DNA of 64,000 bases from an uncultured Alphaproteobacteria bacterium (GCA_949297415.1 CASFSV010000016.1:171-64170), one strand, 5' to 3'; shown: positions 1-64,000, counted from the stretch's first letter. The notes: generated by a model from the letters alone, not told the origin. Program-made: numbers and translations.

Positions 1-1341
1 ACAGTCGGTGACTTCAAAGACGGAGTTATGAATATATGCGCACCGACCGCTTTTATGAAAAACTGGGTTGTTACTCATTATTCTGATAGAATCAATAAGA
101 TTTGGGAGCAGCAGAATCCAGATATTAAAAAGATTAATTTCATTGTTCAAACTGGTTTTAGTGATAGACGTAGTGTTGACACTTCTCTTTTGAAAAAAAT
201 TTCGTCTTCACCAACACCTCAAAATATTTATGGTTGTAACATTAATAGCAGTTCTTTCGGTTTGGTTGCCGGTGCTAGTTTAGCTAATGATACATCTAAC
301 AGCAACAGCAACATTACCAACGGCACACCGTTGAATCCGAACTATACATTTGAAAACTTTGTTGTCGGAAAAACAAATGAGTTTGCATATGCGGCCGCTC
401 GTAAAGTAGCAGAATCTAAAAATGTATCTTTTAATCCTTTGTTTTTATATTCCAGCGTTGGGCTCGGAAAGACTCACTTAATGCATTCCATTATTTGGCA
501 CATTAAGAAGAACGATCCAACACGCAATGTCATCTATTTAACAGCAGAACAATTTGTTTATAAATTCGTTAAAGCTTTGCGTTACAAAGATACAGCTGCT
601 TTTAAAGAACAGTTTCGCTCTGTAGATGTATTGATGGTTGATGATTTCCAATTTATGGGTAACAAAGGCACTACGCAGGAAGAATTCTTCCATACGTTTA
701 GCTCGTTAGTTGAAGAAGGAAAACAAGTTATTATTTCTGCTGACAAATCCCCAACCGATTTGGATGGTATTGAAGAACGTTTGAAATCTCGTTTGGTAGG
801 TGGTTTAGTTGTAGATATTATGCCAACAAACTTTGATTTGAGAATGGGTATCCTTCAAAAGAAAGCAGAACTTATGGGAATCGAACTTCCGCAAAAAGTT
901 GCTGAATTTTTGGCTCAAAAAATTACCTCTAACGTTCGCGAACTTGAAGGCTCTTTGAAAAGAGTTGCCGCACACTCTCAACTTTTGTCAGGCAAAGAAA
1001 TTACTTTGGACATGACACAAGATGTTCTCAAAGATATGTTGCGTTCTATTGACAGAAAAACAACTATCGATGAGATTCAAAAGAAAGTTGCTGAACACTT
1101 TAATATTTCTGTTAAAGAGCTTCAGTCTTCTCGTAGAGCAAGAACCGTTGCTCGTCCAAGACAAATTGCAATGTATCTAGCAAAGCAATTAACTTCACGT
1201 TCTTTACCGGAAATCGGTCGTAAGTTTGACAGAGATCACACAACGGTTATGCATGCGGTTAGAAAGGTTGAAGAGTTGATTATTGAAGATCAATCTTTGG
1301 CTGAGAATATTGAAATTTTAAGAAGAACTCTTGAAAACTAA
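1..1341 (+). CDS. dnaA: Chromosomal replication initiator DnaA, probably 5'-truncated by the window edge (ORF-track start is 28)
   Basis: AAA+ Walker A GLGKTHLMHS, Walker B VLMVDDFQF, and C-terminal DnaA-box-binding HTH RQIAMYLAKQLTSRSLPEIGRKFDRDHTTVMHAVRKV. Frame 1 is open from base 1 (TVGDFKDGV precedes the first Met). dnaN-recF follow. Confidence 0.95.
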   Translation, partial: TVGDFKDGVMNICAPTAFMKNWVVTHYSDRINKIWEQQNPDIKKINFIVQTGFSDRRSVDTSLLKKISSSPTPQNIYGCNINSSSFGLVAGASLANDTSNSNSNITNGTPLNPNYTFENFVVGKTNEFAYAAARKVAESKNVSFNPLFLYSSVGLGKTHLMHSIIWHIKKNDPTRNVIYLTAEQFVYKFVKALRYKDTAAFKEQFRSVDVLMVDDFQFMGNKGTTQEEFFHTFSSLVEEGKQVIISADKSPTDLDGIEERLKSRLVGGLVVDIMPTNFDLRMGILQKKAELMGIELPQKVAEFLAQKITSNVRELEGSLKRVAAHSQLLSGKEITLDMTQDVLKDMLRSIDRKTTIDEIQKKVAEHFNISVKELQSSRRARTVARPRQIAMYLAKQLTSRSLPEIGRKFDRDHTTVMHAVRKVEELIIEDQSLAENIEILRRTLEN

Positions 1342-1448
1342 AGTTCAATAAAAAAACTTGTTGAAGACTTATTTTTTGACTTCTGATTTTACTGATTTGT
1401 GCTACAGTATGGAAAGATAAAGATAAGTCTTTTTTTAGGATAAAGATA

Positions 1449-2567
1449 ATGAAATTTACAATTGAACGCGCACATCTATTAAAGACTCTCAGCCATGTTC
1501 AGAGCATTGTTGAGAAAAGAAACACCATTCCGGTTTTATCTAATGTTAGAATCGAAGCAAAAGACTCTTGCATCAATTTTAAAGCTACGGATATGGATAT
1601 TGAAATAACCGAAATTGTTGAAGCAAAAGTTATTGAACCAGGTGCGACTACGGCTCCTGCTCATATGCTTTATGATATTGTAAGAAAACTTTCTGATGGT
1701 TCTGATGTCGAAATTGCTTATCCAGATGAAAAAAATGCTTTAAGCATTTCTTCGGGGCGTTCTAAGTTTTCTTTATCTACTATCGGTGTTGAAGATTTTC
1801 CGATTATTTCCGGAGATGATTTACCGGTTAATTTTGAAATCAGCCGTGATGAACTCAAAACTCTTATTGATCGCACTCAATTTTCTGCTTCGGTTGAAGA
1901 GGCTCGTTATTATTTAAATGGTCTTTATGTTCATGCTAAAAATGAAGGTGATACAAAAGTTTTAAGAGTTGTTGCTACTGATGGACATAGACTGGCTTGC
2001 GCCGAATCTCCTCTTCCTGACGGAGCTGAAAAACTTGAAGGCGTTATTATTCCGAGAAAATCTGTTTTGGAAATCAGAAAATTACTTGACGATGCTTCAA
2101 CAGAAACTGTTTCTATGGCTTTGTCTGAAAATAAAGTTCGTATCTCTTTTGAAGACATAACTCTTACATCTAAGCTGATTGATGGCACTTTCCCTGATTA
2201 TGAAAGAGTTATTCCGACTGATAATGATAAGATTCTGGAAGTAAATGTTAAGGAATTAGCTTCTGCAGTTGATCGTGTTTCTGTGGTTACAGAAAGAAGT
2301 CGTGGTATTCGCATGATCACAGATACAAATCATGTTACTATCGCAGCTTCTAATGCGGAACTTGGCAATGCTTCTGAAGAATTAGAAGCTAAATATGATA
2401 AAGATCCTATTGATACAGGTTACAACTTCCGTTATTTGCTGGATATTTTAGCACAAATTAAAGGAGATGAAGTTCGTTTTAGTTTGTCTGGGAATGCTGC
2501 GGCAATCGTTATTAACGATACTTCTGATAATAGCGCCATCTACGTTTTAATGCCTATGAGAATTTAA
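1449..2567 (+). CDS. dnaN: DNA polymerase III beta sliding clamp
   Basis: 372 aa directly after dnaA. The N-terminus MKFTIERAHLLKTLSHVQSIVEKRNTIPVLSNVRIEA and C-terminus YVLMPMRI are typical of DnaN, and the length fits three clamp domains. Confidence 0.93.
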   Translation: MKFTIERAHLLKTLSHVQSIVEKRNTIPVLSNVRIEAKDSCINFKATDMDIEITEIVEAKVIEPGATTAPAHMLYDIVRKLSDGSDVEIAYPDEKNALSISSGRSKFSLSTIGVEDFPIISGDDLPVNFEISRDELKTLIDRTQFSASVEEARYYLNGLYVHAKNEGDTKVLRVVATDGHRLACAESPLPDGAEKLEGVIIPRKSVLEIRKLLDDASTETVSMALSENKVRISFEDITLTSKLIDGTFPDYERVIPTDNDKILEVNVKELASAVDRVSVVTERSRGIRMITDTNHVTIAASNAELGNASEELEAKYDKDPIDTGYNFRYLLDILAQIKGDEVRFSLSGNAAAIVINDTSDNSAIYVLMPMRI

Positions 2568-3809
2568 GTGAGTGCTATTGTTTCTTGTAACTCAATGATA
2601 GATGATAATAAGGTTGGGTCTGCTGTAAGGCGCCTAACCTTAGTTAATTTTCGAAACTATAAATATTTGCGTCTTAACTTTAATTCGCCTTTTATTATTC
2701 TCGGAGGTGAAAACGGAAGTGGTAAAACGAATGTTTTAGAAGCAGTTTCTTTTTTATCTCAAGGACGTGGACTTCGTAACGCTAAACTTTCTGAAATAAA
2801 AACATTTGATTTTTTAGCTAATCAACAGCCTTCTCCAATTTTCATCAATAATAACGGTTGGGCCGTTTCTGCTCAAATTGAAAAATTTGGTGAAGAATTT
2901 AATATTGGTACAGCTGTTGAAAGCTTTGTGAAAGAATCTGAATATAATGAGATTAAAGAAGTCGAACGAAGAATCGTCCAAGTTAACAATCAAAAACTTT
3001 CTTCTCAAAATGAATTGGGAAATTACCTATCCATTATTTGGGTGACACCACAAATGGATAGGTTATTTCAAACAGGAGCCCAGCTACGCCGTAACTTTCT
3101 TGATAGAATCGTCTGTACTTTTGATATTGAACATGCCAGAAGAATCTCTTCATACGATAATCTTTACAGACAGTGGCTTCAAATTCTTAAAAGTGGAAAT
3201 ATCAATACATCATGGCTCAATGCTTTAGAAGAACAGATGTCCGGTATTGGTGTTGCCATTGCTGCTGCCAGAAGAGAGCAAGTGCAAAAGCTCAATACTT
3301 TTATTGAGCAGAATCCTGATGATATTTTTCCTGATGCGTTTCTCTCTCTTGATGGCACAATAGAGAAAATGCTTGAAGATAAGCCTGCTATTTATGTTGA
3401 AGATTTTTATAGAGAATCTCTTTTTAATCTGCGTCGTAATATTCTTTTTAATGATTCCTCAAATACTTTTAATAAAACGGATTTATGTGTACTTTATAAA
3501 AAGAAAAATGTTCCCGCCGCACTCTGTTCTACCGGCGAACAGAAGGCGTTACTTTTAAGCATTATTTTAGCTCATGCTAAATCTTTGCTATATACTCGCG
3601 GCGTTTCTCCGATTTTGTTACTTGATGAAGTTGCAGCTCATTTAGATAATGCTAAAAAAGAGGCTTTTTTAACTAAAATAAATAGCCTAAAACTGCAAGC
3701 ATGGCTCACAACGACTGATTTATCTGAATTTACGAATCTAAAAGATATGGCACAATTCTTTGAAGTTAAAAATAATACGGTCAGAGAAGTTACTCTGTCC
3801 TTTCAATAA
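2568..3809 (+). CDS. recF: DNA replication/repair protein RecF
   Basis: Walker A GENGSGKTNVLEA, SMC/ABC signature STGEQKALLLSIILA, Walker B ILLLDEVAAHLD, and dnaA-dnaN-recF synteny. The GTG start abuts the dnaN stop, so the true start may be a downstream ATG (MIDDNK). Confidence 0.9.
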   Translation: MSAIVSCNSMIDDNKVGSAVRRLTLVNFRNYKYLRLNFNSPFIILGGENGSGKTNVLEAVSFLSQGRGLRNAKLSEIKTFDFLANQQPSPIFINNNGWAVSAQIEKFGEEFNIGTAVESFVKESEYNEIKEVERRIVQVNNQKLSSQNELGNYLSIIWVTPQMDRLFQTGAQLRRNFLDRIVCTFDIEHARRISSYDNLYRQWLQILKSGNINTSWLNALEEQMSGIGVAIAAARREQVQKLNTFIEQNPDDIFPDAFLSLDGTIEKMLEDKPAIYVEDFYRESLFNLRRNILFNDSSNTFNKTDLCVLYKKKNVPAALCSTGEQKALLLSIILAHAKSLLYTRGVSPILLLDEVAAHLDNAKKEAFLTKINSLKLQAWLTTTDLSEFTNLKDMAQFFEVKNNTVREVTLSFQ

Positions 3810-3820
3810 TATAAATACCC

Positions 3821-4795
3821 TCAAAACTGTTCAAATTCATGTTTCAAATCTCTGTCAAACATTGCACGAATCGTTTGTTTTATATCTGCTTGTTCGTATA
3901 TTACACGATATAGAGCTTGGCATATCGGCATATTTATATTTTCTCTGTCTGCAATATTTTTTACAGCTTTTAAAGTGTAATAGCCTTCCGCTAATTTTGA
4001 AAAATGTTCTCCTTTAGCAAACATTTCGCCAAAGGTTCGATTATGGCTATGTTTAGAAAATAATGTCGCCTCATAATCTCCCAGATGAGATAAGCCGTAC
4101 GCCGTCATTGGATTTCCACCGTAATATTTAATAAAACGTCCGACTTCCACAGGAGCCCTAGCCATTAAAGCACCTTTTAATCCATACCATTCTAAACCAT
4201 CCAAAATACCGGCCGCTATGCCTATCACATTTTTTAATGCAGCACCAACTTGATTACCGATAAAATCTTCACCATAGTAAAAACGTATTAAATCACTCTG
4301 AAACATTTTTATAGCCCTATCTTTTACCGCTTCTTCATTGCTATCGATTACAGCACATGAGGGAACTCCTTTAACATAATCTTGTACATGGCCCGGTCCT
4401 CCCAGTGTTGCAATGTGGATTGGCTGTTTTATTTCATCTTCCATTACTGTACTCAGTAAAGTTGCTTTAGGCTCTTCCAGCCCTTTCATTGCCAACAGAA
4501 ATGTCTTTCCGGCTATATTATAGCTGTTTAGCTCCTTTGCCAACCCCCTTAAATTTTGGCTTCCAATAGAAATAATTATAAAATCATTATCTAAGACATC
4601 TGCAATTTTTTCATACAAATACATATTATCACTTAGAGTCAAATATGCGTTTTTGCGCGTTTCTTGCATCTTTTTATATTCAGGAGAATTTGGGTGACTA
4701 TAAATTTTAACTCTATCCATTTTACAATAGGTTGCAGCGTACCATGCTAAAAATGTTCCCCACCTACCGCCGCCAATAACAGAAATTTCCGACAT
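3821..4795 (-). CDS. gpsA: NAD(P)H-dependent glycerol-3-phosphate dehydrogenase-like protein (divergent GpsA family)
   Basis: N-terminal Rossmann motif ISVIGGGRWGTFLA. GpsA-like core GGPGHVQDYVKGVPSCAVIDS, GAALKNVIGIAAGILDGL, GLSHLGDYEATLFSKHSHNRTFGE, and C-terminal MPICQALYRVIY. Convergent with recF with an 11-nt gap. Confidence 0.7.
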   Translation of the reverse strand: MSEISVIGGGRWGTFLAWYAATYCKMDRVKIYSHPNSPEYKKMQETRKNAYLTLSDNMYLYEKIADVLDNDFIIISIGSQNLRGLAKELNSYNIAGKTFLLAMKGLEEPKATLLSTVMEDEIKQPIHIATLGGPGHVQDYVKGVPSCAVIDSNEEAVKDRAIKMFQSDLIRFYYGEDFIGNQVGAALKNVIGIAAGILDGLEWYGLKGALMARAPVEVGRFIKYYGGNPMTAYGLSHLGDYEATLFSKHSHNRTFGEMFAKGEHFSKLAEGYYTLKAVKNIADRENINMPICQALYRVIYEQADIKQTIRAMFDRDLKHEFEQF

Positions 4796-4896
4796 AGCTG
4801 TACCTCCTCTGTTTTATATATAGCTAATTTATGCTAAATTATACACTTTAGCAATTAACTTTCTAAAGAATCAACAGATTGGATAGAGCTCTAATT

Positions 4897-5274
4897 TTAC
4901 GACTTTTTCTTTATTCTCTGGCGACCGATTATCGCATTTATATAATCAAATTTAGCAAAGGATTTGTACGCATAATCTAAGCTTTTGTTATCATAACCAT
5001 AAAATACTTTATTGGCTAGGCCTTTTATGGCATCATCAATCTTTTTAAAAGCTTCGTTATAATCTTTACTGAAATTATTTTTCGTTTTCTTTTGAACTAA
5101 ATCATGGTAGGCAGCGATAACTTTTGCCGTTTCATCCGCCGAATTAGCATACCCTTTTTTCTCAAATTCGTGCATAATTTGAGCTGTTGTTTGGTAAAAA
5201 CACTTGTTTGTCAAAATACTTTTCTGTGTTTCATTTTTGCTATCTATTATCATGGCGAAAACGTAAACCTCCAT
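4897..5274 (-). CDS. Hypothetical Lys-rich protein, no recognisable motif
   Basis: ORF only (125 aa). The first codons may be spurious because there is an alternative Met at MIIDSK. No signal peptide or TM segment seen. Confidence 0.4.
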   Translation of the reverse strand: MEVYVFAMIIDSKNETQKSILTNKCFYQTTAQIMHEFEKKGYANSADETAKVIAAYHDLVQKKTKNNFSKDYNEAFKKIDDAIKGLANKVFYGYDNKSLDYAYKSFAKFDYINAIIGRQRIKKKS

Positions 5275-5373
5275 AGTATATAAGTTTTATACCATATTGA
5301 TTTTATTTTTCAAGTAATTTTGTTTTTCCATCTTCTTCTATTTTTAGTGTATCATCTATTTGTTAAAAAAAGA

Positions 5374-5401
5374 TTGACTTCTTTTTCTTTTATATTATAA
5401 A
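5374..5401 (+). promoter_or_regulatory. Candidate sigma70-type promoter for rpmH-rnpA-yidD-yidC-engB
   Basis: TTGACT (5374-5379), 16-nt spacer, TATAAA (5396-5401), about 70 nt upstream of the rpmH ATG. Confidence 0.5.
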
Positions 5402-5472
5402 CGCTGTTGTAAAAAACCGAGAAGTAACTTTGTTTACTTTTAAATAATTAATAATTAACCGGAGATTTTAAT

Positions 5473-5607
5473 ATGAAACGTACATATCAACCAAGTAAAT
5501 TGGTAAGAGCTCGTCGCCATGGTTTTCGTACTCGTATGGCTACAGCTGGTGGTCGGAAAGTTTTAGCTGCTCGTCGTGCTAGAGGTCGTAAAAAACTTTC
5601 AGCCTAG
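5473..5607 (+). CDS. rpmH: 50S ribosomal protein L34 (too short for the ORF track)
   Basis: Manual translation gives [44 protein letters not shown], the canonical L34 sequence. GGAG lies upstream (5461-5464) and rnpA follows. Confidence 0.95.
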
Positions 5608-5618
5608 TCTTTTCGCAG

Positions 5619-5990
5619 ATGACTAAAATAATTGTTTTCAAAAAGAGAAAAGATTTTTTAAGAGTCGCTCAGGCATTTTATGTTGCTACTCACAACATGG
5701 TGCTTCAGGCGGCTCCTAGTTTATCTGAAACAGATAATCTATTTGTCGGTTATACTGCTACTAAAAAAATTGGTAATGCTGTTTGTAGAAATCGAAGTAA
5801 GCGTCGTTTAAGAGCTATTGTTCGCGAAGTCTTAAAAACGTATGCTTTACCTCATGTTGATTATGTCTTTATTGCACGTAATTCTACTGCCACTTGCTTG
5901 TACGCAGAATTAAAAAAAGATACTATTTATGCTATTAAGCGTATAAATAAAAATTTTATACAGAATTCTGATAATACTATAACTGATTAG
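5619..5990 (+). CDS. rnpA: Ribonuclease P protein component
   Basis: Lies immediately after rpmH. Basic RNR-type motif KKIGNAVCRNRSKRRLRAIVRE, 123 aa. Confidence 0.85.
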   Translation: MTKIIVFKKRKDFLRVAQAFYVATHNMVLQAAPSLSETDNLFVGYTATKKIGNAVCRNRSKRRLRAIVREVLKTYALPHVDYVFIARNSTATCLYAELKKDTIYAIKRINKNFIQNSDNTITD

Positions 5991-6010
5991 ATAGAATAGG
6001 TTGATTTACA

Positions 6011-6283
6011 GTGTTTAAAATCTTTGCTTTTTGTCGCAATTTGCTGCTGAAAATAGCTTTAATATTCCTTAAATTTTATAAAAATGCTATTTCTCCTTTT
6101 TTACCGCATGCTTGTCGCTTTACACCTACTTGCTCTGAATATATGATGCAGGCTATTCAAATACATGGCTTGTTCAAAGGAATTCTCTTAGGTGTCAAAC
6201 GCCTCCTAAAATGCAATCCTTGGGGTGGAAACGGCTATGATCCGGTACCTCCTAAATCTGAAGTTAACAAAGATAAGGGTTAA
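6011..6283 (+). CDS. yidD: Membrane protein insertion efficiency factor YidD
   Basis: Conserved YidD core ISPFLPHACRFTPTCSEYMMQAIQIHG...KRLLKCNPWGGNGYDPVP. Sits between rnpA and yidC. GTG start. Confidence 0.85.
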   Translation: MFKIFAFCRNLLLKIALIFLKFYKNAISPFLPHACRFTPTCSEYMMQAIQIHGLFKGILLGVKRLLKCNPWGGNGYDPVPPKSEVNKDKG

Positions 6284-6368
6284 CTATGCACTTAGACTTT
6301 ACAAAACATCTTTTTTATATTAGAAAGACTAGAAATTATTTAATTAAAAATCAGGAGAGACATTACAA

Positions 6369-8045
6369 ATGAAAGATGATTTAAGATCTCTATCTTTGGC
6401 AATTTTGTTGTCGTTTATTGCTATATTTACTGTTAATTACTTTTTTGGAATTGATAAAAAGAGTGCTGTTCAAAAACAGGTTGCCGAAATTGAACAAGTT
6501 GCTGAAAAACTAAATCAAACTACCAGCAAAAATCCTGAAAATACAGTAATTAAAACGACCCAAGAAATTCTTGCTGAAGATAAACGCATCAACTTTAAAA
6601 ATGCAGCTGTTGCCGGTAGTATTCGTTTAAAAGGTGCTCGTTTCGATGATTTATATTTGACTAAGTATAATGTTACTCTTGATGATAATAGCTCCAAAGT
6701 TGAACTTCTCAAACCGGCGAATACCGATAATCAGTATTTTGCAGATTTGGGATGGTTATCTTTGGATAAGTCTATCAAACTTCCTACTGCTGATACTGTT
6801 TGGAATACAACCGATGAAGAATTGGTTCCCGGTAAAACAATTACTTTAACTTGGAATAATGGGAACGGGCTTGAATTTGTTCGGAAAATTTCTATTGACC
6901 AAAACTATTTGTTCACTATTGATGATACTATTTTCAATAATTCAAACCAAGAAGTTGATTTGTTTCCATATGCTCTTATCAGCCGTAATATAAAAAACTT
7001 TGCGCAAACTCGTTCCGTTGTTCATGAAGGTATGAATGGCGTTATTGATAATACTTTACAAGAATTTAAATATACTGATTTTGATGTAAATGATAGTGAG
7101 AAATTTGAAACTCGTGGCGGTTGGCTTGGCTTTTCAGATCGCTATTGGTTCTCAGCACTTGTTCTTGATGATAAAGATAATGTTTCTGTTACCTTCAAAA
7201 ATAATGGCGATTATAATTATCAGGTAGATTATCTTGGTTCAAGATTGATAATTCCTGCTCATAAATCTCAATCTTATTCTTATCGCTTTTTCTCGGGTGC
7301 TAAAGAGGTTAAATTACTTGATTCTTATACTAAAGATAACAATATTCCAAAATTCGATTTGGCTGTTGATTTTGGATGGTATTATTTCTTAACTAAGCCT
7401 TTTTTCTTTATTCTTGATTTTCTTTATGGTTTTCTGGGTAATATGGGCTGGGCTATCTTGTTATTTGCAGCTCTTTTACGCTTGTGCATGTTCCCTATTG
7501 CTAATAAATCATACACAAGTATGGCTAAAATGAAAGCTCTACAACCCAAAATCAACGATATTCGTGCCAAATATGGTGATAATCAAATGCTTATTCAACA
7601 AGCAACTATGGAGCTTTATAAACGTGAAAAAATTAATCCAGCTGCAGGATGTTTGCCTTTATTCATTCAAATCCCTGTATTCTTTTCTCTTTATAAAGTT
7701 TTGAACATCTCTATTGAGATTAGACACGCTCCTTTTATTGGATGGATTAAAGATTTATCGGCTCCCGATCCTTTGACTTTATCGCAAATTCTCCATATCT
7801 ATGTGCCTGGATTTATTGATATTGGTTTATGGCCGATTTTTATGGGCTTTACCATGTGGATGCAACAGAAACTTAATCCTGCTCCAGTTAATAAAGATCA
7901 AGCTAGAATGTTTGCTTTAATGCCGGTGTTCTTTACATTTATGCTCGGACATTTTGCTTCCGGATTGGTGATTTATTGGACTCTCAGCAATATTCTTTCT
8001 ATCATACAACAGAAAGTGATTATGCATAAAAACGGAGTTGACTAA
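6369..8045 (+). CDS. yidC: Membrane protein insertase YidC
   Basis: N-terminal TM, large periplasmic domain, and conserved C-terminal core MAKMKALQPKINDIRAKYGDNQMLIQQATMELYKREKINPAAGCLPLFIQIPVFFSLY with five TM segments. Confidence 0.93.
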   Translation: MKDDLRSLSLAILLSFIAIFTVNYFFGIDKKSAVQKQVAEIEQVAEKLNQTTSKNPENTVIKTTQEILAEDKRINFKNAAVAGSIRLKGARFDDLYLTKYNVTLDDNSSKVELLKPANTDNQYFADLGWLSLDKSIKLPTADTVWNTTDEELVPGKTITLTWNNGNGLEFVRKISIDQNYLFTIDDTIFNNSNQEVDLFPYALISRNIKNFAQTRSVVHEGMNGVIDNTLQEFKYTDFDVNDSEKFETRGGWLGFSDRYWFSALVLDDKDNVSVTFKNNGDYNYQVDYLGSRLIIPAHKSQSYSYRFFSGAKEVKLLDSYTKDNNIPKFDLAVDFGWYYFLTKPFFFILDFLYGFLGNMGWAILLFAALLRLCMFPIANKSYTSMAKMKALQPKINDIRAKYGDNQMLIQQATMELYKREKINPAAGCLPLFIQIPVFFSLYKVLNISIEIRHAPFIGWIKDLSAPDPLTLSQILHIYVPGFIDIGLWPIFMGFTMWMQQKLNPAPVNKDQARMFALMPVFFTFMLGHFASGLVIYWTLSNILSIIQQKVIMHKNGVD

Positions 8046-8689
8046 TGAGCCAAACTGACACACAGCAATTAGAGGATTTTTCTCTCGCTCGCGATTTCTT
8101 TAATAAAAAATGTACATTTATGTTGAGTGTTGCGAATCTTAAGCAACTTCCTAATGGAGATCGTCCGGAAGTTGCTTTTGCTGGGCGTTCTAATGTAGGT
8201 AAGTCTAGCTTAATTAATGCTCTATTTGGGCAAAAAAAATTAGCCAAAACATCTTCTACTCCGGGAAGGACGCAGCAATTAAACTATTTTAATCTAGATG
8301 ATAAATTGTATCTGGTTGATTTGCCCGGATATGGTTTTGCAAAAGCACCTAAAGATATTGTACGTAATTGGCAGCAACTAATAAATTCATATTTAGTAGG
8401 CAGGCCGAATCTTAGACGTGTTTTTCTTCTCATTGATTCTAGGCATGGCATTAAAAAAATTGATTCTGAAATCATGGATATGTTGGATAAGGCTGCTGTT
8501 ACTTATCAAATTGTTTTAACTAAAATTGATAAAATCAGTGCTTCTGCTCTCGATAGAATCGTAAAAGAAACACAAATACAGCTTAAAGAACATACCGCTG
8601 CTCATGTTTCTGTTTTAAAAACAAGTTCTGAAAAAAATCTATTTTTGGATGAGCTGAAAAATGAAATTGCAGAATTAGCGAACTTCTAA
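8045..8689 (+). CDS. engB: Ribosome biogenesis GTPase EngB/YihA
   Basis: G1 GRSNVGKSSLINAL, G3 LVDLPGYG, G4 LTKIDK. The start overlaps the yidC stop by 1 nt. Confidence 0.9.
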   Translation: MSQTDTQQLEDFSLARDFFNKKCTFMLSVANLKQLPNGDRPEVAFAGRSNVGKSSLINALFGQKKLAKTSSTPGRTQQLNYFNLDDKLYLVDLPGYGFAKAPKDIVRNWQQLINSYLVGRPNLRRVFLLIDSRHGIKKIDSEIMDMLDKAAVTYQIVLTKIDKISASALDRIVKETQIQLKEHTAAHVSVLKTSSEKNLFLDELKNEIAELANF

Positions 8690-8692
8690 CTT

Positions 8693-9673
8693 TTAAGTTA
8701 TTTCTGTTATACCACGAATGTTTCCGTCTCTTACAATTTGCACAACGTGAAGTTTGCGGCGCATTTCTTCTATTGTTTTTTCAACATCAATATTAGGCTG
8801 CGTTCTCATAATACGTTTTACAAAAGCTTCGTATGCCGCCGTTGAACTTTCTGCGTGGATTGTAGCCAGACAGTTATCGTGTCCGGAGCCCATCAACTCC
8901 CAAATTGCTCCGGCATTACTCGTTGAAATTTCTCCGCCGATAATTGCGTCTGGCGTAAAACGCACAATCAAGTCAATCACCTTTGAGTAATCCATCGTAT
9001 TGGTTTGTTCTGTACGTGACAGTACAATGTGTACTCTGTTGGGCTGTGGCACATTTAATTCTCGTGTATCCTCCACTGTAATAACACGTTTATGTATGTC
9101 TAATAGCTTTAAGAGGTTATTTAATAGTGTTGTTTTACCAGTACCGGTACCGCCACTTACTAATATATGATCACCGCGTCGCAATGCCAATAATAACCGT
9201 TCATAAGCATCATCCGGATCCTTAATATTTTTCAATGGATTTATTTCTTTTAGTTTTTTTCCTTGCTCTAATCCGTAGTCTCCGAATCCGAATGCGACAT
9301 CATCTGTATGTAAACGAATCGTTATGGCTATTCCTCCTGTTGCAGCATCATCTAAATCATATTCAATATTTTTTCCAGCAACCCCCGTAAAACGGTGCCC
9401 TCCTGGAATTCTGGCATAAACAACCGGTGATCCATTTATTGGATCAAATTCTTGATCATTTAAATTTGCAATGATGTGAAGCAGGTTTGTCAAATATTCT
9501 CTAGTTAGTTTCGGATCTTTATAATTTACCCAAGGGAATGCTCTTTTTCCACGCAGACGTAACCATATATCTCCCGGATGATTTATGGCTACTTCTTCTA
9601 TATTTTCTTGTTCATACCAGTATGATAAAGGTCTTAATACCGAGCTTAGAACTTCATCCTCTAGTTTTCCCAT
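8693..9673 (-). CDS. virB11: T4SS ATPase VirB11
   Basis: Walker A VSGGTGTGKTTLLNNLL, VITVEDTRELN, PDAIIGGEIS, His box GHDNCLATIHAES, 326 aa, last gene of the virB operon. Its stop lies 3 nt from the engB stop (convergent). Confidence 0.9.
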   Translation of the reverse strand: MGKLEDEVLSSVLRPLSYWYEQENIEEVAINHPGDIWLRLRGKRAFPWVNYKDPKLTREYLTNLLHIIANLNDQEFDPINGSPVVYARIPGGHRFTGVAGKNIEYDLDDAATGGIAITIRLHTDDVAFGFGDYGLEQGKKLKEINPLKNIKDPDDAYERLLLALRRGDHILVSGGTGTGKTTLLNNLLKLLDIHKRVITVEDTRELNVPQPNRVHIVLSRTEQTNTMDYSKVIDLIVRFTPDAIIGGEISTSNAGAIWELMGSGHDNCLATIHAESSTAAYEAFVKRIMRTQPNIDVEKTIEEMRRKLHVVQIVRDGNIRGITEIT

Positions 9674-9753
9674 TTATATACTCCCTTTTATTTGCTTCTT
9701 TTATTCTAGCAAATATTCACTATTTCGTCAATACAACGTCTAAATTATCTGTT

Positions 9754-12700
9754 TTAGAATAATTCGATGTCTCCTGAAACTTCTTCTTCACTTTCCGGTA
9801 CTTCCGTTACTGTTCCATCAGCTGCCGGTGGTGGGATTGCTCCTATATTTTTACGTGATTGTTGTTGATTATTTTGGTTAGTATTATCGCTAATTAAAGG
9901 TGTTCCTCCATTATTATTGGAATTATTTGCATTATTATTTTGTGATTGATTTCCTAAAATAACTTTTTGACTACCTTTAGAGTTATTTCCTTCTACGGTT
10001 GATGTTGAGGTTCCTTCACGTCCATCATAGAATCTTTCATTTACTAAACCACCTTCGCCACCGCCTGGTATCGCTGTTGCAACTCCTTTCTGAATATCTT
10101 TTGTACTCCTTAACCATAAATCTTGCATCGGATAAATTATAACTCGTGTTCCTGCCGGGACATACGTCACTGGCTCTATTTGTGATTTACTATCTATTAT
10201 CTCTTGCAAAATTTGATCCATCTTTTCCATAAACTGTTGACGAGCATCTGAAGCAGCCTGTTGCTTAGATGTTTCTACTTCTCCGGTGCTATCTTCATCG
10301 GCGGCCATCATATATGTTATCGCTGACGTTACCATTGTACCTACAATCGGCAATGTATACTTCTTTACTAACTGTTCATCAACATAACCTAGAGCACCAC
10401 CGCCACGTCCTTGTGCATCTCCTGTTTGAGTTCTGCCCGGTGATAACAAAAATGCAATTCCATCTGGACGAATAATTCTCTCCCATGATATTTCTAGCTT
10501 TACACCACCGCTTGTATTATCAAATCTAGCTTCCGCATCTGTCGTTTGTAATCCACCTATTATTCTACTACCGGCCGGAATAATAACATTTCTTCCAGAA
10601 TCTCCATAGATATTTCTTTCGACAATTGCTGTTACCGGTGCCGAACCTAATGATATCAATGAACGTGCTAAGACTGCCGGAATTGGTTTGTCTCCGGTAA
10701 TCATATTATCCATATTGACTCTTAATGTCGATACAGAGCGATTTAACCCCCAATCATCTTGCCAGCCAGTATAGGATGCAGCATCGTACCCTGGTTCTAT
10801 TTTGGCTGCGACCATTGTTCTCCTTCTTTCATCTTGAAGCTGAGATAATATTGCTGCTCGTCTCGGATTGTAACGCCCTCCGGGGCCTATGCCGCCTCCG
10901 GGGCCAACATTCGTTATTTCATTTCCACTGCTGTATGGATTTATGGTCGCTCCTGTTGCAATTTGCTTCCACCAATTTGCATTTACGCCTTTACGATCTG
11001 TTGTTCTTTGTTGTTCAAAATTACCAACTTTATTTCCTTCATTATCAAATATTTCTCCTTTTTCATTCGTACTACCCACTACTGTACCTGATTCATCTAT
11101 TACTTTGTTGTTACTGTATACATCTCCTATGTAACGTCCTCCAGGTGTCACTGCTATTCCAACAACTTGATAGTCTTCTTTTGTTTCTTGAGCTGCCAAT
11201 TCTTCTGGACTCAAAATATCCTCTATATCTTCTTGTTGTGCGTCATTGTCTTCTATTTCCATATCGGTATTATTAATTTCTTGTTTTTCATCTTCTTGAG
11301 GTGCTATTTCATCAATTACTTTTGTATCAGGAATTTCTTTTATAATTTCTTCTTCTTTGGGTTCTGACGGACGCTGATAATACTGCAACTTTCCGGCTTG
11401 ACCAAGTAATTCCCCTGAAGATGAAATAACCTTACCTTCTTCATCAATTTTGCCTATCTCTATATTTTTTATATTAACAACGCTTCCATCCAGATTAAGA
11501 TGACCGATTATTTGATTATTATTATCCCTTATCTCGTAGTCTCTTGCTCCTCTTCCTATCAAATTCTGTTTTTTATCCAAAACAAAACCATTATATATTG
11601 AACCTTTTATTTCTCCCATTACACTGTATACACGACCATTTTTAGCAATATACCCTATGGTTTTACCTTCATTGTCATATACATATAGATCGTATAGCGC
11701 ATATCCATTACCGCCTTTTTTAATTTTGACTTCACCTGTGTATAGAACTGTTCCTAAATTTTCACCAGAATCTGAAACAACATTTCCATCAGGCTTAACC
11801 CTTCCTAAGTATATATTATTTGAATCAAACGCTACAGTGTATTGAAACGGTACGCCTATGTTTTTTCCATCTTTTGCTAAAATACTTCCGTCTAAGTCTA
11901 TTGTCGCTATTTGTATGCCGGAAGAATCTACAACATTTCCGTAGAAATTTGTGTAGCCTATAATCTTATTATCAAACCCCATAACAGACATATATGGAAT
12001 TATTTGTCCTATAATTTCTTTTTGGGAGTTTCTTACTTTTCCACTAATGTCAACACAACCTAAATTCTGATTATCGTAATTTAGAACAGTTCCGGAAGTA
12101 TTGCTAACTCCGATTATATCTCCCCCCTTGCCATTTATAGCTTGAGGATACATAATATACCCAATTACATCTTCAGTTTCATTTACAACTTGATTGTTTG
12201 CTAGTATCATTCCTAGATATGCATCTTTTGATGTGCGAGCTTCTCCTCCATCCGATACAATACCTATTACCTTACATTCAGGTGAAATTATTGCTCCCAT
12301 ATTTAGAGCTTTTCCATATAAAGCGCCCATATTATCTAAAACATATCCATTTGAGCTTATCTTTCCTATTACTTCTGAACCTTTGGTTACCTGTCCTGTC
12401 AGACTATTTACTCCCAGATAATCACCATTAATACTTACACTAATTGGAGCATTATTTGACTGACCATAATTTTGTGTGAAGTTATCGGATAATCCTACGA
12501 CATTATTATTTGGCAATATCTTTGCAAAAACTTTATTTTGAGAATTAACGACCAAATTACCAGAATTTGCAGTACCTTGCATTTCTCCTTCAAAATTTGT
12601 TATGAATTTACTTTCTATCATTTTTCCTAGTAATTTGTTATTTTTATCCAGATAAATTCCGTTTCCTGTAAATTTTGCTATTTCATTTAATGAGGGATTT

Positions 12701-14109
12701 TCTGTTTTTCCTGCATTTGAAGTAAAAGATAATGTTGTTCCATCTTCTGTATAGATACCTCCTTGTTTGATGCTTATACCACTTAATTCTCCTTTTTCAT
12801 CAAACACATACCCGTACGGTGATATTTTATAAATTTGCCCATTTGCACTTAAACTTGTCCCTATTCCGCTAATTCCCAGAAATTCATTGTTATTATTAAA
12901 ACATAAATTACTTCCTAATGTTTTTCCTATTATATTACCGTTATTATCTACTGCATCACTTTGCTGTATTGTTCCTAAATCTACTCCTTCTAGGGATACT
13001 ACTTTACCGCCGATAGCAGCATTTGCTCGTAAATTTCCTAAGTAATCAAATATAGGTCCTTCCGGATTTATTATACCAATTACCTTTCCTTTTTCATCAA
13101 TAACTTTGCCTGATGCTCCAATTGTTCCTATTACATTTCTTTTACTTAATATCTTTCCCTCTGCCGTAATTCTTCCTAAATATTTCCCATCAAGTGTATT
13201 TGCTGTAGCTGCCATACTAACAGTAAAACCTATGGTGTTTCCTTCTTTATTAATTACTCGGTTTCCGTTTACGGCATGAGCAACCACAGTCCCTTTATTA
13301 ACAACTTCTCCATTATAGCTGACAACACCGATATATTGACCATTATTATTGAAAGCATAACCATTATCAACAATATGCCCTATCGCTACCTTTTCTTTAT
13401 TATATACGTATCCATTTGCATGAATATTTCCTATAACTTTTTTCTTTAAATCCATTACCTTTCCATCTGGAGCGATACTTCCCAAATATTTTCCGGCAGA
13501 TGATATTACCATTTTTGATGTAATCAGTTTTCCTGCTAAACTAATTTTATTTTCTGTTCCTGTTGTATAAGAATATACATAACCACTTGCCGTAACATAT
13601 CCTGTATTTTCTCCTGAAAGATTATAGAACTTGCCATCACCAGATACTCGGCCTATTACTTGACCAACGTCATTATATACTAAATTTGGAGATATAGAAG
13701 CTCCTAATATATCGTAGTTGTCATTTACAATCAGCCCATTGGGCAGAGCTTTTCCTACTAAATTATCATTTACAGAAGTCACTGATCCATCATTGTTAAC
13801 TTTACCCAGTATGCTGTTATTATATGATATAGCAATTCCCTGAGGAACAACTCCTCCGATTAGATTGTTTTCATTATCATACGCAAAACCATCTGCTGTT
13901 ATGTATCCTATTAATTCGTTATCACTGTTTATTACTGAACCGTCCGGTATTACTTTTCCAATTAAATCACCGTTAAAATTAAGTGCGCTTATATCTGCTG
14001 CCATTGCTTTTACGCTCATGGCAACACATAAAAAAGCTAATTCTAATATCTTACTTAATTTTATTATGTTTTTATGCAAATCAATTCCTCCGGTTTTGCG
14101 TAACTTCAT
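9754..14109 (-). CDS. virB10: Giant VirB10-family protein: signal-peptide-like N-terminus, about 860 aa of short G-x-V-x-D-x-x-G-x-x-IG repeats, acidic linker, VirB10/TrbI barrel, N/Q-rich acidic tail
   Basis: Barrel motifs TLRVNMDNMITGDKPIPAVLARSLIS, NVIIPAGSRIIGGLQ, ISWERIIRPDGIAF, GALGYVDEQLVKKY, VPAGTRVIIYPMQDL (about 10110-10740). N-terminus ILELAFLCVAMSVKAMA/AD. Repeats such as GDLIGKVIPDGSVINSDNELIGYITADGFAYDNENNLIGG. Lies between the 2093-aa ORF and virB11. Confidence 0.85.
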   Translation of the reverse strand: MKLRKTGGIDLHKNIIKLSKILELAFLCVAMSVKAMAADISALNFNGDLIGKVIPDGSVINSDNELIGYITADGFAYDNENNLIGGVVPQGIAISYNNSILGKVNNDGSVTSVNDNLVGKALPNGLIVNDNYDILGASISPNLVYNDVGQVIGRVSGDGKFYNLSGENTGYVTASGYVYSYTTGTENKISLAGKLITSKMVISSAGKYLGSIAPDGKVMDLKKKVIGNIHANGYVYNKEKVAIGHIVDNGYAFNNNGQYIGVVSYNGEVVNKGTVVAHAVNGNRVINKEGNTIGFTVSMAATANTLDGKYLGRITAEGKILSKRNVIGTIGASGKVIDEKGKVIGIINPEGPIFDYLGNLRANAAIGGKVVSLEGVDLGTIQQSDAVDNNGNIIGKTLGSNLCFNNNNEFLGISGIGTSLSANGQIYKISPYGYVFDEKGELSGISIKQGGIYTEDGTTLSFTSNAGKTENPSLNEIAKFTGNGIYLDKNNKLLGKMIESKFITNFEGEMQGTANSGNLVVNSQNKVFAKILPNNNVVGLSDNFTQNYGQSNNAPISVSINGDYLGVNSLTGQVTKGSEVIGKISSNGYVLDNMGALYGKALNMGAIISPECKVIGIVSDGGEARTSKDAYLGMILANNQVVNETEDVIGYIMYPQAINGKGGDIIGVSNTSGTVLNYDNQNLGCVDISGKVRNSQKEIIGQIIPYMSVMGFDNKIIGYTNFYGNVVDSSGIQIATIDLDGSILAKDGKNIGVPFQYTVAFDSNNIYLGRVKPDGNVVSDSGENLGTVLYTGEVKIKKGGNGYALYDLYVYDNEGKTIGYIAKNGRVYSVMGEIKGSIYNGFVLDKKQNLIGRGARDYEIRDNNNQIIGHLNLDGSVVNIKNIEIGKIDEEGKVISSSGELLGQAGKLQYYQRPSEPKEEEIIKEIPDTKVIDEIAPQEDEKQEINNTDMEIEDNDAQQEDIEDILSPEELAAQETKEDYQVVGIAVTPGGRYIGDVYSNNKVIDESGTVVGSTNEKGEIFDNEGNKVGNFEQQRTTDRKGVNANWWKQIATGATINPYSSGNEITNVGPGGGIGPGGRYNPRRAAILSQLQDERRRTMVAAKIEPGYDAASYTGWQDDWGLNRSVSTLRVNMDNMITGDKPIPAVLARSLISLGSAPVTAIVERNIYGDSGRNVIIPAGSRIIGGLQTTDAEARFDNTSGGVKLEISWERIIRPDGIAFLLSPGRTQTGDAQGRGGGALGYVDEQLVKKYTLPIVGTMVTSAITYMMAADEDSTGEVETSKQQAASDARQQFMEKMDQILQEIIDSKSQIEPVTYVPAGTRVIIYPMQDLWLRSTKDIQKGVATAIPGGGEGGLVNERFYDGREGTSTSTVEGNNSKGSQKVILGNQSQNNNANNSNNNGGTPLISDNTNQNNQQQSRKNIGAIPPPAADGTVTEVPESEEEVSGDIELF
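10110..10740 (-). other. VirB10/TrbI C-terminal barrel domain within the 1451-aa ORF (approximate bounds)
   Basis: Checked by reverse-translating DNA: PGYDAASYTGWQDDWGLN at about 10741-10795 lies just before the domain, and YPMQDLWL at about 10110-10140 ends it. Confidence 0.7.
11397..13977 (-). repeat. Coding array of short Gly/Asp/Ile-rich repeats in the VirB10-family ORF
   Basis: Residues about 45-905 are almost entirely 10-13-aa units such as GxVxDxxGxxIG. They end just before QRPSEPKEEE, confirmed at about 11365-11385. Confidence 0.75.
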
Positions 14110-17100
14110 CTAATACATATCCGGAAACTTGATTTCGGATATTTATATATGAGCCATTACTTTTCAAATATCCGATTTTTCCATTTGTCAGACTATATAT
14201 TGTTCCGTCGGGTGATAGTCTTCCCAAAAACTTTCCGTCGTTACCCAGTATATTAGCACCTATTTTATAACTATGTCCCAATATTTTTCCATTGTTATCT
14301 ACAACTAAATTTGACGAGATAATTTTCCCAATCACTGTTTTGTCCTGATTTAATATCTTGCCTTCTGCATTTACAAATCCTACAACTTTATCGTCTTTAT
14401 TTATTACTATATCATCTTCTACGATTTCTCCTATTAAATATCCTTTGTTGTCGACTGCCTGTCCTGAATTTAATATATGACCAATCTTGATGTTTTCTGT
14501 GGAAATTACACTACCATCAGCTACAACTTGACCTATTATCTTGCCTGAATAATTTAGAACAATTCCTCTCTTAAGTACACTGTAATTTTTATTTGATGTG
14601 CCTCCCGGTAGAATTGTCGTTACTATATTATCCTCATCATCAATAATATCACCAAGCGCATTTAAATATCCTCTTATCTTACCTTGTATATCTATTATAA
14701 AATCTTCTTTAATTACTTCGCCTATTATTTGTTTATTTTCATCTAAGACGTGACCTTCTGAACCAACACTTCCACTAATGTTACCGTCTACATCTATTAC
14801 CTTGCCACTTTTGCTAACATATCCTAAATATGAACCATCATAGCCAATGCCAACACCTGTTTTTACCAAACCTCCTTTGTATTCTCCTTGTTTATCAAAC
14901 ATTCTTCCTTTGCCATCAATGTGCCCTAATTCCGTACCCAAAACATCAATAACTTTGCCGGCATTATTTACAAAACCAATATAATTTCCATTGAAGTCAA
15001 CAACAGTTCCTGTTTCTATTATTTTTCCAGCCTTTTGAGAATAGAAAGAATTACCTTCATATACAAATTTATCAACTGCTATGCCTTTCTGATTATACAC
15101 ATAGCCATCCGCAAATAGGTGTCCTATTGTTTTTCCATTTGCATCTACCACAATATTTTTCTCTGGTAGCAATATCCCTTTCACTTCCAGTTTAGGATTT
15201 ACAAGATATTTATTAAATAAAATCTTTGTATTTGGAATTATATCCTTACTGTCATATCTAAAGTTTGATAAATTATCTATAAAATCTCCTTTTATTCCAT
15301 AAGCTTGGCTCTTATCCATAACTTGTCCGATTATAAAACCGTCTTTGTTTAAAATTTCCCCTTCTAAATTTGCACATCCAATCGCTTGTGAACCATTTTT
15401 TACTGTTCCATCCTGATTAAGCAATCCCATCATTTCACCACTATAGTATAATGCATACCCAGGCTCATATACCTTACCTATTAGCTTTCCATCTTGATTT
15501 AATACACCTCCGTCAGGATTTACACAACCAACATATCCTCCGTCATTATTACGAACAAATCCATCATATTCTGCTTTTCCGATAATATTACATCTTTCAT
15601 CTCTAACAGAACCAACTTTGGCTATGTCCCCAACATAATTGCCTTCATTGTCGACGATTGTGCGGTCAAAGATCATTCGATACTCTGTTTCTTTTCCGTC
15701 TTTTTTTACTTTTGCATCTCTATCTACATACCCTAAATTTTGGCATCCCCACCCAACTGCCATTCCACCAATAACAGTTTTCCCAATTATTTTCTCTCCT
15801 TCAACAGATTTTATCAGCGAATTTGGTAAAATTTTACCTATAATTTCTTCTTTGTTATTAATAACTTCTCCTTTGTTATTAATAATTCCTAAGCTATATC
15901 CATTAGGGGATATGGCTATCATATCTTTTTTAACAACTGTTCCTATCCTTACTCCATGCGAACTGATAACATTGCCGTTTTCATCTATATAACCGATGAC
16001 TAGTCCTCTTGCATTATAAACCTTTCCATCTTCCCCTATATAACCAATTACATTACCTTCCTCATCTACCGCCAAATTGGAATAATCTCCTACCTGTCCG
16101 ATGATTTTACCATTTTCATCTACTGTAAAATCAATATTTCCGCCTACTCGACCGACTATATTCCCCTTATCGTCTTTTATGCTTCCATCTTCTTGAACCT
16201 TACCCAGTATGTTCCCATTTAAATCTCTAGCTATTCCATTTTCATCAATGTAGCCTATCACATTCCCTGCTTCATCTAGCACAGATTTGCGTGAAATAAC
16301 TTTTAAATTTCCATCCCCTTGTTCGGCTAATCTTCCTATAATTTCACCATCGCTACCATAAACATTCCCGTCTTCCGCAACAAAACCGATGACCTTACCG
16401 TTATTACCAATGACTCTCCCTTTGTCATCAACATAACCGATAACATTTCCATCTTTGTCTAATACGACCTTTGCTAAATCTCCAGCTTTTCCTATTATAT
16501 TACCATTTATATCATTTATACTGCCATCTTCTCCAAGATATCCTAGCAATTTACCCTCAAAATCTCGCACAGTACCATCTTCATCAACATAACCGATAAC
16601 ATTTCCATCTTTATCATAGGCTAATTGGCGATTTATATCTGCTTTCCCTAGTACTTCTCCTGACACACCTATAATATTACCATCTTCATCCATAAAGCCT
16701 ATAAGTTCGCCGTTTTTACCGTATACTTTACCATCTTCTCCTACATAACCTATAACATTACCGTCTTTATCCAAAGCCAAAGTTTTCGTATCTCCAACTT
16801 TGCCTATTTCTCGACCGTATGCATCTATTATTCGTCCATCTTCGGTAGCTTTGCCTATCAAATTACCTTCAAAATCGTATACATTTCCATCTTCATCAAC
16901 ATAACCGATGACATTACCATCTTTATCATAAGCTACTCTTCCATTTTTCCCTACACTACCTATTACCTCATTTGTATTCTTTAGTATATTACCATTTTCA
17001 TCTACATAACCTATAACATTACCTTTGAAATCTTTAACACTGCCATCTTTATCAACAAAACCGATAACTTTACCATCTTTATCATAGGCAAGATTTTTAG

Positions 17101-20100
17101 CAGCTCCTACTTTGCCTATTATGTTACCATTTTTATCAATAACATTACCATTTTCGTCTACGCGACCTATAATGTTTCCGTTTTCATCAATAACATTACC
17201 ATTTTCATCGACATAGCCAATAATGTTTCCATCTTTATCATAGGCTAATCTTACGCTCTTACATGCCGTACATATAACTTCTCCGACAGCTTTTACTTCA
17301 TTATCTTCCGTTACATATCCGATTAGTTTGTTATCTTGGTTGAAAGCTAAATTGTTTTCTTTCATGTACCCAATAACATTATTTCCCTTATCCTTTAATG
17401 TTTTTTTATCCGCATCCAATTTTCCTATTATATTCTCTTTGACACTTAAAACATCCCCTTTAATATCAACAACACCTATTATTTTATCTTCATTTCCTCT
17501 TACATAATTTTGAGCATCTATATAGCCAATAATACTTTTATCCGCTTTTTGTACCACATTTAAAAATTCACCACGGGTTCCTATCAATAAACCTTTACTA
17601 TCTACTATATCTCCATTTTTATTTGTCCCAATGATTTTATTGCTAAAGTTTTTTACAATATCATTTTTATCTATGTAGCCTATAACCGTACCTCTTTTAT
17701 TTTTTATAATTCTTTTTCTAATACAGGTTCGACCGATTACCGTATCTCCAGCTTTGATTACATTCCCTTGCTTATCAATAAACCCTACTAAATTTCCGTT
17801 TTCATCAACAACTCGCCCGTCCTCATTTATATATCCTATAATATTTCCATTTTTATCTGTAGCAACTTGTTTATAGTCTCCGGCTTTTCCTATTACACGC
17901 CCTTTTTTATCTAGGATACTGCCATCTTCGGCCATCCGCCCTATTAAATTGCCCTTGAAATCCTTCACTGTTCCATCTGGTGTTACATAACCTATAACTT
18001 TGCCATTTTTATCGTAAGCAAGTCTTTTGAAATTTCCGGCAACTCCTAATTTTTCTCCGCTTGATGCTATTATATTACCGTTCTTATCAACTATTCCGAT
18101 AATTTTGCCATCACAGTTAATCACGCGTTTTTTCTCATCTATATAGCCAATAAATATCCCTTGATTATTGAAAGCTAATTCTTTTATTCCTCCAACTTTA
18201 CCTATTATTTTGCCATCTTTGTCGATTACATTGCCTGACGCGTCTTTTTTACCAATAACACTTCCTCCGCAACCTTTAACTATACCGTCTGTATCAACAT
18301 ATCCTATAAATTTACCATTTTTATCATAGGCTATTTCTCTTGATGTTCCGGCTTTTCCTATTATTTTTCCATTCGTTCCGATTATCTGCCCTTTGTCATC
18401 TACATAACCTAGAAGTGTGCCATCTTTTCCTATTACTCGACCTTTATCATCGACAACACCGATGACATTTCCTTTTTTATCATAGGCTACAGTTGCATAA
18501 TTACCTGCTTTTCCAATTTTTTGACCGTTCTTACCTATAATGTCACCTTTTTTATTTACTTTTCCAATGATGTTCCCTTCAAAATCTATTACATTGCCAT
18601 CATCATCTATATAGCCTATAGGCTTTCCATCCTTACCTAGAGCTATTCTTTTTTTATTCCCCTCTACACCTGCTTGCTTGGTACTAATGATATTTCCGTT
18701 TTTATCAACATTGCCTATATGTTTGCCATTATGATCAAAAACACGCCCTTGCTCATCTACATATCCGATGACGTTGCCATCTTTATCTAATGCTAATTTT
18801 GCATAAGCTCCTGCTTTTCCAATGATTTTTCCATCTTTATTAACGATATTTCCATCTTTATCCAATTTTCCGATAACATTGCCTTTGAAATCTCTTACTG
18901 TTCCATCCTTATCTACATATCCTATGACATTGCCATCTTTATCATAAGCCAACCTGCGGCTAACACCGACTTTTCCGATTACATCTGCTTTTTTATTATC
19001 TTGATCAAATTTAACAACTTTTCCATTTGCATCTATATATCCGATAGCTTTTCCGTCTTTGTCGTACACAATTTTACGACTCTCTCCATTTGTTCCTATC
19101 TTTTCTTTGGCTATTTTATATACATTGCCATTTTCGTCTACGTACCCGACCACATTACCATCTTGATCTACTACGCTGTTATCTGGCATGACAACACCTA
19201 AGACATTACCATTTTCATCCACTACTATATTTCCTGATGATGTTACTTTTCCGATGATATTGCCATTTTCATCAACAACTTCACCATTTTCATTTAAACG
19301 TCCTATAATTTTTTTAGGATCGTTTATATCAACAACAGTTCCATCAGGTAAAACTCGACCTATTATCTTACCATTTTTGTCATATACAAATCCTGCTTCA
19401 ACGGCTTTTCCTATAATTTCGCCCTTACTATTGACTATTGTTCCATCTGGTAGTGCTTTACCAATTACTTCTCCTTGCAAATCAACCACTGTTCCATCTG
19501 TCTTAACATAGCCAATAATGTTTCCATCTTTATCATAGGCTAATTTCATATTTTGTGCTACACCTATTATATTACCGTCGGCATCAACAATAAGCCCATC
19601 CTCATTTACTCGACCGATAATATTTCCGTCTTTATCATGAACATTTCCTGCTTCATCAATATACCCTATAATTTCCCCATTGGGACCTATTGCTAGACGA
19701 TGTGCACCTATACCGCTTTCATCTCCTATTGTGCATCCACTTCCTGAACTGCAATTTTGCGGATTATCCTCTGGATATACAGCACTTCCTCTGATGCTTA
19801 CTTCTTCAGACTTTGCACTTGATTTATCTAGTCTTGTTTCATACCATATTATCTTAAAATTATTTTGAACATTACCAGGTAAATGTGGAACCCACGTTAT
19901 TAAAACATTACAAGTTTCATCTCCGCGTAGATCTCTGTTTTTACATTTATCTCTAAACTCGAATCCATCTTCCGTTTCTTCAACCAATTCAACTCTTTCA
20001 ATATGGATACTTTCACTTCCGTCTGTACCTATTGTCAAAACACTTTGATTTTGAGTATCTACTCCTAAAATAAATTTATTCATGTTTATTTGAGCAGGTG

Positions 20101-20362
20101 TAACTTTTATAGGCTTACTTTTAGTCTCGCCTGAAGTTGTTTCTGTATCTATAAATATTGGTCCTGTATCAGCATTGATTTCTGGTAAAATGTTCTGATT
20201 TTCTACAAAATCAGGGGTTTCCTCTTCAGGATTATAAACCTCTGTATCAGACGAAATAATTAACAAACCAAACAAAAAGAAGCAGAAAGCGATAATTCCT
20301 ATGGTAAAAATTATCTTTCGAGTTTTTCTTTCATATTCTTCAAACCGAGTGTTCTCGTTCAT
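14081..20362 (-). CDS. Giant (2093 aa) bitopic repeat protein of unknown function embedded between virB9 and virB10
   Basis: Short charged N-terminus plus one TM (KIIFTIGIIAFCFFLFGLLIISS), then a beta-sandwich-looking module (ILGVDTQNQSVLTIGTDGSESIHIERVELV...CNVLITWVPHLPGNVQNNFKIIWYE), then about 1850 aa of repeats (DKDGNVIGYVDEDGNVYDFEGNLIGKA). Its start overlaps the virB9 stop by 4 nt. Its stop overlaps the VirB10-family start by 29 nt. Confidence 0.8.
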   Translation of the reverse strand: MNENTRFEEYERKTRKIIFTIGIIAFCFFLFGLLIISSDTEVYNPEEETPDFVENQNILPEINADTGPIFIDTETTSGETKSKPIKVTPAQINMNKFILGVDTQNQSVLTIGTDGSESIHIERVELVEETEDGFEFRDKCKNRDLRGDETCNVLITWVPHLPGNVQNNFKIIWYETRLDKSSAKSEEVSIRGSAVYPEDNPQNCSSGSGCTIGDESGIGAHRLAIGPNGEIIGYIDEAGNVHDKDGNIIGRVNEDGLIVDADGNIIGVAQNMKLAYDKDGNIIGYVKTDGTVVDLQGEVIGKALPDGTIVNSKGEIIGKAVEAGFVYDKNGKIIGRVLPDGTVVDINDPKKIIGRLNENGEVVDENGNIIGKVTSSGNIVVDENGNVLGVVMPDNSVVDQDGNVVGYVDENGNVYKIAKEKIGTNGESRKIVYDKDGKAIGYIDANGKVVKFDQDNKKADVIGKVGVSRRLAYDKDGNVIGYVDKDGTVRDFKGNVIGKLDKDGNIVNKDGKIIGKAGAYAKLALDKDGNVIGYVDEQGRVFDHNGKHIGNVDKNGNIISTKQAGVEGNKKRIALGKDGKPIGYIDDDGNVIDFEGNIIGKVNKKGDIIGKNGQKIGKAGNYATVAYDKKGNVIGVVDDKGRVIGKDGTLLGYVDDKGQIIGTNGKIIGKAGTSREIAYDKNGKFIGYVDTDGIVKGCGGSVIGKKDASGNVIDKDGKIIGKVGGIKELAFNNQGIFIGYIDEKKRVINCDGKIIGIVDKNGNIIASSGEKLGVAGNFKRLAYDKNGKVIGYVTPDGTVKDFKGNLIGRMAEDGSILDKKGRVIGKAGDYKQVATDKNGNIIGYINEDGRVVDENGNLVGFIDKQGNVIKAGDTVIGRTCIRKRIIKNKRGTVIGYIDKNDIVKNFSNKIIGTNKNGDIVDSKGLLIGTRGEFLNVVQKADKSIIGYIDAQNYVRGNEDKIIGVVDIKGDVLSVKENIIGKLDADKKTLKDKGNNVIGYMKENNLAFNQDNKLIGYVTEDNEVKAVGEVICTACKSVRLAYDKDGNIIGYVDENGNVIDENGNIIGRVDENGNVIDKNGNIIGKVGAAKNLAYDKDGKVIGFVDKDGSVKDFKGNVIGYVDENGNILKNTNEVIGSVGKNGRVAYDKDGNVIGYVDEDGNVYDFEGNLIGKATEDGRIIDAYGREIGKVGDTKTLALDKDGNVIGYVGEDGKVYGKNGELIGFMDEDGNIIGVSGEVLGKADINRQLAYDKDGNVIGYVDEDGTVRDFEGKLLGYLGEDGSINDINGNIIGKAGDLAKVVLDKDGNVIGYVDDKGRVIGNNGKVIGFVAEDGNVYGSDGEIIGRLAEQGDGNLKVISRKSVLDEAGNVIGYIDENGIARDLNGNILGKVQEDGSIKDDKGNIVGRVGGNIDFTVDENGKIIGQVGDYSNLAVDEEGNVIGYIGEDGKVYNARGLVIGYIDENGNVISSHGVRIGTVVKKDMIAISPNGYSLGIINNKGEVINNKEEIIGKILPNSLIKSVEGEKIIGKTVIGGMAVGWGCQNLGYVDRDAKVKKDGKETEYRMIFDRTIVDNEGNYVGDIAKVGSVRDERCNIIGKAEYDGFVRNNDGGYVGCVNPDGGVLNQDGKLIGKVYEPGYALYYSGEMMGLLNQDGTVKNGSQAIGCANLEGEILNKDGFIIGQVMDKSQAYGIKGDFIDNLSNFRYDSKDIIPNTKILFNKYLVNPKLEVKGILLPEKNIVVDANGKTIGHLFADGYVYNQKGIAVDKFVYEGNSFYSQKAGKIIETGTVVDFNGNYIGFVNNAGKVIDVLGTELGHIDGKGRMFDKQGEYKGGLVKTGVGIGYDGSYLGYVSKSGKVIDVDGNISGSVGSEGHVLDENKQIIGEVIKEDFIIDIQGKIRGYLNALGDIIDDEDNIVTTILPGGTSNKNYSVLKRGIVLNYSGKIIGQVVADGSVISTENIKIGHILNSGQAVDNKGYLIGEIVEDDIVINKDDKVVGFVNAEGKILNQDKTVIGKIISSNLVVDNNGKILGHSYKIGANILGNDGKFLGRLSPDGTIYSLTNGKIGYLKSNGSYINIRNQVSGYVLDEVTQNRRN
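14105..19690 (-). repeat. Coding array of short G-x-(V/I)-x-D-x-x-G-x-(V/I)-IG repeats spanning most of the 2093-aa ORF
   Basis: By manual reading, repeats start near residue 225 (IGPNGEIIGYIDEAGNVHDKDGNIIGRV) and run to the C-terminus (GKIGYLKSNGSYINIRNQVSGYV). Confidence 0.8.
16315..18952 (-). repeat. Most regular part of the array: higher-order unit of about 52 aa / 156 bp anchored on LAYDKDGN(V/I)IGYVD
   Basis: The anchor motif recurs at residues about 471, 523, 574, 626, 678, 729, 781, 833, 1039, 1091, 1144, 1196, 1247 and 1300 (manual count). Similar DNA stretches of the form acataaccgat[a/g]acatt[t/a]ccatcttt occur near 16431, 16587 and 16899. Confidence 0.7.
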
Positions 20363-22314
20363 TGTACTCTGACCACACTACAAAATATACCATTACGTCC
20401 TAATTGACTGCAAATATTGTCACCTTCTTCTAGTGATTTTACAGGGCCGACACGAAGATGAAAAACTTCTTTTCCCTGACCGTCTGCTGGGGTATCTACT
20501 GAATAGAAAGGCTGATATTTACCTAATGTTGCTGAATAATTTTTCGAAATATCATTCCATAATTTCTCTAAATTATTTACATCTTTGTCTGTTCCTAGCT
20601 CTATGGAAATATTACTTTCATTATTATTTGTAAAAGCTTTTCCATCTCTGAATTCTTTAAGTAATGCTTCTGTTTCTGCTGAAACTAATGAATTTTGCTT
20701 TTCTAAATCATTGTCTTTAGGAGTAATCAACACCGGACTAGAGTTATTACTTGAATTACCAATTTGAGGAATACTTTTTGTTTTTTGTACATTCTGTTGA
20801 ACATCTTTTTGATATGTTACAGATGTATTTGATTTATCATTATATTGTGGTGTTACTAATTCTGCTCCATTAGCTTTTATATCATACTGTCCTGTCAGTT
20901 CTTCTTGCTTTTGTTCAGACTCTGGAGTTGCAACAAAAGTCTTTGCTTTTGGGATTGAATCTAACAGGGTTGTTTCTCCACCTGTGGATTGTACTTGGGA
21001 TGTACTTGGAATTGAAGCCTCTGACGTGGATTTAACTTGTGTTTTATTTATGGATGATTTCTTTCCACTAATCATATCTTCATAACTTAAACCATTATCT
21101 CCTGTTGTTGAAGAATTGTTTGTATTTTCAGTTGGATCAAAAAATGAACTTACTCCCCAAAATGCTTCTTTCTGATTATTGCTATTTTCTGTTTTCTTTC
21201 CATAAACATCATCGTAATTTTCAGTATTTTGTTCCTCGCTTTCTACTGTTTTCTGATAACGTTTGGCTTGTAAATCCCATTCATTCGTTTTAGCGTAAAC
21301 AGTATTCTCTAGACCATCTGAATCTGCTCGTCTTAATTTCAAGCATACAATTCTTTTACCGCTACGGAGAACCATATCGCCCATACCTTCCACTATTATC
21401 AAACGGTTATTGGGTCCAGCCGTTCTAAAACCAACAGGCGTTTCTGAACGTTCCACAATCAACGTAACAATAGGTCTTTGATTAGCTGTTAGTGCTTTAT
21501 CCCCTAAATCAATATATGTAAAGATATTATCTCTCCATACACGCTCAGGAGCTATCACAATATCATCTGGATTCGGGACATAAACTTCTATATCAAAACG
21601 AAATTGTGTCGGATCAACCGGTATTTTTTCAATCCAATCTTCTTTTTGCAAATCTCTTGTAAATGTCGAATCCGTACTGCTACCGTTTTGACCATAGCTA
21701 TTTGCATTTATATGACCACCACTATTATTACTGCCTACTACTGCTGAACCTGTTGCATTTTGGCGTCTTTTAACAACTTCTATATCAATTATCGCATTCG
21801 TTATTCTGTCTGTATTTACCGTTTCACTTTGAACATAGAAAACATATTTATTTCCAGAGCGCCCAAAAACAATCATATTGGTATCAACTCCGACAAATTG
21901 CGAAGAATCCGGATAGACCATCAAACTTGACGGTCCTTGTATTTCTGCGTTAAATGATTGTCCATCTCCTATATATACGTTTTCTATAACTTCCCAACTT
22001 GGAAAATTTATCAAAGTATACATACCTTCTCTAACTCTAACTGGTAGTACCAATTCAGGTGTCCAATAGTATTTGGTATATCCCGGCCGGGTTTGCCCCT
22101 CTCCCATGTGCTGCAAAGGATCTTTCCAGGCACTTTGCATCATGCCTAATGATCCAACACCTCCTAAATAATTCAAATTTGTCGCAGCATAATTTCCTTG
22201 GCTTTGATCTGCATTTTGATCTAAATTATCTTTTGTTACTTGTGCTTGTACGGCAGGAACCAATATACCTGCTGATATTAATATTACAGATAAAATGTTT
22301 ACTATCTTCATCAT
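20359..22314 (-). CDS. virB9: VirB9-family outer-membrane core protein with long S/T/N/Q-rich linker and C-terminal SPOR-like domain
   Basis: Signal peptide MMKIVNILSVILISAGILVPAVQA. VirB9/TrbG N-domain YYWTPELVLPVRVREGMYTLINFPSWEVIENVYIGDG...MIVFGRSGNKYVFYVQSE. C-domain FRFDIEVYVPNPD...IAPERVWRDNIFTYIDLG...PIVTLIVERSETPVGFR...LIIVEGMGDMVLRSGKRIVCL. The SPOR-like end is listed separately. Confidence 0.85.
   Translation of the reverse strand: MMKIVNILSVILISAGILVPAVQAQVTKDNLDQNADQSQGNYAATNLNYLGGVGSLGMMQSAWKDPLQHMGEGQTRPGYTKYYWTPELVLPVRVREGMYTLINFPSWEVIENVYIGDGQSFNAEIQGPSSLMVYPDSSQFVGVDTNMIVFGRSGNKYVFYVQSETVNTDRITNAIIDIEVVKRRQNATGSAVVGSNNSGGHINANSYGQNGSSTDSTFTRDLQKEDWIEKIPVDPTQFRFDIEVYVPNPDDIVIAPERVWRDNIFTYIDLGDKALTANQRPIVTLIVERSETPVGFRTAGPNNRLIIVEGMGDMVLRSGKRIVCLKLRRADSDGLENTVYAKTNEWDLQAKRYQKTVESEEQNTENYDDVYGKKTENSNNQKEAFWGVSSFFDPTENTNNSSTTGDNGLSYEDMISGKKSSINKTQVKSTSEASIPSTSQVQSTGGETTLLDSIPKAKTFVATPESEQKQEELTGQYDIKANGAELVTPQYNDKSNTSVTYQKDVQQNVQKTKSIPQIGNSSNNSSPVLITPKDNDLEKQNSLVSAETEALLKEFRDGKAFTNNNESNISIELGTDKDVNNLEKLWNDISKNYSATLGKYQPFYSVDTPADGQGKEVFHLRVGPVKSLEEGDNICSQLGRNGIFCSVVRVQ
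20362..20616 (-). other. SPOR-like (peptidoglycan-binding) domain at the C-terminus of VirB9 (approximate bounds)
   Basis: ISIELGTDKDVNNLEKLWNDISKNYSATLGKYQPFYSVDTPADGQGKEVFHLRVGPVKSLEEGDNICSQLGRNGIFCSVVRVQ follows the SPOR pattern (beta-alpha-beta-beta x2, hLRVGP..s.eEa..iC..L...g..C.vv). Confidence 0.6.
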
Positions 22315-22333
22315 ATAAATATCCTACACCTTA

Positions 22334-23092
22334 TTAATTTGTTTTCCGTTCAACCTGCTTATAATCAAGCACTGTAAAACCTAATGGATTTTTCAATCTT
22401 TCTCCAAAAGTTACTCTTTTAGATCTGTATTGTATTTTTACTGAAGCCAACCACACACTTAATCTTGGTGTTTCGTATTCTGGCATCATATCTTCAACTC
22501 TAAATTCAACTTGCCACCACATCTCTCCATTTTTACCACCAACTTCGGTTACTGATGATATCTTTATATTTCTGGTTATATTGTGATTGCGAATCAAATC
22601 AATTGCTTTATCAGCAAACCCTTCCCGAAATTGGCTATATACACCTGGAGAAGACATTTCTTGTATCGTGCTACCAGCCCCCCAACGTTGTTCCATTTCA
22701 TCAACATCATTAACAAACGTATTTCTCAGAAGAACATACTCTCTTACAAAAATTTCCGTCAAATACTTATATTCATATATATTTTTGACTGGATGAACAG
22801 TGTAAATTTGATCTTTTTTTTCTGCAAAACTAAACAAATATGGTTCAATTCGATACAAAGGCATAATGGTAAAAACTACATATGTCAGTATTAAGTTGCA
22901 ACACAGGCTAACAGCAAAAATTATAGCAAATGCTCGAGCTGTCCACAAATATCTTTTTTCTGTTGCATTTTCAACAACAACATCTGCACCACTTTTTTTC
23001 TGTGGATGGACGTTTCTTGGACGAACTTTTTCTGTTCCTTGTCCTTCCAGCAACAGTTTTTTTGTATTTTCTGAGGATACCTGTTCAACCAT
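22334..23092 (-). CDS. virB8: VirB8-family bitopic inner-membrane protein (copy adjacent to virB9)
   Basis: Cytoplasmic N-terminus, one TM (AFAIIFAVSLCCNLILTYVVFTI), then MPLYRIEPYLFSF and an NTF2-like periplasmic domain with FVREYVLLRNTF...WWQVEFRVED...WLASVKIQY...NPLGFTVLDY. 252 aa. Confidence 0.8.
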   Translation of the reverse strand: MVEQVSSENTKKLLLEGQGTEKVRPRNVHPQKKSGADVVVENATEKRYLWTARAFAIIFAVSLCCNLILTYVVFTIMPLYRIEPYLFSFAEKKDQIYTVHPVKNIYEYKYLTEIFVREYVLLRNTFVNDVDEMEQRWGAGSTIQEMSSPGVYSQFREGFADKAIDLIRNHNITRNIKISSVTEVGGKNGEMWWQVEFRVEDMMPEYETPRLSVWLASVKIQYRSKRVTFGERLKNPLGFTVLDYKQVERKTN

Positions 23093-23103
23093 ATTTTTTT
23101 ACC

Positions 23104-23292
23104 CTAACTGATAGCCTTAAACCAATCTGGTAAAGTTTTAGGTAACTCTACTTCAATGCAAGCACATGGCGACAATTTCAATTCGTAAACATCTTTACCT
23201 ATTCCTACGGGTTCCGGCTCATAATATGTACCTACCAAATTGCATGCGGCTAATATTAAAACTGCAGAACCGATAATTATTGCTTTATACAT
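23104..23292 (-). CDS. virB7: Small lipoprotein in the VirB7 position
   Basis: 62 aa with lipobox LILAAC at residues 12-17. Lies between the two virB8 copies and upstream of virB9. The call rests on size, lipobox and position only. Confidence 0.55.
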   Translation of the reverse strand: MYKAIIIGSAVLILAACNLVGTYYEPEPVGIGKDVYELKLSPCACIEVELPKTLPDWFKAIS

Positions 23293-23434
23293 GATTAACC
23301 CTCTAAATAATTTCCATCTATTTATAATTAAAACTTTTATTTTTAAAAGTCTAACGAGAAAATAAATTGCCTCGACTTATCAACAGGCTAAATCGTTTTG
23401 TTGGAATTTTAACATATCAATACTTAAAAATTTT

Positions 23435-24193
23435 TTAAATCTCTATTTCACTTTGAAAATAACTATACACGACAAAACCTAAAGGATTTAGTAAACGTCG
23501 ATATGCGGTTCTTCTGTTTGGATCTACATACCCACGAATATTTGCAGTCCAAAATCTTTCTTCTATTATTGGTTCTACACTGGCTCGACGACTTAATCTA
23601 TTCTTCTTAAACGTAAAATCATATGTTTTAAACTCTATTTTCCATGTATTACTATTCTCACCGCCTGTGCGTTCTACTGAAAGTATCTCTACAGAACGAC
23701 TACTCTCCTTTTTTAACATTTCTTCTTTTAATTTGGGAAAAACTTTTTCAAATTCTTTATATACTGGATATGATGATAAGTATGAAACAAGTCCGCCCCA
23801 TAACCAACGATTATTCATTTCTTTTTCGTCTTTTATGTAAGTATTTCGTAACTCGACATATTGTTTCATAAAATTTATCATCATCTTTTCACGAGACTCC
23901 ATCCAGCGATCTACACGCTCTCTTTTAACTATAGAGTGAGAATCTGATAATTCTACAAATAATTGTGGATCTATTATAATTTCTGGGGCTAATTTTAATA
24001 TAGATAATGTTGCACAAACACCGTATAACAGCGATGCTGTTGCAAGCATCGCCATTAAACGGCTTATCCATTTATAATAAATCAATTTCGCTCTTTTTAC
24101 TTCTATAACATCCTCTGTTATAAATGCCGGCGCTTCTTTGGGTTTTCCCTTGTCTGCTATTTGCAATATTTTTTGATTTATTAAATTTACCAT
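23435..24193 (-). CDS. virB8: VirB8-family paralog
   Basis: Same length (252 aa) and architecture as 22334-23092: TM RLMAMLATASLLYGVCATLSIL, LAPEIIIDPQLFVEL, MKQYVELRNTY, TWKIEFKTYD, NPLGFVVYSY. Confidence 0.75.
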   Translation of the reverse strand: MVNLINQKILQIADKGKPKEAPAFITEDVIEVKRAKLIYYKWISRLMAMLATASLLYGVCATLSILKLAPEIIIDPQLFVELSDSHSIVKRERVDRWMESREKMMINFMKQYVELRNTYIKDEKEMNNRWLWGGLVSYLSSYPVYKEFEKVFPKLKEEMLKKESSRSVEILSVERTGGENSNTWKIEFKTYDFTFKKNRLSRRASVEPIIEERFWTANIRGYVDPNRRTAYRRLLNPLGFVVYSYFQSEIEI

Positions 24194-24213
24194 TCTTTAT
24201 TCTTTTGCCTCAT

Positions 24214-27200
24214 TTAGTATATCGGTGAATACGAAACTGCTTGGCTTTGATTATCCATTGATGTCAACCCTTCTTCAGTTGCCTCTAACGATGCTTCACG
24301 ATTTGCTAAAGCCTCTTCTTTAGCAGCTTTTACATCATCTGGAGTAGAATCCGGTTGAATAAATGTTACCTCATTCTGATCTTCTTCAAAGGAATCTAAG
24401 TAGTTTTGAATATTTTGGATGCGTTCCGTTACTTTTTCGCTACCTTCCATACTCTTAACTTCATTAAACCCTTCGTACTCGCCTTCTTCGTCTGTATATC
24501 CATTTAAGGCTTTTTTAATCGCCTCATCTTTTAAGTCATTGAGCTTGCAGAATATTGTTTCATAATACGAACCCGAATTAGATTGTCCGCAATTTATTGC
24601 ATCTTCGAAATATGCGTCATCCGCTGAATCCTTTGCTAATCCTCCATTGTCCATAATATATTGAGCACAAACACTATCTGCTTCTTCGCCACTTTCTCCA
24701 TTCACTGTTTCTCCATAATTGTGAAGCTGTTTGCATAAGGTCTGTAGAGCGTCATTAACATCTTTTTCATTCTTTTCTAATGAAGTCAGTGCTGTATGTT
24801 CAGCATTTACAGCCTCTAAGAATGAACCGATAAGATTCCGTTTGAACACAGCTGTATCTGCACGTTGGCGTTCAATATTATTTTCCTGATTATCTTCATT
24901 GAGTAAATATTCATAGATGTTCTTGAGTAGCGGTCGGTACTCTAAATTACCATTTAAAAACTGCCCAAGTTCGCTATATTTGGTGTACATCGGCTCTGAT
25001 GCACTACCTAAACTGCCTTGAAGAGCTTTCGACTTACTATCATCTTTAGCATCGTGATCCGCTAATAGGTGACGTACACCATTTTTATAAGCTTGAACTT
25101 CTTGACATTGTTCTGTCTTAGCTACACCCACAGGAATACTTGAACGTTGTTTGAACTGAATATCTCCTGCATTATCGCCTCCAGCAACATCAATATATTT
25201 ACCGCCTAATTGACATGGATATACACCACCTCTTCCGATAATAGCTCTGTAATGCCATTCTTCTGCACCATCAATTCCCTCGTTGTTTAGATATTTCTTT
25301 AATTTATCTAAACCATATGCTCGTTCAACAAACGTATGTTGATATTTCTCCGTTCCCGGTCTTAAATTTGGCGTTGCAAGCAAATATCTCCATACTTCAG
25401 GCAGATATTCAACTGCATCCGAAGTTCCTTTGTATTTCAAATCAACCAGAGCTGATATTGATGGTTTTCCTTCTTGTTGCGGAACATCATCATAATCTAA
25501 TGCACTAAAGTAAAATACTTCTCTTACCGGTGCCAAGTTTAACAGTGGTTTCCTTGGCGCACGATAGTCACGTCCGTCATTTTCATCAAAGGTGAATTTT
25601 TCATTGTCACGGCCAAACTGTACAAATGTGTTTCTTCCTGTATAATAACCTCTCGCAGGCAGTGATGCAAAGTAGTCATCATCTGTCGCAACATTATCAG
25701 GTATACCAAAGACTTCTTGCAAATCAATTTCCGCAGCTTCAAGTATGCTTGGATTTTCTGCTTGCTTCAAATCTTCCAATAGCTGATAGTGTCTGGCCGT
25801 TATGGTCTGTTCACCTTCTGCCACACCATCTGCAGCATAGTTACCGTGTTCATAAATGGCCGGATTTGCTTCGCTGCCTTCTGCACCTGTTACGCGGAAT
25901 TCTTCCATAACTTCCGTCACTTCTTCAACGGCTGCATCTATTTCATCCTTGATGATTTTATCGGCTTTGTTGATATATGCGTTATCGCCTATTGCCAACT
26001 CTGCTGTAGCTTCTTCTACGGCTTTTTCTTTTATTTTTACAGCTAGTGTTTCTGGCGTATATACGTCATCAGGTACGCCATAAGCTGCTAATGCTCCGGC
26101 TTCTACAACAAATTTTCTGACTACACCTTCGTCTCTTAATTTGTCGGCTGCTTTGCTTACCCATGTGCTATTCGAGAACCATCTTTTGTTAATAGTATCT
26201 TTAACAAGACCGGGCAGTTCATTTGCTACAGCTTCCTCGCTGTTTGAATCTCCATCGCCAAACATTACTCGAGTCATGGTCCAGCTGAGGTTATCGTATT
26301 TGTATTCGTTGCTATAGCCATCTCTGCATACTACTCCCTGAGGTCCATATCCTTTGCACCATTCACGGTCGCTAACCATTCTGTCCGGCTCGCTGCCGTC
26401 TTCTTTGGTTTCCAATTTTTCTTCAAATACTTTATTCGCTTCTTCTATTGCAGCTTGGCCTGCTTCTGACTTTTCAATATACTTTGCGGCAAATTTGGTT
26501 GCTGTTTCTTCAAGCTTTTGATTCAAGGTATCGATTTGCGTTTGCAGTACTTCCATTTTTGCTTTAGCATCATCTATCTTGGTGTTATATTCGGTAATTG
26601 TTTTATGCAAATTACCTACTTTTTGAAATTCTCCTTCGTTTTCATCTTCTTCCTCATCTGAGCTTTCAGCATCTGAAGTTGATTTATTTTCATATACTTT
26701 GTACCCTGCTTCAAGAAGGTATCCATATTGACCAAGAATTTCATCACTTGTATATTTCTGACTATAGCATATTGCATACGGATCATCACCTTCTTCACTA
26801 TTTTCTATTACAGGTGCATCTTCACAGATATATGCAAATTCAACTTTTAACGCTGGTATTTGACCTATTTTTTGCGCTAAAGTAGCTTTCTTAGTTTCAT
26901 CTTCAAATTTATCTATGTCTTCGCCTGCACCAATTGTTAGGGACTCTATTTCCTTTTGTAAACTCTTTGGTTTTGGATCTCTTTCATCCAAACGAGCTTG
27001 TAATTCCTCAACTCGTTTTTCCAATTCGTCTACTTGTGTAATAATTGCAGCTACACGTTTTAACGAGCGTTGGCGTTCTTCCACAGCGGCATTTTTATCA
27101 TCCGTGTAACTACTTAGTTTTTGCCCATATAGACTTCTTTGAGTTATTGTATTTTCAAGTTGTTGCTTCAGAGATTTTACATCTGCTTCGTACTGTTGTA

Positions 27201-29688
27201 TAAATGCTTTTAATTCTGCTTCAACTTGTTTACGCAAATCCAAAATTTCTTTGAAGTGGTCTGATGCGACAACTCTTCCGGCTGCGTGGGTATTTTCATA
27301 TAAATGGGCGTTTTGTTTATCTAGGTCTGTCTGACATGTTGCTTCGTATCCACCACTATTTTTCCAACTTGCAGTTACACCCGGAATGTATCTTTGAACA
27401 AGGAATTTGGTTGATAAATCCCATTCACCCGGACATTCCCCACTGTTATCCTCTATTTCTTCGTAAGAGCCTGCAGCCTTTGTAAAATCGCAGCCACCAG
27501 ATGGACTTTTAATCGTTTGGCTGTAACTTATCGGAACAGATACCTTCGTGCATCCTTCTTGTCTTGAGCCGGTAATTTGTCCGGAATTATTATCGCCTGT
27601 TACTGTACATGTCAATGGCACGGTATAATGGTAAAGAGCACCTTCCGCATCATATGCTGTACAGCTTTCTATTTTTGTTCCTGTACAAGTGCGTACATCA
27701 CCTGAAGTTTCAGGGCATGTTCCCGTGTAGCCCCGACACTCTTTATCGAAAGCTAGTTTTGTCGCATCCGTTGTTAACTCGCAAACAGATACCGCAGGCA
27801 AAACCTCTTTAATAGGACCAATGTTTCCATTTTTATCTGCTAAAACTTTTGCAACACGTTGTGACAGCATACCCTGATCCGCTGTTTTGATTATCATGCG
27901 AATATTGCGGTATTTATTGCGCAAATATTCTGTTTGCATATTCTTTTGGTCATTCCATGGCTCAAATTTTAATCTGCCATTTTCGGTCAACTTCATTATT
28001 TTATCATAACCGATACGCCAGTTCTTTTCGGCCTTAATTCTGTTATCGGTTTCTATTTGTTCTGCTTGATTACCATTTTTCAAATAATCTGTGTCATTGT
28101 ATACACGTTCATTTTTTACTGTTGCATAGTCTTTTTCTAATTTTGGTTCATAAGATACCTTCGGATCTCCTTCTGGATCCATGTCTGAGGTTACTGTATC
28201 TAATACGCAGGCAAACATTGTTGTACTTGTTACTTTTTTTCCGGTACTATCCGTATATGTGCATGGTTCTCCATATGTATATCCATCTGGGCACCTTTCA
28301 TAAAATCCACTACACTCCTCGGAATCTGTACCAATTAACTTGTCTGTTGTGTCTTCTTGATACTCTAAAATAACCTCTTTTGACAAACCACCACGAGCTT
28401 CGTGATCATTGACAACAGATGGTTTGCTTTCGCCATACCATATAGAATCTCCCTGACCGTTGCTGTATCTATTCAAGAAACTTAATACGCTGGCTTCACT
28501 CTTTTCCAGAACTTTCATCATTCTTTCATGGATTTCTTTGGCTTTCAGATATTTTCTGTATTGAGTTTTATATTCTGCTAATTGCGATTTTAAATTGTGC
28601 AGATTCATCGCCTGATTGATTTGCTCATCTATCGGCTGTATTTTTCCTAAAATTTTCGTATCATCTGTGTTTTTTATTTCTGTTTTATCTTCATTTTTAT
28701 CCGGACAGTTCTTTCCTCCGTTCTCACATTCTTGACTACGAATATAATCGCCCCCTAGCATCGTACCTGTTGCTAAAGTATAACCCCTGCTTTCATTATA
28801 AGCGAATCTATAACCTGTATCAATGTAGTCTTCTGCAGATGATTGATTTTCAGGCTCTATTGGATCTACACCGTTAATTTGTGCTGCTGATATAAATTGA
28901 GCTTCCGTTCCCGTTAAATCTTCAACTATACGCATTAGTCTATCATATACGGTAGTAACTATATAAGCATTCATTACTTCTCCGTATTGTCCTGGGTTGG
29001 TACTATCTTCAGGATCGCCTTCACTATCTAAATTTTCTTTTTGGGGATCAACGTAGGCCATTTGTAAGCCGAAAAATACGCAATGCTCCGCCATCTCGTC
29101 TTCTGTATACATGCCTTTTTGGCAATGATCTAGGCGTTCTATGGTTTTCTCTACTAACGCAAGATAATTTTCTGTTACGCGGCCAGTTAGATATGTTTCC
29201 ATAGCAATGTCTTGCATATATTCATCAGCTTTGCGTTTATAAGCTTGTTTTACAGCGGGATAATTGTCTGGATAGCTACTCTTTGGAGGATATATGAAAA
29301 ATAGAGTGTGAAATGCGTTAAAGTTCTCTTCTTCATCTAATCCGCCTTTTGTAATCTTTAATAAATCACTATTTTTTAATTCGCCTTTTCCTGGTGCTTT
29401 ATTTTTACCTTTTTCTGTATATTTATTAAATTTTGTTTTTAAAAAGGCTTGTCCCTTTTTTAAAATTTCCAATTTTTGACTATTTAACTCTGACTTTATA
29501 GTCTGAGCCTGACGATATGCGGCTTGTATATTCGACACAATCTTATTGGCATTGCCAGGAACATCTATTTCTATATCCCACGGCATCGGTGGTAAAAACA
29601 AAAATGCTTTAGCTTCCTGTATCCCTGCTCCTAAGATGAATACACTTAGAACCAGACTTTGTAGCACTCTTAATTGTTTTCTAACCAT
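24214..29688 (-). CDS. Giant (1824 aa) secreted protein with VirB5/TrbJ-like N-terminus, Cys-rich modules and long acidic coiled-coil regions
   Basis: Signal peptide ...LGAGIQEAKA, then FLFLPPMPWDIEIDVPGNANKIVSNIQAAYRQAQTIKSELNSQ, the same N-terminal pattern as the four upstream paralogs. SD GGGAGA lies 6 nt before the ATG. No TM segments. Confidence 0.6.
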   Translation of the reverse strand: MVRKQLRVLQSLVLSVFILGAGIQEAKAFLFLPPMPWDIEIDVPGNANKIVSNIQAAYRQAQTIKSELNSQKLEILKKGQAFLKTKFNKYTEKGKNKAPGKGELKNSDLLKITKGGLDEEENFNAFHTLFFIYPPKSSYPDNYPAVKQAYKRKADEYMQDIAMETYLTGRVTENYLALVEKTIERLDHCQKGMYTEDEMAEHCVFFGLQMAYVDPQKENLDSEGDPEDSTNPGQYGEVMNAYIVTTVYDRLMRIVEDLTGTEAQFISAAQINGVDPIEPENQSSAEDYIDTGYRFAYNESRGYTLATGTMLGGDYIRSQECENGGKNCPDKNEDKTEIKNTDDTKILGKIQPIDEQINQAMNLHNLKSQLAEYKTQYRKYLKAKEIHERMMKVLEKSEASVLSFLNRYSNGQGDSIWYGESKPSVVNDHEARGGLSKEVILEYQEDTTDKLIGTDSEECSGFYERCPDGYTYGEPCTYTDSTGKKVTSTTMFACVLDTVTSDMDPEGDPKVSYEPKLEKDYATVKNERVYNDTDYLKNGNQAEQIETDNRIKAEKNWRIGYDKIMKLTENGRLKFEPWNDQKNMQTEYLRNKYRNIRMIIKTADQGMLSQRVAKVLADKNGNIGPIKEVLPAVSVCELTTDATKLAFDKECRGYTGTCPETSGDVRTCTGTKIESCTAYDAEGALYHYTVPLTCTVTGDNNSGQITGSRQEGCTKVSVPISYSQTIKSPSGGCDFTKAAGSYEEIEDNSGECPGEWDLSTKFLVQRYIPGVTASWKNSGGYEATCQTDLDKQNAHLYENTHAAGRVVASDHFKEILDLRKQVEAELKAFIQQYEADVKSLKQQLENTITQRSLYGQKLSSYTDDKNAAVEERQRSLKRVAAIITQVDELEKRVEELQARLDERDPKPKSLQKEIESLTIGAGEDIDKFEDETKKATLAQKIGQIPALKVEFAYICEDAPVIENSEEGDDPYAICYSQKYTSDEILGQYGYLLEAGYKVYENKSTSDAESSDEEEDENEGEFQKVGNLHKTITEYNTKIDDAKAKMEVLQTQIDTLNQKLEETATKFAAKYIEKSEAGQAAIEEANKVFEEKLETKEDGSEPDRMVSDREWCKGYGPQGVVCRDGYSNEYKYDNLSWTMTRVMFGDGDSNSEEAVANELPGLVKDTINKRWFSNSTWVSKAADKLRDEGVVRKFVVEAGALAAYGVPDDVYTPETLAVKIKEKAVEEATAELAIGDNAYINKADKIIKDEIDAAVEEVTEVMEEFRVTGAEGSEANPAIYEHGNYAADGVAEGEQTITARHYQLLEDLKQAENPSILEAAEIDLQEVFGIPDNVATDDDYFASLPARGYYTGRNTFVQFGRDNEKFTFDENDGRDYRAPRKPLLNLAPVREVFYFSALDYDDVPQQEGKPSISALVDLKYKGTSDAVEYLPEVWRYLLATPNLRPGTEKYQHTFVERAYGLDKLKKYLNNEGIDGAEEWHYRAIIGRGGVYPCQLGGKYIDVAGGDNAGDIQFKQRSSIPVGVAKTEQCQEVQAYKNGVRHLLADHDAKDDSKSKALQGSLGSASEPMYTKYSELGQFLNGNLEYRPLLKNIYEYLLNEDNQENNIERQRADTAVFKRNLIGSFLEAVNAEHTALTSLEKNEKDVNDALQTLCKQLHNYGETVNGESGEEADSVCAQYIMDNGGLAKDSADDAYFEDAINCGQSNSGSYYETIFCKLNDLKDEAIKKALNGYTDEEGEYEGFNEVKSMEGSEKVTERIQNIQNYLDSFEEDQNEVTFIQPDSTPDDVKAAKEEALANREASLEATEEGLTSMDNQSQAVSYSPIY

Positions 29689-31046
29689 TGGTAGTCTCCC
29701 GCATTTACTTCATAAGAATCTTCAACATCTGTTACTGCACTATTTGCAGTATTGGCCTCTTCTATTGCTTTATCAACATCTTCTTTTGTCAGTATGTATT
29801 TTTCTAAATTATACTCTAAATATGCTCCGTTTGGCACCTTGATTGCCTCTACGCTTAATAATTTCTTGGCTGCCATATATTGTAATCTTGCACTTTGTAA
29901 TTTTGCGTACATCAATAATGCTTTCATACTTTCTATTCTTGTTGCTGAGTATGACGATATTGCTTCCAATTCTCCCGTTGATGCCGGCGTATTTTGGAAC
30001 ATTTCATCTATAATCTCACTTCTCACAGGTATCTCTCGTCTTAGTGTAGCCGAAACCTGTAATAAATGTGCAGCACTGTTCACTAATAAGAAGCGACGTT
30101 CTCTTGTTACGGCATCTATTTTGGTTTGGTGTTCAATACGTGCATCCGCGCCAGCTGACGATAAATCTTTAGGATTATAAAAATATCTGTCTATAAAATC
30201 TTTATAATCTTCCTCAGTCGGAGAGAAGTTGTCTACTATATCTTCGTCATCCCACTCGGTTTCATCTCCTCCTGATTTATTCATTATTTCTTCTGCTCCA
30301 CCGTCGCCATCTGCTTCTTCTATTTCATTATCCATCTCTTCTAGGCGCTTTTCATATAAGGCATATTCCGGATCCTCTGACGTACCTACTTTTGCTTTTT
30401 CTTCTTCAAGTGCTCCTTTCTGAGCTTCTAAATCACTTAGCAATTCTTCTAATTCTTTGCAGACTGTTTCTAGTTCTTTATATTCCATTTCTGCTTTCAT
30501 GTAGTCATCAAGAGCCTTTGGTTCTTCTGCCAGATTTCCTTTTACACTCTCATAGTAACTCTTCTTTTGTTCTACCTCTACTGATTTTTGTGTCTTCTCA
30601 CTTAATTTTTGGGTGTATACCGTTTCTGTTTCTTGTATACTTTCCTCCATTATTGCTATTTTTTCATCATAGTAGGCATTTTTAGTTTCAGTTTGCGCCT
30701 CTTTTTCTGCTTCTATTTTATCTCTATTTTTCTTCTTTGTACCATCAACTATTTTTTTCATCTTTACTTTAAGTAAATTCTTACCATAGCTTGTTGCATA
30801 TTCTTCCGCAATACCAAATAGCTCTTCTTTATTAAAACCTTGTGAACTCATTTGTTTTACTTGTGAGACTTGTTGAGTAATCTTGGTTGTAGCATCCGTG
30901 ATTTTCCCTACCCATTCACTTATCTTGGCTGCCAATGTCGGAAAGTCCAAAATCAATGCTTGGGCATTTTGTGGTGCGCTCGCGGTTAATATTGTAACTA
31001 TGCAGATGATTGCTATTTTCTTCTTCATTTCTCTTCTCCTATTCAT
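29670..31046 (-). CDS. Secreted acidic coiled-coil protein, VirB5/TrbJ-like N-terminus (probable start 31028)
   Basis: Signal peptide MKKKIAIICIVTILTASAPQNAQA, then LILDFPTLAAKISEWVGKITDATTKITQQVSQVKQM. AGGAGA precedes the second Met (31028). E/K-rich coiled coil and acidic stretch. Confidence 0.55.
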   Translation of the reverse strand: MNRRREMKKKIAIICIVTILTASAPQNAQALILDFPTLAAKISEWVGKITDATTKITQQVSQVKQMSSQGFNKEELFGIAEEYATSYGKNLLKVKMKKIVDGTKKKNRDKIEAEKEAQTETKNAYYDEKIAIMEESIQETETVYTQKLSEKTQKSVEVEQKKSYYESVKGNLAEEPKALDDYMKAEMEYKELETVCKELEELLSDLEAQKGALEEEKAKVGTSEDPEYALYEKRLEEMDNEIEEADGDGGAEEIMNKSGGDETEWDDEDIVDNFSPTEEDYKDFIDRYFYNPKDLSSAGADARIEHQTKIDAVTRERRFLLVNSAAHLLQVSATLRREIPVRSEIIDEMFQNTPASTGELEAISSYSATRIESMKALLMYAKLQSARLQYMAAKKLLSVEAIKVPNGAYLEYNLEKYILTKEDVDKAIEEANTANSAVTDVEDSYEVNAGDYQWLENN

Positions 31047-31737
31047 CTGCTTTACGTGTTTGTAGAGTTAATTCAGCCGTTGCTCCAGCACTCGTCATGT
31101 AAGCCTTCATCTCTAATATTCTATTTAGTCTTTGTTCTGTTGCTATGGCGACGATGTTTTGAGCATTCAAAATCTCATCCATGTTTTCATTCTTAAATTC
31201 TGCTTGATATAATGAACCATCTTCTACCAAAATACTCTGGCGTGCAGATACTCCTTTAGCAAATAATAATGCTGTATCATCTGCTACTATTGCATTTATA
31301 TATCGGCGGTTTTCTGTGGTCTTATCTATATCTTCTCCTTGTCCCCTTTGGTAGATATATGTATTTTCAACAGTTTGAGCTAGACTTCCATCGCTTTTCT
31401 TTTTCAAATCCCCCTCTTTTAATTCCTCTGCTCCCGGCATAACCTTTATTTCAGTTAGACTAGTTACATAATTCTCAGAATCTTTGGCAAATGCCTCTAT
31501 TGCTTTTGCATCACACTTTTTGGGATTTTTATAGCAGTTACTTGCAAGATCAAACCCTTGTCTGGCTCTTTTTTCTATATCTCTCATTTTCTTTTGAAGC
31601 TCTTGAGCTTTGTTTTCTATGTCTTTATATAATTCAAGTATTGATTCTACTTTTGCCATAATATCAAATATTGCATAGGCCTCTCTTGTGTATGCAATTA
31701 ATGAGAAAAACAGAAGTATACATAGTTTCTTTCTCAT
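31039..31737 (-). CDS. virB5: VirB5/TrbJ-sized (232 aa) secreted helical protein
   Basis: Signal peptide MRKKLCILLFFSLIAYTREAYA, then IFDIMAKVESILELYKDIENKAQELQKKMRDIEKRARQGF. Its size and position after virB4 match VirB5/TrbJ. The start overlaps the upstream stop (TAATG). Confidence 0.55.
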   Translation of the reverse strand: MRKKLCILLFFSLIAYTREAYAIFDIMAKVESILELYKDIENKAQELQKKMRDIEKRARQGFDLASNCYKNPKKCDAKAIEAFAKDSENYVTSLTEIKVMPGAEELKEGDLKKKSDGSLAQTVENTYIYQRGQGEDIDKTTENRRYINAIVADDTALLFAKGVSARQSILVEDGSLYQAEFKNENMDEILNAQNIVAIATEQRLNRILEMKAYMTSAGATAELTLQTRKADE

Positions 31738-33932
31738 TAGCTCTCTCCCTCAGCTTTTTGCCCGAAGTAATTATAGTTAAATGTTTCCAAATCTTTTAAT
31801 ATCTCAGTCTGCTGATTTTGGGCATCCGCATCTACAATACTGAGTATTTGTTGTGTTGTATAATAATTGATTTGAGCACCTATGGAATAATCATCTTTTG
31901 TTGTCGTACTTTCTTTTAATCCATCTTGAAGACTTACTATGTTTTTATCTTCACTTGGATTTGGTAATTTCTCTGGATCAATATAATCTAAGCTTGATTT
32001 GTAGTTATTTATGACTGCTAATGTTAAATTATTAAATGCCGAATCATTGTATGCTTTTCTTTGTCTTTCCTTTCCTGCCTTTTTTTCCATTTCTTTATCA
32101 TCTCCTGTTCCTATACTGGCTTCTAAGGCATATTTATATAGGCAATCTGCTATATTTTTTTCTTTTTCTGTAATTGCTTCTATGTCCGTTTTTTTCTTTT
32201 CTGATACAGAAATATCTTTAGCTCTTAAACCACATTTATATAATATCACGTTAGAAAAAATGGCTTTATCAATTACTGCCTTACTTTCATCTCCATCTCT
32301 GTCATCTGATTGCATCGTTCCCCAATTTCTGTTTGTTGCTTCAACAAAATCTGAATCCCTTCCATCTAAATATAATGTTACTCCTTTTTCAAAATCTTGT
32401 ATCATACTTTTGGCTCTTTTTAACGCATCTATTCTCCGTATCTCACTCCATAACTTTGGGGACTCTATATCTGTCATCCCCATTAGTTGATATCCGGCTC
32501 GTGTATTATCTACATCTTTCAGTGTTTTTCTTAAAACATATAATGTTCCTTTGTTGCTATCATTATCCGGCTCTAAATTTCCCCATGTTGCTGAAAATTG
32601 TTTTGCTTTACTCACACTTACAATATTTGCGATGCTATAGTCTTCTCTTAAATGTTTATATATTCCATCTTTTTGGTAATCTTTATATAAGGCTTCCTCA
32701 TATATTTTAGGATATAAATCTACCTCTGCTTTTGCTTTTACAACACATTCTCTTAATGTGCTTGGATCTTTTTCAATTTCTGCAACATCTAAGCCATTAC
32801 ACACTAATTCTGCAGGTAATAAAAAACTTTTATCTGCATCGGTAGCATATACTCCTTTTAAAAGCTGTCTTTCTTGATTTGAACTATAGTTAAATACATA
32901 TAACTTTTTTATTGTTGTTACGTTACTTGCCTCCTCACTTCCATCTGAATACCCTTTTGAATTACTTATACTATTCATGATATCTTCGCTAAAGGCATCT
33001 ATTTTATCTGCAATCTTTTGCGCATCCGCAGCAATGCCGTTTATTGTATTTGTATCTATTCCTACATCTAATCCGGCTATAGTTTCTTTAAATGTTTCTC
33101 CTGCTTGGGTTAATCCTGCTCGATCTATATTACCTGCATAATAGTCACTAATGGCTTGACTATACTCATCAAATGCTGCAGCTATTTGCTCATTATATAA
33201 AGAATCAAACTCTTCTTTTACAGAGTTAATTATACTTGTTACATTTGTTTTTAACTCTTCAATATCATTTTTTATATCGTTAGCTTCTTCATTTAATCTC
33301 GTCTTATCCTCATCGCTTAAATCGCCATTTTCATTTAAACTATCCATGAGCATATCAATTGCAGTTTGTGCATTATCCATAGACTCTTCTATTGCAGCTT
33401 CGGCTTCATTTAAAGCCTTATCTACTTCTTCTTTATTTGCATTTGTTTCATTTTCTGCTTCATCTAATGTATTCTGTACCTCTTCCTCATTTGCTCCAGA
33501 ATCTACTTGGCTTTCGATAGTTTCTGTTGTATTTTCAGCATTCTCTTTTTCTTTATTTAATTCTTCGTTTAGTGTTTCATCGACATTTGTTGCTATATCG
33601 TCAAGATTTTCTGTTGTTTCTGTAATGTTATTGGTTATTTTGGTCACATTATCTTTGATATTGGCTATTGTTCCTTTTAAATCTGCTGCATATTTTCTAA
33701 TTGACGAAACTTGATCCCCTATCGTCTTTATTGTATTATTTATATTATCTAATTGACTTTTAGCATTGGATATTTGGTTTAACCCCGTTGTAATACTATT
33801 TACAAAAGAAACTATTTCCGTTAAATCTATTACTGGCCATATAAAAGCTTTTGCCGGGCGCACATTTAATGTTAGACAAAGACAGCCTATCATTGCCACT
33901 TTTATAAAATTGGATACTATCCTTTTTATCAT
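31737..33932 (-). CDS. Secreted 731-aa protein with VirB5/TrbJ-like N-terminus, N/E/D/T-rich coiled coil and C-terminal globular region
   Basis: Signal peptide ...LTLNVRPAKA, then FIWPVIDLTEIVSFVNSITTGLNQISNAKSQLDNINNTIKTIGDQV. SD AGGGAGGG upstream. Confidence 0.55.
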   Translation of the reverse strand: MIKRIVSNFIKVAMIGCLCLTLNVRPAKAFIWPVIDLTEIVSFVNSITTGLNQISNAKSQLDNINNTIKTIGDQVSSIRKYAADLKGTIANIKDNVTKITNNITETTENLDDIATNVDETLNEELNKEKENAENTTETIESQVDSGANEEEVQNTLDEAENETNANKEEVDKALNEAEAAIEESMDNAQTAIDMLMDSLNENGDLSDEDKTRLNEEANDIKNDIEELKTNVTSIINSVKEEFDSLYNEQIAAAFDEYSQAISDYYAGNIDRAGLTQAGETFKETIAGLDVGIDTNTINGIAADAQKIADKIDAFSEDIMNSISNSKGYSDGSEEASNVTTIKKLYVFNYSSNQERQLLKGVYATDADKSFLLPAELVCNGLDVAEIEKDPSTLRECVVKAKAEVDLYPKIYEEALYKDYQKDGIYKHLREDYSIANIVSVSKAKQFSATWGNLEPDNDSNKGTLYVLRKTLKDVDNTRAGYQLMGMTDIESPKLWSEIRRIDALKRAKSMIQDFEKGVTLYLDGRDSDFVEATNRNWGTMQSDDRDGDESKAVIDKAIFSNVILYKCGLRAKDISVSEKKKTDIEAITEKEKNIADCLYKYALEASIGTGDDKEMEKKAGKERQRKAYNDSAFNNLTLAVINNYKSSLDYIDPEKLPNPSEDKNIVSLQDGLKESTTTKDDYSIGAQINYYTTQQILSIVDADAQNQQTEILKDLETFNYNYFGQKAEGES

Positions 33933-33993
33933 ATCGCGCCCTCCCTAATAATCTTCATTATGTACTAATTATCTTAAACTTATTGATAATATA

Positions 33994-35187
33994 TTAATTC
34001 TTTATCTTTTTTTTCACGTTTATTTCCGCTACTATTGCTTTTAGATCATTTTTGATGTCCTCTGTTGCCTTACGTTGTTGCTCTAGTGTTTTTTTATCTA
34101 TACTTGTATCTATCTCCGCAAATGCAACCTTTAATTCTTCTCCCTTTTTGAGAACTTCATCTTTACTTGTATCTCCTCTAAAGTAGCTTTCTATTGTCTT
34201 TTTGTAATTACTTATTCCATCTATTAGTTTGTTTTGGCATTCTATATTATAGCTCTCTTTTGCATTCTCTATAAGTGCTATTGTTTTATCTGACATGTTT
34301 TGACACTTTATTCTCAAAGATGCTACTTTTTGAACTAAATCTTCCTTATCTTTATCTTCTAGTTGCTCGGTTGTTTTAATCGATTTTTCTAACCTATCTA
34401 ATATTTTGTTTGTACTTTGAGAAGATTTGTTCAAAGTGCTTATCGCTGTATCTAAAACATCATTCATTTGAGCTATGACTTGTTTGCTATCCTCTTCAAA
34501 CGCCTCTATATTTCCCAGAATTTCTTCTTGTTGTATGAGCATTGCTTCATTCTCAGCGATTTCTTCTTCCTCCTCCTCCTCTTCTACCGGTTCAGTAGCA
34601 GTCTCTTGCTTTTCGGCTTCCTCTTGTTCCTTTTTCTTTTTTTCCTCTTCTCTTTTTGCCTTCTCAGCCTCATTCTTTGCATTTACTTTTTGCATACCTT
34701 CATCGGCTTTTTTGGCTGTCTCTTGTGCATCATCTATTCCTGAACTACCTTTATCTATATAGTCTTCGCCTTGATTTATAATATTTTGTGTATCATTTAT
34801 TATATCATTAAGCTCTCCGCCTAATGCATCATTCGTTGCATCAAGCCCTTTATTTACATCTTCCGGAATTTCCATATCTGTTCCTAAATTTTCATTAAGA
34901 CCGTCTACGGCACTGTTTGCAACATCTTGTATATTTGATACTGTATTTCTTAAATCTTGGCCAAATTGTGCAATATTATCTATACTCTGCCCCATAGCCT
35001 GAAAAGCATTTTTCATTTCTGTCATTTGTGCCTTTGTTTCTGATAAAGCACTCATAGAAGTACTTACATTTGAGATAATTTCAGGTACTTCTCCAAAATC
35101 CATTACTGGCCAAAATGCTTTTGCAGGTTGATTGGTGACTATGGCACCGCTTAAAACTATAATACTTAAAATCTTAGCTTTTACCAT
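33994..35187 (-). CDS. Secreted coiled-coil protein with VirB5/TrbJ-like N-terminus (ORF-track start 35217; 35187 preferred)
   Basis: MVKAKILSIIVLSGAIVTNQPAKA, then FWPVMDFGEVPEIISNVSTSMSALSETKAQMTEMKNAFQAMGQ. A strong SD GAGGGGGA precedes the Met at 35187. Contains poly-Glu EPVEEEEEEEEIAE. Confidence 0.6.
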   Translation of the reverse strand: MVKAKILSIIVLSGAIVTNQPAKAFWPVMDFGEVPEIISNVSTSMSALSETKAQMTEMKNAFQAMGQSIDNIAQFGQDLRNTVSNIQDVANSAVDGLNENLGTDMEIPEDVNKGLDATNDALGGELNDIINDTQNIINQGEDYIDKGSSGIDDAQETAKKADEGMQKVNAKNEAEKAKREEEKKKKEQEEAEKQETATEPVEEEEEEEEIAENEAMLIQQEEILGNIEAFEEDSKQVIAQMNDVLDTAISTLNKSSQSTNKILDRLEKSIKTTEQLEDKDKEDLVQKVASLRIKCQNMSDKTIALIENAKESYNIECQNKLIDGISNYKKTIESYFRGDTSKDEVLKKGEELKVAFAEIDTSIDKKTLEQQRKATEDIKNDLKAIVAEINVKKKIKN

Positions 35188-35265
35188 AATTCCCCCTCTT
35201 AAATAAATAATATTCAACGTTGTAAATTGTACTACATTTTTTTGTTTTTGTCAACAAATTTATAG

Positions 35266-37713
35266 TTAAACCCCATTGAGATATTTTGTTACGAATCCAT
35301 CTTCTCCAAATTCTTTTACAAGGCTTTCAACAAGCAATACATTTTTAATACCAGAATTGTATAATTTCAGATATGGTCCTAATCCACTCAAGTTTACATC
35401 AAGAATTACAGACTCTCCTTCCCCGTTCTCTCCGGCATCCGGACGTTTTAATAATATAGCATACGGGCAATCTCTGTAGGATTTACCACTAATGAAATCA
35501 TATTCGCTGTCCGTTAAATTCCATTTTGCATATGATTCTGGTGTTGCTTGGGTGTTGCGGAAGAATATCATTGTCTTACATTGACCTCTTACCGCATCGC
35601 CAACACCTAATGAATCTACAATGTTTGGCTGTTGAAACGCACAAAGATAGGCCTGGCGTTTTTTACGACCTTCTTGCAACCCTTTGATGAAGTTATCCCT
35701 AAACATTTCATGTTTTAACATCGGCGCCGTTTCATCAATCATAATCAGTGCAGGACTACCTGTTTCTGTACTCTCTGATTGTATTCTGTGCATAATGTAG
35801 CTAATTGATGCTGCGGCAAGTACATCATCGTCAAAAATCTCTGTAAAGTCAAATGCCACAAATCTATTTGAACTCAAATCCAAACTATCGTGCTCTGCAT
35901 TAAAGATATTTCCGTATTGGTCAGGGTTTACCCATCTATATAATTCACGGCGCATTGTTCCCGTTGGTGAAAAGCAACTTTTGTACAAATTCTTCAAAAC
36001 TCTCTCTTCTGGACGCAGATAATCAAATGCCGTCGTTACTGCTCGAGCTGCTTCTCTTTCCGATAACGCATCTTTTGCCATAGTAATCGCTTTTAACCAG
36101 TTACGTAAAAACGCTCTATTGCTCATCGTATCTCGTGAATCGAACGGATTTAATGATACATTTTTTCTATCACCGCTAAAGCCAACATATGCACCCTGAA
36201 CCATGTGAGTAAATATTTCTGCACCGCGGTGTCTATCAAAAAAGTATACTTTCAAATCACCGTGCCGCATAGCTTGACCGGCTAAAAACGTCAGCAATGT
36301 TGTTTTACCTTGTCCGGTCGGTCCTACAATACAACAGTGCGCAACCGCTGATTCCGCCGCTGATATATGAAATTGGAATCTATATGGAGAGCCACTCATT
36401 GTCCTAAATACCGTAATAGCACCTTCACCCCAGTCACTTCGTGGCAAACCTGTCGATAGTTGCTCAAATGAAACAGCTAATGAAACTATCCTTGATAAAT
36501 AGAAATACGTTCTTCCACAAGTATCATATCCCGGAAATTGATTGAAAAATGTCGCTTGTGCTATCCAATTTTCTCGTACCGGCGTTACACTGAACAAACG
36601 ACATATTCTTTGAACTTCACTTTCACCAAATTCTATTTCTTTAATCGAATCTCCTTTTAATATAAAACTCATGGAATATTCTACTAAAGACTGGTGATCC
36701 GCATCGCTTTCTTCGATTGCGGCCAAAGCTTCGCTATATTGCGCCACTACATCTGACGAAAAACTGGTTACTTCTGCCATTTTTTGTTGTTGCACCAAAA
36801 TCATTCGTGCTTTAGGCTTAAATAAGGGATGAATATGATGAAGAACCGTTAATTCGCAATCTATTGCCAATAATGATGATATCATTCCTTCATCCATATA
36901 ATCCCCTGAATTGCGTATTCCCATTGTCAGGGCAAATTTTTCTTTCCCTCCCGAAAAGAATTTTATTATACCTTCTTCTCCCGTAAAATGAATACCGTCA
37001 GAGCTCAGCATTTCTTTTAATTGGAACCCTTGCGCCCCTCTAACTTTGGGCAATGGTTTACTTATTGGATTTAAAATTCTTACAAACGGATATACCGGAC
37101 TCATTTCTGCTGAGCTCTCATCATCCTCGTACAAAACTTTTATTCCGTAATCATTCAAATTAGCCATTACCGATTGTGACGCAAAGTTCAAATCTTTTAC
37201 CGCATCTTTTCTATCTTCTATTGATAAAATAATGTAGTGGTCATTTTTATAAACACGACTTAAATTTTCTCGCCATGTGTCATCTACTATTTTAAGCCAT
37301 TTATTTCCAAAATCCGCTTTATTTTTCTCCATCGGAACGCGGTCACGTATTGTTATCACTCGGCATGTTACTTGCAAATCCGCCATATTATCGAGCCAAG
37401 ATTTTCTGGCTTCAAACATTGATAATACCGTTTCATCTCGCGCCGATGTTAAATCAACACCCTCAACTTTAAATACGCGTACATATGTGCCATTACTGCA
37501 TCTTAGCGTTGAACCATCCGATAATAAACTATCAAACGGCAAAAAATCCGCAACCCTTGATTCACTCGGTTGTGGCAATACCCATGTCCCTATCTTTGAA
37601 ACTAATGAAATTGCTATGGCTGCTGCGGATATAATACCTAAGGTTGCAACAATCGCGTCTGCGCTTTGCAAACCAGCCATAAATAACGTATAAAAATCAA
37701 AATCAAGGTTCAA
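35266..37713 (-). CDS. virB4: T4SS ATPase VirB4
   Basis: 815 aa. Walker A IVGPTGQGKTTLLTFLAGQ, Walker B ALIMIDETAPML, AFQQPNIV. Overlaps the virB3 stop by 11 nt. Confidence 0.93.
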   Translation of the reverse strand: MNLDFDFYTLFMAGLQSADAIVATLGIISAAAIAISLVSKIGTWVLPQPSESRVADFLPFDSLLSDGSTLRCSNGTYVRVFKVEGVDLTSARDETVLSMFEARKSWLDNMADLQVTCRVITIRDRVPMEKNKADFGNKWLKIVDDTWRENLSRVYKNDHYIILSIEDRKDAVKDLNFASQSVMANLNDYGIKVLYEDDESSAEMSPVYPFVRILNPISKPLPKVRGAQGFQLKEMLSSDGIHFTGEEGIIKFFSGGKEKFALTMGIRNSGDYMDEGMISSLLAIDCELTVLHHIHPLFKPKARMILVQQQKMAEVTSFSSDVVAQYSEALAAIEESDADHQSLVEYSMSFILKGDSIKEIEFGESEVQRICRLFSVTPVRENWIAQATFFNQFPGYDTCGRTYFYLSRIVSLAVSFEQLSTGLPRSDWGEGAITVFRTMSGSPYRFQFHISAAESAVAHCCIVGPTGQGKTTLLTFLAGQAMRHGDLKVYFFDRHRGAEIFTHMVQGAYVGFSGDRKNVSLNPFDSRDTMSNRAFLRNWLKAITMAKDALSEREAARAVTTAFDYLRPEERVLKNLYKSCFSPTGTMRRELYRWVNPDQYGNIFNAEHDSLDLSSNRFVAFDFTEIFDDDVLAAASISYIMHRIQSESTETGSPALIMIDETAPMLKHEMFRDNFIKGLQEGRKKRQAYLCAFQQPNIVDSLGVGDAVRGQCKTMIFFRNTQATPESYAKWNLTDSEYDFISGKSYRDCPYAILLKRPDAGENGEGESVILDVNLSGLGPYLKLYNSGIKNVLLVESLVKEFGEDGFVTKYLNGV

Positions 37714-37993
37714 ATTTATGCCCTTTCACTTTATATAAATTTTGCGGCACCATATTTGTTTGCCCAAAGGCCTGTATCATTCCTGATAAGTGAGGATCTT
37801 TTGCTCCAAGCGCAACAACGATTAAATGCCCCAACACAATACTTATAATAAACACAAGCGGGTTTACGTCGCCCATTCCGATAGCCATAAACATGAAAGG
37901 TATTTGCAAACCTGCATTCAGCGCGGTCGGCAAAACTGGTCCCCAAAATAATTTGGGCGGATTTGCTACTGCTTTTAGTATTATATCTTTCAT
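37703..37993 (-). CDS. virB3: VirB3-family small inner-membrane protein
   Basis: 96 aa. LFWGPVLPTALNAGLQIPFMFMAIGM plus a second TM NPLVFIISIVLGHLIVVAL. Lies immediately upstream of virB4. Confidence 0.8.
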   Translation of the reverse strand: MKDIILKAVANPPKLFWGPVLPTALNAGLQIPFMFMAIGMGDVNPLVFIISIVLGHLIVVALGAKDPHLSGMIQAFGQTNMVPQNLYKVKGHKFEP

Positions 37994-38071
37994 GGCTTCA
38001 TTCCTTTTTCGTCATGTTTCCATGATAAGCCTGAAAATCTTAAAAATTATTAAATTATACTATTTTTATTT

Positions 38072-38428
38072 CTAACTTCCGAGGCTACTATGCGATACCG
38101 TATTCATATATGTATCGCTAAATTCTGTTTTTAAATTTGCATGACTTCCTGTAAAATAATCAATTATCGCACCTGTCGCTGAAAGCATAAACAAACTGAT
38201 AAAAATATATCCTAAATGCTTAAAATTAATCTTTCCGCTTATAGCTAAAAAGGTAAACATTACAATACCAAAGCAAGATATTGCATAAGCAAAAACTCGT
38301 AGCTGAGATGCGAATGATACTGTTTTTTTCTTTAATGCGTCAAAGACATTCTCTGCCATCGCATCATTGCTTACCAGCAAAACTAGTGCCACACATATTA
38401 TAAAGAGAAATATATTTCTTTTTGTCAT
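38072..38428 (-). CDS. virB2: VirB2-like pilin paralog 3
   Basis: 118 aa. Signal peptide ...LLVSNDAMA and two hydrophobic helices (AYAISCFGIVMFTFLAISG; LGYIFISLFMLSATGAIIDYF). SD AGGAGAA. Lies upstream of virB3. Confidence 0.65.
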   Translation of the reverse strand: MTKRNIFLFIICVALVLLVSNDAMAENVFDALKKKTVSFASQLRVFAYAISCFGIVMFTFLAISGKINFKHLGYIFISLFMLSATGAIIDYFTGSHANLKTEFSDTYMNTVSHSSLGS

Positions 38429-38439
38429 CTCATTTTCTC

Positions 38440-38760
38440 CTATGTTCCTAAGGCTATGTCACTTGCTATATCCGATGCACCATTTGGGGCAAACATAGCT
38501 ATAAATCCCGCGCACAAGCTTATTACCACTAACCCTAATATAATTGCTGTTAGCCACTTCCAGTTTATGTTTCCGAAAAAACCGCCAATACATACCGCAA
38601 TTATACCAACAGCAGATGCCGGATAAATAATTTCTCGTAATCCTGAAAATATCTCATTTCCTGACGTTATTAAAGAGTCAAATGCTCCAGCTTGTGCAAC
38701 TGAAGGTATTAGTAAGCTCAGCATTACCAATGCGTAGAAAATTTTATTATCTCTTTGCAT
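38440..38760 (-). CDS. virB2: VirB2-like pilin paralog 2
   Basis: 106 aa. Signal peptide ...LLIPSVAQA and two hydrophobic helices (ASAVGIIAVCIGGFFG; LTAIILGLVVISLCAGFIAMF). SD GGGGAGA. Confidence 0.65.
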   Translation of the reverse strand: MQRDNKIFYALVMLSLLIPSVAQAGAFDSLITSGNEIFSGLREIIYPASAVGIIAVCIGGFFGNINWKWLTAIILGLVVISLCAGFIAMFAPNGASDIASDIALGT

Positions 38761-38786
38761 CTCAAAATCTCCCCTATACTGTTTGT

Positions 38787-38795
38787 ATTATATCA
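38787..38795 (-). promoter_or_regulatory. Candidate extended -10 promoter element (TGATATAAT on the minus strand) in front of virB2 paralog 2
   Basis: The reverse complement of 38781-38800 reads atttgTGaTATAATacaaac. It lies 27 nt upstream of the ATG at 38760 and downstream of the terminator at 38975-38993. The -35 is weak (tagcta). Confidence 0.4.
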
Positions 38796-38871
38796 CAAAT
38801 CTATACAAATAGCTAGTAAAAAATTTGCTTCTTACATTATTCCATCATTCTGTTTTTACTTATTTTATTTA

Positions 38872-38893
38872 CTTGTAACAAAAACTTCACACT
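38872..38893. promoter_or_regulatory. Conserved 22-mer cttgtaacaaaaacttcacact, copy 1 (upstream of virB2 paralog 2)
   Basis: Identical to 39487-39508, with similar T-rich flanks on both sides. Lies about 110 nt upstream of the start codon. Confidence 0.45.
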
Positions 38894-38967
38894 GTGTCCG
38901 TTTTTCTATTACATCTTTCTATATATTAAAGCTTCCATTTTATTTTTATTAAATCAGATCTTAGCAA

Positions 38968-39000
38968 CAAAAAAGGAGCGCATCACGCGCTCCTTTTTCT
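38968..39000 (-). terminator. Rho-independent terminator after virB2 paralog 1 (bidirectional shape)
   Basis: GC-rich stem GGAGCGC (38975-38981) / GCGCTCC (38987-38993), a 5-nt loop, and A/T runs on both sides (aaaaaGGAGCGCatcacGCGCTCCttttt). It stands out in AT-rich sequence, 22 nt after the stop at 39015. Confidence 0.75.
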
Positions 39001-39014
39001 TTATTTTTTGGTTA

Positions 39015-39368
39015 TTATAGACCGTTACCAGATTCACTAAATGTATCACCTGTTTGGCCTGAAGTAATATTACCACCTGTAGCGTAGTTAACAATCGCAC
39101 CAGCTGCTGCCAAAATTGCCAAACCAACAGCCAAGCCTGCAAACCAAGTCCATTTTACTTTTCCAAAAATAGCTTGGAACGCAATACCAATTAAACCAAA
39201 TGCACCAACTACGAAAATAATGGTCTTAATATGAACAAAAAGCTGTAATGCTTTTTTCATACCTGTTTCCATAACGCTTTCATTTGCTGCATATGATGCA
39301 TTTGCAAGTAATATTGTAAACACAAGAGCTAAAGAGCAGAGTGTAAACACTTTCTTTAAGTTTTTCAT
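39015..39368 (-). CDS. virB2: VirB2-like pilin paralog 1, apparently monocistronic (ORF-track start 39395; 39368 preferred)
   Basis: MKNLKKVFTLCSLALVFTILLANASYA signal peptide and two hydrophobic helices (IFVVGAFGLIGIAFQAIFG; FAGLAVGLAILAAAGAIVNY). SD AGGAGAA lies 5 nt before the ATG at 39368. TATAAT (39387-39392, minus) lies just upstream, and a terminator lies downstream. Confidence 0.7.
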   Translation of the reverse strand: MKNLKKVFTLCSLALVFTILLANASYAANESVMETGMKKALQLFVHIKTIIFVVGAFGLIGIAFQAIFGKVKWTWFAGLAVGLAILAAAGAIVNYATGGNITSGQTGDTFSESGNGL

Positions 39369-39486
39369 ATCAGTTCTCCTAAATTCATTATACATTGTTT
39401 ATATTACAGTAAATTTAAAAAAATTTCAAGCCTTTTGACTCGTCTCACTTTCATCTTAACATATTGTATTTGTTTGTTTTTTTATT

Positions 39487-39508
39487 CTTGTAACAAAAAC
39501 TTCACACT
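39487..39508. promoter_or_regulatory. Conserved 22-mer cttgtaacaaaaacttcacact, copy 2 (in the divergent virB2 / pilus-operon intergenic region)
   Basis: Exact 22/22 match to 38872-38893. Lies about 120 nt upstream of virB2 paralog 1 and about 155 nt upstream of the + strand ORF starting at 39662. Confidence 0.45.
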
Positions 39509-39661
39509 AAACCTTTTCCTTATTTTCTATTTCTCACGCTTATTCATGTGATTTTGTTGTTATTAGTTTGTAAATATACTTGCTTATGTTTTTATTTAAT
39601 GTTTAAAATATGGTTAATGTTTTAAGGCTGGGTATTTTATATTTAGGAAGCATCTTAGTTT

Positions 39662-41059
39662 ATGTGGGAATTTAGAAATTTTGTTTTAGGTTTTAGCATA
39701 TCTCTGGTTAGCGTATCACTAACCAGTCATTTGTTGGCTTCTTCTTCTCACACAACGAAACCATACGTTCGCCATGCGGATATATCTATTGAACTTTATA
39801 AAAATAATGATCCAATTGCTCGGAAAATTATTTTTTCAAATATTCAGAAAAATTCTTTATCCATATCTCAAGCTCAAGATAAAAGTGATGAATCTTCTTT
39901 AACAATCAACACCCAAGAAACAACATTAGCAGATTTATCGCTTTCTCAAGATAATATTCAGAATTCAGATATTATCTATTCCCCTCAAGACATTAATGGC
40001 ACTGAAGATGATGAAATTTTGAATATTAACATTGACAGCATCATTCCTATAGATATTGAAAGCCCCCACAATACCTCATATAATGCCGAAGTCACTTACG
40101 GAGATGACAACGACAACAAAATAGCTTTACTCCCTACCGACATATCTTCCGATACTTTAGATTCATCATTTAATTCCCCTTGGGTTGTTGCTCAAGGCAG
40201 CAAGCATATAAAAAACAAAAAATTACTTGAAAAGTACGCATCTGATACATCCGACAAACTTGTTTCAGATAATTTTACACAACTAAACAACAACGACGAT
40301 GCCTTATCTTATAAAGTCGCAGAGAGGATTAAGCAGAGCATTATTTTTCCTATCCCAGACGAAATATTGAATGATGAAAATTTAACACCAACTTTTATCT
40401 CTCCGCAGAAAAAAGCATCAGACAAAAAAAATCTCTCTGCAGATAAAAAGGAAACACTTTCTATCTCCCCCACTAAAGAGGAGCAGCCTTTAAAAATCAT
40501 TTCCAAGACAACTCCTTCGGTTCAGCCTACTACACAAGAACAAAAAACATCAACATCCAAAGGTATTCTGGACAATATATCGTCATGGTTTTCAACATCT
40601 CATGAAGAAAAGCAAAAACGCCCCAAGCCAACAAAGAACAAAGCCACCCCCCTGTACAGCAGTCAGAACAACAATGATACACCCAAGGATGCATCATCGT
40701 TATCTTCAAATGATGCCTTAGTTAGCTTTTACGAAACGATTCAAGAAACTCAAAAAGAGCAAGCTTCAAACAAAATTATTCCATCTGAGCTTAAGCTTTC
40801 TTTTCAACCTGATAGAGCCGAGATATCAGGGCAGACGCTTCGTTGGTTAAAAGCCTTTTCTGAAAAGACAAAAGAAAAGAATCAGTATCTTCAAATCAGA
40901 TTAGATGCAACTGCGCCTATTGAGCTACAAAGAAAACGCCTAAATCTTCTCTACACCATCTTTATGAATAACGGTGTTGATTTCAAAAAAGTTGATACTG
41001 TGTTTTCATTAACAGAGCCAAATACTTTTATAATAAGAACAATAAAAATACAGGAGTAA
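39662..41059 (+). CDS. Secreted S/T/N/D-rich protein of unknown function, first gene of the pilus operon
   Basis: N-terminal hydrophobic segment FVLGFSISLVSVSLTSHLLASSS. A long low-complexity region, then a C-terminal folded-looking about 110 aa (LKLSFQPDRAEISGQTLRWLKAFSEKTKEKNQYLQIRLDATAPIELQRKRLNLLYTIFMNNGVDFKKVDTVF). Confidence 0.5.
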   Translation: MWEFRNFVLGFSISLVSVSLTSHLLASSSHTTKPYVRHADISIELYKNNDPIARKIIFSNIQKNSLSISQAQDKSDESSLTINTQETTLADLSLSQDNIQNSDIIYSPQDINGTEDDEILNINIDSIIPIDIESPHNTSYNAEVTYGDDNDNKIALLPTDISSDTLDSSFNSPWVVAQGSKHIKNKKLLEKYASDTSDKLVSDNFTQLNNNDDALSYKVAERIKQSIIFPIPDEILNDENLTPTFISPQKKASDKKNLSADKKETLSISPTKEEQPLKIISKTTPSVQPTTQEQKTSTSKGILDNISSWFSTSHEEKQKRPKPTKNKATPLYSSQNNNDTPKDASSLSSNDALVSFYETIQETQKEQASNKIIPSELKLSFQPDRAEISGQTLRWLKAFSEKTKEKNQYLQIRLDATAPIELQRKRLNLLYTIFMNNGVDFKKVDTVFSLTEPNTFIIRTIKIQE

Positions 41060-41161
41060 CGTTTTTCAACAGAATTAATCAACAAAACGTTTTATAAATA
41101 AAGTGTTACGCTTGATTAATTAAATTTTAATATTTATTGTAATGCTAGGTTGGATTTAACA

Positions 41162-42259
41162 ATGAGTCAGAACATGAAAAAAAGTTTTTTATTACCGTTT
41201 TGTTTATTATGTGCTTGCGGATTTTCTGCTTGTAGCAGTTTTTCTGGTAAAGACCAAACTGATACTTTTATTCCCGAAAATGATGCACCCATTATTGATG
41301 CGACAGTAAATCCTAATAGTCGTTGCGGAGTAAATGGAATTAGCTGTAACGATACAGCGCTAGTTAATTATACTAAAACCGAAGCTGATTATAGAGCTTA
41401 CGGCGAAAGGACAAAGAGAGATCAGCTTTATACACAATCTGCTGCAGGTAATAATCTTACAGCGACAATTCAGCCTGACATTGAAAGCGACATTGTAACA
41501 CAAACTGTAACCGTTAGTGATACAGTCAGAAAGAATAGTGCGCCTAAATATATTGTTGATAATGGGGTATTTAGTGAAACAGGAAAATTAGAATTGGAAA
41601 CTTCTCCGGAATCCTATGAGAATCCTGTTACTTATAATCTGGAAGAACAGGCTCCTAAAGAGACTAAAAAGATAGTGAATACAACTGAAAAACCTTCTCA
41701 AATTAAACCGCAAAATAAAATTGGGCATGCTGATAATGTAAAATTACCTGAAATTAAAGAAATTAAACAGATAAAGAAGAGTGTTGTAGAAGATGGTTCA
41801 TCTTATGAGATTGTTTGCGAAGAGAATTGTGATGATATTATAGACGATGATGTTATTACCTCTGAGTTTACAGAAGAATCTTTTGATATAGCAGATTATG
41901 TTGATGATGAGAATATTGAATTTACAGAAGTTGGAAATTCAAATCCAATGATTACAGATATTGCTATTAATGAAATACAAGTCGGTGACGATACTATACT
42001 GACTTGGGAAGCTGAGGAAGGTGAGAATTTACGTGAGTTGTTAACAAAATGGAGTGCCATGTCTGGTTGGAAACTTTTGTGGAATACCAATAGAAATTAT
42101 ATCTTAAATGCAGGTGTTATGTTTAAAGGGAAATTTGCAGATGTCAGCTCTGCTTTAATTAGAGCTTTTGCAAGAGCTAGACCTGCGCCTATTGCCACTT
42201 ATTATAAAGGGAATCGTGTTATAGTCGTTGAAACAATGGAGAATGAGAATGCATACTAA
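41162..42259 (+). CDS. PilL-like lipoprotein with TcpQ/PilL-type C-terminal domain (ORF-track TTG start 41150)
   Basis: Lipobox region FLLPFCLLCACGFSACSS. C-terminal ILTWEAEEGENLRELLTKWSAMSGWKLLWNTNRNYILNAGVMFKGKFADVSSALIRAF...YYKGNRVIVVE resembles the PilL/TcpQ domain family (from memory). Lies directly upstream of the secretin. Confidence 0.55.
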   Translation: MSQNMKKSFLLPFCLLCACGFSACSSFSGKDQTDTFIPENDAPIIDATVNPNSRCGVNGISCNDTALVNYTKTEADYRAYGERTKRDQLYTQSAAGNNLTATIQPDIESDIVTQTVTVSDTVRKNSAPKYIVDNGVFSETGKLELETSPESYENPVTYNLEEQAPKETKKIVNTTEKPSQIKPQNKIGHADNVKLPEIKEIKQIKKSVVEDGSSYEIVCEENCDDIIDDDVITSEFTEESFDIADYVDDENIEFTEVGNSNPMITDIAINEIQVGDDTILTWEAEEGENLRELLTKWSAMSGWKLLWNTNRNYILNAGVMFKGKFADVSSALIRAFARARPAPIATYYKGNRVIVVETMENENAY

Positions 42260-43853
42260 TAAAAATTATTTACTTGGATTTGCGGCATTTTTGCTTTTAG
42301 GTGTTGCCTCTTGTTCGTTGCCTACCGATTATGATGCTGCTTTAGAAAGAGATGTTGACGCTACGATTAAACATAAAGAAGATGCTAAGGCGCCTCAAAA
42401 CGTTGCTGATACGGATGTTATCAGAATTAAAGATGATATTTGGCTTGGTGATACGAGCGAAATAGAATATGAAGGTGATAAGCCTCTTCCTCATTATCTG
42501 GAAACATCTGACGGTGTTACTTTGGTAAGTAATAGGCCGATTACACTTTATGAAATTGGTAATATGGTTAGTCAAATAACATCCATAAAAGTTCGTTTTG
42601 CACCACAATTAGAAGCTCCAGCTAAAGCTGCTGCTGATAAAAATGCACCAACAATTTCTAAAGTTGGCTCTAAATGGTCAGATACATCTCGTATGCTTGT
42701 TTCTTATAAAGGATCTTTGAGCGGTTTGTTAGATGAAGTATGCTCCCATTTTGGTGTGTGGTGGAAGTATGAAAATGGGGAAATCTATATTTATAAGTAT
42801 ACAACTAAAACCTTTACTTTGTATACGTTACCCACTAAGCCAACCATGACATCTAGCGTTAGCAGTTCTTCCGGAGGCGGAACCATTACAAGTGGTGTAT
42901 CTAGTATTGATTTGTGGGCAAATATTGTTACGGCTGTGAAATCAATGCTTGGAACCGGTTCAAGTTTGGTTACGGATCCAATGAATGGTACTTTAACTAT
43001 TACAGCAACACCTACGGAAATTAAAAAAGTTGCTAAATTTGTTAATGAACAAAATATAAGATTATCACGTCAAGTGGCTATTAGCGTTAAGGTTCTTCAG
43101 GTTGAAGTTGATGAATCTCGGGGCTTTGGTTTTGATTTGAATGCAGCATTTAAAGATAGAACAGCTTCTGGAGGAAATATAACATTAGGGGATAACAACT
43201 TTGGCCCAACTGGACTTATAGATGGAAATAGCGGTATGTCCATGAAGATTTTAAGTGGAGATGTTACTGTTAATGCTGCTATTCAAGCTTTATCTACACA
43301 AGGTGTTACAACTTTGGTTACAAGCGGTACAGTTACCACTATGAATAATAAGCCAGCTCCTATTCAAGTTGTTAAGACACAGAACTATATTTCTGAATAC
43401 ACTAAGACAAATAATGGTACTGTTGGGGGTGAAGCTAGTTACGATGTTACGGTCGAAACAGAAGAAATTGAAACTGGTTTTACATTGGATGTTTTGCCAA
43501 GAATTATGGATCACGGTCGTTTGATGATGTTGTTCAGCCTGAATTTGTCTGACTTGCTTGATTTGGAAAATGTAAACTTAGATAGTTCAGAAGAATCTGG
43601 TTATATCCAAAATCCAATTATTGAAGAAAGGGGCTTCTCTCAAGAAGTTGCTCTAAAGTCTGGTGAAACTTTGGTTCTTTCAGGTTATGAACGTGTTGAA
43701 ACGTCTAGCGATAAAGCAGGTTTGGGGGCTGTTAATAACAATATTCTTGGTGGTCATCAAAGAGTAGAAAAGACGCGTAGTATTGTTGTTATTTTGTTAA
43801 CACCTGTTGTGTTAGAATCACCTTTGATGCCAGAATCTCGTATGAAATTTTAG
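42249..43853 (+). CDS. Type IVb pilus secretin, lipoprotein (R64 PilN / BfpB-like) (ORF-track TTG start 42228)
   Basis: Lipobox LLGVASCS. Secretin C-domain LSTQGVTTLVTSGTVTTMNNKPAPIQVVKTQNYISEY...GFTLDVLPRIMDHGRLMMLFSLNLSDL...VALKSGETLVLSGYERVETSSDKAGLG. GGAGA lies 6 nt before the ATG at 42249. Confidence 0.85.
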   Translation: MHTNKNYLLGFAAFLLLGVASCSLPTDYDAALERDVDATIKHKEDAKAPQNVADTDVIRIKDDIWLGDTSEIEYEGDKPLPHYLETSDGVTLVSNRPITLYEIGNMVSQITSIKVRFAPQLEAPAKAAADKNAPTISKVGSKWSDTSRMLVSYKGSLSGLLDEVCSHFGVWWKYENGEIYIYKYTTKTFTLYTLPTKPTMTSSVSSSSGGGTITSGVSSIDLWANIVTAVKSMLGTGSSLVTDPMNGTLTITATPTEIKKVAKFVNEQNIRLSRQVAISVKVLQVEVDESRGFGFDLNAAFKDRTASGGNITLGDNNFGPTGLIDGNSGMSMKILSGDVTVNAAIQALSTQGVTTLVTSGTVTTMNNKPAPIQVVKTQNYISEYTKTNNGTVGGEASYDVTVETEEIETGFTLDVLPRIMDHGRLMMLFSLNLSDLLDLENVNLDSSEESGYIQNPIIEERGFSQEVALKSGETLVLSGYERVETSSDKAGLGAVNNNILGGHQRVEKTRSIVVILLTPVVLESPLMPESRMKF

Positions 43854-43856
43854 GAG

Positions 43857-45140
43857 TTGCCAGTGTCTGAAGATGATGACAAAGATTTAGAGCCTTTAGA
43901 TGACTCTTCTCGTGAGAACAGTAAAGAATGGGCTTCCAGTTTTACTGTTGATGGAGTGCAATACGCAGCGAGTATCTTTTGGGAAAGTTTGCAAAATATT
44001 GATGCCCCATTTTTAGATGCGAAAGAGGCTGCCGAAAATGTTCTTGTTGGAGCCGATTTGTTTTGTGTAAAACACGGTAAATCGCCTCAGCTTGGGCTCG
44101 CTGTATCATCTCAAGGCTTCAAAAAAGGAATGAATGTTGCAGCTGTTACAGCTGTGACTGCAATGAGTGATGCATCTTCTCTTTTAGCCGTATTCAAAGT
44201 TGATTCCGGATATTGGTATTTATGTGTCAGAAATGATGTTATTCTATCTGATGGAGATGTGCTCTTTGTTAAAGAGGAAGATGCAAGAGAGCAATTTATG
44301 TCTATGCTTTCTGTTCCTGATTGGTCTAAAAAAATTGCTCCTAAGGAATGGGGAATTGATGATACTGAGCAAAAAGATATTTCGGAAATATTTGCTCAAG
44401 GTTTGGATGTTCAATTAGAGAAAATTAATGCACTTCGTGGTGCTGAGTTAGCTATCGTTGTCGTTTTATCCATTGCAGCCGGTGCTTGGCTGGTTATGTT
44501 TATTGCCAATACCTTTTTTGCAACAAAAACTCAAGAAAATAAAGTGGTTACACGCCGAGCAAAGAAGAAAGTTGTTAAAGAAGTTGAAAAAATTGTACCA
44601 GCACCGTGGGAATCGATGGTGGAAACAAATTGGTTGTTAGATAATTGTAGGACAACTATGCAATCTCTAGTGGCAATCACTACTCCTGGTTGGAAAAATG
44701 GTGGTGTTACCTGTTCTGCATCTGGTGTTGTTACATCTTGGAAAAGAGAATTTGGACGTCTGTCTTGGTTAGAAATGGCTTTGTCTTATTCGGGAATGTC
44801 TTTCACTAATAAATCTATTGATGATAAGGGAACTTCTGTTACTATATCAATACCATTTCAATCTGTAAAGAAAGTTAATTCAATTCCGACTAAGACGATG
44901 TCTGAATTGCGTAATATGATTAATGATTTATTTCAGACGCTTAATATGTCCATTTCTTTATCAAACGGGAAAGTTAAAGCGGGCAGTAAAACTTATGAAG
45001 CCTTAAATTTTAAAATCAATTCAAAATATGATCCTGATATTTGGAAACCTATGTTAACAAAATTTTCAGGACTTAAGATTAATAATATACGTTATAATGG
45101 TGGCGTATGGAATTATGAGGGGACAATTTATGTTCAGTAG
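43857..45140 (+). CDS. PilO-like bitopic pilus assembly protein (call mainly positional; alternative GTG start 43863)
   Basis: 427 aa with a central TM LAIVVVLSIAAGAWLVMFIANTFF. Lies between the secretin and the PilP-like gene, as in R64-type pil operons. Confidence 0.45.
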   Translation: MPVSEDDDKDLEPLDDSSRENSKEWASSFTVDGVQYAASIFWESLQNIDAPFLDAKEAAENVLVGADLFCVKHGKSPQLGLAVSSQGFKKGMNVAAVTAVTAMSDASSLLAVFKVDSGYWYLCVRNDVILSDGDVLFVKEEDAREQFMSMLSVPDWSKKIAPKEWGIDDTEQKDISEIFAQGLDVQLEKINALRGAELAIVVVLSIAAGAWLVMFIANTFFATKTQENKVVTRRAKKKVVKEVEKIVPAPWESMVETNWLLDNCRTTMQSLVAITTPGWKNGGVTCSASGVVTSWKREFGRLSWLEMALSYSGMSFTNKSIDDKGTSVTISIPFQSVKKVNSIPTKTMSELRNMINDLFQTLNMSISLSNGKVKAGSKTYEALNFKINSKYDPDIWKPMLTKFSGLKINNIRYNGGVWNYEGTIYVQ

Positions 45141-46635
45141 AAACAAATTTTATGGATTACTTATATCGGCATTTGTTATCAATATTGCTAATGCTCAGGC
45201 TGTTAGTGTCGCAGATGCTTCTGCTAATGTAGCTAATTTATCTTTAAATGTTGCTTCGCAATCAGCTGATGCTGTAGCAGCAAAAGAAACTAAAGCTTTG
45301 GTTTCCCCCTCGCAAGCTAAAGTTGCTCCGGTAGAAACCGCTGCTTCTGCGCCAAATCAAGCTTCTGCTAATTTACAAGCACAGCCGGTAGCTCCTGTCG
45401 TAAGCACGGTTCAAAACACTAATATTTCATCTCAGCCCCCTTTAGTTTCACCACAAGCTCAACCAGTGGTACAAAATTCTAGTCAGGTATCTCAGGCTCC
45501 TCAGGAAGATTTTGACTTTGATTTGAAGATGAAGTCATTAAATGCTCCATCTCAACCTCAGAATAATCAACCTAGTAACATCAATAACGCTTCATCATCG
45601 GCCATTAATGATGTAGATTTACCTAAAGATATTCAATATAAGGCAAATCCAGTTGAAGCTCTTGGTAATAGTATCTTGTCTCAAATGGATAGCGATTTAT
45701 TTTCTCAGATGTCTGAGATTGAAAAAAGTACAACGTTGTTAACTCTTGAATTGCGTAGAGAAAAGATACGTAATGAAATTGAGGCTCAAAAGGCAATCCG
45801 ACAGAAAAATATTGATGAACAGGCTAGATTAAAAGAAGAACAGAAATTACAAGATTTAGAAAGAAAAAAGAAAATTGAAGCTCAGGTTTTGCAAGAGAAG
45901 CAGGCTCTTCTTGATAAAGAGAAACTTTTTGAGGTTCTTAAACAGCGGAAACTTCTTAACGCTTATATGAATCAAATGCTTGTTAATCAGCAGGAATGGT
46001 TAAAAGAAAAAGAAAATTTGTACGCTCAAATCTCAGCTCTTGAAGGTGAAAAAAAAGAACTTATTGAGCTATTTAAAGAGCGTATAAATAAAGTTTTAGA
46101 AGCATCTGCTAAAAATATACAAGTTGCAGAAGCTGCTCGTGCTAATTTTGAGCGAATTGTAAAGAATTTGAAAGCTAGAAATGAACAACTTCGCAAAAGA
46201 GTTGAAGCAGATGCTCAAATTATTAAAAATGCAAAAAATAATTTGTATTTAAAATCACAATCTATTGAAGAATTAAAAGATAAAAATGCTTCATCTGCGG
46301 CAGCTTTGGCGGCAAATGCTACTGCGTCGGCTCAAATTGATGATACAGAAGATGTTGAGGAGGAAACAGTACAAGAGAAGTTAAGTGCTCAATACGCCAT
46401 TCTCGGTATTACAGGAAGAGCCGGTAATATGTCTGTTGACGTTATTGATATTAATGGACAGCCTTTATCATTAAAAATTGGCTCTCCTTTGCCTACAGGA
46501 CATATTCTTAGCGAAATTGGATCTGATTATGCTAAATTTAGTAGAGATGGTAGTGATGATTATCTTTATATTGGTAGATCTATAGATGGCTATGTGCCTA
46601 CTCTTGGTCTAAGTGATGACAAAAAGAAAAAATAA
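45130..46635 (+). CDS. PilP-like protein expanded with Q/P/S-rich and coiled-coil regions (ORF-track start 45097)
   Basis: Signal peptide MFSRNKFYGLLISAFVINIANAQA. Long coiled coil (EKIRNEIEAQKAIRQKNIDEQARLKEEQKLQDLERKKKIEAQ...). C-terminal about 90 aa YAILGITGRAGNMSVDVIDINGQPLSLKIGSPLPTGHILSEIGSDYAKFSRDG resembles the PilP/GspC-HR beta domain. SD GAGGGGA. Confidence 0.45.
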   Translation: MFSRNKFYGLLISAFVINIANAQAVSVADASANVANLSLNVASQSADAVAAKETKALVSPSQAKVAPVETAASAPNQASANLQAQPVAPVVSTVQNTNISSQPPLVSPQAQPVVQNSSQVSQAPQEDFDFDLKMKSLNAPSQPQNNQPSNINNASSSAINDVDLPKDIQYKANPVEALGNSILSQMDSDLFSQMSEIEKSTTLLTLELRREKIRNEIEAQKAIRQKNIDEQARLKEEQKLQDLERKKKIEAQVLQEKQALLDKEKLFEVLKQRKLLNAYMNQMLVNQQEWLKEKENLYAQISALEGEKKELIELFKERINKVLEASAKNIQVAEAARANFERIVKNLKARNEQLRKRVEADAQIIKNAKNNLYLKSQSIEELKDKNASSAAALAANATASAQIDDTEDVEEETVQEKLSAQYAILGITGRAGNMSVDVIDINGQPLSLKIGSPLPTGHILSEIGSDYAKFSRDGSDDYLYIGRSIDGYVPTLGLSDDKKKK

Positions 46636-46672
46636 TCGTATTATTTTTAATAGTTGTTTACGGGTGTAAAGT

Positions 46673-48337
46673 ATGCCAGAAGAGTTAAAAAAGGAAAATA
46701 CAGTTAACGGAAAAACTAATCCGGAATCTAATTTTGAGGAAGAGGATTCTGGAGCGGAGCAGGCTAAAAAAGTTAATTTGTTTGATCAGCTTTTTGCCAA
46801 TGGGAATAAGTTGTTGACTGTAAATGGATCTGATTTCGCTATTTCAAACGAAACAAGACGTTTGTTGGCCTTGTTCTCTGATGGTACTTATCTTGTTTCT
46901 AAAGATAATAGATTTGATGGTGCTGTTTATAACTTTGAAGCAAATGTTAAAAGAAGAAAAATTCCTATCAAAGCACCTCGTTATGTCACTCTTAATGAAA
47001 TATCTGCTATTTATGCTTATGCTGAACGTGGTGCTGGTACTGTTGATGTATCTGCTGAAGAAGCTGAAGATATGCAGATGCAAATCGACTTTATTAACAT
47101 TATTCAAAGAGCTTCTCAGAAAAAAGTGTCTGACGTTCATATTATCGTAGGTTCATCTTCTACAGTACTTTTCCGTGAAAACGGTATTATGGTTAAGCAA
47201 AATGAGTACGGAGGTGAATGGGGTGAAGCTTTTGTTCGTTCTGTATTTGCTTCTGCAGATATTTCTGACTCAAACTATTCACAAAATGAATTCCAAGGTG
47301 CGCAAAAATTAGGTTCAACGCCTTTGCGTGGCTCTAAGGGTAAATTGATGCTTCCTCACAATGTATTAGCTATTCGTCTTCAATTTAACCCTATTGCGTT
47401 TGGTTCTCAGTATTTGGTTATGCGTCTTTTGTATGCTGACGATAATCCTGAAGGTAGCTCCGATTTACGTTCTCTTGGTCTTGGTAAGTATGAAGAAGAT
47501 CTTTTTTATAAAATGAGAAGTATGGCAGTGGGCTTAAATGTTGTTGCTGGTCCGACCGGTTCTGGAAAGTCTACAACATTACAACGCAATATGATTAAAC
47601 TCTTACAAGAAAAAAATTATCAGATTAACTTGTTGACTGTGGAAGATCCTCCTGAGTATCCTATTCCAGGTGCTCGTCAAATGCCGGTTACTAACGCTAA
47701 TACAGAAGAAGAAAAAAATGAGCAATTTACAAAAGCTCTATCTGCAGCTCTTCGTTCCGACCCAGATGTTATTCTTGTTGGTGAAACGCGTTCTTTGTCA
47801 ACAGCGGAATTAACGTTTAAAGGTGCTTTGTCTGGTCACGGCGTATGGACTACTCTACACGCTAACTCTGCTCCAGCTATCGTTACTCGTTTGCGCGATA
47901 TGGGTATTCAACCTTATTTGCTTAATGACCCTGAATTAGTTAAAGGATTGGTTTCTCAACGTCTGTTTAGAAAGTTGTGCCCTAATTGTCGACAATCTAT
48001 TAAAACTAAAGAGGGTTCTCCTGAATTTGAACGTTTACGCAATGCGTTAGGGGACTATGGTATCGAAAATGTTTATGTGAGCGGTCCCGGTTGTAAAGCG
48101 TGTGGCTATAAAGGATTTAAAGGCAGAATGGCTGTTGATGAGATTATTTTACCTGACTCACGTTTCTTGAGACTTATGATTGATAATGAAACAGCCAAAG
48201 CTATTGACTACTGGGTGAGTGAATTAAATGGTCGTCCATTAAAAGATGCTGCTATTGAGCGTATGATTAAAGGACAAATTGATATGGACGAAGTTGAGCG
48301 TTGGTGTGGGTTAATCGACCAACGTCCTGTATACTAG
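46673..48337 (+). CDS. GspE/PilB-family pilus assembly ATPase (R64 PilQ-like)
   Basis: Walker A VVAGPTGSGKSTTLQ, Asp box LLTVEDPPEYPIPGARQ, Walker B LRSDPDVILVGETR, His box SGHGVWTTLHANSA, tetracysteine CPNC...CKAC. Confidence 0.9.
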   Translation: MPEELKKENTVNGKTNPESNFEEEDSGAEQAKKVNLFDQLFANGNKLLTVNGSDFAISNETRRLLALFSDGTYLVSKDNRFDGAVYNFEANVKRRKIPIKAPRYVTLNEISAIYAYAERGAGTVDVSAEEAEDMQMQIDFINIIQRASQKKVSDVHIIVGSSSTVLFRENGIMVKQNEYGGEWGEAFVRSVFASADISDSNYSQNEFQGAQKLGSTPLRGSKGKLMLPHNVLAIRLQFNPIAFGSQYLVMRLLYADDNPEGSSDLRSLGLGKYEEDLFYKMRSMAVGLNVVAGPTGSGKSTTLQRNMIKLLQEKNYQINLLTVEDPPEYPIPGARQMPVTNANTEEEKNEQFTKALSAALRSDPDVILVGETRSLSTAELTFKGALSGHGVWTTLHANSAPAIVTRLRDMGIQPYLLNDPELVKGLVSQRLFRKLCPNCRQSIKTKEGSPEFERLRNALGDYGIENVYVSGPGCKACGYKGFKGRMAVDEIILPDSRFLRLMIDNETAKAIDYWVSELNGRPLKDAAIERMIKGQIDMDEVERWCGLIDQRPVY

Positions 48338-48347
48338 GAGAATTAAT

Positions 48348-49469
48348 ATGGCCAAAAAGGAAGAAACAAATACAGGTGCCTTTAATAAAGCAATGAAATC
48401 TTTGGGCTCGTTGGAGGTTTCTTTTGCACAATTCCGAATTGGTATGGCTGGTAAAGCTCGTCTTAAAGTATACAAAAAGTTGGCTTCTTTACTTAGAAAT
48501 AGATTTTCTTTAATGAATGCTTTAGACATTATGTATGACAGTATTACTGATAATGGTAAACATCCTAGTGAGCCGATGGCTATCGCTATTGCTTCTTGGG
48601 GTAAAGCACTTCAAAATGGTTATGCTTTTTCTGATGCCTTAAAAGGTTGGGCTCCTAGTCGTGAAAGATTGATGCTTTCCGTTGGTGATATGTCTGACTT
48701 GGAAAGTGCTCTCATGAACTTAATTCGCGTGGCTGAAGGTACTGAAAAAATGTTAAAGCCTATTATCGGGGCGATTTCTTATCCTTCTTTCTTGCTCTTA
48801 ATGTCTGTTTTGGTTATTTATGCTATTGGTGCATATATGGTGCCGCCGATGATGGATGCTGCTCCAAATGCGCGTTGGTCCGGTACAGCTAAAGATTTGG
48901 TTGCTGTTTCATTGTGGATTCAGAAGAACTGGTTGCTTGCATTTGCCTTTTTTCCTGCTATCTTTCTTCTTATTTATGCCACCATTGGTATTTGGACCGG
49001 CCCAACTAGAAAAGCTATAGATGATTGTCCTCCATGGTCTTTATATAAAATGTTTATGGGTATTACTTGGCTACTTTCTTTATCCGCATTGATTAAAGGT
49101 GGTGTGCCTATTTCTGTAGCTTTGACCTCTTTGAGAAAAGACTCCAACCGTTATCTTCAAGAGCGTATTGATAGAGCTATGGATTATATTAAAAATGGTG
49201 ATAACTTAGGACAGGCTCTTTCTAAAACGAAATTGAATTTTCCTGATAAAGATATTGTTGCAGATTTACGTATTTATGCTGAACTTGATAACTTTGAAGA
49301 AGCTCTTGACCGTTTGGCAAATGACTGGCTTGATGAATCTGCTGAAGCTGTTGAGCAGAAAGCATCAATTTTGAATATGGTCGCCATGTTTGCTATTTCC
49401 GGTATTATTGCTTGGGCGGTATTCGGCGTATTTGAAATGCAAGATCAAATTACCAGTGCAATGGGTTAG
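48348..49469 (+). CDS. GspF/PilC-family inner-membrane platform protein (R64 PilR-like)
   Basis: 373 aa. Two cytoplasmic helical repeats, each followed by TM segments (ISYPSFLLLMSVLVIYAIGAYMV; LLAFAFFPAIFLLIYATIGIW; MVAMFAISGIIAWAVFGVF). Lies immediately after the ATPase. SD AGGAGA. Confidence 0.8.
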   Translation: MAKKEETNTGAFNKAMKSLGSLEVSFAQFRIGMAGKARLKVYKKLASLLRNRFSLMNALDIMYDSITDNGKHPSEPMAIAIASWGKALQNGYAFSDALKGWAPSRERLMLSVGDMSDLESALMNLIRVAEGTEKMLKPIIGAISYPSFLLLMSVLVIYAIGAYMVPPMMDAAPNARWSGTAKDLVAVSLWIQKNWLLAFAFFPAIFLLIYATIGIWTGPTRKAIDDCPPWSLYKMFMGITWLLSLSALIKGGVPISVALTSLRKDSNRYLQERIDRAMDYIKNGDNLGQALSKTKLNFPDKDIVADLRIYAELDNFEEALDRLANDWLDESAEAVEQKASILNMVAMFAISGIIAWAVFGVFEMQDQITSAMG

Positions 49470-49473
49470 TAGC

Positions 49474-50136
49474 ATGCTTGATAAAATTAAGCTTATTTAT
49501 CTTAAACTTCTGAATTATGTTATACGTTATTGGAATGAAATTTGTCGTGATTATATTCCGAAATTGCAGGTGTACATTAAAAAGAGTATAGATTTCTTAC
49601 TTACTAATAGAACCTCCATTATTAAAGTAGCTATTCCCTGTTTGGTAATTGCTTTCTTCTTTTACTCTTGTTCATCCTCTCGGCGCGTGATTACTCGTAA
49701 TATAGCTGAGATTTTTGAAATTGCAGAAAATGTCAGAGCTTATTACAACAGTAAGCCTGATTATTGGAGATTATCAACGGAAGTTTTAATTGATAATAAT
49801 GTTATTCCTACTCAATACCTTCAGGATAAAAATATTGTTTTAGAAGATGATATTCATATTCTTTTGGGTGAAGGATATTTGGCTGCTCCGGTGTCTCCAA
49901 GAATGCTTACTTTTGATATAGTTATCCCTAACTTAAATAAGGCCAAATGCATGGCCTATGCCGAAGCAGAGCTATCTGAACAACAACTCTTGGTTCTTGA
50001 TAAATTGACTATTTATAATGATGCAGGAAACGCTGTTTATACATGGGGGGGAGAAAATGCTCTTCCAGTTGTAAGATACTCAAGCAAAAACTTTTGTATT
50101 AATGGTGTTAATACACTTATTTGGTCTTTGAAATAG
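49474..50136 (+). CDS. Bitopic protein in the pilin (PilS) position with a pilin-like ectodomain but no prepilin cleavage motif (ORF-track start 49390 overlaps pilR-like)
   Basis: MLDKIK... has about 50 aa of basic cytoplasmic-looking N-terminus and a TM IIKVAIPCLVIAFFFYSC. Then NIAEIFEIAENVRAYYNSKPDYWRLSTEVLIDNNVIPTQY, reminiscent of the pilin alpha1C/alpha-beta loop. No G/(F,M,W)TLxE motif. Confidence 0.5.
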   Translation: MLDKIKLIYLKLLNYVIRYWNEICRDYIPKLQVYIKKSIDFLLTNRTSIIKVAIPCLVIAFFFYSCSSSRRVITRNIAEIFEIAENVRAYYNSKPDYWRLSTEVLIDNNVIPTQYLQDKNIVLEDDIHILLGEGYLAAPVSPRMLTFDIVIPNLNKAKCMAYAEAELSEQQLLVLDKLTIYNDAGNAVYTWGGENALPVVRYSSKNFCINGVNTLIWSLK

Positions 50137-50149
50137 TTTGTTTTATTTT

Positions 50150-51097
50150 CTAGAATATCGGCAAAGATTGAGCCATTCTTGCGGCTTGCATTTCAATAGA
50201 TGTAGCTAAATTTAACTTACCACTACGAATAATTGAGCGAACAGAACAGCCTTTATTCAAATCAGGATTAGCAAATAATGTTTCTATTCGTGGTTTTCTA
50301 TGTGTTTCTGTCCCAACCAAATCTTGTTTAATAACGGAAAGTATTCCTCTTGATAATATATCAAAAGCAGAACTTTCACTCATACTAAAGCTTGCATATT
50401 TTACTAACGAACTTAAAGCATCCGTAATTGAGCTTGCATGGATAGTTGTTAGTACTAAATGTCCTGATATTGATGCTCGAAGGCATTCACATGCTGCATC
50501 TGGTGTTCTTATCTCTCCAATTAAAATGTAACGAGGTTTTGAACGCAGTGCTGATTTAAGCGGTTCTCGCCAATTATCATTCTGCACTTCTGTTTGCTTA
50601 CAAAAACCTATTGATCCATTAAATGATTGATATTCCCCCTCTAGTGGCATTTCTGCAGGATCTTCAATCGTATAGGCAAATCCTCCTTCTAAATTCAGAT
50701 ATTCAGCCAACAGACTTGATATAGATGTTGTTTTACCTGATCCGGTAGCTCCTCCCCATATTATCAAACCACTTTGTGCGGATAGAGATAACATATACTG
50801 AACGAATCTGTGATCAAAGCCTAAATTATGAATACTCGGAATGGTAAGAGGCATTCTTCTTAAGCAATACAATTCGCCATTTACGCTTAAGACATTTTCA
50901 ACTCGGAAAAATGTTCCTTTATAGTTCATTGAATAGGAACTTGTCTGGTGCATAATTAAGAAAAGTTGTTCGCAAAATTCCTCTTTATCACTGGGCTCTA
51001 CTCTTTTCAAACTATTGGCATATTTTTCATCTGATATATAAAAGTCTTTATTTGAATTTATATATAAATCAGAAAAACTGTATTGTAAAAGTTCCAT
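50150..51097 (-). CDS. PilT/DotB-like hexameric secretion ATPase (short GspE-superfamily member)
   Basis: Walker A IWGGATGSGKTTSISSLL, YTIEDPAEMPL, Walker B LRSKPRYILIGEIRTPDAA, His box SGHLVLTTIHASS. 315 aa. SD GGAGAAG. Starts 16 nt after the atpF stop on the same strand. Confidence 0.8.
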   Translation of the reverse strand: MELLQYSFSDLYINSNKDFYISDEKYANSLKRVEPSDKEEFCEQLFLIMHQTSSYSMNYKGTFFRVENVLSVNGELYCLRRMPLTIPSIHNLGFDHRFVQYMLSLSAQSGLIIWGGATGSGKTTSISSLLAEYLNLEGGFAYTIEDPAEMPLEGEYQSFNGSIGFCKQTEVQNDNWREPLKSALRSKPRYILIGEIRTPDAACECLRASISGHLVLTTIHASSITDALSSLVKYASFSMSESSAFDILSRGILSVIKQDLVGTETHRKPRIETLFANPDLNKGCSVRSIIRSGKLNLATSIEMQAARMAQSLPIF

Positions 51098-51113
51098 TTA
51101 CTTCTCCGAATTG

Positions 51114-51671
51114 TTATTTGTTAATAGATAGCCCTGATTTAATCTGGTTAATTGACTTCTCTATTAAATGATTGTAATCGGATTTAGTTAATTTTGAGCT
51201 AATTACCGAGGTTAATATCTCTTCAGTTCTGTTACTGATTAAATTATTTATCTCTTGACCTACTTGTTCAAATTCTCGTTCTATTCTGTTATCTACTTCG
51301 TTAGATTTACGTTGTAAATATAAATTTAACTCTCTTATTTTTTTTTCCTTGGTTTCTTCTATTACATTTTCTTGCTCTTTAATAATATCTGCAACTTCTT
51401 TATCTGTATTTAAAAACTTCCGTTCATAATCTGCATATAATTTTTGTGCTTCTAATTTTAAACTTTCTGCTTCTTGTAACTCTCTTTTTATGCGGATGAT
51501 TCGTTTTGTAATGAGATTTTTTCCTGCTTTTAAAAGTGGTTTTAGCAATGCGCTCATTACTAAAACAAAAGCAATAGCAACCCAAAATTCCCCACTCTGA
51601 TAAAATGCTTCTGTCGGTATTTCTTGTATTGTTTGTTGTTCTGATATTTCTTGATTTGCATTAAAAGACAT
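51114..51671 (-). CDS. atpF: F0F1 ATP synthase subunit b
   Basis: 185 aa. Single N-terminal TM (FWVAIAFVLVMSALLKPLL) followed by a long charged helix. Last gene of the F0 operon after b'. Confidence 0.8.
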   Translation of the reverse strand: MSFNANQEISEQQTIQEIPTEAFYQSGEFWVAIAFVLVMSALLKPLLKAGKNLITKRIIRIKRELQEAESLKLEAQKLYADYERKFLNTDKEVADIIKEQENVIEETKEKKIRELNLYLQRKSNEVDNRIEREFEQVGQEINNLISNRTEEILTSVISSKLTKSDYNHLIEKSINQIKSGLSINK

Positions 51672-51674
51672 TTT

Positions 51675-52154
51675 TTACTCTTTCTGTTTAGAAACCTCTT
51701 TAATATCGGCCTCTGTTATCGTTTTGAGATCTAATTGTTTAATAATTGCTGTTGCAGCAATTTCTGACAATTCCTCAATTCTAGACATTGTCTCGACCTT
51801 GTCTTTAACTAACTTTTCTTCATGCTCTGCTATTTTTGATTTTAATTGCTGATTGATTTCTGCTTCTCGATCTTCAATCATCTTTCTGAGATCTTCCTCG
51901 TTCGCTTTGATTTGCTCCGAAGCTTTTAATTTTGCCGCAGCTAAAGTTTCTTCATAACGCTCCAATGTCGCTAAGGCTTTCTTATTTATCTCCTCAGCTT
52001 TCATTATAAAGTCGTCATATTTACGCTTTCTTGCCTCTATTGTTTCCGATATCTTGGGTATAATGATATGATCCATAATCATCCAAAATATAACGAATGT
52101 CGTTATCACCCAAAAAATTTGTGTCAGATAGGTCGATATCTCTAACTGCGGCAT
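51675..52154 (-). CDS. atpF2: F0F1 ATP synthase subunit b'
   Basis: 159 aa. MPQLEISTYLTQIFWVITTFVIFWMIM N-terminus typical of b' (the PQL/PQ..F motif) and a charged helix. Lies between subunit c and b, as in alphaproteobacterial F0 operons. Confidence 0.8.
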   Translation of the reverse strand: MPQLEISTYLTQIFWVITTFVIFWMIMDHIIIPKISETIEARKRKYDDFIMKAEEINKKALATLERYEETLAAAKLKASEQIKANEEDLRKMIEDREAEINQQLKSKIAEHEEKLVKDKVETMSRIEELSEIAATAIIKQLDLKTITEADIKEVSKQKE

Positions 52155-52165
52155 TTTCTTTACCT

Positions 52166-52402
52166 TTATTTATTCAACATAATTAATGCTACAACCAAGC
52201 AGTACAATGCTATAGCTTCAATAGCTGCAAAACCTGCCCAACCGTAAGTATCTACATCTTTTTTAACTTGAGGATTACGACCTACTGTTTCAATCATTGT
52301 AATCCATAATTTGGCTACGCCCCAAGCTGTGGCAGCCATTGGTAACGTACATAAAGCTGCTCCGAAGTACATTGCAGCATCTGATGCGATTAAATTTTCC
52401 AT
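52166..52402 (-). CDS. atpE: F0F1 ATP synthase subunit c
   Basis: 78 aa helical hairpin with loop RNPQ and the carboxylate in FAAIEAIALYCLVVALI. Confidence 0.9.
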   Translation of the reverse strand: MENLIASDAAMYFGAALCTLPMAATAWGVAKLWITMIETVGRNPQVKKDVDTYGWAGFAAIEAIALYCLVVALIMLNK

Positions 52403-52425
52403 GTTTCTTCCTTTCCTAAATTTAA

Positions 52426-53148
52426 TTAATGATAATGTAGAGCGTCACTCAAATAGATACAAGATAAAATTGTATATATGTAAGCTTGCAATACAGCGAT
52501 AAAAAGCTCAAATGCAATGATGCAACTATCAAAGAACAAAGGAACAACGCCCAATAGACCTAGACTAGCAACAAAGCCGGCTATTATTTTTAGCATAATA
52601 TGACCTACTGTCATATTTGCAACCAATCTCACTGTTAAGCTAAATGGTTTGGACAGAAGTGATATTGTTTCTATTGGAATTATTAGCGGGGCAATAGGCC
52701 AAGGTATTCCTCTGGGCATAAAAGTTCTTAGATATCCCCATTTTTTCTTCTTTATCCCTACTGCAATATTAAACAATAAAGCAAATATTGATAATGCACC
52801 TACAGCTGCCAAGTGCGATGTGAACGTAAAGCTATATGGAAATAATCCAAGAACATTTCCTGATGCAATAAAGAGAGATAGTGTGAATATAAACGAAAAA
52901 TATTTTAAACCTTCTTTTCCGACATTATCTAATACAATTTTGTATATAAATTCATAGATACTCTCGGGTATATTTTGCGCCATTCCTGGAATTAATGTTC
53001 TTTTGCGTAAACAAAGTGCAAAAATAGAAATAACTAATGTTGCAGCTAAAACCATGCATAACGATGAATTTGTGAAACCAATATCATATCCGCCAATTTC
53101 TATGGGGATTATTTTTTTGATTTCAAACTGTTCCATTGGACCGGACAC
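52426..53148 (-). CDS. atpB: F0F1 ATP synthase subunit a
   Basis: 240 aa polytopic. Conserved LSLTVRLVANMTVGHIML (essential Arg) and LQAYIYTILSCIYL. Confidence 0.92.
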   Translation of the reverse strand: MSGPMEQFEIKKIIPIEIGGYDIGFTNSSLCMVLAATLVISIFALCLRKRTLIPGMAQNIPESIYEFIYKIVLDNVGKEGLKYFSFIFTLSLFIASGNVLGLFPYSFTFTSHLAAVGALSIFALLFNIAVGIKKKKWGYLRTFMPRGIPWPIAPLIIPIETISLLSKPFSLTVRLVANMTVGHIMLKIIAGFVASLGLLGVVPLFFDSCIIAFELFIAVLQAYIYTILSCIYLSDALHYH

Positions 53149-53161
53149 GTTTTTTTCTCCC

Positions 53162-53461
53162 TTATCTTTTTTCTGTACTTATACTTTTTATATAACGATA
53201 TGCGTTCAGCATGCCAGCACATCCCCCGAATATTGTAAATATTAGCAACATTATATACTTAAAGTCAAATATTTCATCCAAAGTATAACCGATTGCTGCT
53301 CCAACTATTGTTCCCGACGCAAGCTCTACGCTTAACCGCACTCCTACCGTTAAATGGGAAAAATCCGAATGTTTATCAGCGGCATCTTCTGATTGTTGAC
53401 TTGATAATTTCGCTTTGGCTATCTTTTCATCCAGAGCTTTTATATCTTCTGGAACTTTCAT
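53162..53461 (-). CDS. atpI: AtpI-like small membrane protein preceding the F0 genes
   Basis: 99 aa with two TM (VELASGTIVGAAIGYTL; IMLLIFTIFGGCAGMLNAY). Lies directly upstream of atpB. Confidence 0.65.
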   Translation of the reverse strand: MKVPEDIKALDEKIAKAKLSSQQSEDAADKHSDFSHLTVGVRLSVELASGTIVGAAIGYTLDEIFDFKYIMLLIFTIFGGCAGMLNAYRYIKSISTEKR

Positions 53462-54174
53462 TTCATCTCTCCAGACAACCGCTTATTCAAATAATTATTT
53501 AAATCGTCATAGTTTCGTGAACCTCGAATTATTTCTTTTCCATCCTTTCCTTCTATTATAAATGTAGGGGTTCCTTCAATCTCAAAAGTCTTTAAAGCGC
53601 TATCAAATGTTAGTAGTATATCACTCGTTAATTTTTTATCATCATCACATTTTTTTATTGCTTCCTCGGACATTCCATATTCCTTAGCGTATTTATTCAG
53701 TACTTCTTTCTTTCCTGAATAGAACCAATCTTTCTTTTTATATAAAGTTGTTATAAATTCTTCATATTTTTCCGGAGGTAAACAGTAGGATAACTTAGCT
53801 GCTCGCATTGATACGGCATCTATCGGAAAATGTATAAAGACATATTTTAGTTTTCCTTTTTCTATAAAATCTCTTCTAATTTTCGGTAATACATAATTAT
53901 GAAAATCTCCGCAATGTGAACAAGCCATTGATGAAAACGCATACATTGTTAAAGGCGCATTTTCTTTTCCTTCTACTCGCATTTGAGAAGAACTTAATTG
54001 AATGTCTCCGCTTACTTTTTCAGAAAATTCCGCCTTTGCGTGTGCTGGATTGGATAATACGGGGATGCCATCCTTAAAAACGAATCCCTTAGCATTCAAA
54101 TAACCATATGCACACATAATGTAAACAACAATCAGCGCTAAAGCTCGACTTATTCGTTTAATGATTTTCAACAT
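53458..54174 (-). CDS. DsbA-family thiol:disulfide oxidoreductase (periplasmic)
   Basis: N-terminal membrane/signal segment ALALIVVYIMCAYGYLNA. Thioredoxin-fold CxxC motif SSMACSHCGDFH. C-terminal EGTPTFII. Confidence 0.8.
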   Translation of the reverse strand: MLKIIKRISRALALIVVYIMCAYGYLNAKGFVFKDGIPVLSNPAHAKAEFSEKVSGDIQLSSSQMRVEGKENAPLTMYAFSSMACSHCGDFHNYVLPKIRRDFIEKGKLKYVFIHFPIDAVSMRAAKLSYCLPPEKYEEFITTLYKKKDWFYSGKKEVLNKYAKEYGMSEEAIKKCDDDKKLTSDILLTFDSALKTFEIEGTPTFIIEGKDGKEIIRGSRNYDDLNNYLNKRLSGEMK

Positions 54175-54179
54175 TTCAT

Positions 54180-54707
54180 TTATCCTCTATTTGATATAAT
54201 AACACTTTCACCTAATTTTGTTAAAATTTCCTTTAATTTCTCGTCTTTTATATCTGCTACAACATCTTCCATATATTTTTTTTCATCATCACTCAGTTTT
54301 ATTTCTTCTTTTTCCACTTTTACCGGTTTAATTTGTGGTCTTAATTTAATATTCTGGCTAATATTGATTTTGTGTACGGCTTTATATCCAAAATATACAT
54401 TTATTTTTTCTAACAAATATTCTTCTTTATGTTGCAATTCTAAAGCAAAACCACCTACCGGAACTTCCATATATAGAGTTCTGATATTTTCCCTATGGTC
54501 ATATTTTACTTTTATCGGATATGCGTATGCAGCTATTTCTTGCCCTACAATATCTTTCCAATTCAATAAAATATCGGCCTCTACGAAATCTTCTGCCGTC
54601 ATAACATCTTTTATAAGTGGAATAAAAACACTACCCAAACTCTCTAATTCTTTGCAGTGAGGTTCTTCTGATATATGTATTTGAATTTTTTTCATCTTTT
54701 CATTCAT
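54180..54707 (-). CDS. DUF721/DciA-family protein
   Basis: LNWKDIVGQEIAAYAYPIKVKYDHRENIRTLYMEVPVGGFALELQHKEEYLLEKINVYFGYKAVHKINI matches the DUF721 pattern (W..ivG..ia....P..l......L.v.v.....a.eL......ll.kin..fG). Family call from memory. Confidence 0.55.
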   Translation of the reverse strand: MNEKMKKIQIHISEEPHCKELESLGSVFIPLIKDVMTAEDFVEADILLNWKDIVGQEIAAYAYPIKVKYDHRENIRTLYMEVPVGGFALELQHKEEYLLEKINVYFGYKAVHKINISQNIKLRPQIKPVKVEKEEIKLSDDEKKYMEDVVADIKDEKLKEILTKLGESVIISNRG

Positions 54708-55608
54708 CTTCTTTGTATTGACGTGTCAGTGGGTGACGTTTTTTCACTTCATCTTTTAATTTTTCTGTTGTAATGTGCGTATATATTTCCGTCGTTACAA
54801 TATTTTCATGTCCCAGCATTTTTTGTATCGATCTCAAATCAGCACTATTATTCACTAACCTTGTCGCAAATGAATGTCTTAAAATATGTGGATGTACTTT
54901 TTCTGGTGAAATACCTGCTTTTGCAGCTAATTTCTTTAAATTCTTAAAAAATCCATCTCTTGTAATGTGTCCAGATAAAGATTTCTGTGAAGGAAACATC
55001 CAATTGCTTTTTCTCATTCCTATAAATTTATTCCGAACTTCTATATATTCTAAAATATCTGTTATCACTTCTTTAGTTACCGGAACAATGCGTTCTTTAC
55101 TTCCTTTTCCACATATTAGTATTTGGTGCATATCATAATTAATTGCATTTTCAGGTAGTGAAACTAGCTCCGATACTCTTAATCCTGAAGAATACATCAA
55201 TTTTACCATTACATGCATACGCATAAATGAAAAACTTTTTTTTGATTTTGCTACAGCACAAATTTTCTTAATTTCTTTTGATGTCAAAAAATATGGCAAA
55301 CTTTTACCTATTTTGGGGGTTCTTAACTTATTTGCAGGACTTTCTTTTATTAAATTTTCACTCTGTAAAAATTTAAAGAATTCTCTTATGCACGATATTT
55401 TTCGTGATAACGTCTTGGGTGTGTTTCCCGTTTCTGTTAACTCTTTCAAATACTTTTCTATGTCTTCCGTGGTAATATTTATGACATCAAGCTGGGAAAC
55501 AGATGTTAAAAATTGTTTTATATCGTTTTTATATGCTCTTAATGTGTTAAGCGCCGCTCCCTCTTCCACTGCCTTTGCATCTAAAAATTCATTTATATAA
55601 TTTCTCAT
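54700..55608 (-). CDS. xerD: Tyrosine recombinase XerD (XerC/XerD family)
   Basis: N-terminal SAM-like domain FLDAKAVEEGAALNTLRAYKNDIKQF. Catalytic residues in GLRVSELVSL, HPHILRHSFATRLV, LGHENIVTTEIYTHI. XerD preferred because of the divergent aroK neighbour, which is common in alphaproteobacteria. Confidence 0.75.
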   Translation of the reverse strand: MRNYINEFLDAKAVEEGAALNTLRAYKNDIKQFLTSVSQLDVINITTEDIEKYLKELTETGNTPKTLSRKISCIREFFKFLQSENLIKESPANKLRTPKIGKSLPYFLTSKEIKKICAVAKSKKSFSFMRMHVMVKLMYSSGLRVSELVSLPENAINYDMHQILICGKGSKERIVPVTKEVITDILEYIEVRNKFIGMRKSNWMFPSQKSLSGHITRDGFFKNLKKLAAKAGISPEKVHPHILRHSFATRLVNNSADLRSIQKMLGHENIVTTEIYTHITTEKLKDEVKKRHPLTRQYKEDE

Positions 55609-55745
55609 TTGCTAAGCTTTAATTCTACACTTGTTTCTACACGTTGTTGCTCGGGAGTTATGTCTTTACATGCTGTATATACTATTCCCAAAATGATAAT
55701 ACCTAAAATCAAATATAAAATATATTTATTGCTCTTGTTTTTCAT
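55605..55745 (-). CDS. Small (46 aa) membrane/lipoprotein-like ORF translationally coupled to xerD (too short for the ORF track)
   Basis: Manual translation gives MKNKSNKYILYLILGIIILGIVYTACKDITPEQQRVETSVELKLSK. A strong SD AAGGGAGAG precedes the ATG. The stop overlaps the xerD start (ATGA). Confidence 0.45.
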   Translation of the reverse strand: MKNKSNKYILYLILGIIILGIVYTACKDITPEQQRVETSVELKLSK

Positions 55746-55864
55746 GTTTCTCTCCCTTAATGACTATATGCTTTTCAAATTTCATTAAATAGATATTGAT
55801 TATTATTATTATCAATATATCCTTGATTGTAAAGTATGAATAATAATTTTTTGTGAAGATACAT

Positions 55865-56422
55865 ATGACAACTGTTAATAAAATTATATTACTCGTCGGA
55901 CTGATTGGTAGTGGGAAAACGAGTGTCGGAAAAAGACTCGCTAAAAAATTGGGACTTCCTTTTATTGATGGGGATCAAGAAATTGAAAAAGCAGCGGGAC
56001 TTTCTGTTATTGATGTTTTTAAGTGTTTTGGCGTTGAGGAATATAGAGCTGGTGAAGAACGTATAATGAAAAGGCTCTTGTCCGGGGCTCCTTGTGTCTT
56101 AGCATCCGGAGGCGGTGCTTTTGTTGCTGATCAAACTCGTTCCTTAGCTAAAAAAAACGCCCTGACTATTTGGCTTAAAGCTGATATTGATGTTTTATAC
56201 AACCGAACAGCCGGACGGAAAAGAAGACCTTTTTTACAATGTAGCGACTCTAAAATTAAGAGTAAATTACAAACTTATATTGATGAGGAATATCCTTATT
56301 ATTCCGAAGCTGATATTATGGTTGAAACCAGAAATGAAGCTGTAGAATGCACAGTTGGACGCGTTATGAAAGCTATTGAAACTTATTTAAACGATAAAAC
56401 TAGAGAAAAGGATGCTTTATGA
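55865..56422 (+). CDS. aroK: Shikimate kinase (ORF-track GTG start 55853)
   Basis: Walker [39 protein letters not shown], about 185 aa. Confidence 0.85.
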
Positions 56423-57138
56423 GAACATTAAATCGTCTTCCAGATGAACTTAGATCTGTTGAAATTATCCCTAATTTTAATCCTTATGCCGAAGGATCTT
56501 GTCTTATTAAATGCGGTAATACTCATGTTATATGTACCGCTACTGTTGATGAAAAAGTTCCTATGTGGCTTAAAAATGAAGAGAAAGGCTGGATTACTGC
56601 TGAATATGCTCTTTTACCAAGAGCGACTTCTACTCGTGTATCGCGTGAAACGCATGGTGTTGGGGGACGAACACATGAAATTCAACGTTTAATTGGACGT
56701 TCTTTGCGTTCCGTTGTTGATTTGTCTGTTTTAAAAGGTTTTTCTATTCTAATTGATTGCGATGTTATCCAAGCAGACGGGGGGACGAGAACTGCTTCCA
56801 TTACAGGAAGCTTTGTAGCTCTTTATATTGCTCTTTCTAAAATGGTTAAAGAAGAAAAAATTCCTTATAATCCTATTCGGGAATTTGTTGCGGCAATTTC
56901 CGCAGGTATTTATCAGGGGGAATTTTTATTGGACTTAGAATATATTGAAGACTCTTCTGCACAAGTTGATGCAAATTTTGTTTTAACTGAAAGCGGGAAA
57001 ATTGTTGAAATTCAAGGAACTGCAGAAGGAGAACCTTTTTCTCAAGAGGATTATGCTCACTTGATGGCTCTGGCTCAAAAAGGTATTACGTTATTAATTC
57101 AAAAACAAAAAGAGGCTCTGAAAAATGTTAAAATATAA
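56419..57138 (+). CDS. rph: Ribonuclease PH
   Basis: [52 protein letters not shown], 239 aa. Confidence 0.93.
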
Positions 57139-57727
57139 AGAAATTATTTTTGCCAGTCACAATCAGGGAAAAATTGCTGAAATTCGTGAACTTTTAGCTC
57201 CTTACGGCATTAAAGTTTTATCTGCACGAGACTTAGATTTACCTGATGTTGAAGAAACTGGAAAAACGTTTGAAGAAAATGCTTATATTAAAGCTCTAGC
57301 TGCAGCTAAAGCTCAAAATATTCCTTGCTTTGCTGATGATTCCGGATTGTGTGTTGACGCTATTGGTGGTAGACCCGGTGTGTATACTGCTCGTTACGCC
57401 CCGAATCGTGATTTTAATCTCGGCATGGATAAATTATTAAAAGAATTGGATGAAACGAATTCCAAAAATAGAGCAGCCCATTTTGCTTGCGTTATTGTTT
57501 TTGCTCAACCTGACGGTTCTTATAAATCTTTTGAAGGTAGAGTTGATGGAAACATTGCTTTATCTAAGACCGGATCTGCCGGATTTGGGTATGATCCTAT
57601 TTTTATTCCAACTGGATTTTCACGTTCCTTTGCAGAATTCTCTAGTGAAGAAAAAAACAAGATTTCACATCGTGGACGTGCTTTACAGAAATTTGTTGCT
57701 TATTTAATCGGAGAAAATAAAAATTAA
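57125..57727 (+). CDS. rdgB: Non-canonical purine NTP pyrophosphatase RdgB/HAM1
   Basis: [62 protein letters not shown]. Follows rph. Confidence 0.9.
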
Positions 57728-60636
57728 TGTCTGCAACGTCTTCTCACCTTTTTAATATTCCGCTTAGCTGCTCCTTTTGGGATACGTTGGCAAAACTCTT
57801 TATTGATAAATATTCAGGCGATTATTTACAGCTTGCTAATGTTCTTTTTTTGCTTCCAAATCGGAGAGCTTGTGTTGATCTCGCAAATGCCTTTGTGCGA
57901 ATCCAGGGCAGAACACCTGCTATTTTACCTCAAATGCTTCCCATTGCTGATATGGATGATGATGAAGTGTTTTTTAGCGGATTTAATCTTGATGAGATGT
58001 TTGAAGCTGAAAATCAAACCATTAGTCGTGATGAAAGGCTCTTTTTATTCACACGTTTAATTATGTCAAAGCCGTCCGATTTTGGTTTGAAACAAATTTC
58101 TTTAGCTCAAGCGCTTAATCTGGCTATTGATTTAGCTAAATTAATTGATACTGCTATCAATCAAGGTTTATCTTTTGACAAGTTGCAAGATTTAGTGCCT
58201 GAAAAATATGCAACACACTGGCAAGAAACTCTTAAATTACTTAAAATTATTACAGAATTCTGGCCAATGATTTTAAAAGAAAGAGATGCTGTTGATGCTT
58301 GTACTCTAAAAAACTCGCTGTTATTTAAACAAGCTCAAATTTGGGAAAAGAATCCTATATCTCAAAATATTGTAGTTGCCGGTGTTACGGCTAGTTTTCC
58401 AGCGATTATCGCTCTTTTAAAGAGTATTATAAACTTACCTAATGGTGAAATTTATTTTTCTGGAATTGATCGCTTTGCAAATCAAGCCTATTGGGACGCT
58501 GTAGATGAAACGCATCCACTTTTTGAAACCAAATCTCTTTTAGAATTATTAGAAATATCTCCGCAAGATGTTATTGATGTTTTATCGCCAAGTTTGCCTG
58601 AGCGAGAACAACTTATCTCAGAAATTATGCGCCCCGCACCTGTTTCTGATGAATGGCGAAGAATTTACGGCTCTTTTGATTTAGATAAAGCTATCAGTGG
58701 GATTTCTGTTATTAATTGCCGCTCTCAACGAGATGAAGCGTTAGCTATTGCTCTAAAAATGCGCGAAGTTCTAAACACGCCGGAAAAGACTGCCGCACTC
58801 ATTACATATGATAGAAATTTGGCTCGTCGTGTTGCTTCTGAATTGGAGCGTTTTGAGATAAAAATTGATGACTCTGCCGGACTGCCGCTTTCCTTAACCT
58901 CTATTGGTATATTTTTCCGCTTATTAGCAGAGGCTGCCGGTAATATGGAATCGGATATTGCTTTTATTACTTTATTAAAGCATCCGTTTATGTTGGTCGG
59001 AATGAATGCTTCTGATTTCAGGAGTATGGTTTACACTTACGAAACAGCTTTGCGACAATCTCAAATACAAGGTCTTTCTGAAGAAAACTCTCGTTTTGTA
59101 AAAAGGATTAAAGATATACTGGCAGATTTTGCTTTATGTTTAGAAAATCCTTCAATTTCCTTTAAAGAAATTCTGGAAAAACATATCACATTGGCTGAGG
59201 CGTGTGCTACTTCGGATGCTCTTGCAGGAAGTTCCGTATTATGGAAAGGCGATGCCGGTAAAACTGCTGCAAAATTTTTCACTCAATTATTATCTTCCTC
59301 TGAAACATTAGGAAATATCAATGGGCAAGACTACTTGCCATTGTTGTGTGAATTAATGGGACTTGAAAGTGTTAGAGCCAGATATGGGACACACCCTCGT
59401 TTGAGTATTCTTGGTCCGATTGAAGCAAGATTGCATCATTTTGATACGGTTATTCTTGGCGAAGTCAATGAAGGTGTTTGGCCTAAGCCTGCACAGGCTG
59501 ATATGTGGATGTCTAGACCTATGAAAAAAGATTTTGGTTTTAGTTTGCCTGAAAAAGCTATTGGTATTCTCGGAGCTGACTTATGTGGCTTTTTAGCTGC
59601 ACCTCAGGTTGTCATTACACGCGCTGACAGAGTCGATGGGGTGCCAATGAAAAAATCTCGTTGGTTACTCAGATTTGAAACGGTTTTAAAAGCCATGCAA
59701 TCTGATATTTTAAAAATTACAGATACCGGATTTTCATCTTTAGCAAATCGACTTGATAAACCTAACGCATATACCCCTATAAAAGCACCGGCTCCATGCC
59801 CACCGCTTTTTTCCCGTCCACGACGTTTATCGGCTAGTGGTGTTGATTTGCTTATTCAGGATCCCTACTCTGTTTTTGCTAAATATATCTTAAAACTTTA
59901 TCCTCTTGATGATTTAGACCAGGAAAAAGATCAGAGAGATTATGGTACTCTTATTCATGCCATTATTGAAGATTTTAATAATATATATCCTGCTGAACTT
60001 CCTGAAAAACCTTTAGATGTTTTAGTTTCTTTGGGTAGAAAACACTTTGTTGACTTTGATATTTCACCGGATTTAGAGGCGTTTTGGTGGCCTAAATTTT
60101 TGAAAACAGCCGAATGGATTATTCAACAAGAACAAGATTATCGTTCTTCGGTTAAACTAGTTCATAATGAAATAAAAGGAGAAATTAGCTATAATCTTCC
60201 GAACGGTCCTTTTACTTTTACCGCAAAAGCTGACCGTATAGATGAACTAAAAGATGGTTGTTTGAATATTCTTGATTACAAAACAGGGAAAATCCCCTCA
60301 TCAAAAGAAGTGCAAAGTGGTCATGCCTTGCAACTCCCTTTAGAGGGGCTTATCGCTTCTAAAGGACATTTTGAAACAATTTCTAATATGAATGTTCAAA
60401 AATTAATTTATTGGCAATTAGGTAATTCAATATTGGAAATAACTCCTCAAAATGATGATATTCTACAACGAACAGAAGATTACCTCTTAAAATTAGTTGA
60501 AACTTTTGATTTTGAAACAACACCTTATCATTCTCGTCCTATTCCAAAGTTTATTCCGAAAAATAGCGACTATGAACATTTGGCGCGTATCAGAGAGTGG
60601 TCTGTTCAAGAAGACGGAGAAAGCAATGAAGACTAA
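57727..60636 (+). CDS. addB: Double-strand break repair protein AddB (alphaproteobacterial type, nuclease-only)
   Basis: 969 aa with no intact helicase Walker A. C-terminal PD-(D/E)xK/RecB-type nuclease motif KADRIDELKDGCLNILDYKTGK. Lies immediately upstream of addA, overlapping it. Confidence 0.8.
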   Translation: MSATSSHLFNIPLSCSFWDTLAKLFIDKYSGDYLQLANVLFLLPNRRACVDLANAFVRIQGRTPAILPQMLPIADMDDDEVFFSGFNLDEMFEAENQTISRDERLFLFTRLIMSKPSDFGLKQISLAQALNLAIDLAKLIDTAINQGLSFDKLQDLVPEKYATHWQETLKLLKIITEFWPMILKERDAVDACTLKNSLLFKQAQIWEKNPISQNIVVAGVTASFPAIIALLKSIINLPNGEIYFSGIDRFANQAYWDAVDETHPLFETKSLLELLEISPQDVIDVLSPSLPEREQLISEIMRPAPVSDEWRRIYGSFDLDKAISGISVINCRSQRDEALAIALKMREVLNTPEKTAALITYDRNLARRVASELERFEIKIDDSAGLPLSLTSIGIFFRLLAEAAGNMESDIAFITLLKHPFMLVGMNASDFRSMVYTYETALRQSQIQGLSEENSRFVKRIKDILADFALCLENPSISFKEILEKHITLAEACATSDALAGSSVLWKGDAGKTAAKFFTQLLSSSETLGNINGQDYLPLLCELMGLESVRARYGTHPRLSILGPIEARLHHFDTVILGEVNEGVWPKPAQADMWMSRPMKKDFGFSLPEKAIGILGADLCGFLAAPQVVITRADRVDGVPMKKSRWLLRFETVLKAMQSDILKITDTGFSSLANRLDKPNAYTPIKAPAPCPPLFSRPRRLSASGVDLLIQDPYSVFAKYILKLYPLDDLDQEKDQRDYGTLIHAIIEDFNNIYPAELPEKPLDVLVSLGRKHFVDFDISPDLEAFWWPKFLKTAEWIIQQEQDYRSSVKLVHNEIKGEISYNLPNGPFTFTAKADRIDELKDGCLNILDYKTGKIPSSKEVQSGHALQLPLEGLIASKGHFETISNMNVQKLIYWQLGNSILEITPQNDDILQRTEDYLLKLVETFDFETTPYHSRPIPKFIPKNSDYEHLARIREWSVQEDGESNED

Positions 60637-63600
60637 TATTGATATTGAAAAAGATAATTTATCACAATTAGCTACAAAACAGCAATCTTCGGCTTCGAAT
60701 CCTCTTAATTCTGTTTGGGTGGAAGCTTCTGCTGGCACCGGAAAAACAAAAGTTTTATCTGATAGAGTTTTACGCTTATTACTGGCAAAAGTTAATCCGG
60801 CGAAAATTCTCTGTTTAACTTATACAAAAGCTGCTGCCGTTGAAATGAACGAGCGTATTGCAAAAAGACTTAGTGCTTGGGCGGTTGAAAGTGATGAAGA
60901 GTTATCTCAAGAATTAGATAAACTGCTTAATAACGATTACTCTTCAACTAACAAAGAGCAACTTCTCACTTTTGCTAGAACTTTGTTTGCTATCTTATTG
61001 GATACCCCTGGTGGAATGAAAATTCAGACCATTCATAGTTTCTGTCAGGATATTCTTAAGCGCTTTCCTCTGGAGGCTGGCATCTCTCCGTATTTTGAAG
61101 TTATGGACGATAGGCGTTCTAAAGAGATTTTGCAAAATCTCAAAATTGAACTTTTAAAACAGGCTGATATTGATGCTTCCAGTCCTTTAGCACAGGCAAT
61201 TGCATATTTAACGCAGCATACGAGTGAATATAAATTCCCCGAAATTATGAATTTAATTACAGAGAATCGGAGCAAAATCGACAATCTGTTACTGAAATTT
61301 GATAATGACATAAATCGCATTATTCAATTATTGGAAAAGAAACTTGCCGTTAAAATTTTACTTGATGTTGAGGATATTCAACGAGATGTAATCTCTTCTA
61401 TAGATAAGGATAATTTAAAATTCGCTATTGATGCTTTTAATCAGGGGAGCAAAGAAGATTTGAAGCGTGCTCAAGTTTTTGTAGAAATCGCCGCAACCGA
61501 ATTTTCTTCTCCACTATATGACAAGTATAAAAAACTTTTTTTAACGGACAAAGGGCAAATTAGGGCATCTTTAGCAACTAAAGCTATCCTCACTAAATTT
61601 CCTGAAATTTTATCGTTTATGACTAAGGAGGCCGATAAAATTCTTATCGCAGAGCAGCGAATCGCTGCATTAAATGTCCTAAAATCTACAGCAGCCGTAC
61701 TCTATATCGCTCAATGTATTATTTCTCGATATCGTGAATATAAGGAGCTTTACGCTGCTCTTGATTATGAAGATTTGATTGTTATTACACGCCGTTTGCT
61801 AGAGGATAAATCTGTTGCAGATTGGGTATTGTTTAAACTTGATGGCGGAATCGATCATATTTTAATTGATGAGGCGCAAGATACTTCTCCTTCTCAGTGG
61901 GCGATTGTTCGTGCATTAACACAAGAATTTTTTGCAGGCTTAGGCTCTTATCAAGATGCTTTGCCTCGCACCGTGTTTGTTGTGGGAGACAGAAAGCAAT
62001 CTATTTACAGCTTTCAGGGTGCTGATCCTAACGAATTTGATAAAATGTATCATTATTTTGATGAGAGAATCCAAGATTTCAAAAAAGTACATCTTGATGT
62101 GTCGTTTCGTTCTACAAAAGCCATTATGGATTGTGTTAATTTGCTTTTTGAAGTTGATACAGCAAAAAAAGGAGTGGTTCCTGAGGGCGAACATATTAAT
62201 CACCAACCATTTCGTTTAGGCGATGGCGGAACAGTTGAAATTCTCCCGCTATTGCATCCGGAAGAAAATGCTTCAAAGGATAAATATAACTGGGTTATTC
62301 CGATTAATCGTGAGCAAAATTCTTCCGTTTCTAATATTCTTGCTAGACAAATTGCTCTAAATATAAAACAAATGGTCGAAAATAAAGAGATTTTACCTTC
62401 AAAGAATCGACCTATTCGATATGGGGATTTTATGTTTCTTGTTCAGCAGCGTAAAAGTTTTGTTGAAGAGTTTGTGCGAGCATGTAAAGATATTGGTGTT
62501 AATGTTGCTGGTGTTGATAAGCTTAAACTTTTAGAACAAATTGCCGTACAAGATTTAATTTCTCTTGGTAAATTTCTTTTGTTACCTACTGATGATTTAT
62601 CTCTTGCGGAAGTGCTAAAATCTCCTATTTTCGGCCTTAATGACGATGATCTATTTACCCTATGCTTTAAAAGAGATGGAACTTTATTCAAAAATCTATT
62701 GAAAAATTCTGATTACGCTTCTGTCGGTGAGCAGCTTAAATCTTTACTTAACTTGGTGGGATTTGTTCGTCCTTTTGAATTGTTTAATACTGTTCTGATA
62801 CAACTTAAAGGGCTTTCTAATTTTATTGCTCGTATGGGAAATGAAGTTGAGGATGTTTTAGATGAATTCTTAAATCTTGCCATAATTTTTGAGCAAACGC
62901 ATACACCTTCTCTTGAAGCTTTTATTTCTTGGATTTTACAAGATGAAGTTATTATTCAAAAAGAAATGGAACAAGGTGAAAGCGATACCGTTAAAATTAT
63001 GACTGTTCACGGCTCTAAAGGTTTACAAGCCCCTATTGTTATTTTAGCTGACACTACAAAAATTAAAAATAAATCCAGAAAAAGTGAATTTTTGTGGGAT
63101 AAAGATGAGTTATTTTATTTTCCTCTTTCTGCAAGCTCTTATGACAATAACTGCAATACAATAAAAAATGCAAATTTAGATGCCGATTTTGATGAATATC
63201 GCCGGTTGTTGTATGTTGCTCTTACCCGTGCCGAGGACAGACTTTATATTGCCGGTTTCACTAAAACAAAAGATGCGGATGAACAGTCTTGGTATAAACT
63301 TTTAGTCAATAATCTTACATCAAACATTACTCTTCCGGATGGCGATAAGCGTATTATTTATACGGTTCCTCAGGAAAATGTGGTTGAAGTAAAAAATAAA
63401 ACTACACCAGTGGTGTCTATTGATGTTGATTATTCAACTATTCTGTCTCCTGCGCCGATTGAGAATCCTTTAGCTAAGCCTTACACTCCATCTAAAGATA
63501 CTACAGATGAGGAAGAAATTGTTGCCTCTCCGTTGGAGGAGCAAGGTAATTTTTATAGACGTGGTACCGTTATTCATAAATTGCTGCAATACATTGGGGC

Positions 63601-64000
63601 TCTAAAAGAAGATCATCAAGAATTTGCTGCTTTTGAATTTCTGAAAAAACATCTACCTGATTTTTCCGAATCCGAGCATCGGCAAATTGTCACAGAGGTT
63701 ATGAATTTATGTACTCGCTTTCCAGAACTATTTTCTGCAAAATCTAAGGCAGAAGTTCCTATTATTGGTGAAGTTGACGGAAAGATTATTTCTGCTAAAG
63801 TTGACCGACTTCTTGTGCTATCTGATAAAGTTGTTATCGTAGACTATAAGACGAATCGTCCGGCGGCAAAAACTTTAGCGGATGTTCCAGAAGCTTATTT
63901 TACTCAGCTTCACGCTTATAAAGAATTAGTACAACGTATTTACCCTAATAAACTTATCGAAACCTACTTGTTGTGGACTAATACTTGTAATATGATGAAA
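60626..64000 (+). CDS. addA: Double-strand break repair helicase/nuclease AddA, 3'-truncated by the window edge (absent from the ORF track because no stop is reached)
   Basis: Manual translation from the ATG at 60626 gives MKTNIDIEKDN...VEASAGTGKTKVL (Walker A), ILIDEAQDTSPSQW, VVGDRKQSIYSFQGADP, VKIMTVHGSKGLQAPIVILAD, RRLLYVALTRAEDRLYIAG, and nuclease motif VVIVDYKTNRP near 63840. The frame stayed open wherever spot-checked. Confidence 0.85.
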   Translation, partial: MKTNIDIEKDNLSQLATKQQSSASNPLNSVWVEASAGTGKTKVLSDRVLRLLLAKVNPAKILCLTYTKAAAVEMNERIAKRLSAWAVESDEELSQELDKLLNNDYSSTNKEQLLTFARTLFAILLDTPGGMKIQTIHSFCQDILKRFPLEAGISPYFEVMDDRRSKEILQNLKIELLKQADIDASSPLAQAIAYLTQHTSEYKFPEIMNLITENRSKIDNLLLKFDNDINRIIQLLEKKLAVKILLDVEDIQRDVISSIDKDNLKFAIDAFNQGSKEDLKRAQVFVEIAATEFSSPLYDKYKKLFLTDKGQIRASLATKAILTKFPEILSFMTKEADKILIAEQRIAALNVLKSTAAVLYIAQCIISRYREYKELYAALDYEDLIVITRRLLEDKSVADWVLFKLDGGIDHILIDEAQDTSPSQWAIVRALTQEFFAGLGSYQDALPRTVFVVGDRKQSIYSFQGADPNEFDKMYHYFDERIQDFKKVHLDVSFRSTKAIMDCVNLLFEVDTAKKGVVPEGEHINHQPFRLGDGGTVEILPLLHPEENASKDKYNWVIPINREQNSSVSNILARQIALNIKQMVENKEILPSKNRPIRYGDFMFLVQQRKSFVEEFVRACKDIGVNVAGVDKLKLLEQIAVQDLISLGKFLLLPTDDLSLAEVLKSPIFGLNDDDLFTLCFKRDGTLFKNLLKNSDYASVGEQLKSLLNLVGFVRPFELFNTVLIQLKGLSNFIARMGNEVEDVLDEFLNLAIIFEQTHTPSLEAFISWILQDEVIIQKEMEQGESDTVKIMTVHGSKGLQAPIVILADTTKIKNKSRKSEFLWDKDELFYFPLSASSYDNNCNTIKNANLDADFDEYRRLLYVALTRAEDRLYIAGFTKTKDADEQSWYKLLVNNLTSNITLPDGDKRIIYTVPQENVVEVKNKTTPVVSIDVDYSTILSPAPIENPLAKPYTPSKDTTDEEEIVASPLEEQGNFYRRGTVIHKLLQYIGALKEDHQEFAAFEFLKKHLPDFSESEHRQIVTEVMNLCTRFPELFSAKSKAEVPIIGEVDGKIISAKVDRLLVLSDKVVIVDYKTNRPAAKTLADVPEAYFTQLHAYKELVQRIYPNKLIETYLLWTNTCNMMK

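Follow-up and report, generated by a model that had tools for sequence, protein, structure and literature searches.

Positions 39662–51097 of the window, the whole 64-kb stretch of DNA analysed here from an uncultured Alphaproteobacteria bacterium, carry a genuine operon for type IVb pilus assembly that is strongly conserved. The locus probably encodes the biogenesis machinery of a retractile BFP/R64-class pilus, built as a split system that likely serves the adjacent type IV secretion system (T4SS). The machine appears ordinary, if split, and not repurposed: the closest relatives carry genes for a pilin and a prepilin peptidase at other places in their genomes. Type IVb (T4b) pili have been found paired with an MPF_T T4SS before, on the IncI2 plasmid TP114, where the pilus assists the T4SS (PMC10654706); new here is that the system is core-chromosomal, split and without a shufflon, in a gut lineage that is uncultured.

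Gene content and chromosomal setting

All nine ORFs of the module were present where they had originally been predicted, with the gene content and order described. They are listed here together with the neighbouring T4SS operon.

8693–39395, minus strand: P-type (VirB-like) T4SS operon, upstream of the pil operon and divergent from it (Pfam and NCBIfam matches).
39662–41059, plus strand: ORF1, with a signal peptide, a variable low-complexity region, a conserved motif at about residues 221–240 and a C-terminal OmpA/Pal/MotB-like domain.
41150–42259, plus strand: lipoprotein at the PilL/BfpG position with a C-terminal TcpQ domain (PF10671, E = 7e-17, residues 285–361).
42228–43853, plus strand: PilN/BfpB-type lipoprotein secretin (PF00263, 62.8 bits, above the gathering score).
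43857–45140, plus strand: PilO (type 4b, PilO2/BfpC position), a bitopic inner-membrane protein (PAP_PilO, PF06864).
45097–46635, plus strand: PilP-position protein, with a signal peptide, a Q/P/S-rich linker, a long conserved coiled coil and a conserved C-terminal beta domain.
46673–48337, plus strand: type IVb extension ATPase of the BfpD/R64 PilQ class with a tetracysteine motif (CxxC...CxxC; T2SSE, 210 bits).
48348–49469, plus strand: GspF/PilR/BfpE-type platform protein with two T2SSF domains (PF00482, 94 bits).
49474–50136, plus strand: PilS-like protein with the fold of a type IVb pilin (27.8 bits to Bundlin, PF05307; gathering score 22.3).
50150–51097, minus strand: putative retraction-type, PilT/BfpF-like hexameric ATPase, convergent with the operon (TIGR01420, 106.7 bits).

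The predicted chromosomal placement was borne out. The module lies between yidC/engB and atpF'FEB, near dnaA, and the flanks of the window carry dnaA-dnaN-recF, yidC, engB, atp genes, dsbA, dciA and xerD. The sole tyrosine recombinase of the window is the XerC/D-type gene adjoining dciA. In the host lineage, uncultured alphaproteobacteria of the animal gut, the operon would belong to the core chromosome.

Searches by profile and by structure placed the module with type IVb pili rather than type II secretion systems (T2SSs), in agreement with the original prediction. The TcpQ domain of the lipoprotein encoded directly ahead of the secretin scored 61.7 bits (gathering score 27). PilO scored 51.2 bits (gathering score 26.7), has a central transmembrane helix and was matched by Azonexus PilO2 using phmmer (E = 1e-13). 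The best NCBIfam model for the secretin was TIGR02520 (PilN family), though at 262.5 bits it fell just under the cutoff of 287.65; the second-best was MshL (119 bits). Lipoboxes were read from the sequence of both the TcpQ lipoprotein (...GFSAC/SS) and the secretin (LLGVASC/S). The extension ATPase was matched full-length by BfpD (8dze) with 318 bits, versus 170 bits for GspE. Its top tblastn matches on plasmids were BfpD, IncI-type PilQ and Bosea (34–36% identity), and within the subclade it is 86–98% identical. The convergent ATPase (315 amino acids) found its best full-length matches in the second ATPases of plasmid-borne BFP-like, Bosea and Azonexus clusters; in many relatives its gene lies directly 3' of the pilins on the same strand. 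Identity as a T2SS was rejected, with only 48 bits for the GspD model and 219 bits for GspE, far under their cutoffs, and with genes for GspC, GspL, GspM and pseudopilins absent from the window.

ORF1, described at first as secreted and S/T-rich, does have a signal peptide and linkers of low complexity, but it is no secreted substrate: its C-terminus has an OmpA/Pal/MotB-like fold of the kind that binds peptidoglycan. A conservation profile was built from 50 orthologues, and the conserved C-terminal region of about 95 amino acids was modelled by AF2 with pLDDT >90; Foldseek matched the model to OprF (5u1h), Pal and MotB at a probability of 1.0. Searches of Pfam and NCBIfam with ORF1 gave zero matches, and the family is confined to this clade, where it is always unnamed. 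We propose that ORF1 is the peptidoglycan anchor of the pilus machine.

The 'PilP-like' designation of the 45097–46635 protein stood as regards position and architecture. No match was obtained in Pfam or NCBIfam, TIGR03021 included, and BLASTP was also negative. A profile of 62 orthologues gave a weak hhalign match to annotated PilP (probability 59%, E = 9e-5, 117 columns), and position, architecture and this match faintly suggest a relationship to PilP.

In the arrangement that we envisage, the TcpQ lipoprotein and PilN-type secretin would form the outer-membrane channel, and PilO and the PilP-like protein would provide inner-membrane alignment. The BfpD-like extension ATPase, the GspF platform and the PilT/BfpF-like ATPase, which presumably drives retraction, would make up the motor, and a single degenerate pilin paralogue would complete the operon.

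More than 57 species-level metagenome-assembled genomes (MAGs) carry the module intact, and it is under strong purifying selection. Values of dN/dS for the motor and channel genes are 0.01–0.03 (secretin, 0.01–0.02; PilT-like ATPase, about 0.01), tighter than those for the ATP synthase genes; the value for the PilS-like gene is 0.17–0.28.

The PilS-like protein, the pilins and the prepilin peptidase

The PilS-like ORF was listed as 49390–50136; its conserved start is at 49474, giving a protein of 220 amino acids. The AF2 model (pLDDT 81.8) consists of a long helix (residues 46–92) followed by a beta sheet, and the top Foldseek matches were CofA (3s0t) and S. Typhi PilS (3fhu). Ahead of the helix is a cytoplasmic extension of about 46 amino acids. 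The class III signal is degenerate, with Ser at −1 and neither Gly−1 nor Glu+5. Alignment to the canonical pilins of the clade with hhalign gave a probability of 93.9%, and homology extends over the whole stretch between the 'YS' of helix 1 and the C-terminus, both Cys residues included. Sequence comparison corrects the 'atypical pilin' first described to a paralogue of the canonical pilin of the clade, one that has lost its class III signal. Most likely it is a minor-pilin derivative, either uncleaved or poorly cleaved, and it would probably act as an assembly primer or a membrane-anchored base at the platform and not as the fibre.

The locus had also been described as devoid of a canonical pilin, prepilin peptidase and shufflon, and this is correct: searches of the 64 kb found no A24 peptidase, no G/xxxxE prepilin and no shufflon-like repeats. 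Nor did 57 related modules have an A24 peptidase in their 10-kb flanks. It had been suggested that the locus might encode a repurposed secretion or adhesion device. On this reading the device, pilus-less or of pseudopilus type, would operate without a cleavable pilin and peptidase, and the signal-less PilS-like protein would be all that it has in the way of a pilin. The universal retention of this protein at the pilin position fits such a device, as does its wider family of 117 clusters recovered in a deep search, most of which lack G−1/E+5.

We nevertheless consider a repurposed device very improbable in view of the genomes of relatives. At least 30 relatives at greater distance have a canonical prepilin (G/RSMVEMLGVLAI…) encoded directly after the PilS-like gene. 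The motif GRSM.EMLGVLAIIGVL is invariant among these module-adjacent prepilins, and because their processing motif is invariant they are presumably processed and assembled. In the subclade of the window, an unlinked canonical PilS/bundlin-type pilin is present in 20 of 29 MAGs; the orphan pilin of BRZ_CV__bin18, for example, scored 44.9 bits with Pfam PilS and 39.3 bits with Bundlin. An unlinked A24 peptidase with the motifs EIDKR and GGGDIKL is present in 24 of the 29, among them the nearest ones (CALXPU, CALXTN, CASFTO and CASDOS). A partial sample of 3.57 Mb of clade sequence, covering about 150 pilin and 80 peptidase neighbourhoods, showed no rival ATPase, platform or secretin of a T2SS or type IV pilus. 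The Pfam type of the pilins, their adjacency to the module in other subclades and the lack of a rival machine in this sample point to the pil machine as the one that the unlinked pilins and peptidase would serve. MAG bins may contain foreign contigs, but the pilin and peptidase identities track phylogeny across many independent MAGs, which argues against a foreign origin. The standard pilin and peptidase that, according to the original prediction, would speak against repurposing are thus essentially in hand by way of the relatives, and the proposal is therefore not supported.

The fibre subunit of the split pilus would be the canonical PilS/bundlin-type prepilin, which would need the A24 prepilin peptidase. 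Both genes occupy unlinked chromosomal sites in the subclade of the window; in other subclades the pilin gene lies directly downstream of the operon. Within the source genome the search covered the 64 kb of the window, and that both proteins are encoded elsewhere in it is expected from its relatives.

Association with the VirB-type T4SS

The T4SS operon encodes three VirB2 proteins, a VirB3-position ORF, VirB4, two VirB8 proteins, a VirB9-SPOR, an extended VirB10, VirB11 and a giant beta-flower protein, as well as ORFs without assignment. Its predicted back-to-back arrangement with the pil module was confirmed, and the divergent pairing with VirB2-VirB3-VirB4 is kept in 36 of the 40 related species with a flank long enough to judge. 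Since the operon stays next to this chromosomal T4SS through rearrangements, we read the pilus as a T4SS helper. It would most likely provide attachment and pull-in for a T4SS whose action depends on contact, a cooperation to which the linkage points and which may be analogous to mating-pair stabilization by IncI thin pili.

The alternative of a conventional colonization, adhesion or twitching T4b pilus, independent of the T4SS and adjoining it through functionally meaningless inherited synteny, draws on the four of the 40 species in which the module has no neighbouring T4SS and on relative loci (L067–L069) in which it sits among housekeeping genes. BFP, TCP and CFA/III work without any T4SS. 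We regard this alternative as unlikely. The two stay linked even where PilQ identity has fallen to about 69% and dS is long saturated, and the linkage survives rearrangement: the T4SS lies downstream and in altered order in one relative (L142), and the canonical pilin follows virB11 in another (L112). T4b pili are, moreover, known helpers in T4SS-mediated transfer (PMC10654706).

The premise that R64-type pili do not accompany VirB-type systems is contradicted by TP114 (PMC10654706) and by an Azonexus plasmid (L151), on which a TcpQ-PilN-PilO2-PilP cluster is contiguous with VirB8, VirB9, VirB10 and DotD genes. IncI2 plasmids typically combine an MPF_T-type T4SS with a T4b pilus, and the T4SS and pil block could on this account have been left behind by an IncI2-like or ICE-like conjugative element and domesticated, its function, if any, being residual DNA transfer. 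We find this scarcely credible. A search of every ORF of the 64 kb gave no family match to a relaxase or a VirD4 coupling protein, and the window also lacks a mobile-type integrase, Rci/shufflon and PilV. The block sits between core genes near dnaA and has been conserved by vertical descent throughout a deep clade, with strong purifying selection, and its T4SS components diverge widely from the VirB proteins of plasmids.

Comparison with known type IVb pili

The helper pilus proposed here resembles the BFP of enteropathogenic E. coli in gene order: TcpQ protein (BfpG), lipoprotein secretin (BfpB), PilO2 (BfpC), small coiled-coil protein at the BfpU position, BfpD (34% identical) and BfpE, with a PilT-like second ATPase at the BfpF position and pilins of the bundlin Pfam family. 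BFP-like clusters also occur on E. coli and E. albertii plasmids such as pZ0117EC0005-1 (L070). BFP-like operons carry the prepilin, an A24 peptidase (BfpP), a lytic transglycosylase (BfpH) and minor pilins (BfpI/J/K), none of which is present in the window locus. The latter has in addition the OmpA-like protein and the signal-less pilin paralogue, has its pilin and peptidase unlinked (as seen in relatives) and is chromosomal instead of plasmid-borne.

With the R64/IncI thin pilus (PilL–PilV) the locus shares the order L-N-O-P-Q-R-S, a secretin for which the PilN-family profile is best, PilS-family pilins and, as in TP114, a physically and presumably functionally associated T4SS. It differs in lacking PilM, PilT (transglycosylase), PilU, PilV, Rci and a shufflon, in lying outside any mobile element with no relaxase or coupling protein nearby, and in having a PilT-type ATPase, which R64 lacks. 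Searches with phmmer found no homologues of PilV, the lytic transglycosylase or PilM, and no PilV-like adhesin or other minor pilin was identified.

The T4b clusters of alpha- and betaproteobacterial plasmids, here Bosea pBSY19_1 (L065) and the Azonexus plasmid, differ in carrying PilV or PilM and in being plasmid-borne, and neither ORF1 nor the signal-less PilS-like protein had a detected homologue in them. They share the TcpQ protein, secretin, PilO2, PilP-position protein, ATPase, platform and second ATPase with the window locus, and their T4b ATPases are 34–36% identical to that of the window.

Composition and class of the pil module

All nine ORFs claimed by the original prediction were found as described among the translated ORFs of the window, and the profile searches that were run support a type IVb pilus identity for the module (39662-51097).

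Components of the pil module (strand given for the convergent gene)
39662-41059: ORF1, with an OmpA-like C-terminal domain
41150-42259: TcpQ-domain protein; PF10671 at the C-terminus (E = 7e-17); lipobox FSAC
42228-43853: secretin; TIGR02520 (PilN family), 262.5 bits; lipobox GVASC
43857-45140: PAP_PilO protein; 51 bits against a gathering score of 26.7
45097-46635: ORF5, at the PilP position
46673-48337: T2SSE ATPase (profile match) with a tetracysteine motif
48348-49469: platform protein with two T2SSF domains
49390-50136: Bundlin-family protein; 27.8 bits against a gathering score of 22.3
50150-51097, minus strand: PilT-family ATPase (profile match)

The two lipoboxes and the tetracysteine motif were read directly from the translations. 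The secretin score lies just under the TIGR02520 cut-off of 287.65, the runner-up model being MshL (119). The extension ATPase matched BfpD over its full length with 318 bits, compared with 170 bits for GspE. Its top plasmid matches were BfpD, IncI-type PilQ and genes of the Bosea and Methylorubrum megaplasmids (34-36% identity); matches to Desulfoluna (30-33%) were set aside as generic GspE-family relatives. For the convergent ATPase (315 aa), the nearest full-length proteins were the second ATPases of pilus clusters, both the BFP-like ones on E. coli plasmids and those of Bosea and Azonexus; this is the BfpF position.

ORF5 gave no family match in profile searches and no BLASTP match to PilP, BfpU or the Bosea protein. 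A profile of 62 orthologues aligned with an annotated PilP (probability 59%, E = 9e-5) across the coiled coil and the C-terminal beta domain, so that the label 'PilP-like' is weakly supported. ORF1 had been described merely as a secreted S/T-rich protein, which needs correction: its conserved last ~95 residues form, in the AF2 model (pLDDT above 90), a beta-alpha-beta-alpha-beta-beta domain, which matched the peptidoglycan-binding domains of OprF, Pal, OmpA and MotB with a probability of 1.0 in a structure search. On this model, ORF1 may be a peptidoglycan anchor. A DotD/TraH-like identity for ORF1 was dropped after BLASTP gave no match. In the 267-bp intergenic region, divergent-promoter matches were no better than in shuffled sequences, and an Rfam search of the whole window returned nothing.

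The pilin-position protein and the unlinked pilin and peptidase

Homologues of the pilin-position (PilS-like) protein begin at the Met codon at 49474, giving 220 aa. The AF2 model (pLDDT 81.8) contains two N-terminal helices, a long helix (residues 46-92) and a beta sheet; its best two PDB structure matches were the type IVb pilins CofA and S. Typhi PilS, and bundlin was the top PDB sequence match of its profile. The Gly-1/Glu+5 motif is absent from the protein. In a full-library HMM search the family comprised 117 clusters at 50% identity, most with a short basic N-terminus and a TM helix and without G/E5, and the match list ended in canonical pilins. Profile-profile alignment with the canonical pilins of the clade (probability 93.9%, 151 columns) paired the invariant 'YSC' with 'GYSK' and superposed both disulfide cysteines. 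The ORF is therefore a pilin paralogue with a decayed class III signal. The version in the window has gained a cytoplasmic extension of ~46 aa.

Since 'YSC' follows the TM helix and fits the PROSITE lipobox, the protein could instead be a lipoprotein. This was rejected as a general explanation: the cysteine is absent from wider family members (P0014 and P0019), the AF2 helix runs unbroken through 'YSC' and 'YS' pairs with the 'GYSK' of canonical pilins. Bosea hyp199 was likewise rejected as a homologue. This universally conserved signal-less protein may be a pilin derivative that remains membrane-anchored at the platform as a primer, base or stopper and does not enter the fibre; the 117 clusters offer a natural test of the role of an unprocessable pilin-fold protein.

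No A24 peptidase, class III prepilin or shufflon-like repeat was found within the 64-kb window. Using a bundlin-like E. coli pilin as a probe, canonical prepilins (…EQxG↓RSMVEMLGVLAIIGVLSVGGIAGYSKAM…) were located in relatives directly after the PilS-like gene, and in many cases the PilT-like gene comes next in the same orientation. The clade's canonical pilins are of the G↓RSMVE type, with Arg at +1, and their N-terminal 17 residues are invariant across ten prepilins. Scanning genomes with these pilins turned up a canonical pilin on other contigs in MAGs of the window's own subclade (29 MAGs). In BRZ_CV__bin18, whose PilQ is 96% identical to that of the window, it is an orphan gene (PilS 44.9 bits, Bundlin 39.3 bits) between a MIF-like gene and der. 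Twenty of the 29 MAGs have an orthologue (54-78% identity), among them CALXPU, CALXTN, CASFTO, CASDOS, CASFQO and URXV.

An A24 peptidase with the aspartate motifs EIDKR and GGGDIKL was found near one pilin paralogue, adjoining groESL. Its family is widespread among 'MAG: Alphaproteobacteria' records under the name prepilin peptidase, and when genomes were scanned for it, 24 of the 29 subclade MAGs, the nearest relatives included, proved to have an orthologue; GC content was of no help in assigning candidates to subclades. The enzyme is short (233-237 aa; L203 9258-9968, minus strand; alignment A3), with Peptidase_A24 as its sole domain in the precomputed Pfam list and no recognisable N-terminal Cys-rich/methyltransferase region; its gene adjoins groES-groEL in locus L203 and a response regulator gene in L218. 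No further T2SS/T4P ATPase, platform protein or secretin was found in 3.57 Mb of clade sequence, which included about 150 pilin and 80 peptidase neighbourhoods.

From these relatives we infer that the organism of the window would also carry an unlinked canonical pilin and peptidase serving the pil machine. The proposal of a repurposed device lacking pilin and peptidase is thus unsupported, as relatives carry adjacent or unlinked canonical pilins and an A24 peptidase. The split arrangement is a warning that annotation by locus alone would wrongly call such systems pilin-less.

The neighbouring T4SS and the chromosomal setting

The minus strand upstream of the module encodes a P-type T4SS, very divergent in sequence, with three VirB2, VirB4, two VirB8, VirB9 with a C-terminal SPOR domain, VirB10 and VirB11. 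VirB models match these proteins best, yet under their curated cut-offs. Its duplicated VirB2 and VirB8 genes recall the rvh system of Rickettsiales.

Repeat-bearing T4SS proteins
9754-14109, minus strand: VirB10 (1451 aa); TrbI domain preceded by ~1100 residues that carry repeats
14081-20362, minus strand: 2093-aa protein with about 22 beta-flower repeats; PF21785, 457 bits

The 2093-aa protein also matched PF21784, DUF3659 and RHS repeats, and the first ~1100 residues of VirB10 carry the same repeats as this protein. Such extensions of a T4SS core component are unusual and presumably surface-exposed. ORFs of 407, 731, 232, 458 and 1824 aa in 20359-39395 (minus strand) had no family match; VirB6, VirD4 and a relaxase were not recognised in the 64 kb.

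The pairing of the type IVb module with the T4SS is conserved: among the 40 species whose sequence extends at least 2.3 kb beyond ORF1 on its upstream side, 36 have VirB2(-VirB3-VirB4) divergently adjoining it. In L142 (9387-16432) VirB2...VirB4 lies downstream of the pil module in the same orientation, and a canonical pilin gene directly follows virB10-virB11 in L112 (2697-8498); the order is altered in both, yet the linkage of pil or pilin genes with the T4SS is maintained through rearrangement. Contrary to the original premise, R64-type pili can accompany VirB-type systems. The IncI2 plasmid TP114 combines an MPF_T T4SS with a type IVb pilus that stabilises mating pairs (PMC10654706), and on the Azonexus plasmid VirB8/9/10/DotD genes are contiguous with TcpQ-PilN-PilO2-PilP.

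Both systems are flanked by core genes, with dnaA, dnaN, recF, gpsA, rnpA, yidD, yidC and engB on one side and atpF', atpF, atpE, atpB, dsbA, dciA, xerD, aroK, rph and addB on the other. The window opens with dnaA-dnaN-recF (28-3809), followed by rnpA-yidD-yidC-engB (5619-8689), so that ~10-50 kb separate the presumed replication origin from the T4SS and pilus operons. After a PD-(D/E)XK nuclease gene (57727-60636), an open frame (60497-64000, plus strand) continues for over 1160 codons and runs off the window end; it is probably the AddA-type partner and, being truncated, is absent from the ORF list. What is new here is a type IVb pilus that is core-chromosomal, split and shufflon-less and that includes an OmpA-like component as well as a pilin paralogue with a decayed signal.

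Conservation and proposed mode of action

Human and ruminant guts commonly harbour these alphaproteobacteria, although to our knowledge the lineage has no cultured representative. A search with the extension ATPase hit 57 loci in gut MAGs of human, mouse, ruminant, horse and chicken origin, each a species representative labelled Alphaproteobacteria (e.g. 'Acetobacter sp. 46_36', UMGS1453, the RUG/RGIG series and Ca. Scatocola), across which the whole module is syntenic. As dS is already ~1 for the nearest MAG (L042), the MAGs represent different species. The dN/dS values were 0.01-0.03 for the secretin, ATPases and platform, below those of atpF and atpB (0.03-0.07); ORF1 had a value of 0.12 and the PilS-like gene values of 0.17-0.28. 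It follows that the operon is functional and has not decayed in relatives.

In the mechanism that we propose, the A24 peptidase would process an unlinked PilS/bundlin-type prepilin, which the BfpD-like ATPase and platform would polymerise. The fibre would exit through the PilN secretin, a channel that the TcpQ-domain lipoprotein would stabilise and ORF1 would tie to peptidoglycan, and would be retracted by the PilT/BfpF-like ATPase, while the signal-less PilS-like protein would remain at the inner membrane as a primer or base. As the conserved linkage suggests, the pilus may draw target cells to the T4SS. The pilus and the divergent rvh-like T4SS, with its giant and presumably surface-exposed beta-flower proteins, might form one co-inherited apparatus that attaches to and injects another cell, be it host or microbe, with the signal-less pilin-fold protein as a new kind of component, although this reading is rather unlikely. 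Constraint tighter than that on ATP synthase subunits, together with T4SS adjacency, suggests that the lineage centres on a contact-dependent lifestyle, adhering to host cells, protists or other bacteria, and the main significance lies in these implications for the lifestyle of an uncultured gut lineage. Literature searches on RF32/CAG-495 gut alphaproteobacteria turned up no relevant work on their pili or T4SS.

Canonical pilin genes were confirmed in at least 577 stretches by contig scan and are highly multiplied in some gut alphaproteobacterial MAGs, for example on the CAKQLP contigs (L078, L085, L101, L192, L203, L207 and L209); at least seven occur in one MAG, and three stand in tandem in L066. 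This multiplication suggests that the pilin is varied by choosing among paralogues, not by a shufflon. Some pilin or peptidase contigs, L104, L122, L125, L179 and L269 among them, are filed under non-alphaproteobacterial bins (Bacteroidaceae, [Ruminococcus] gnavus, Eubacteriales and Lactobacillaceae), probably through binning or labelling errors in the public records.
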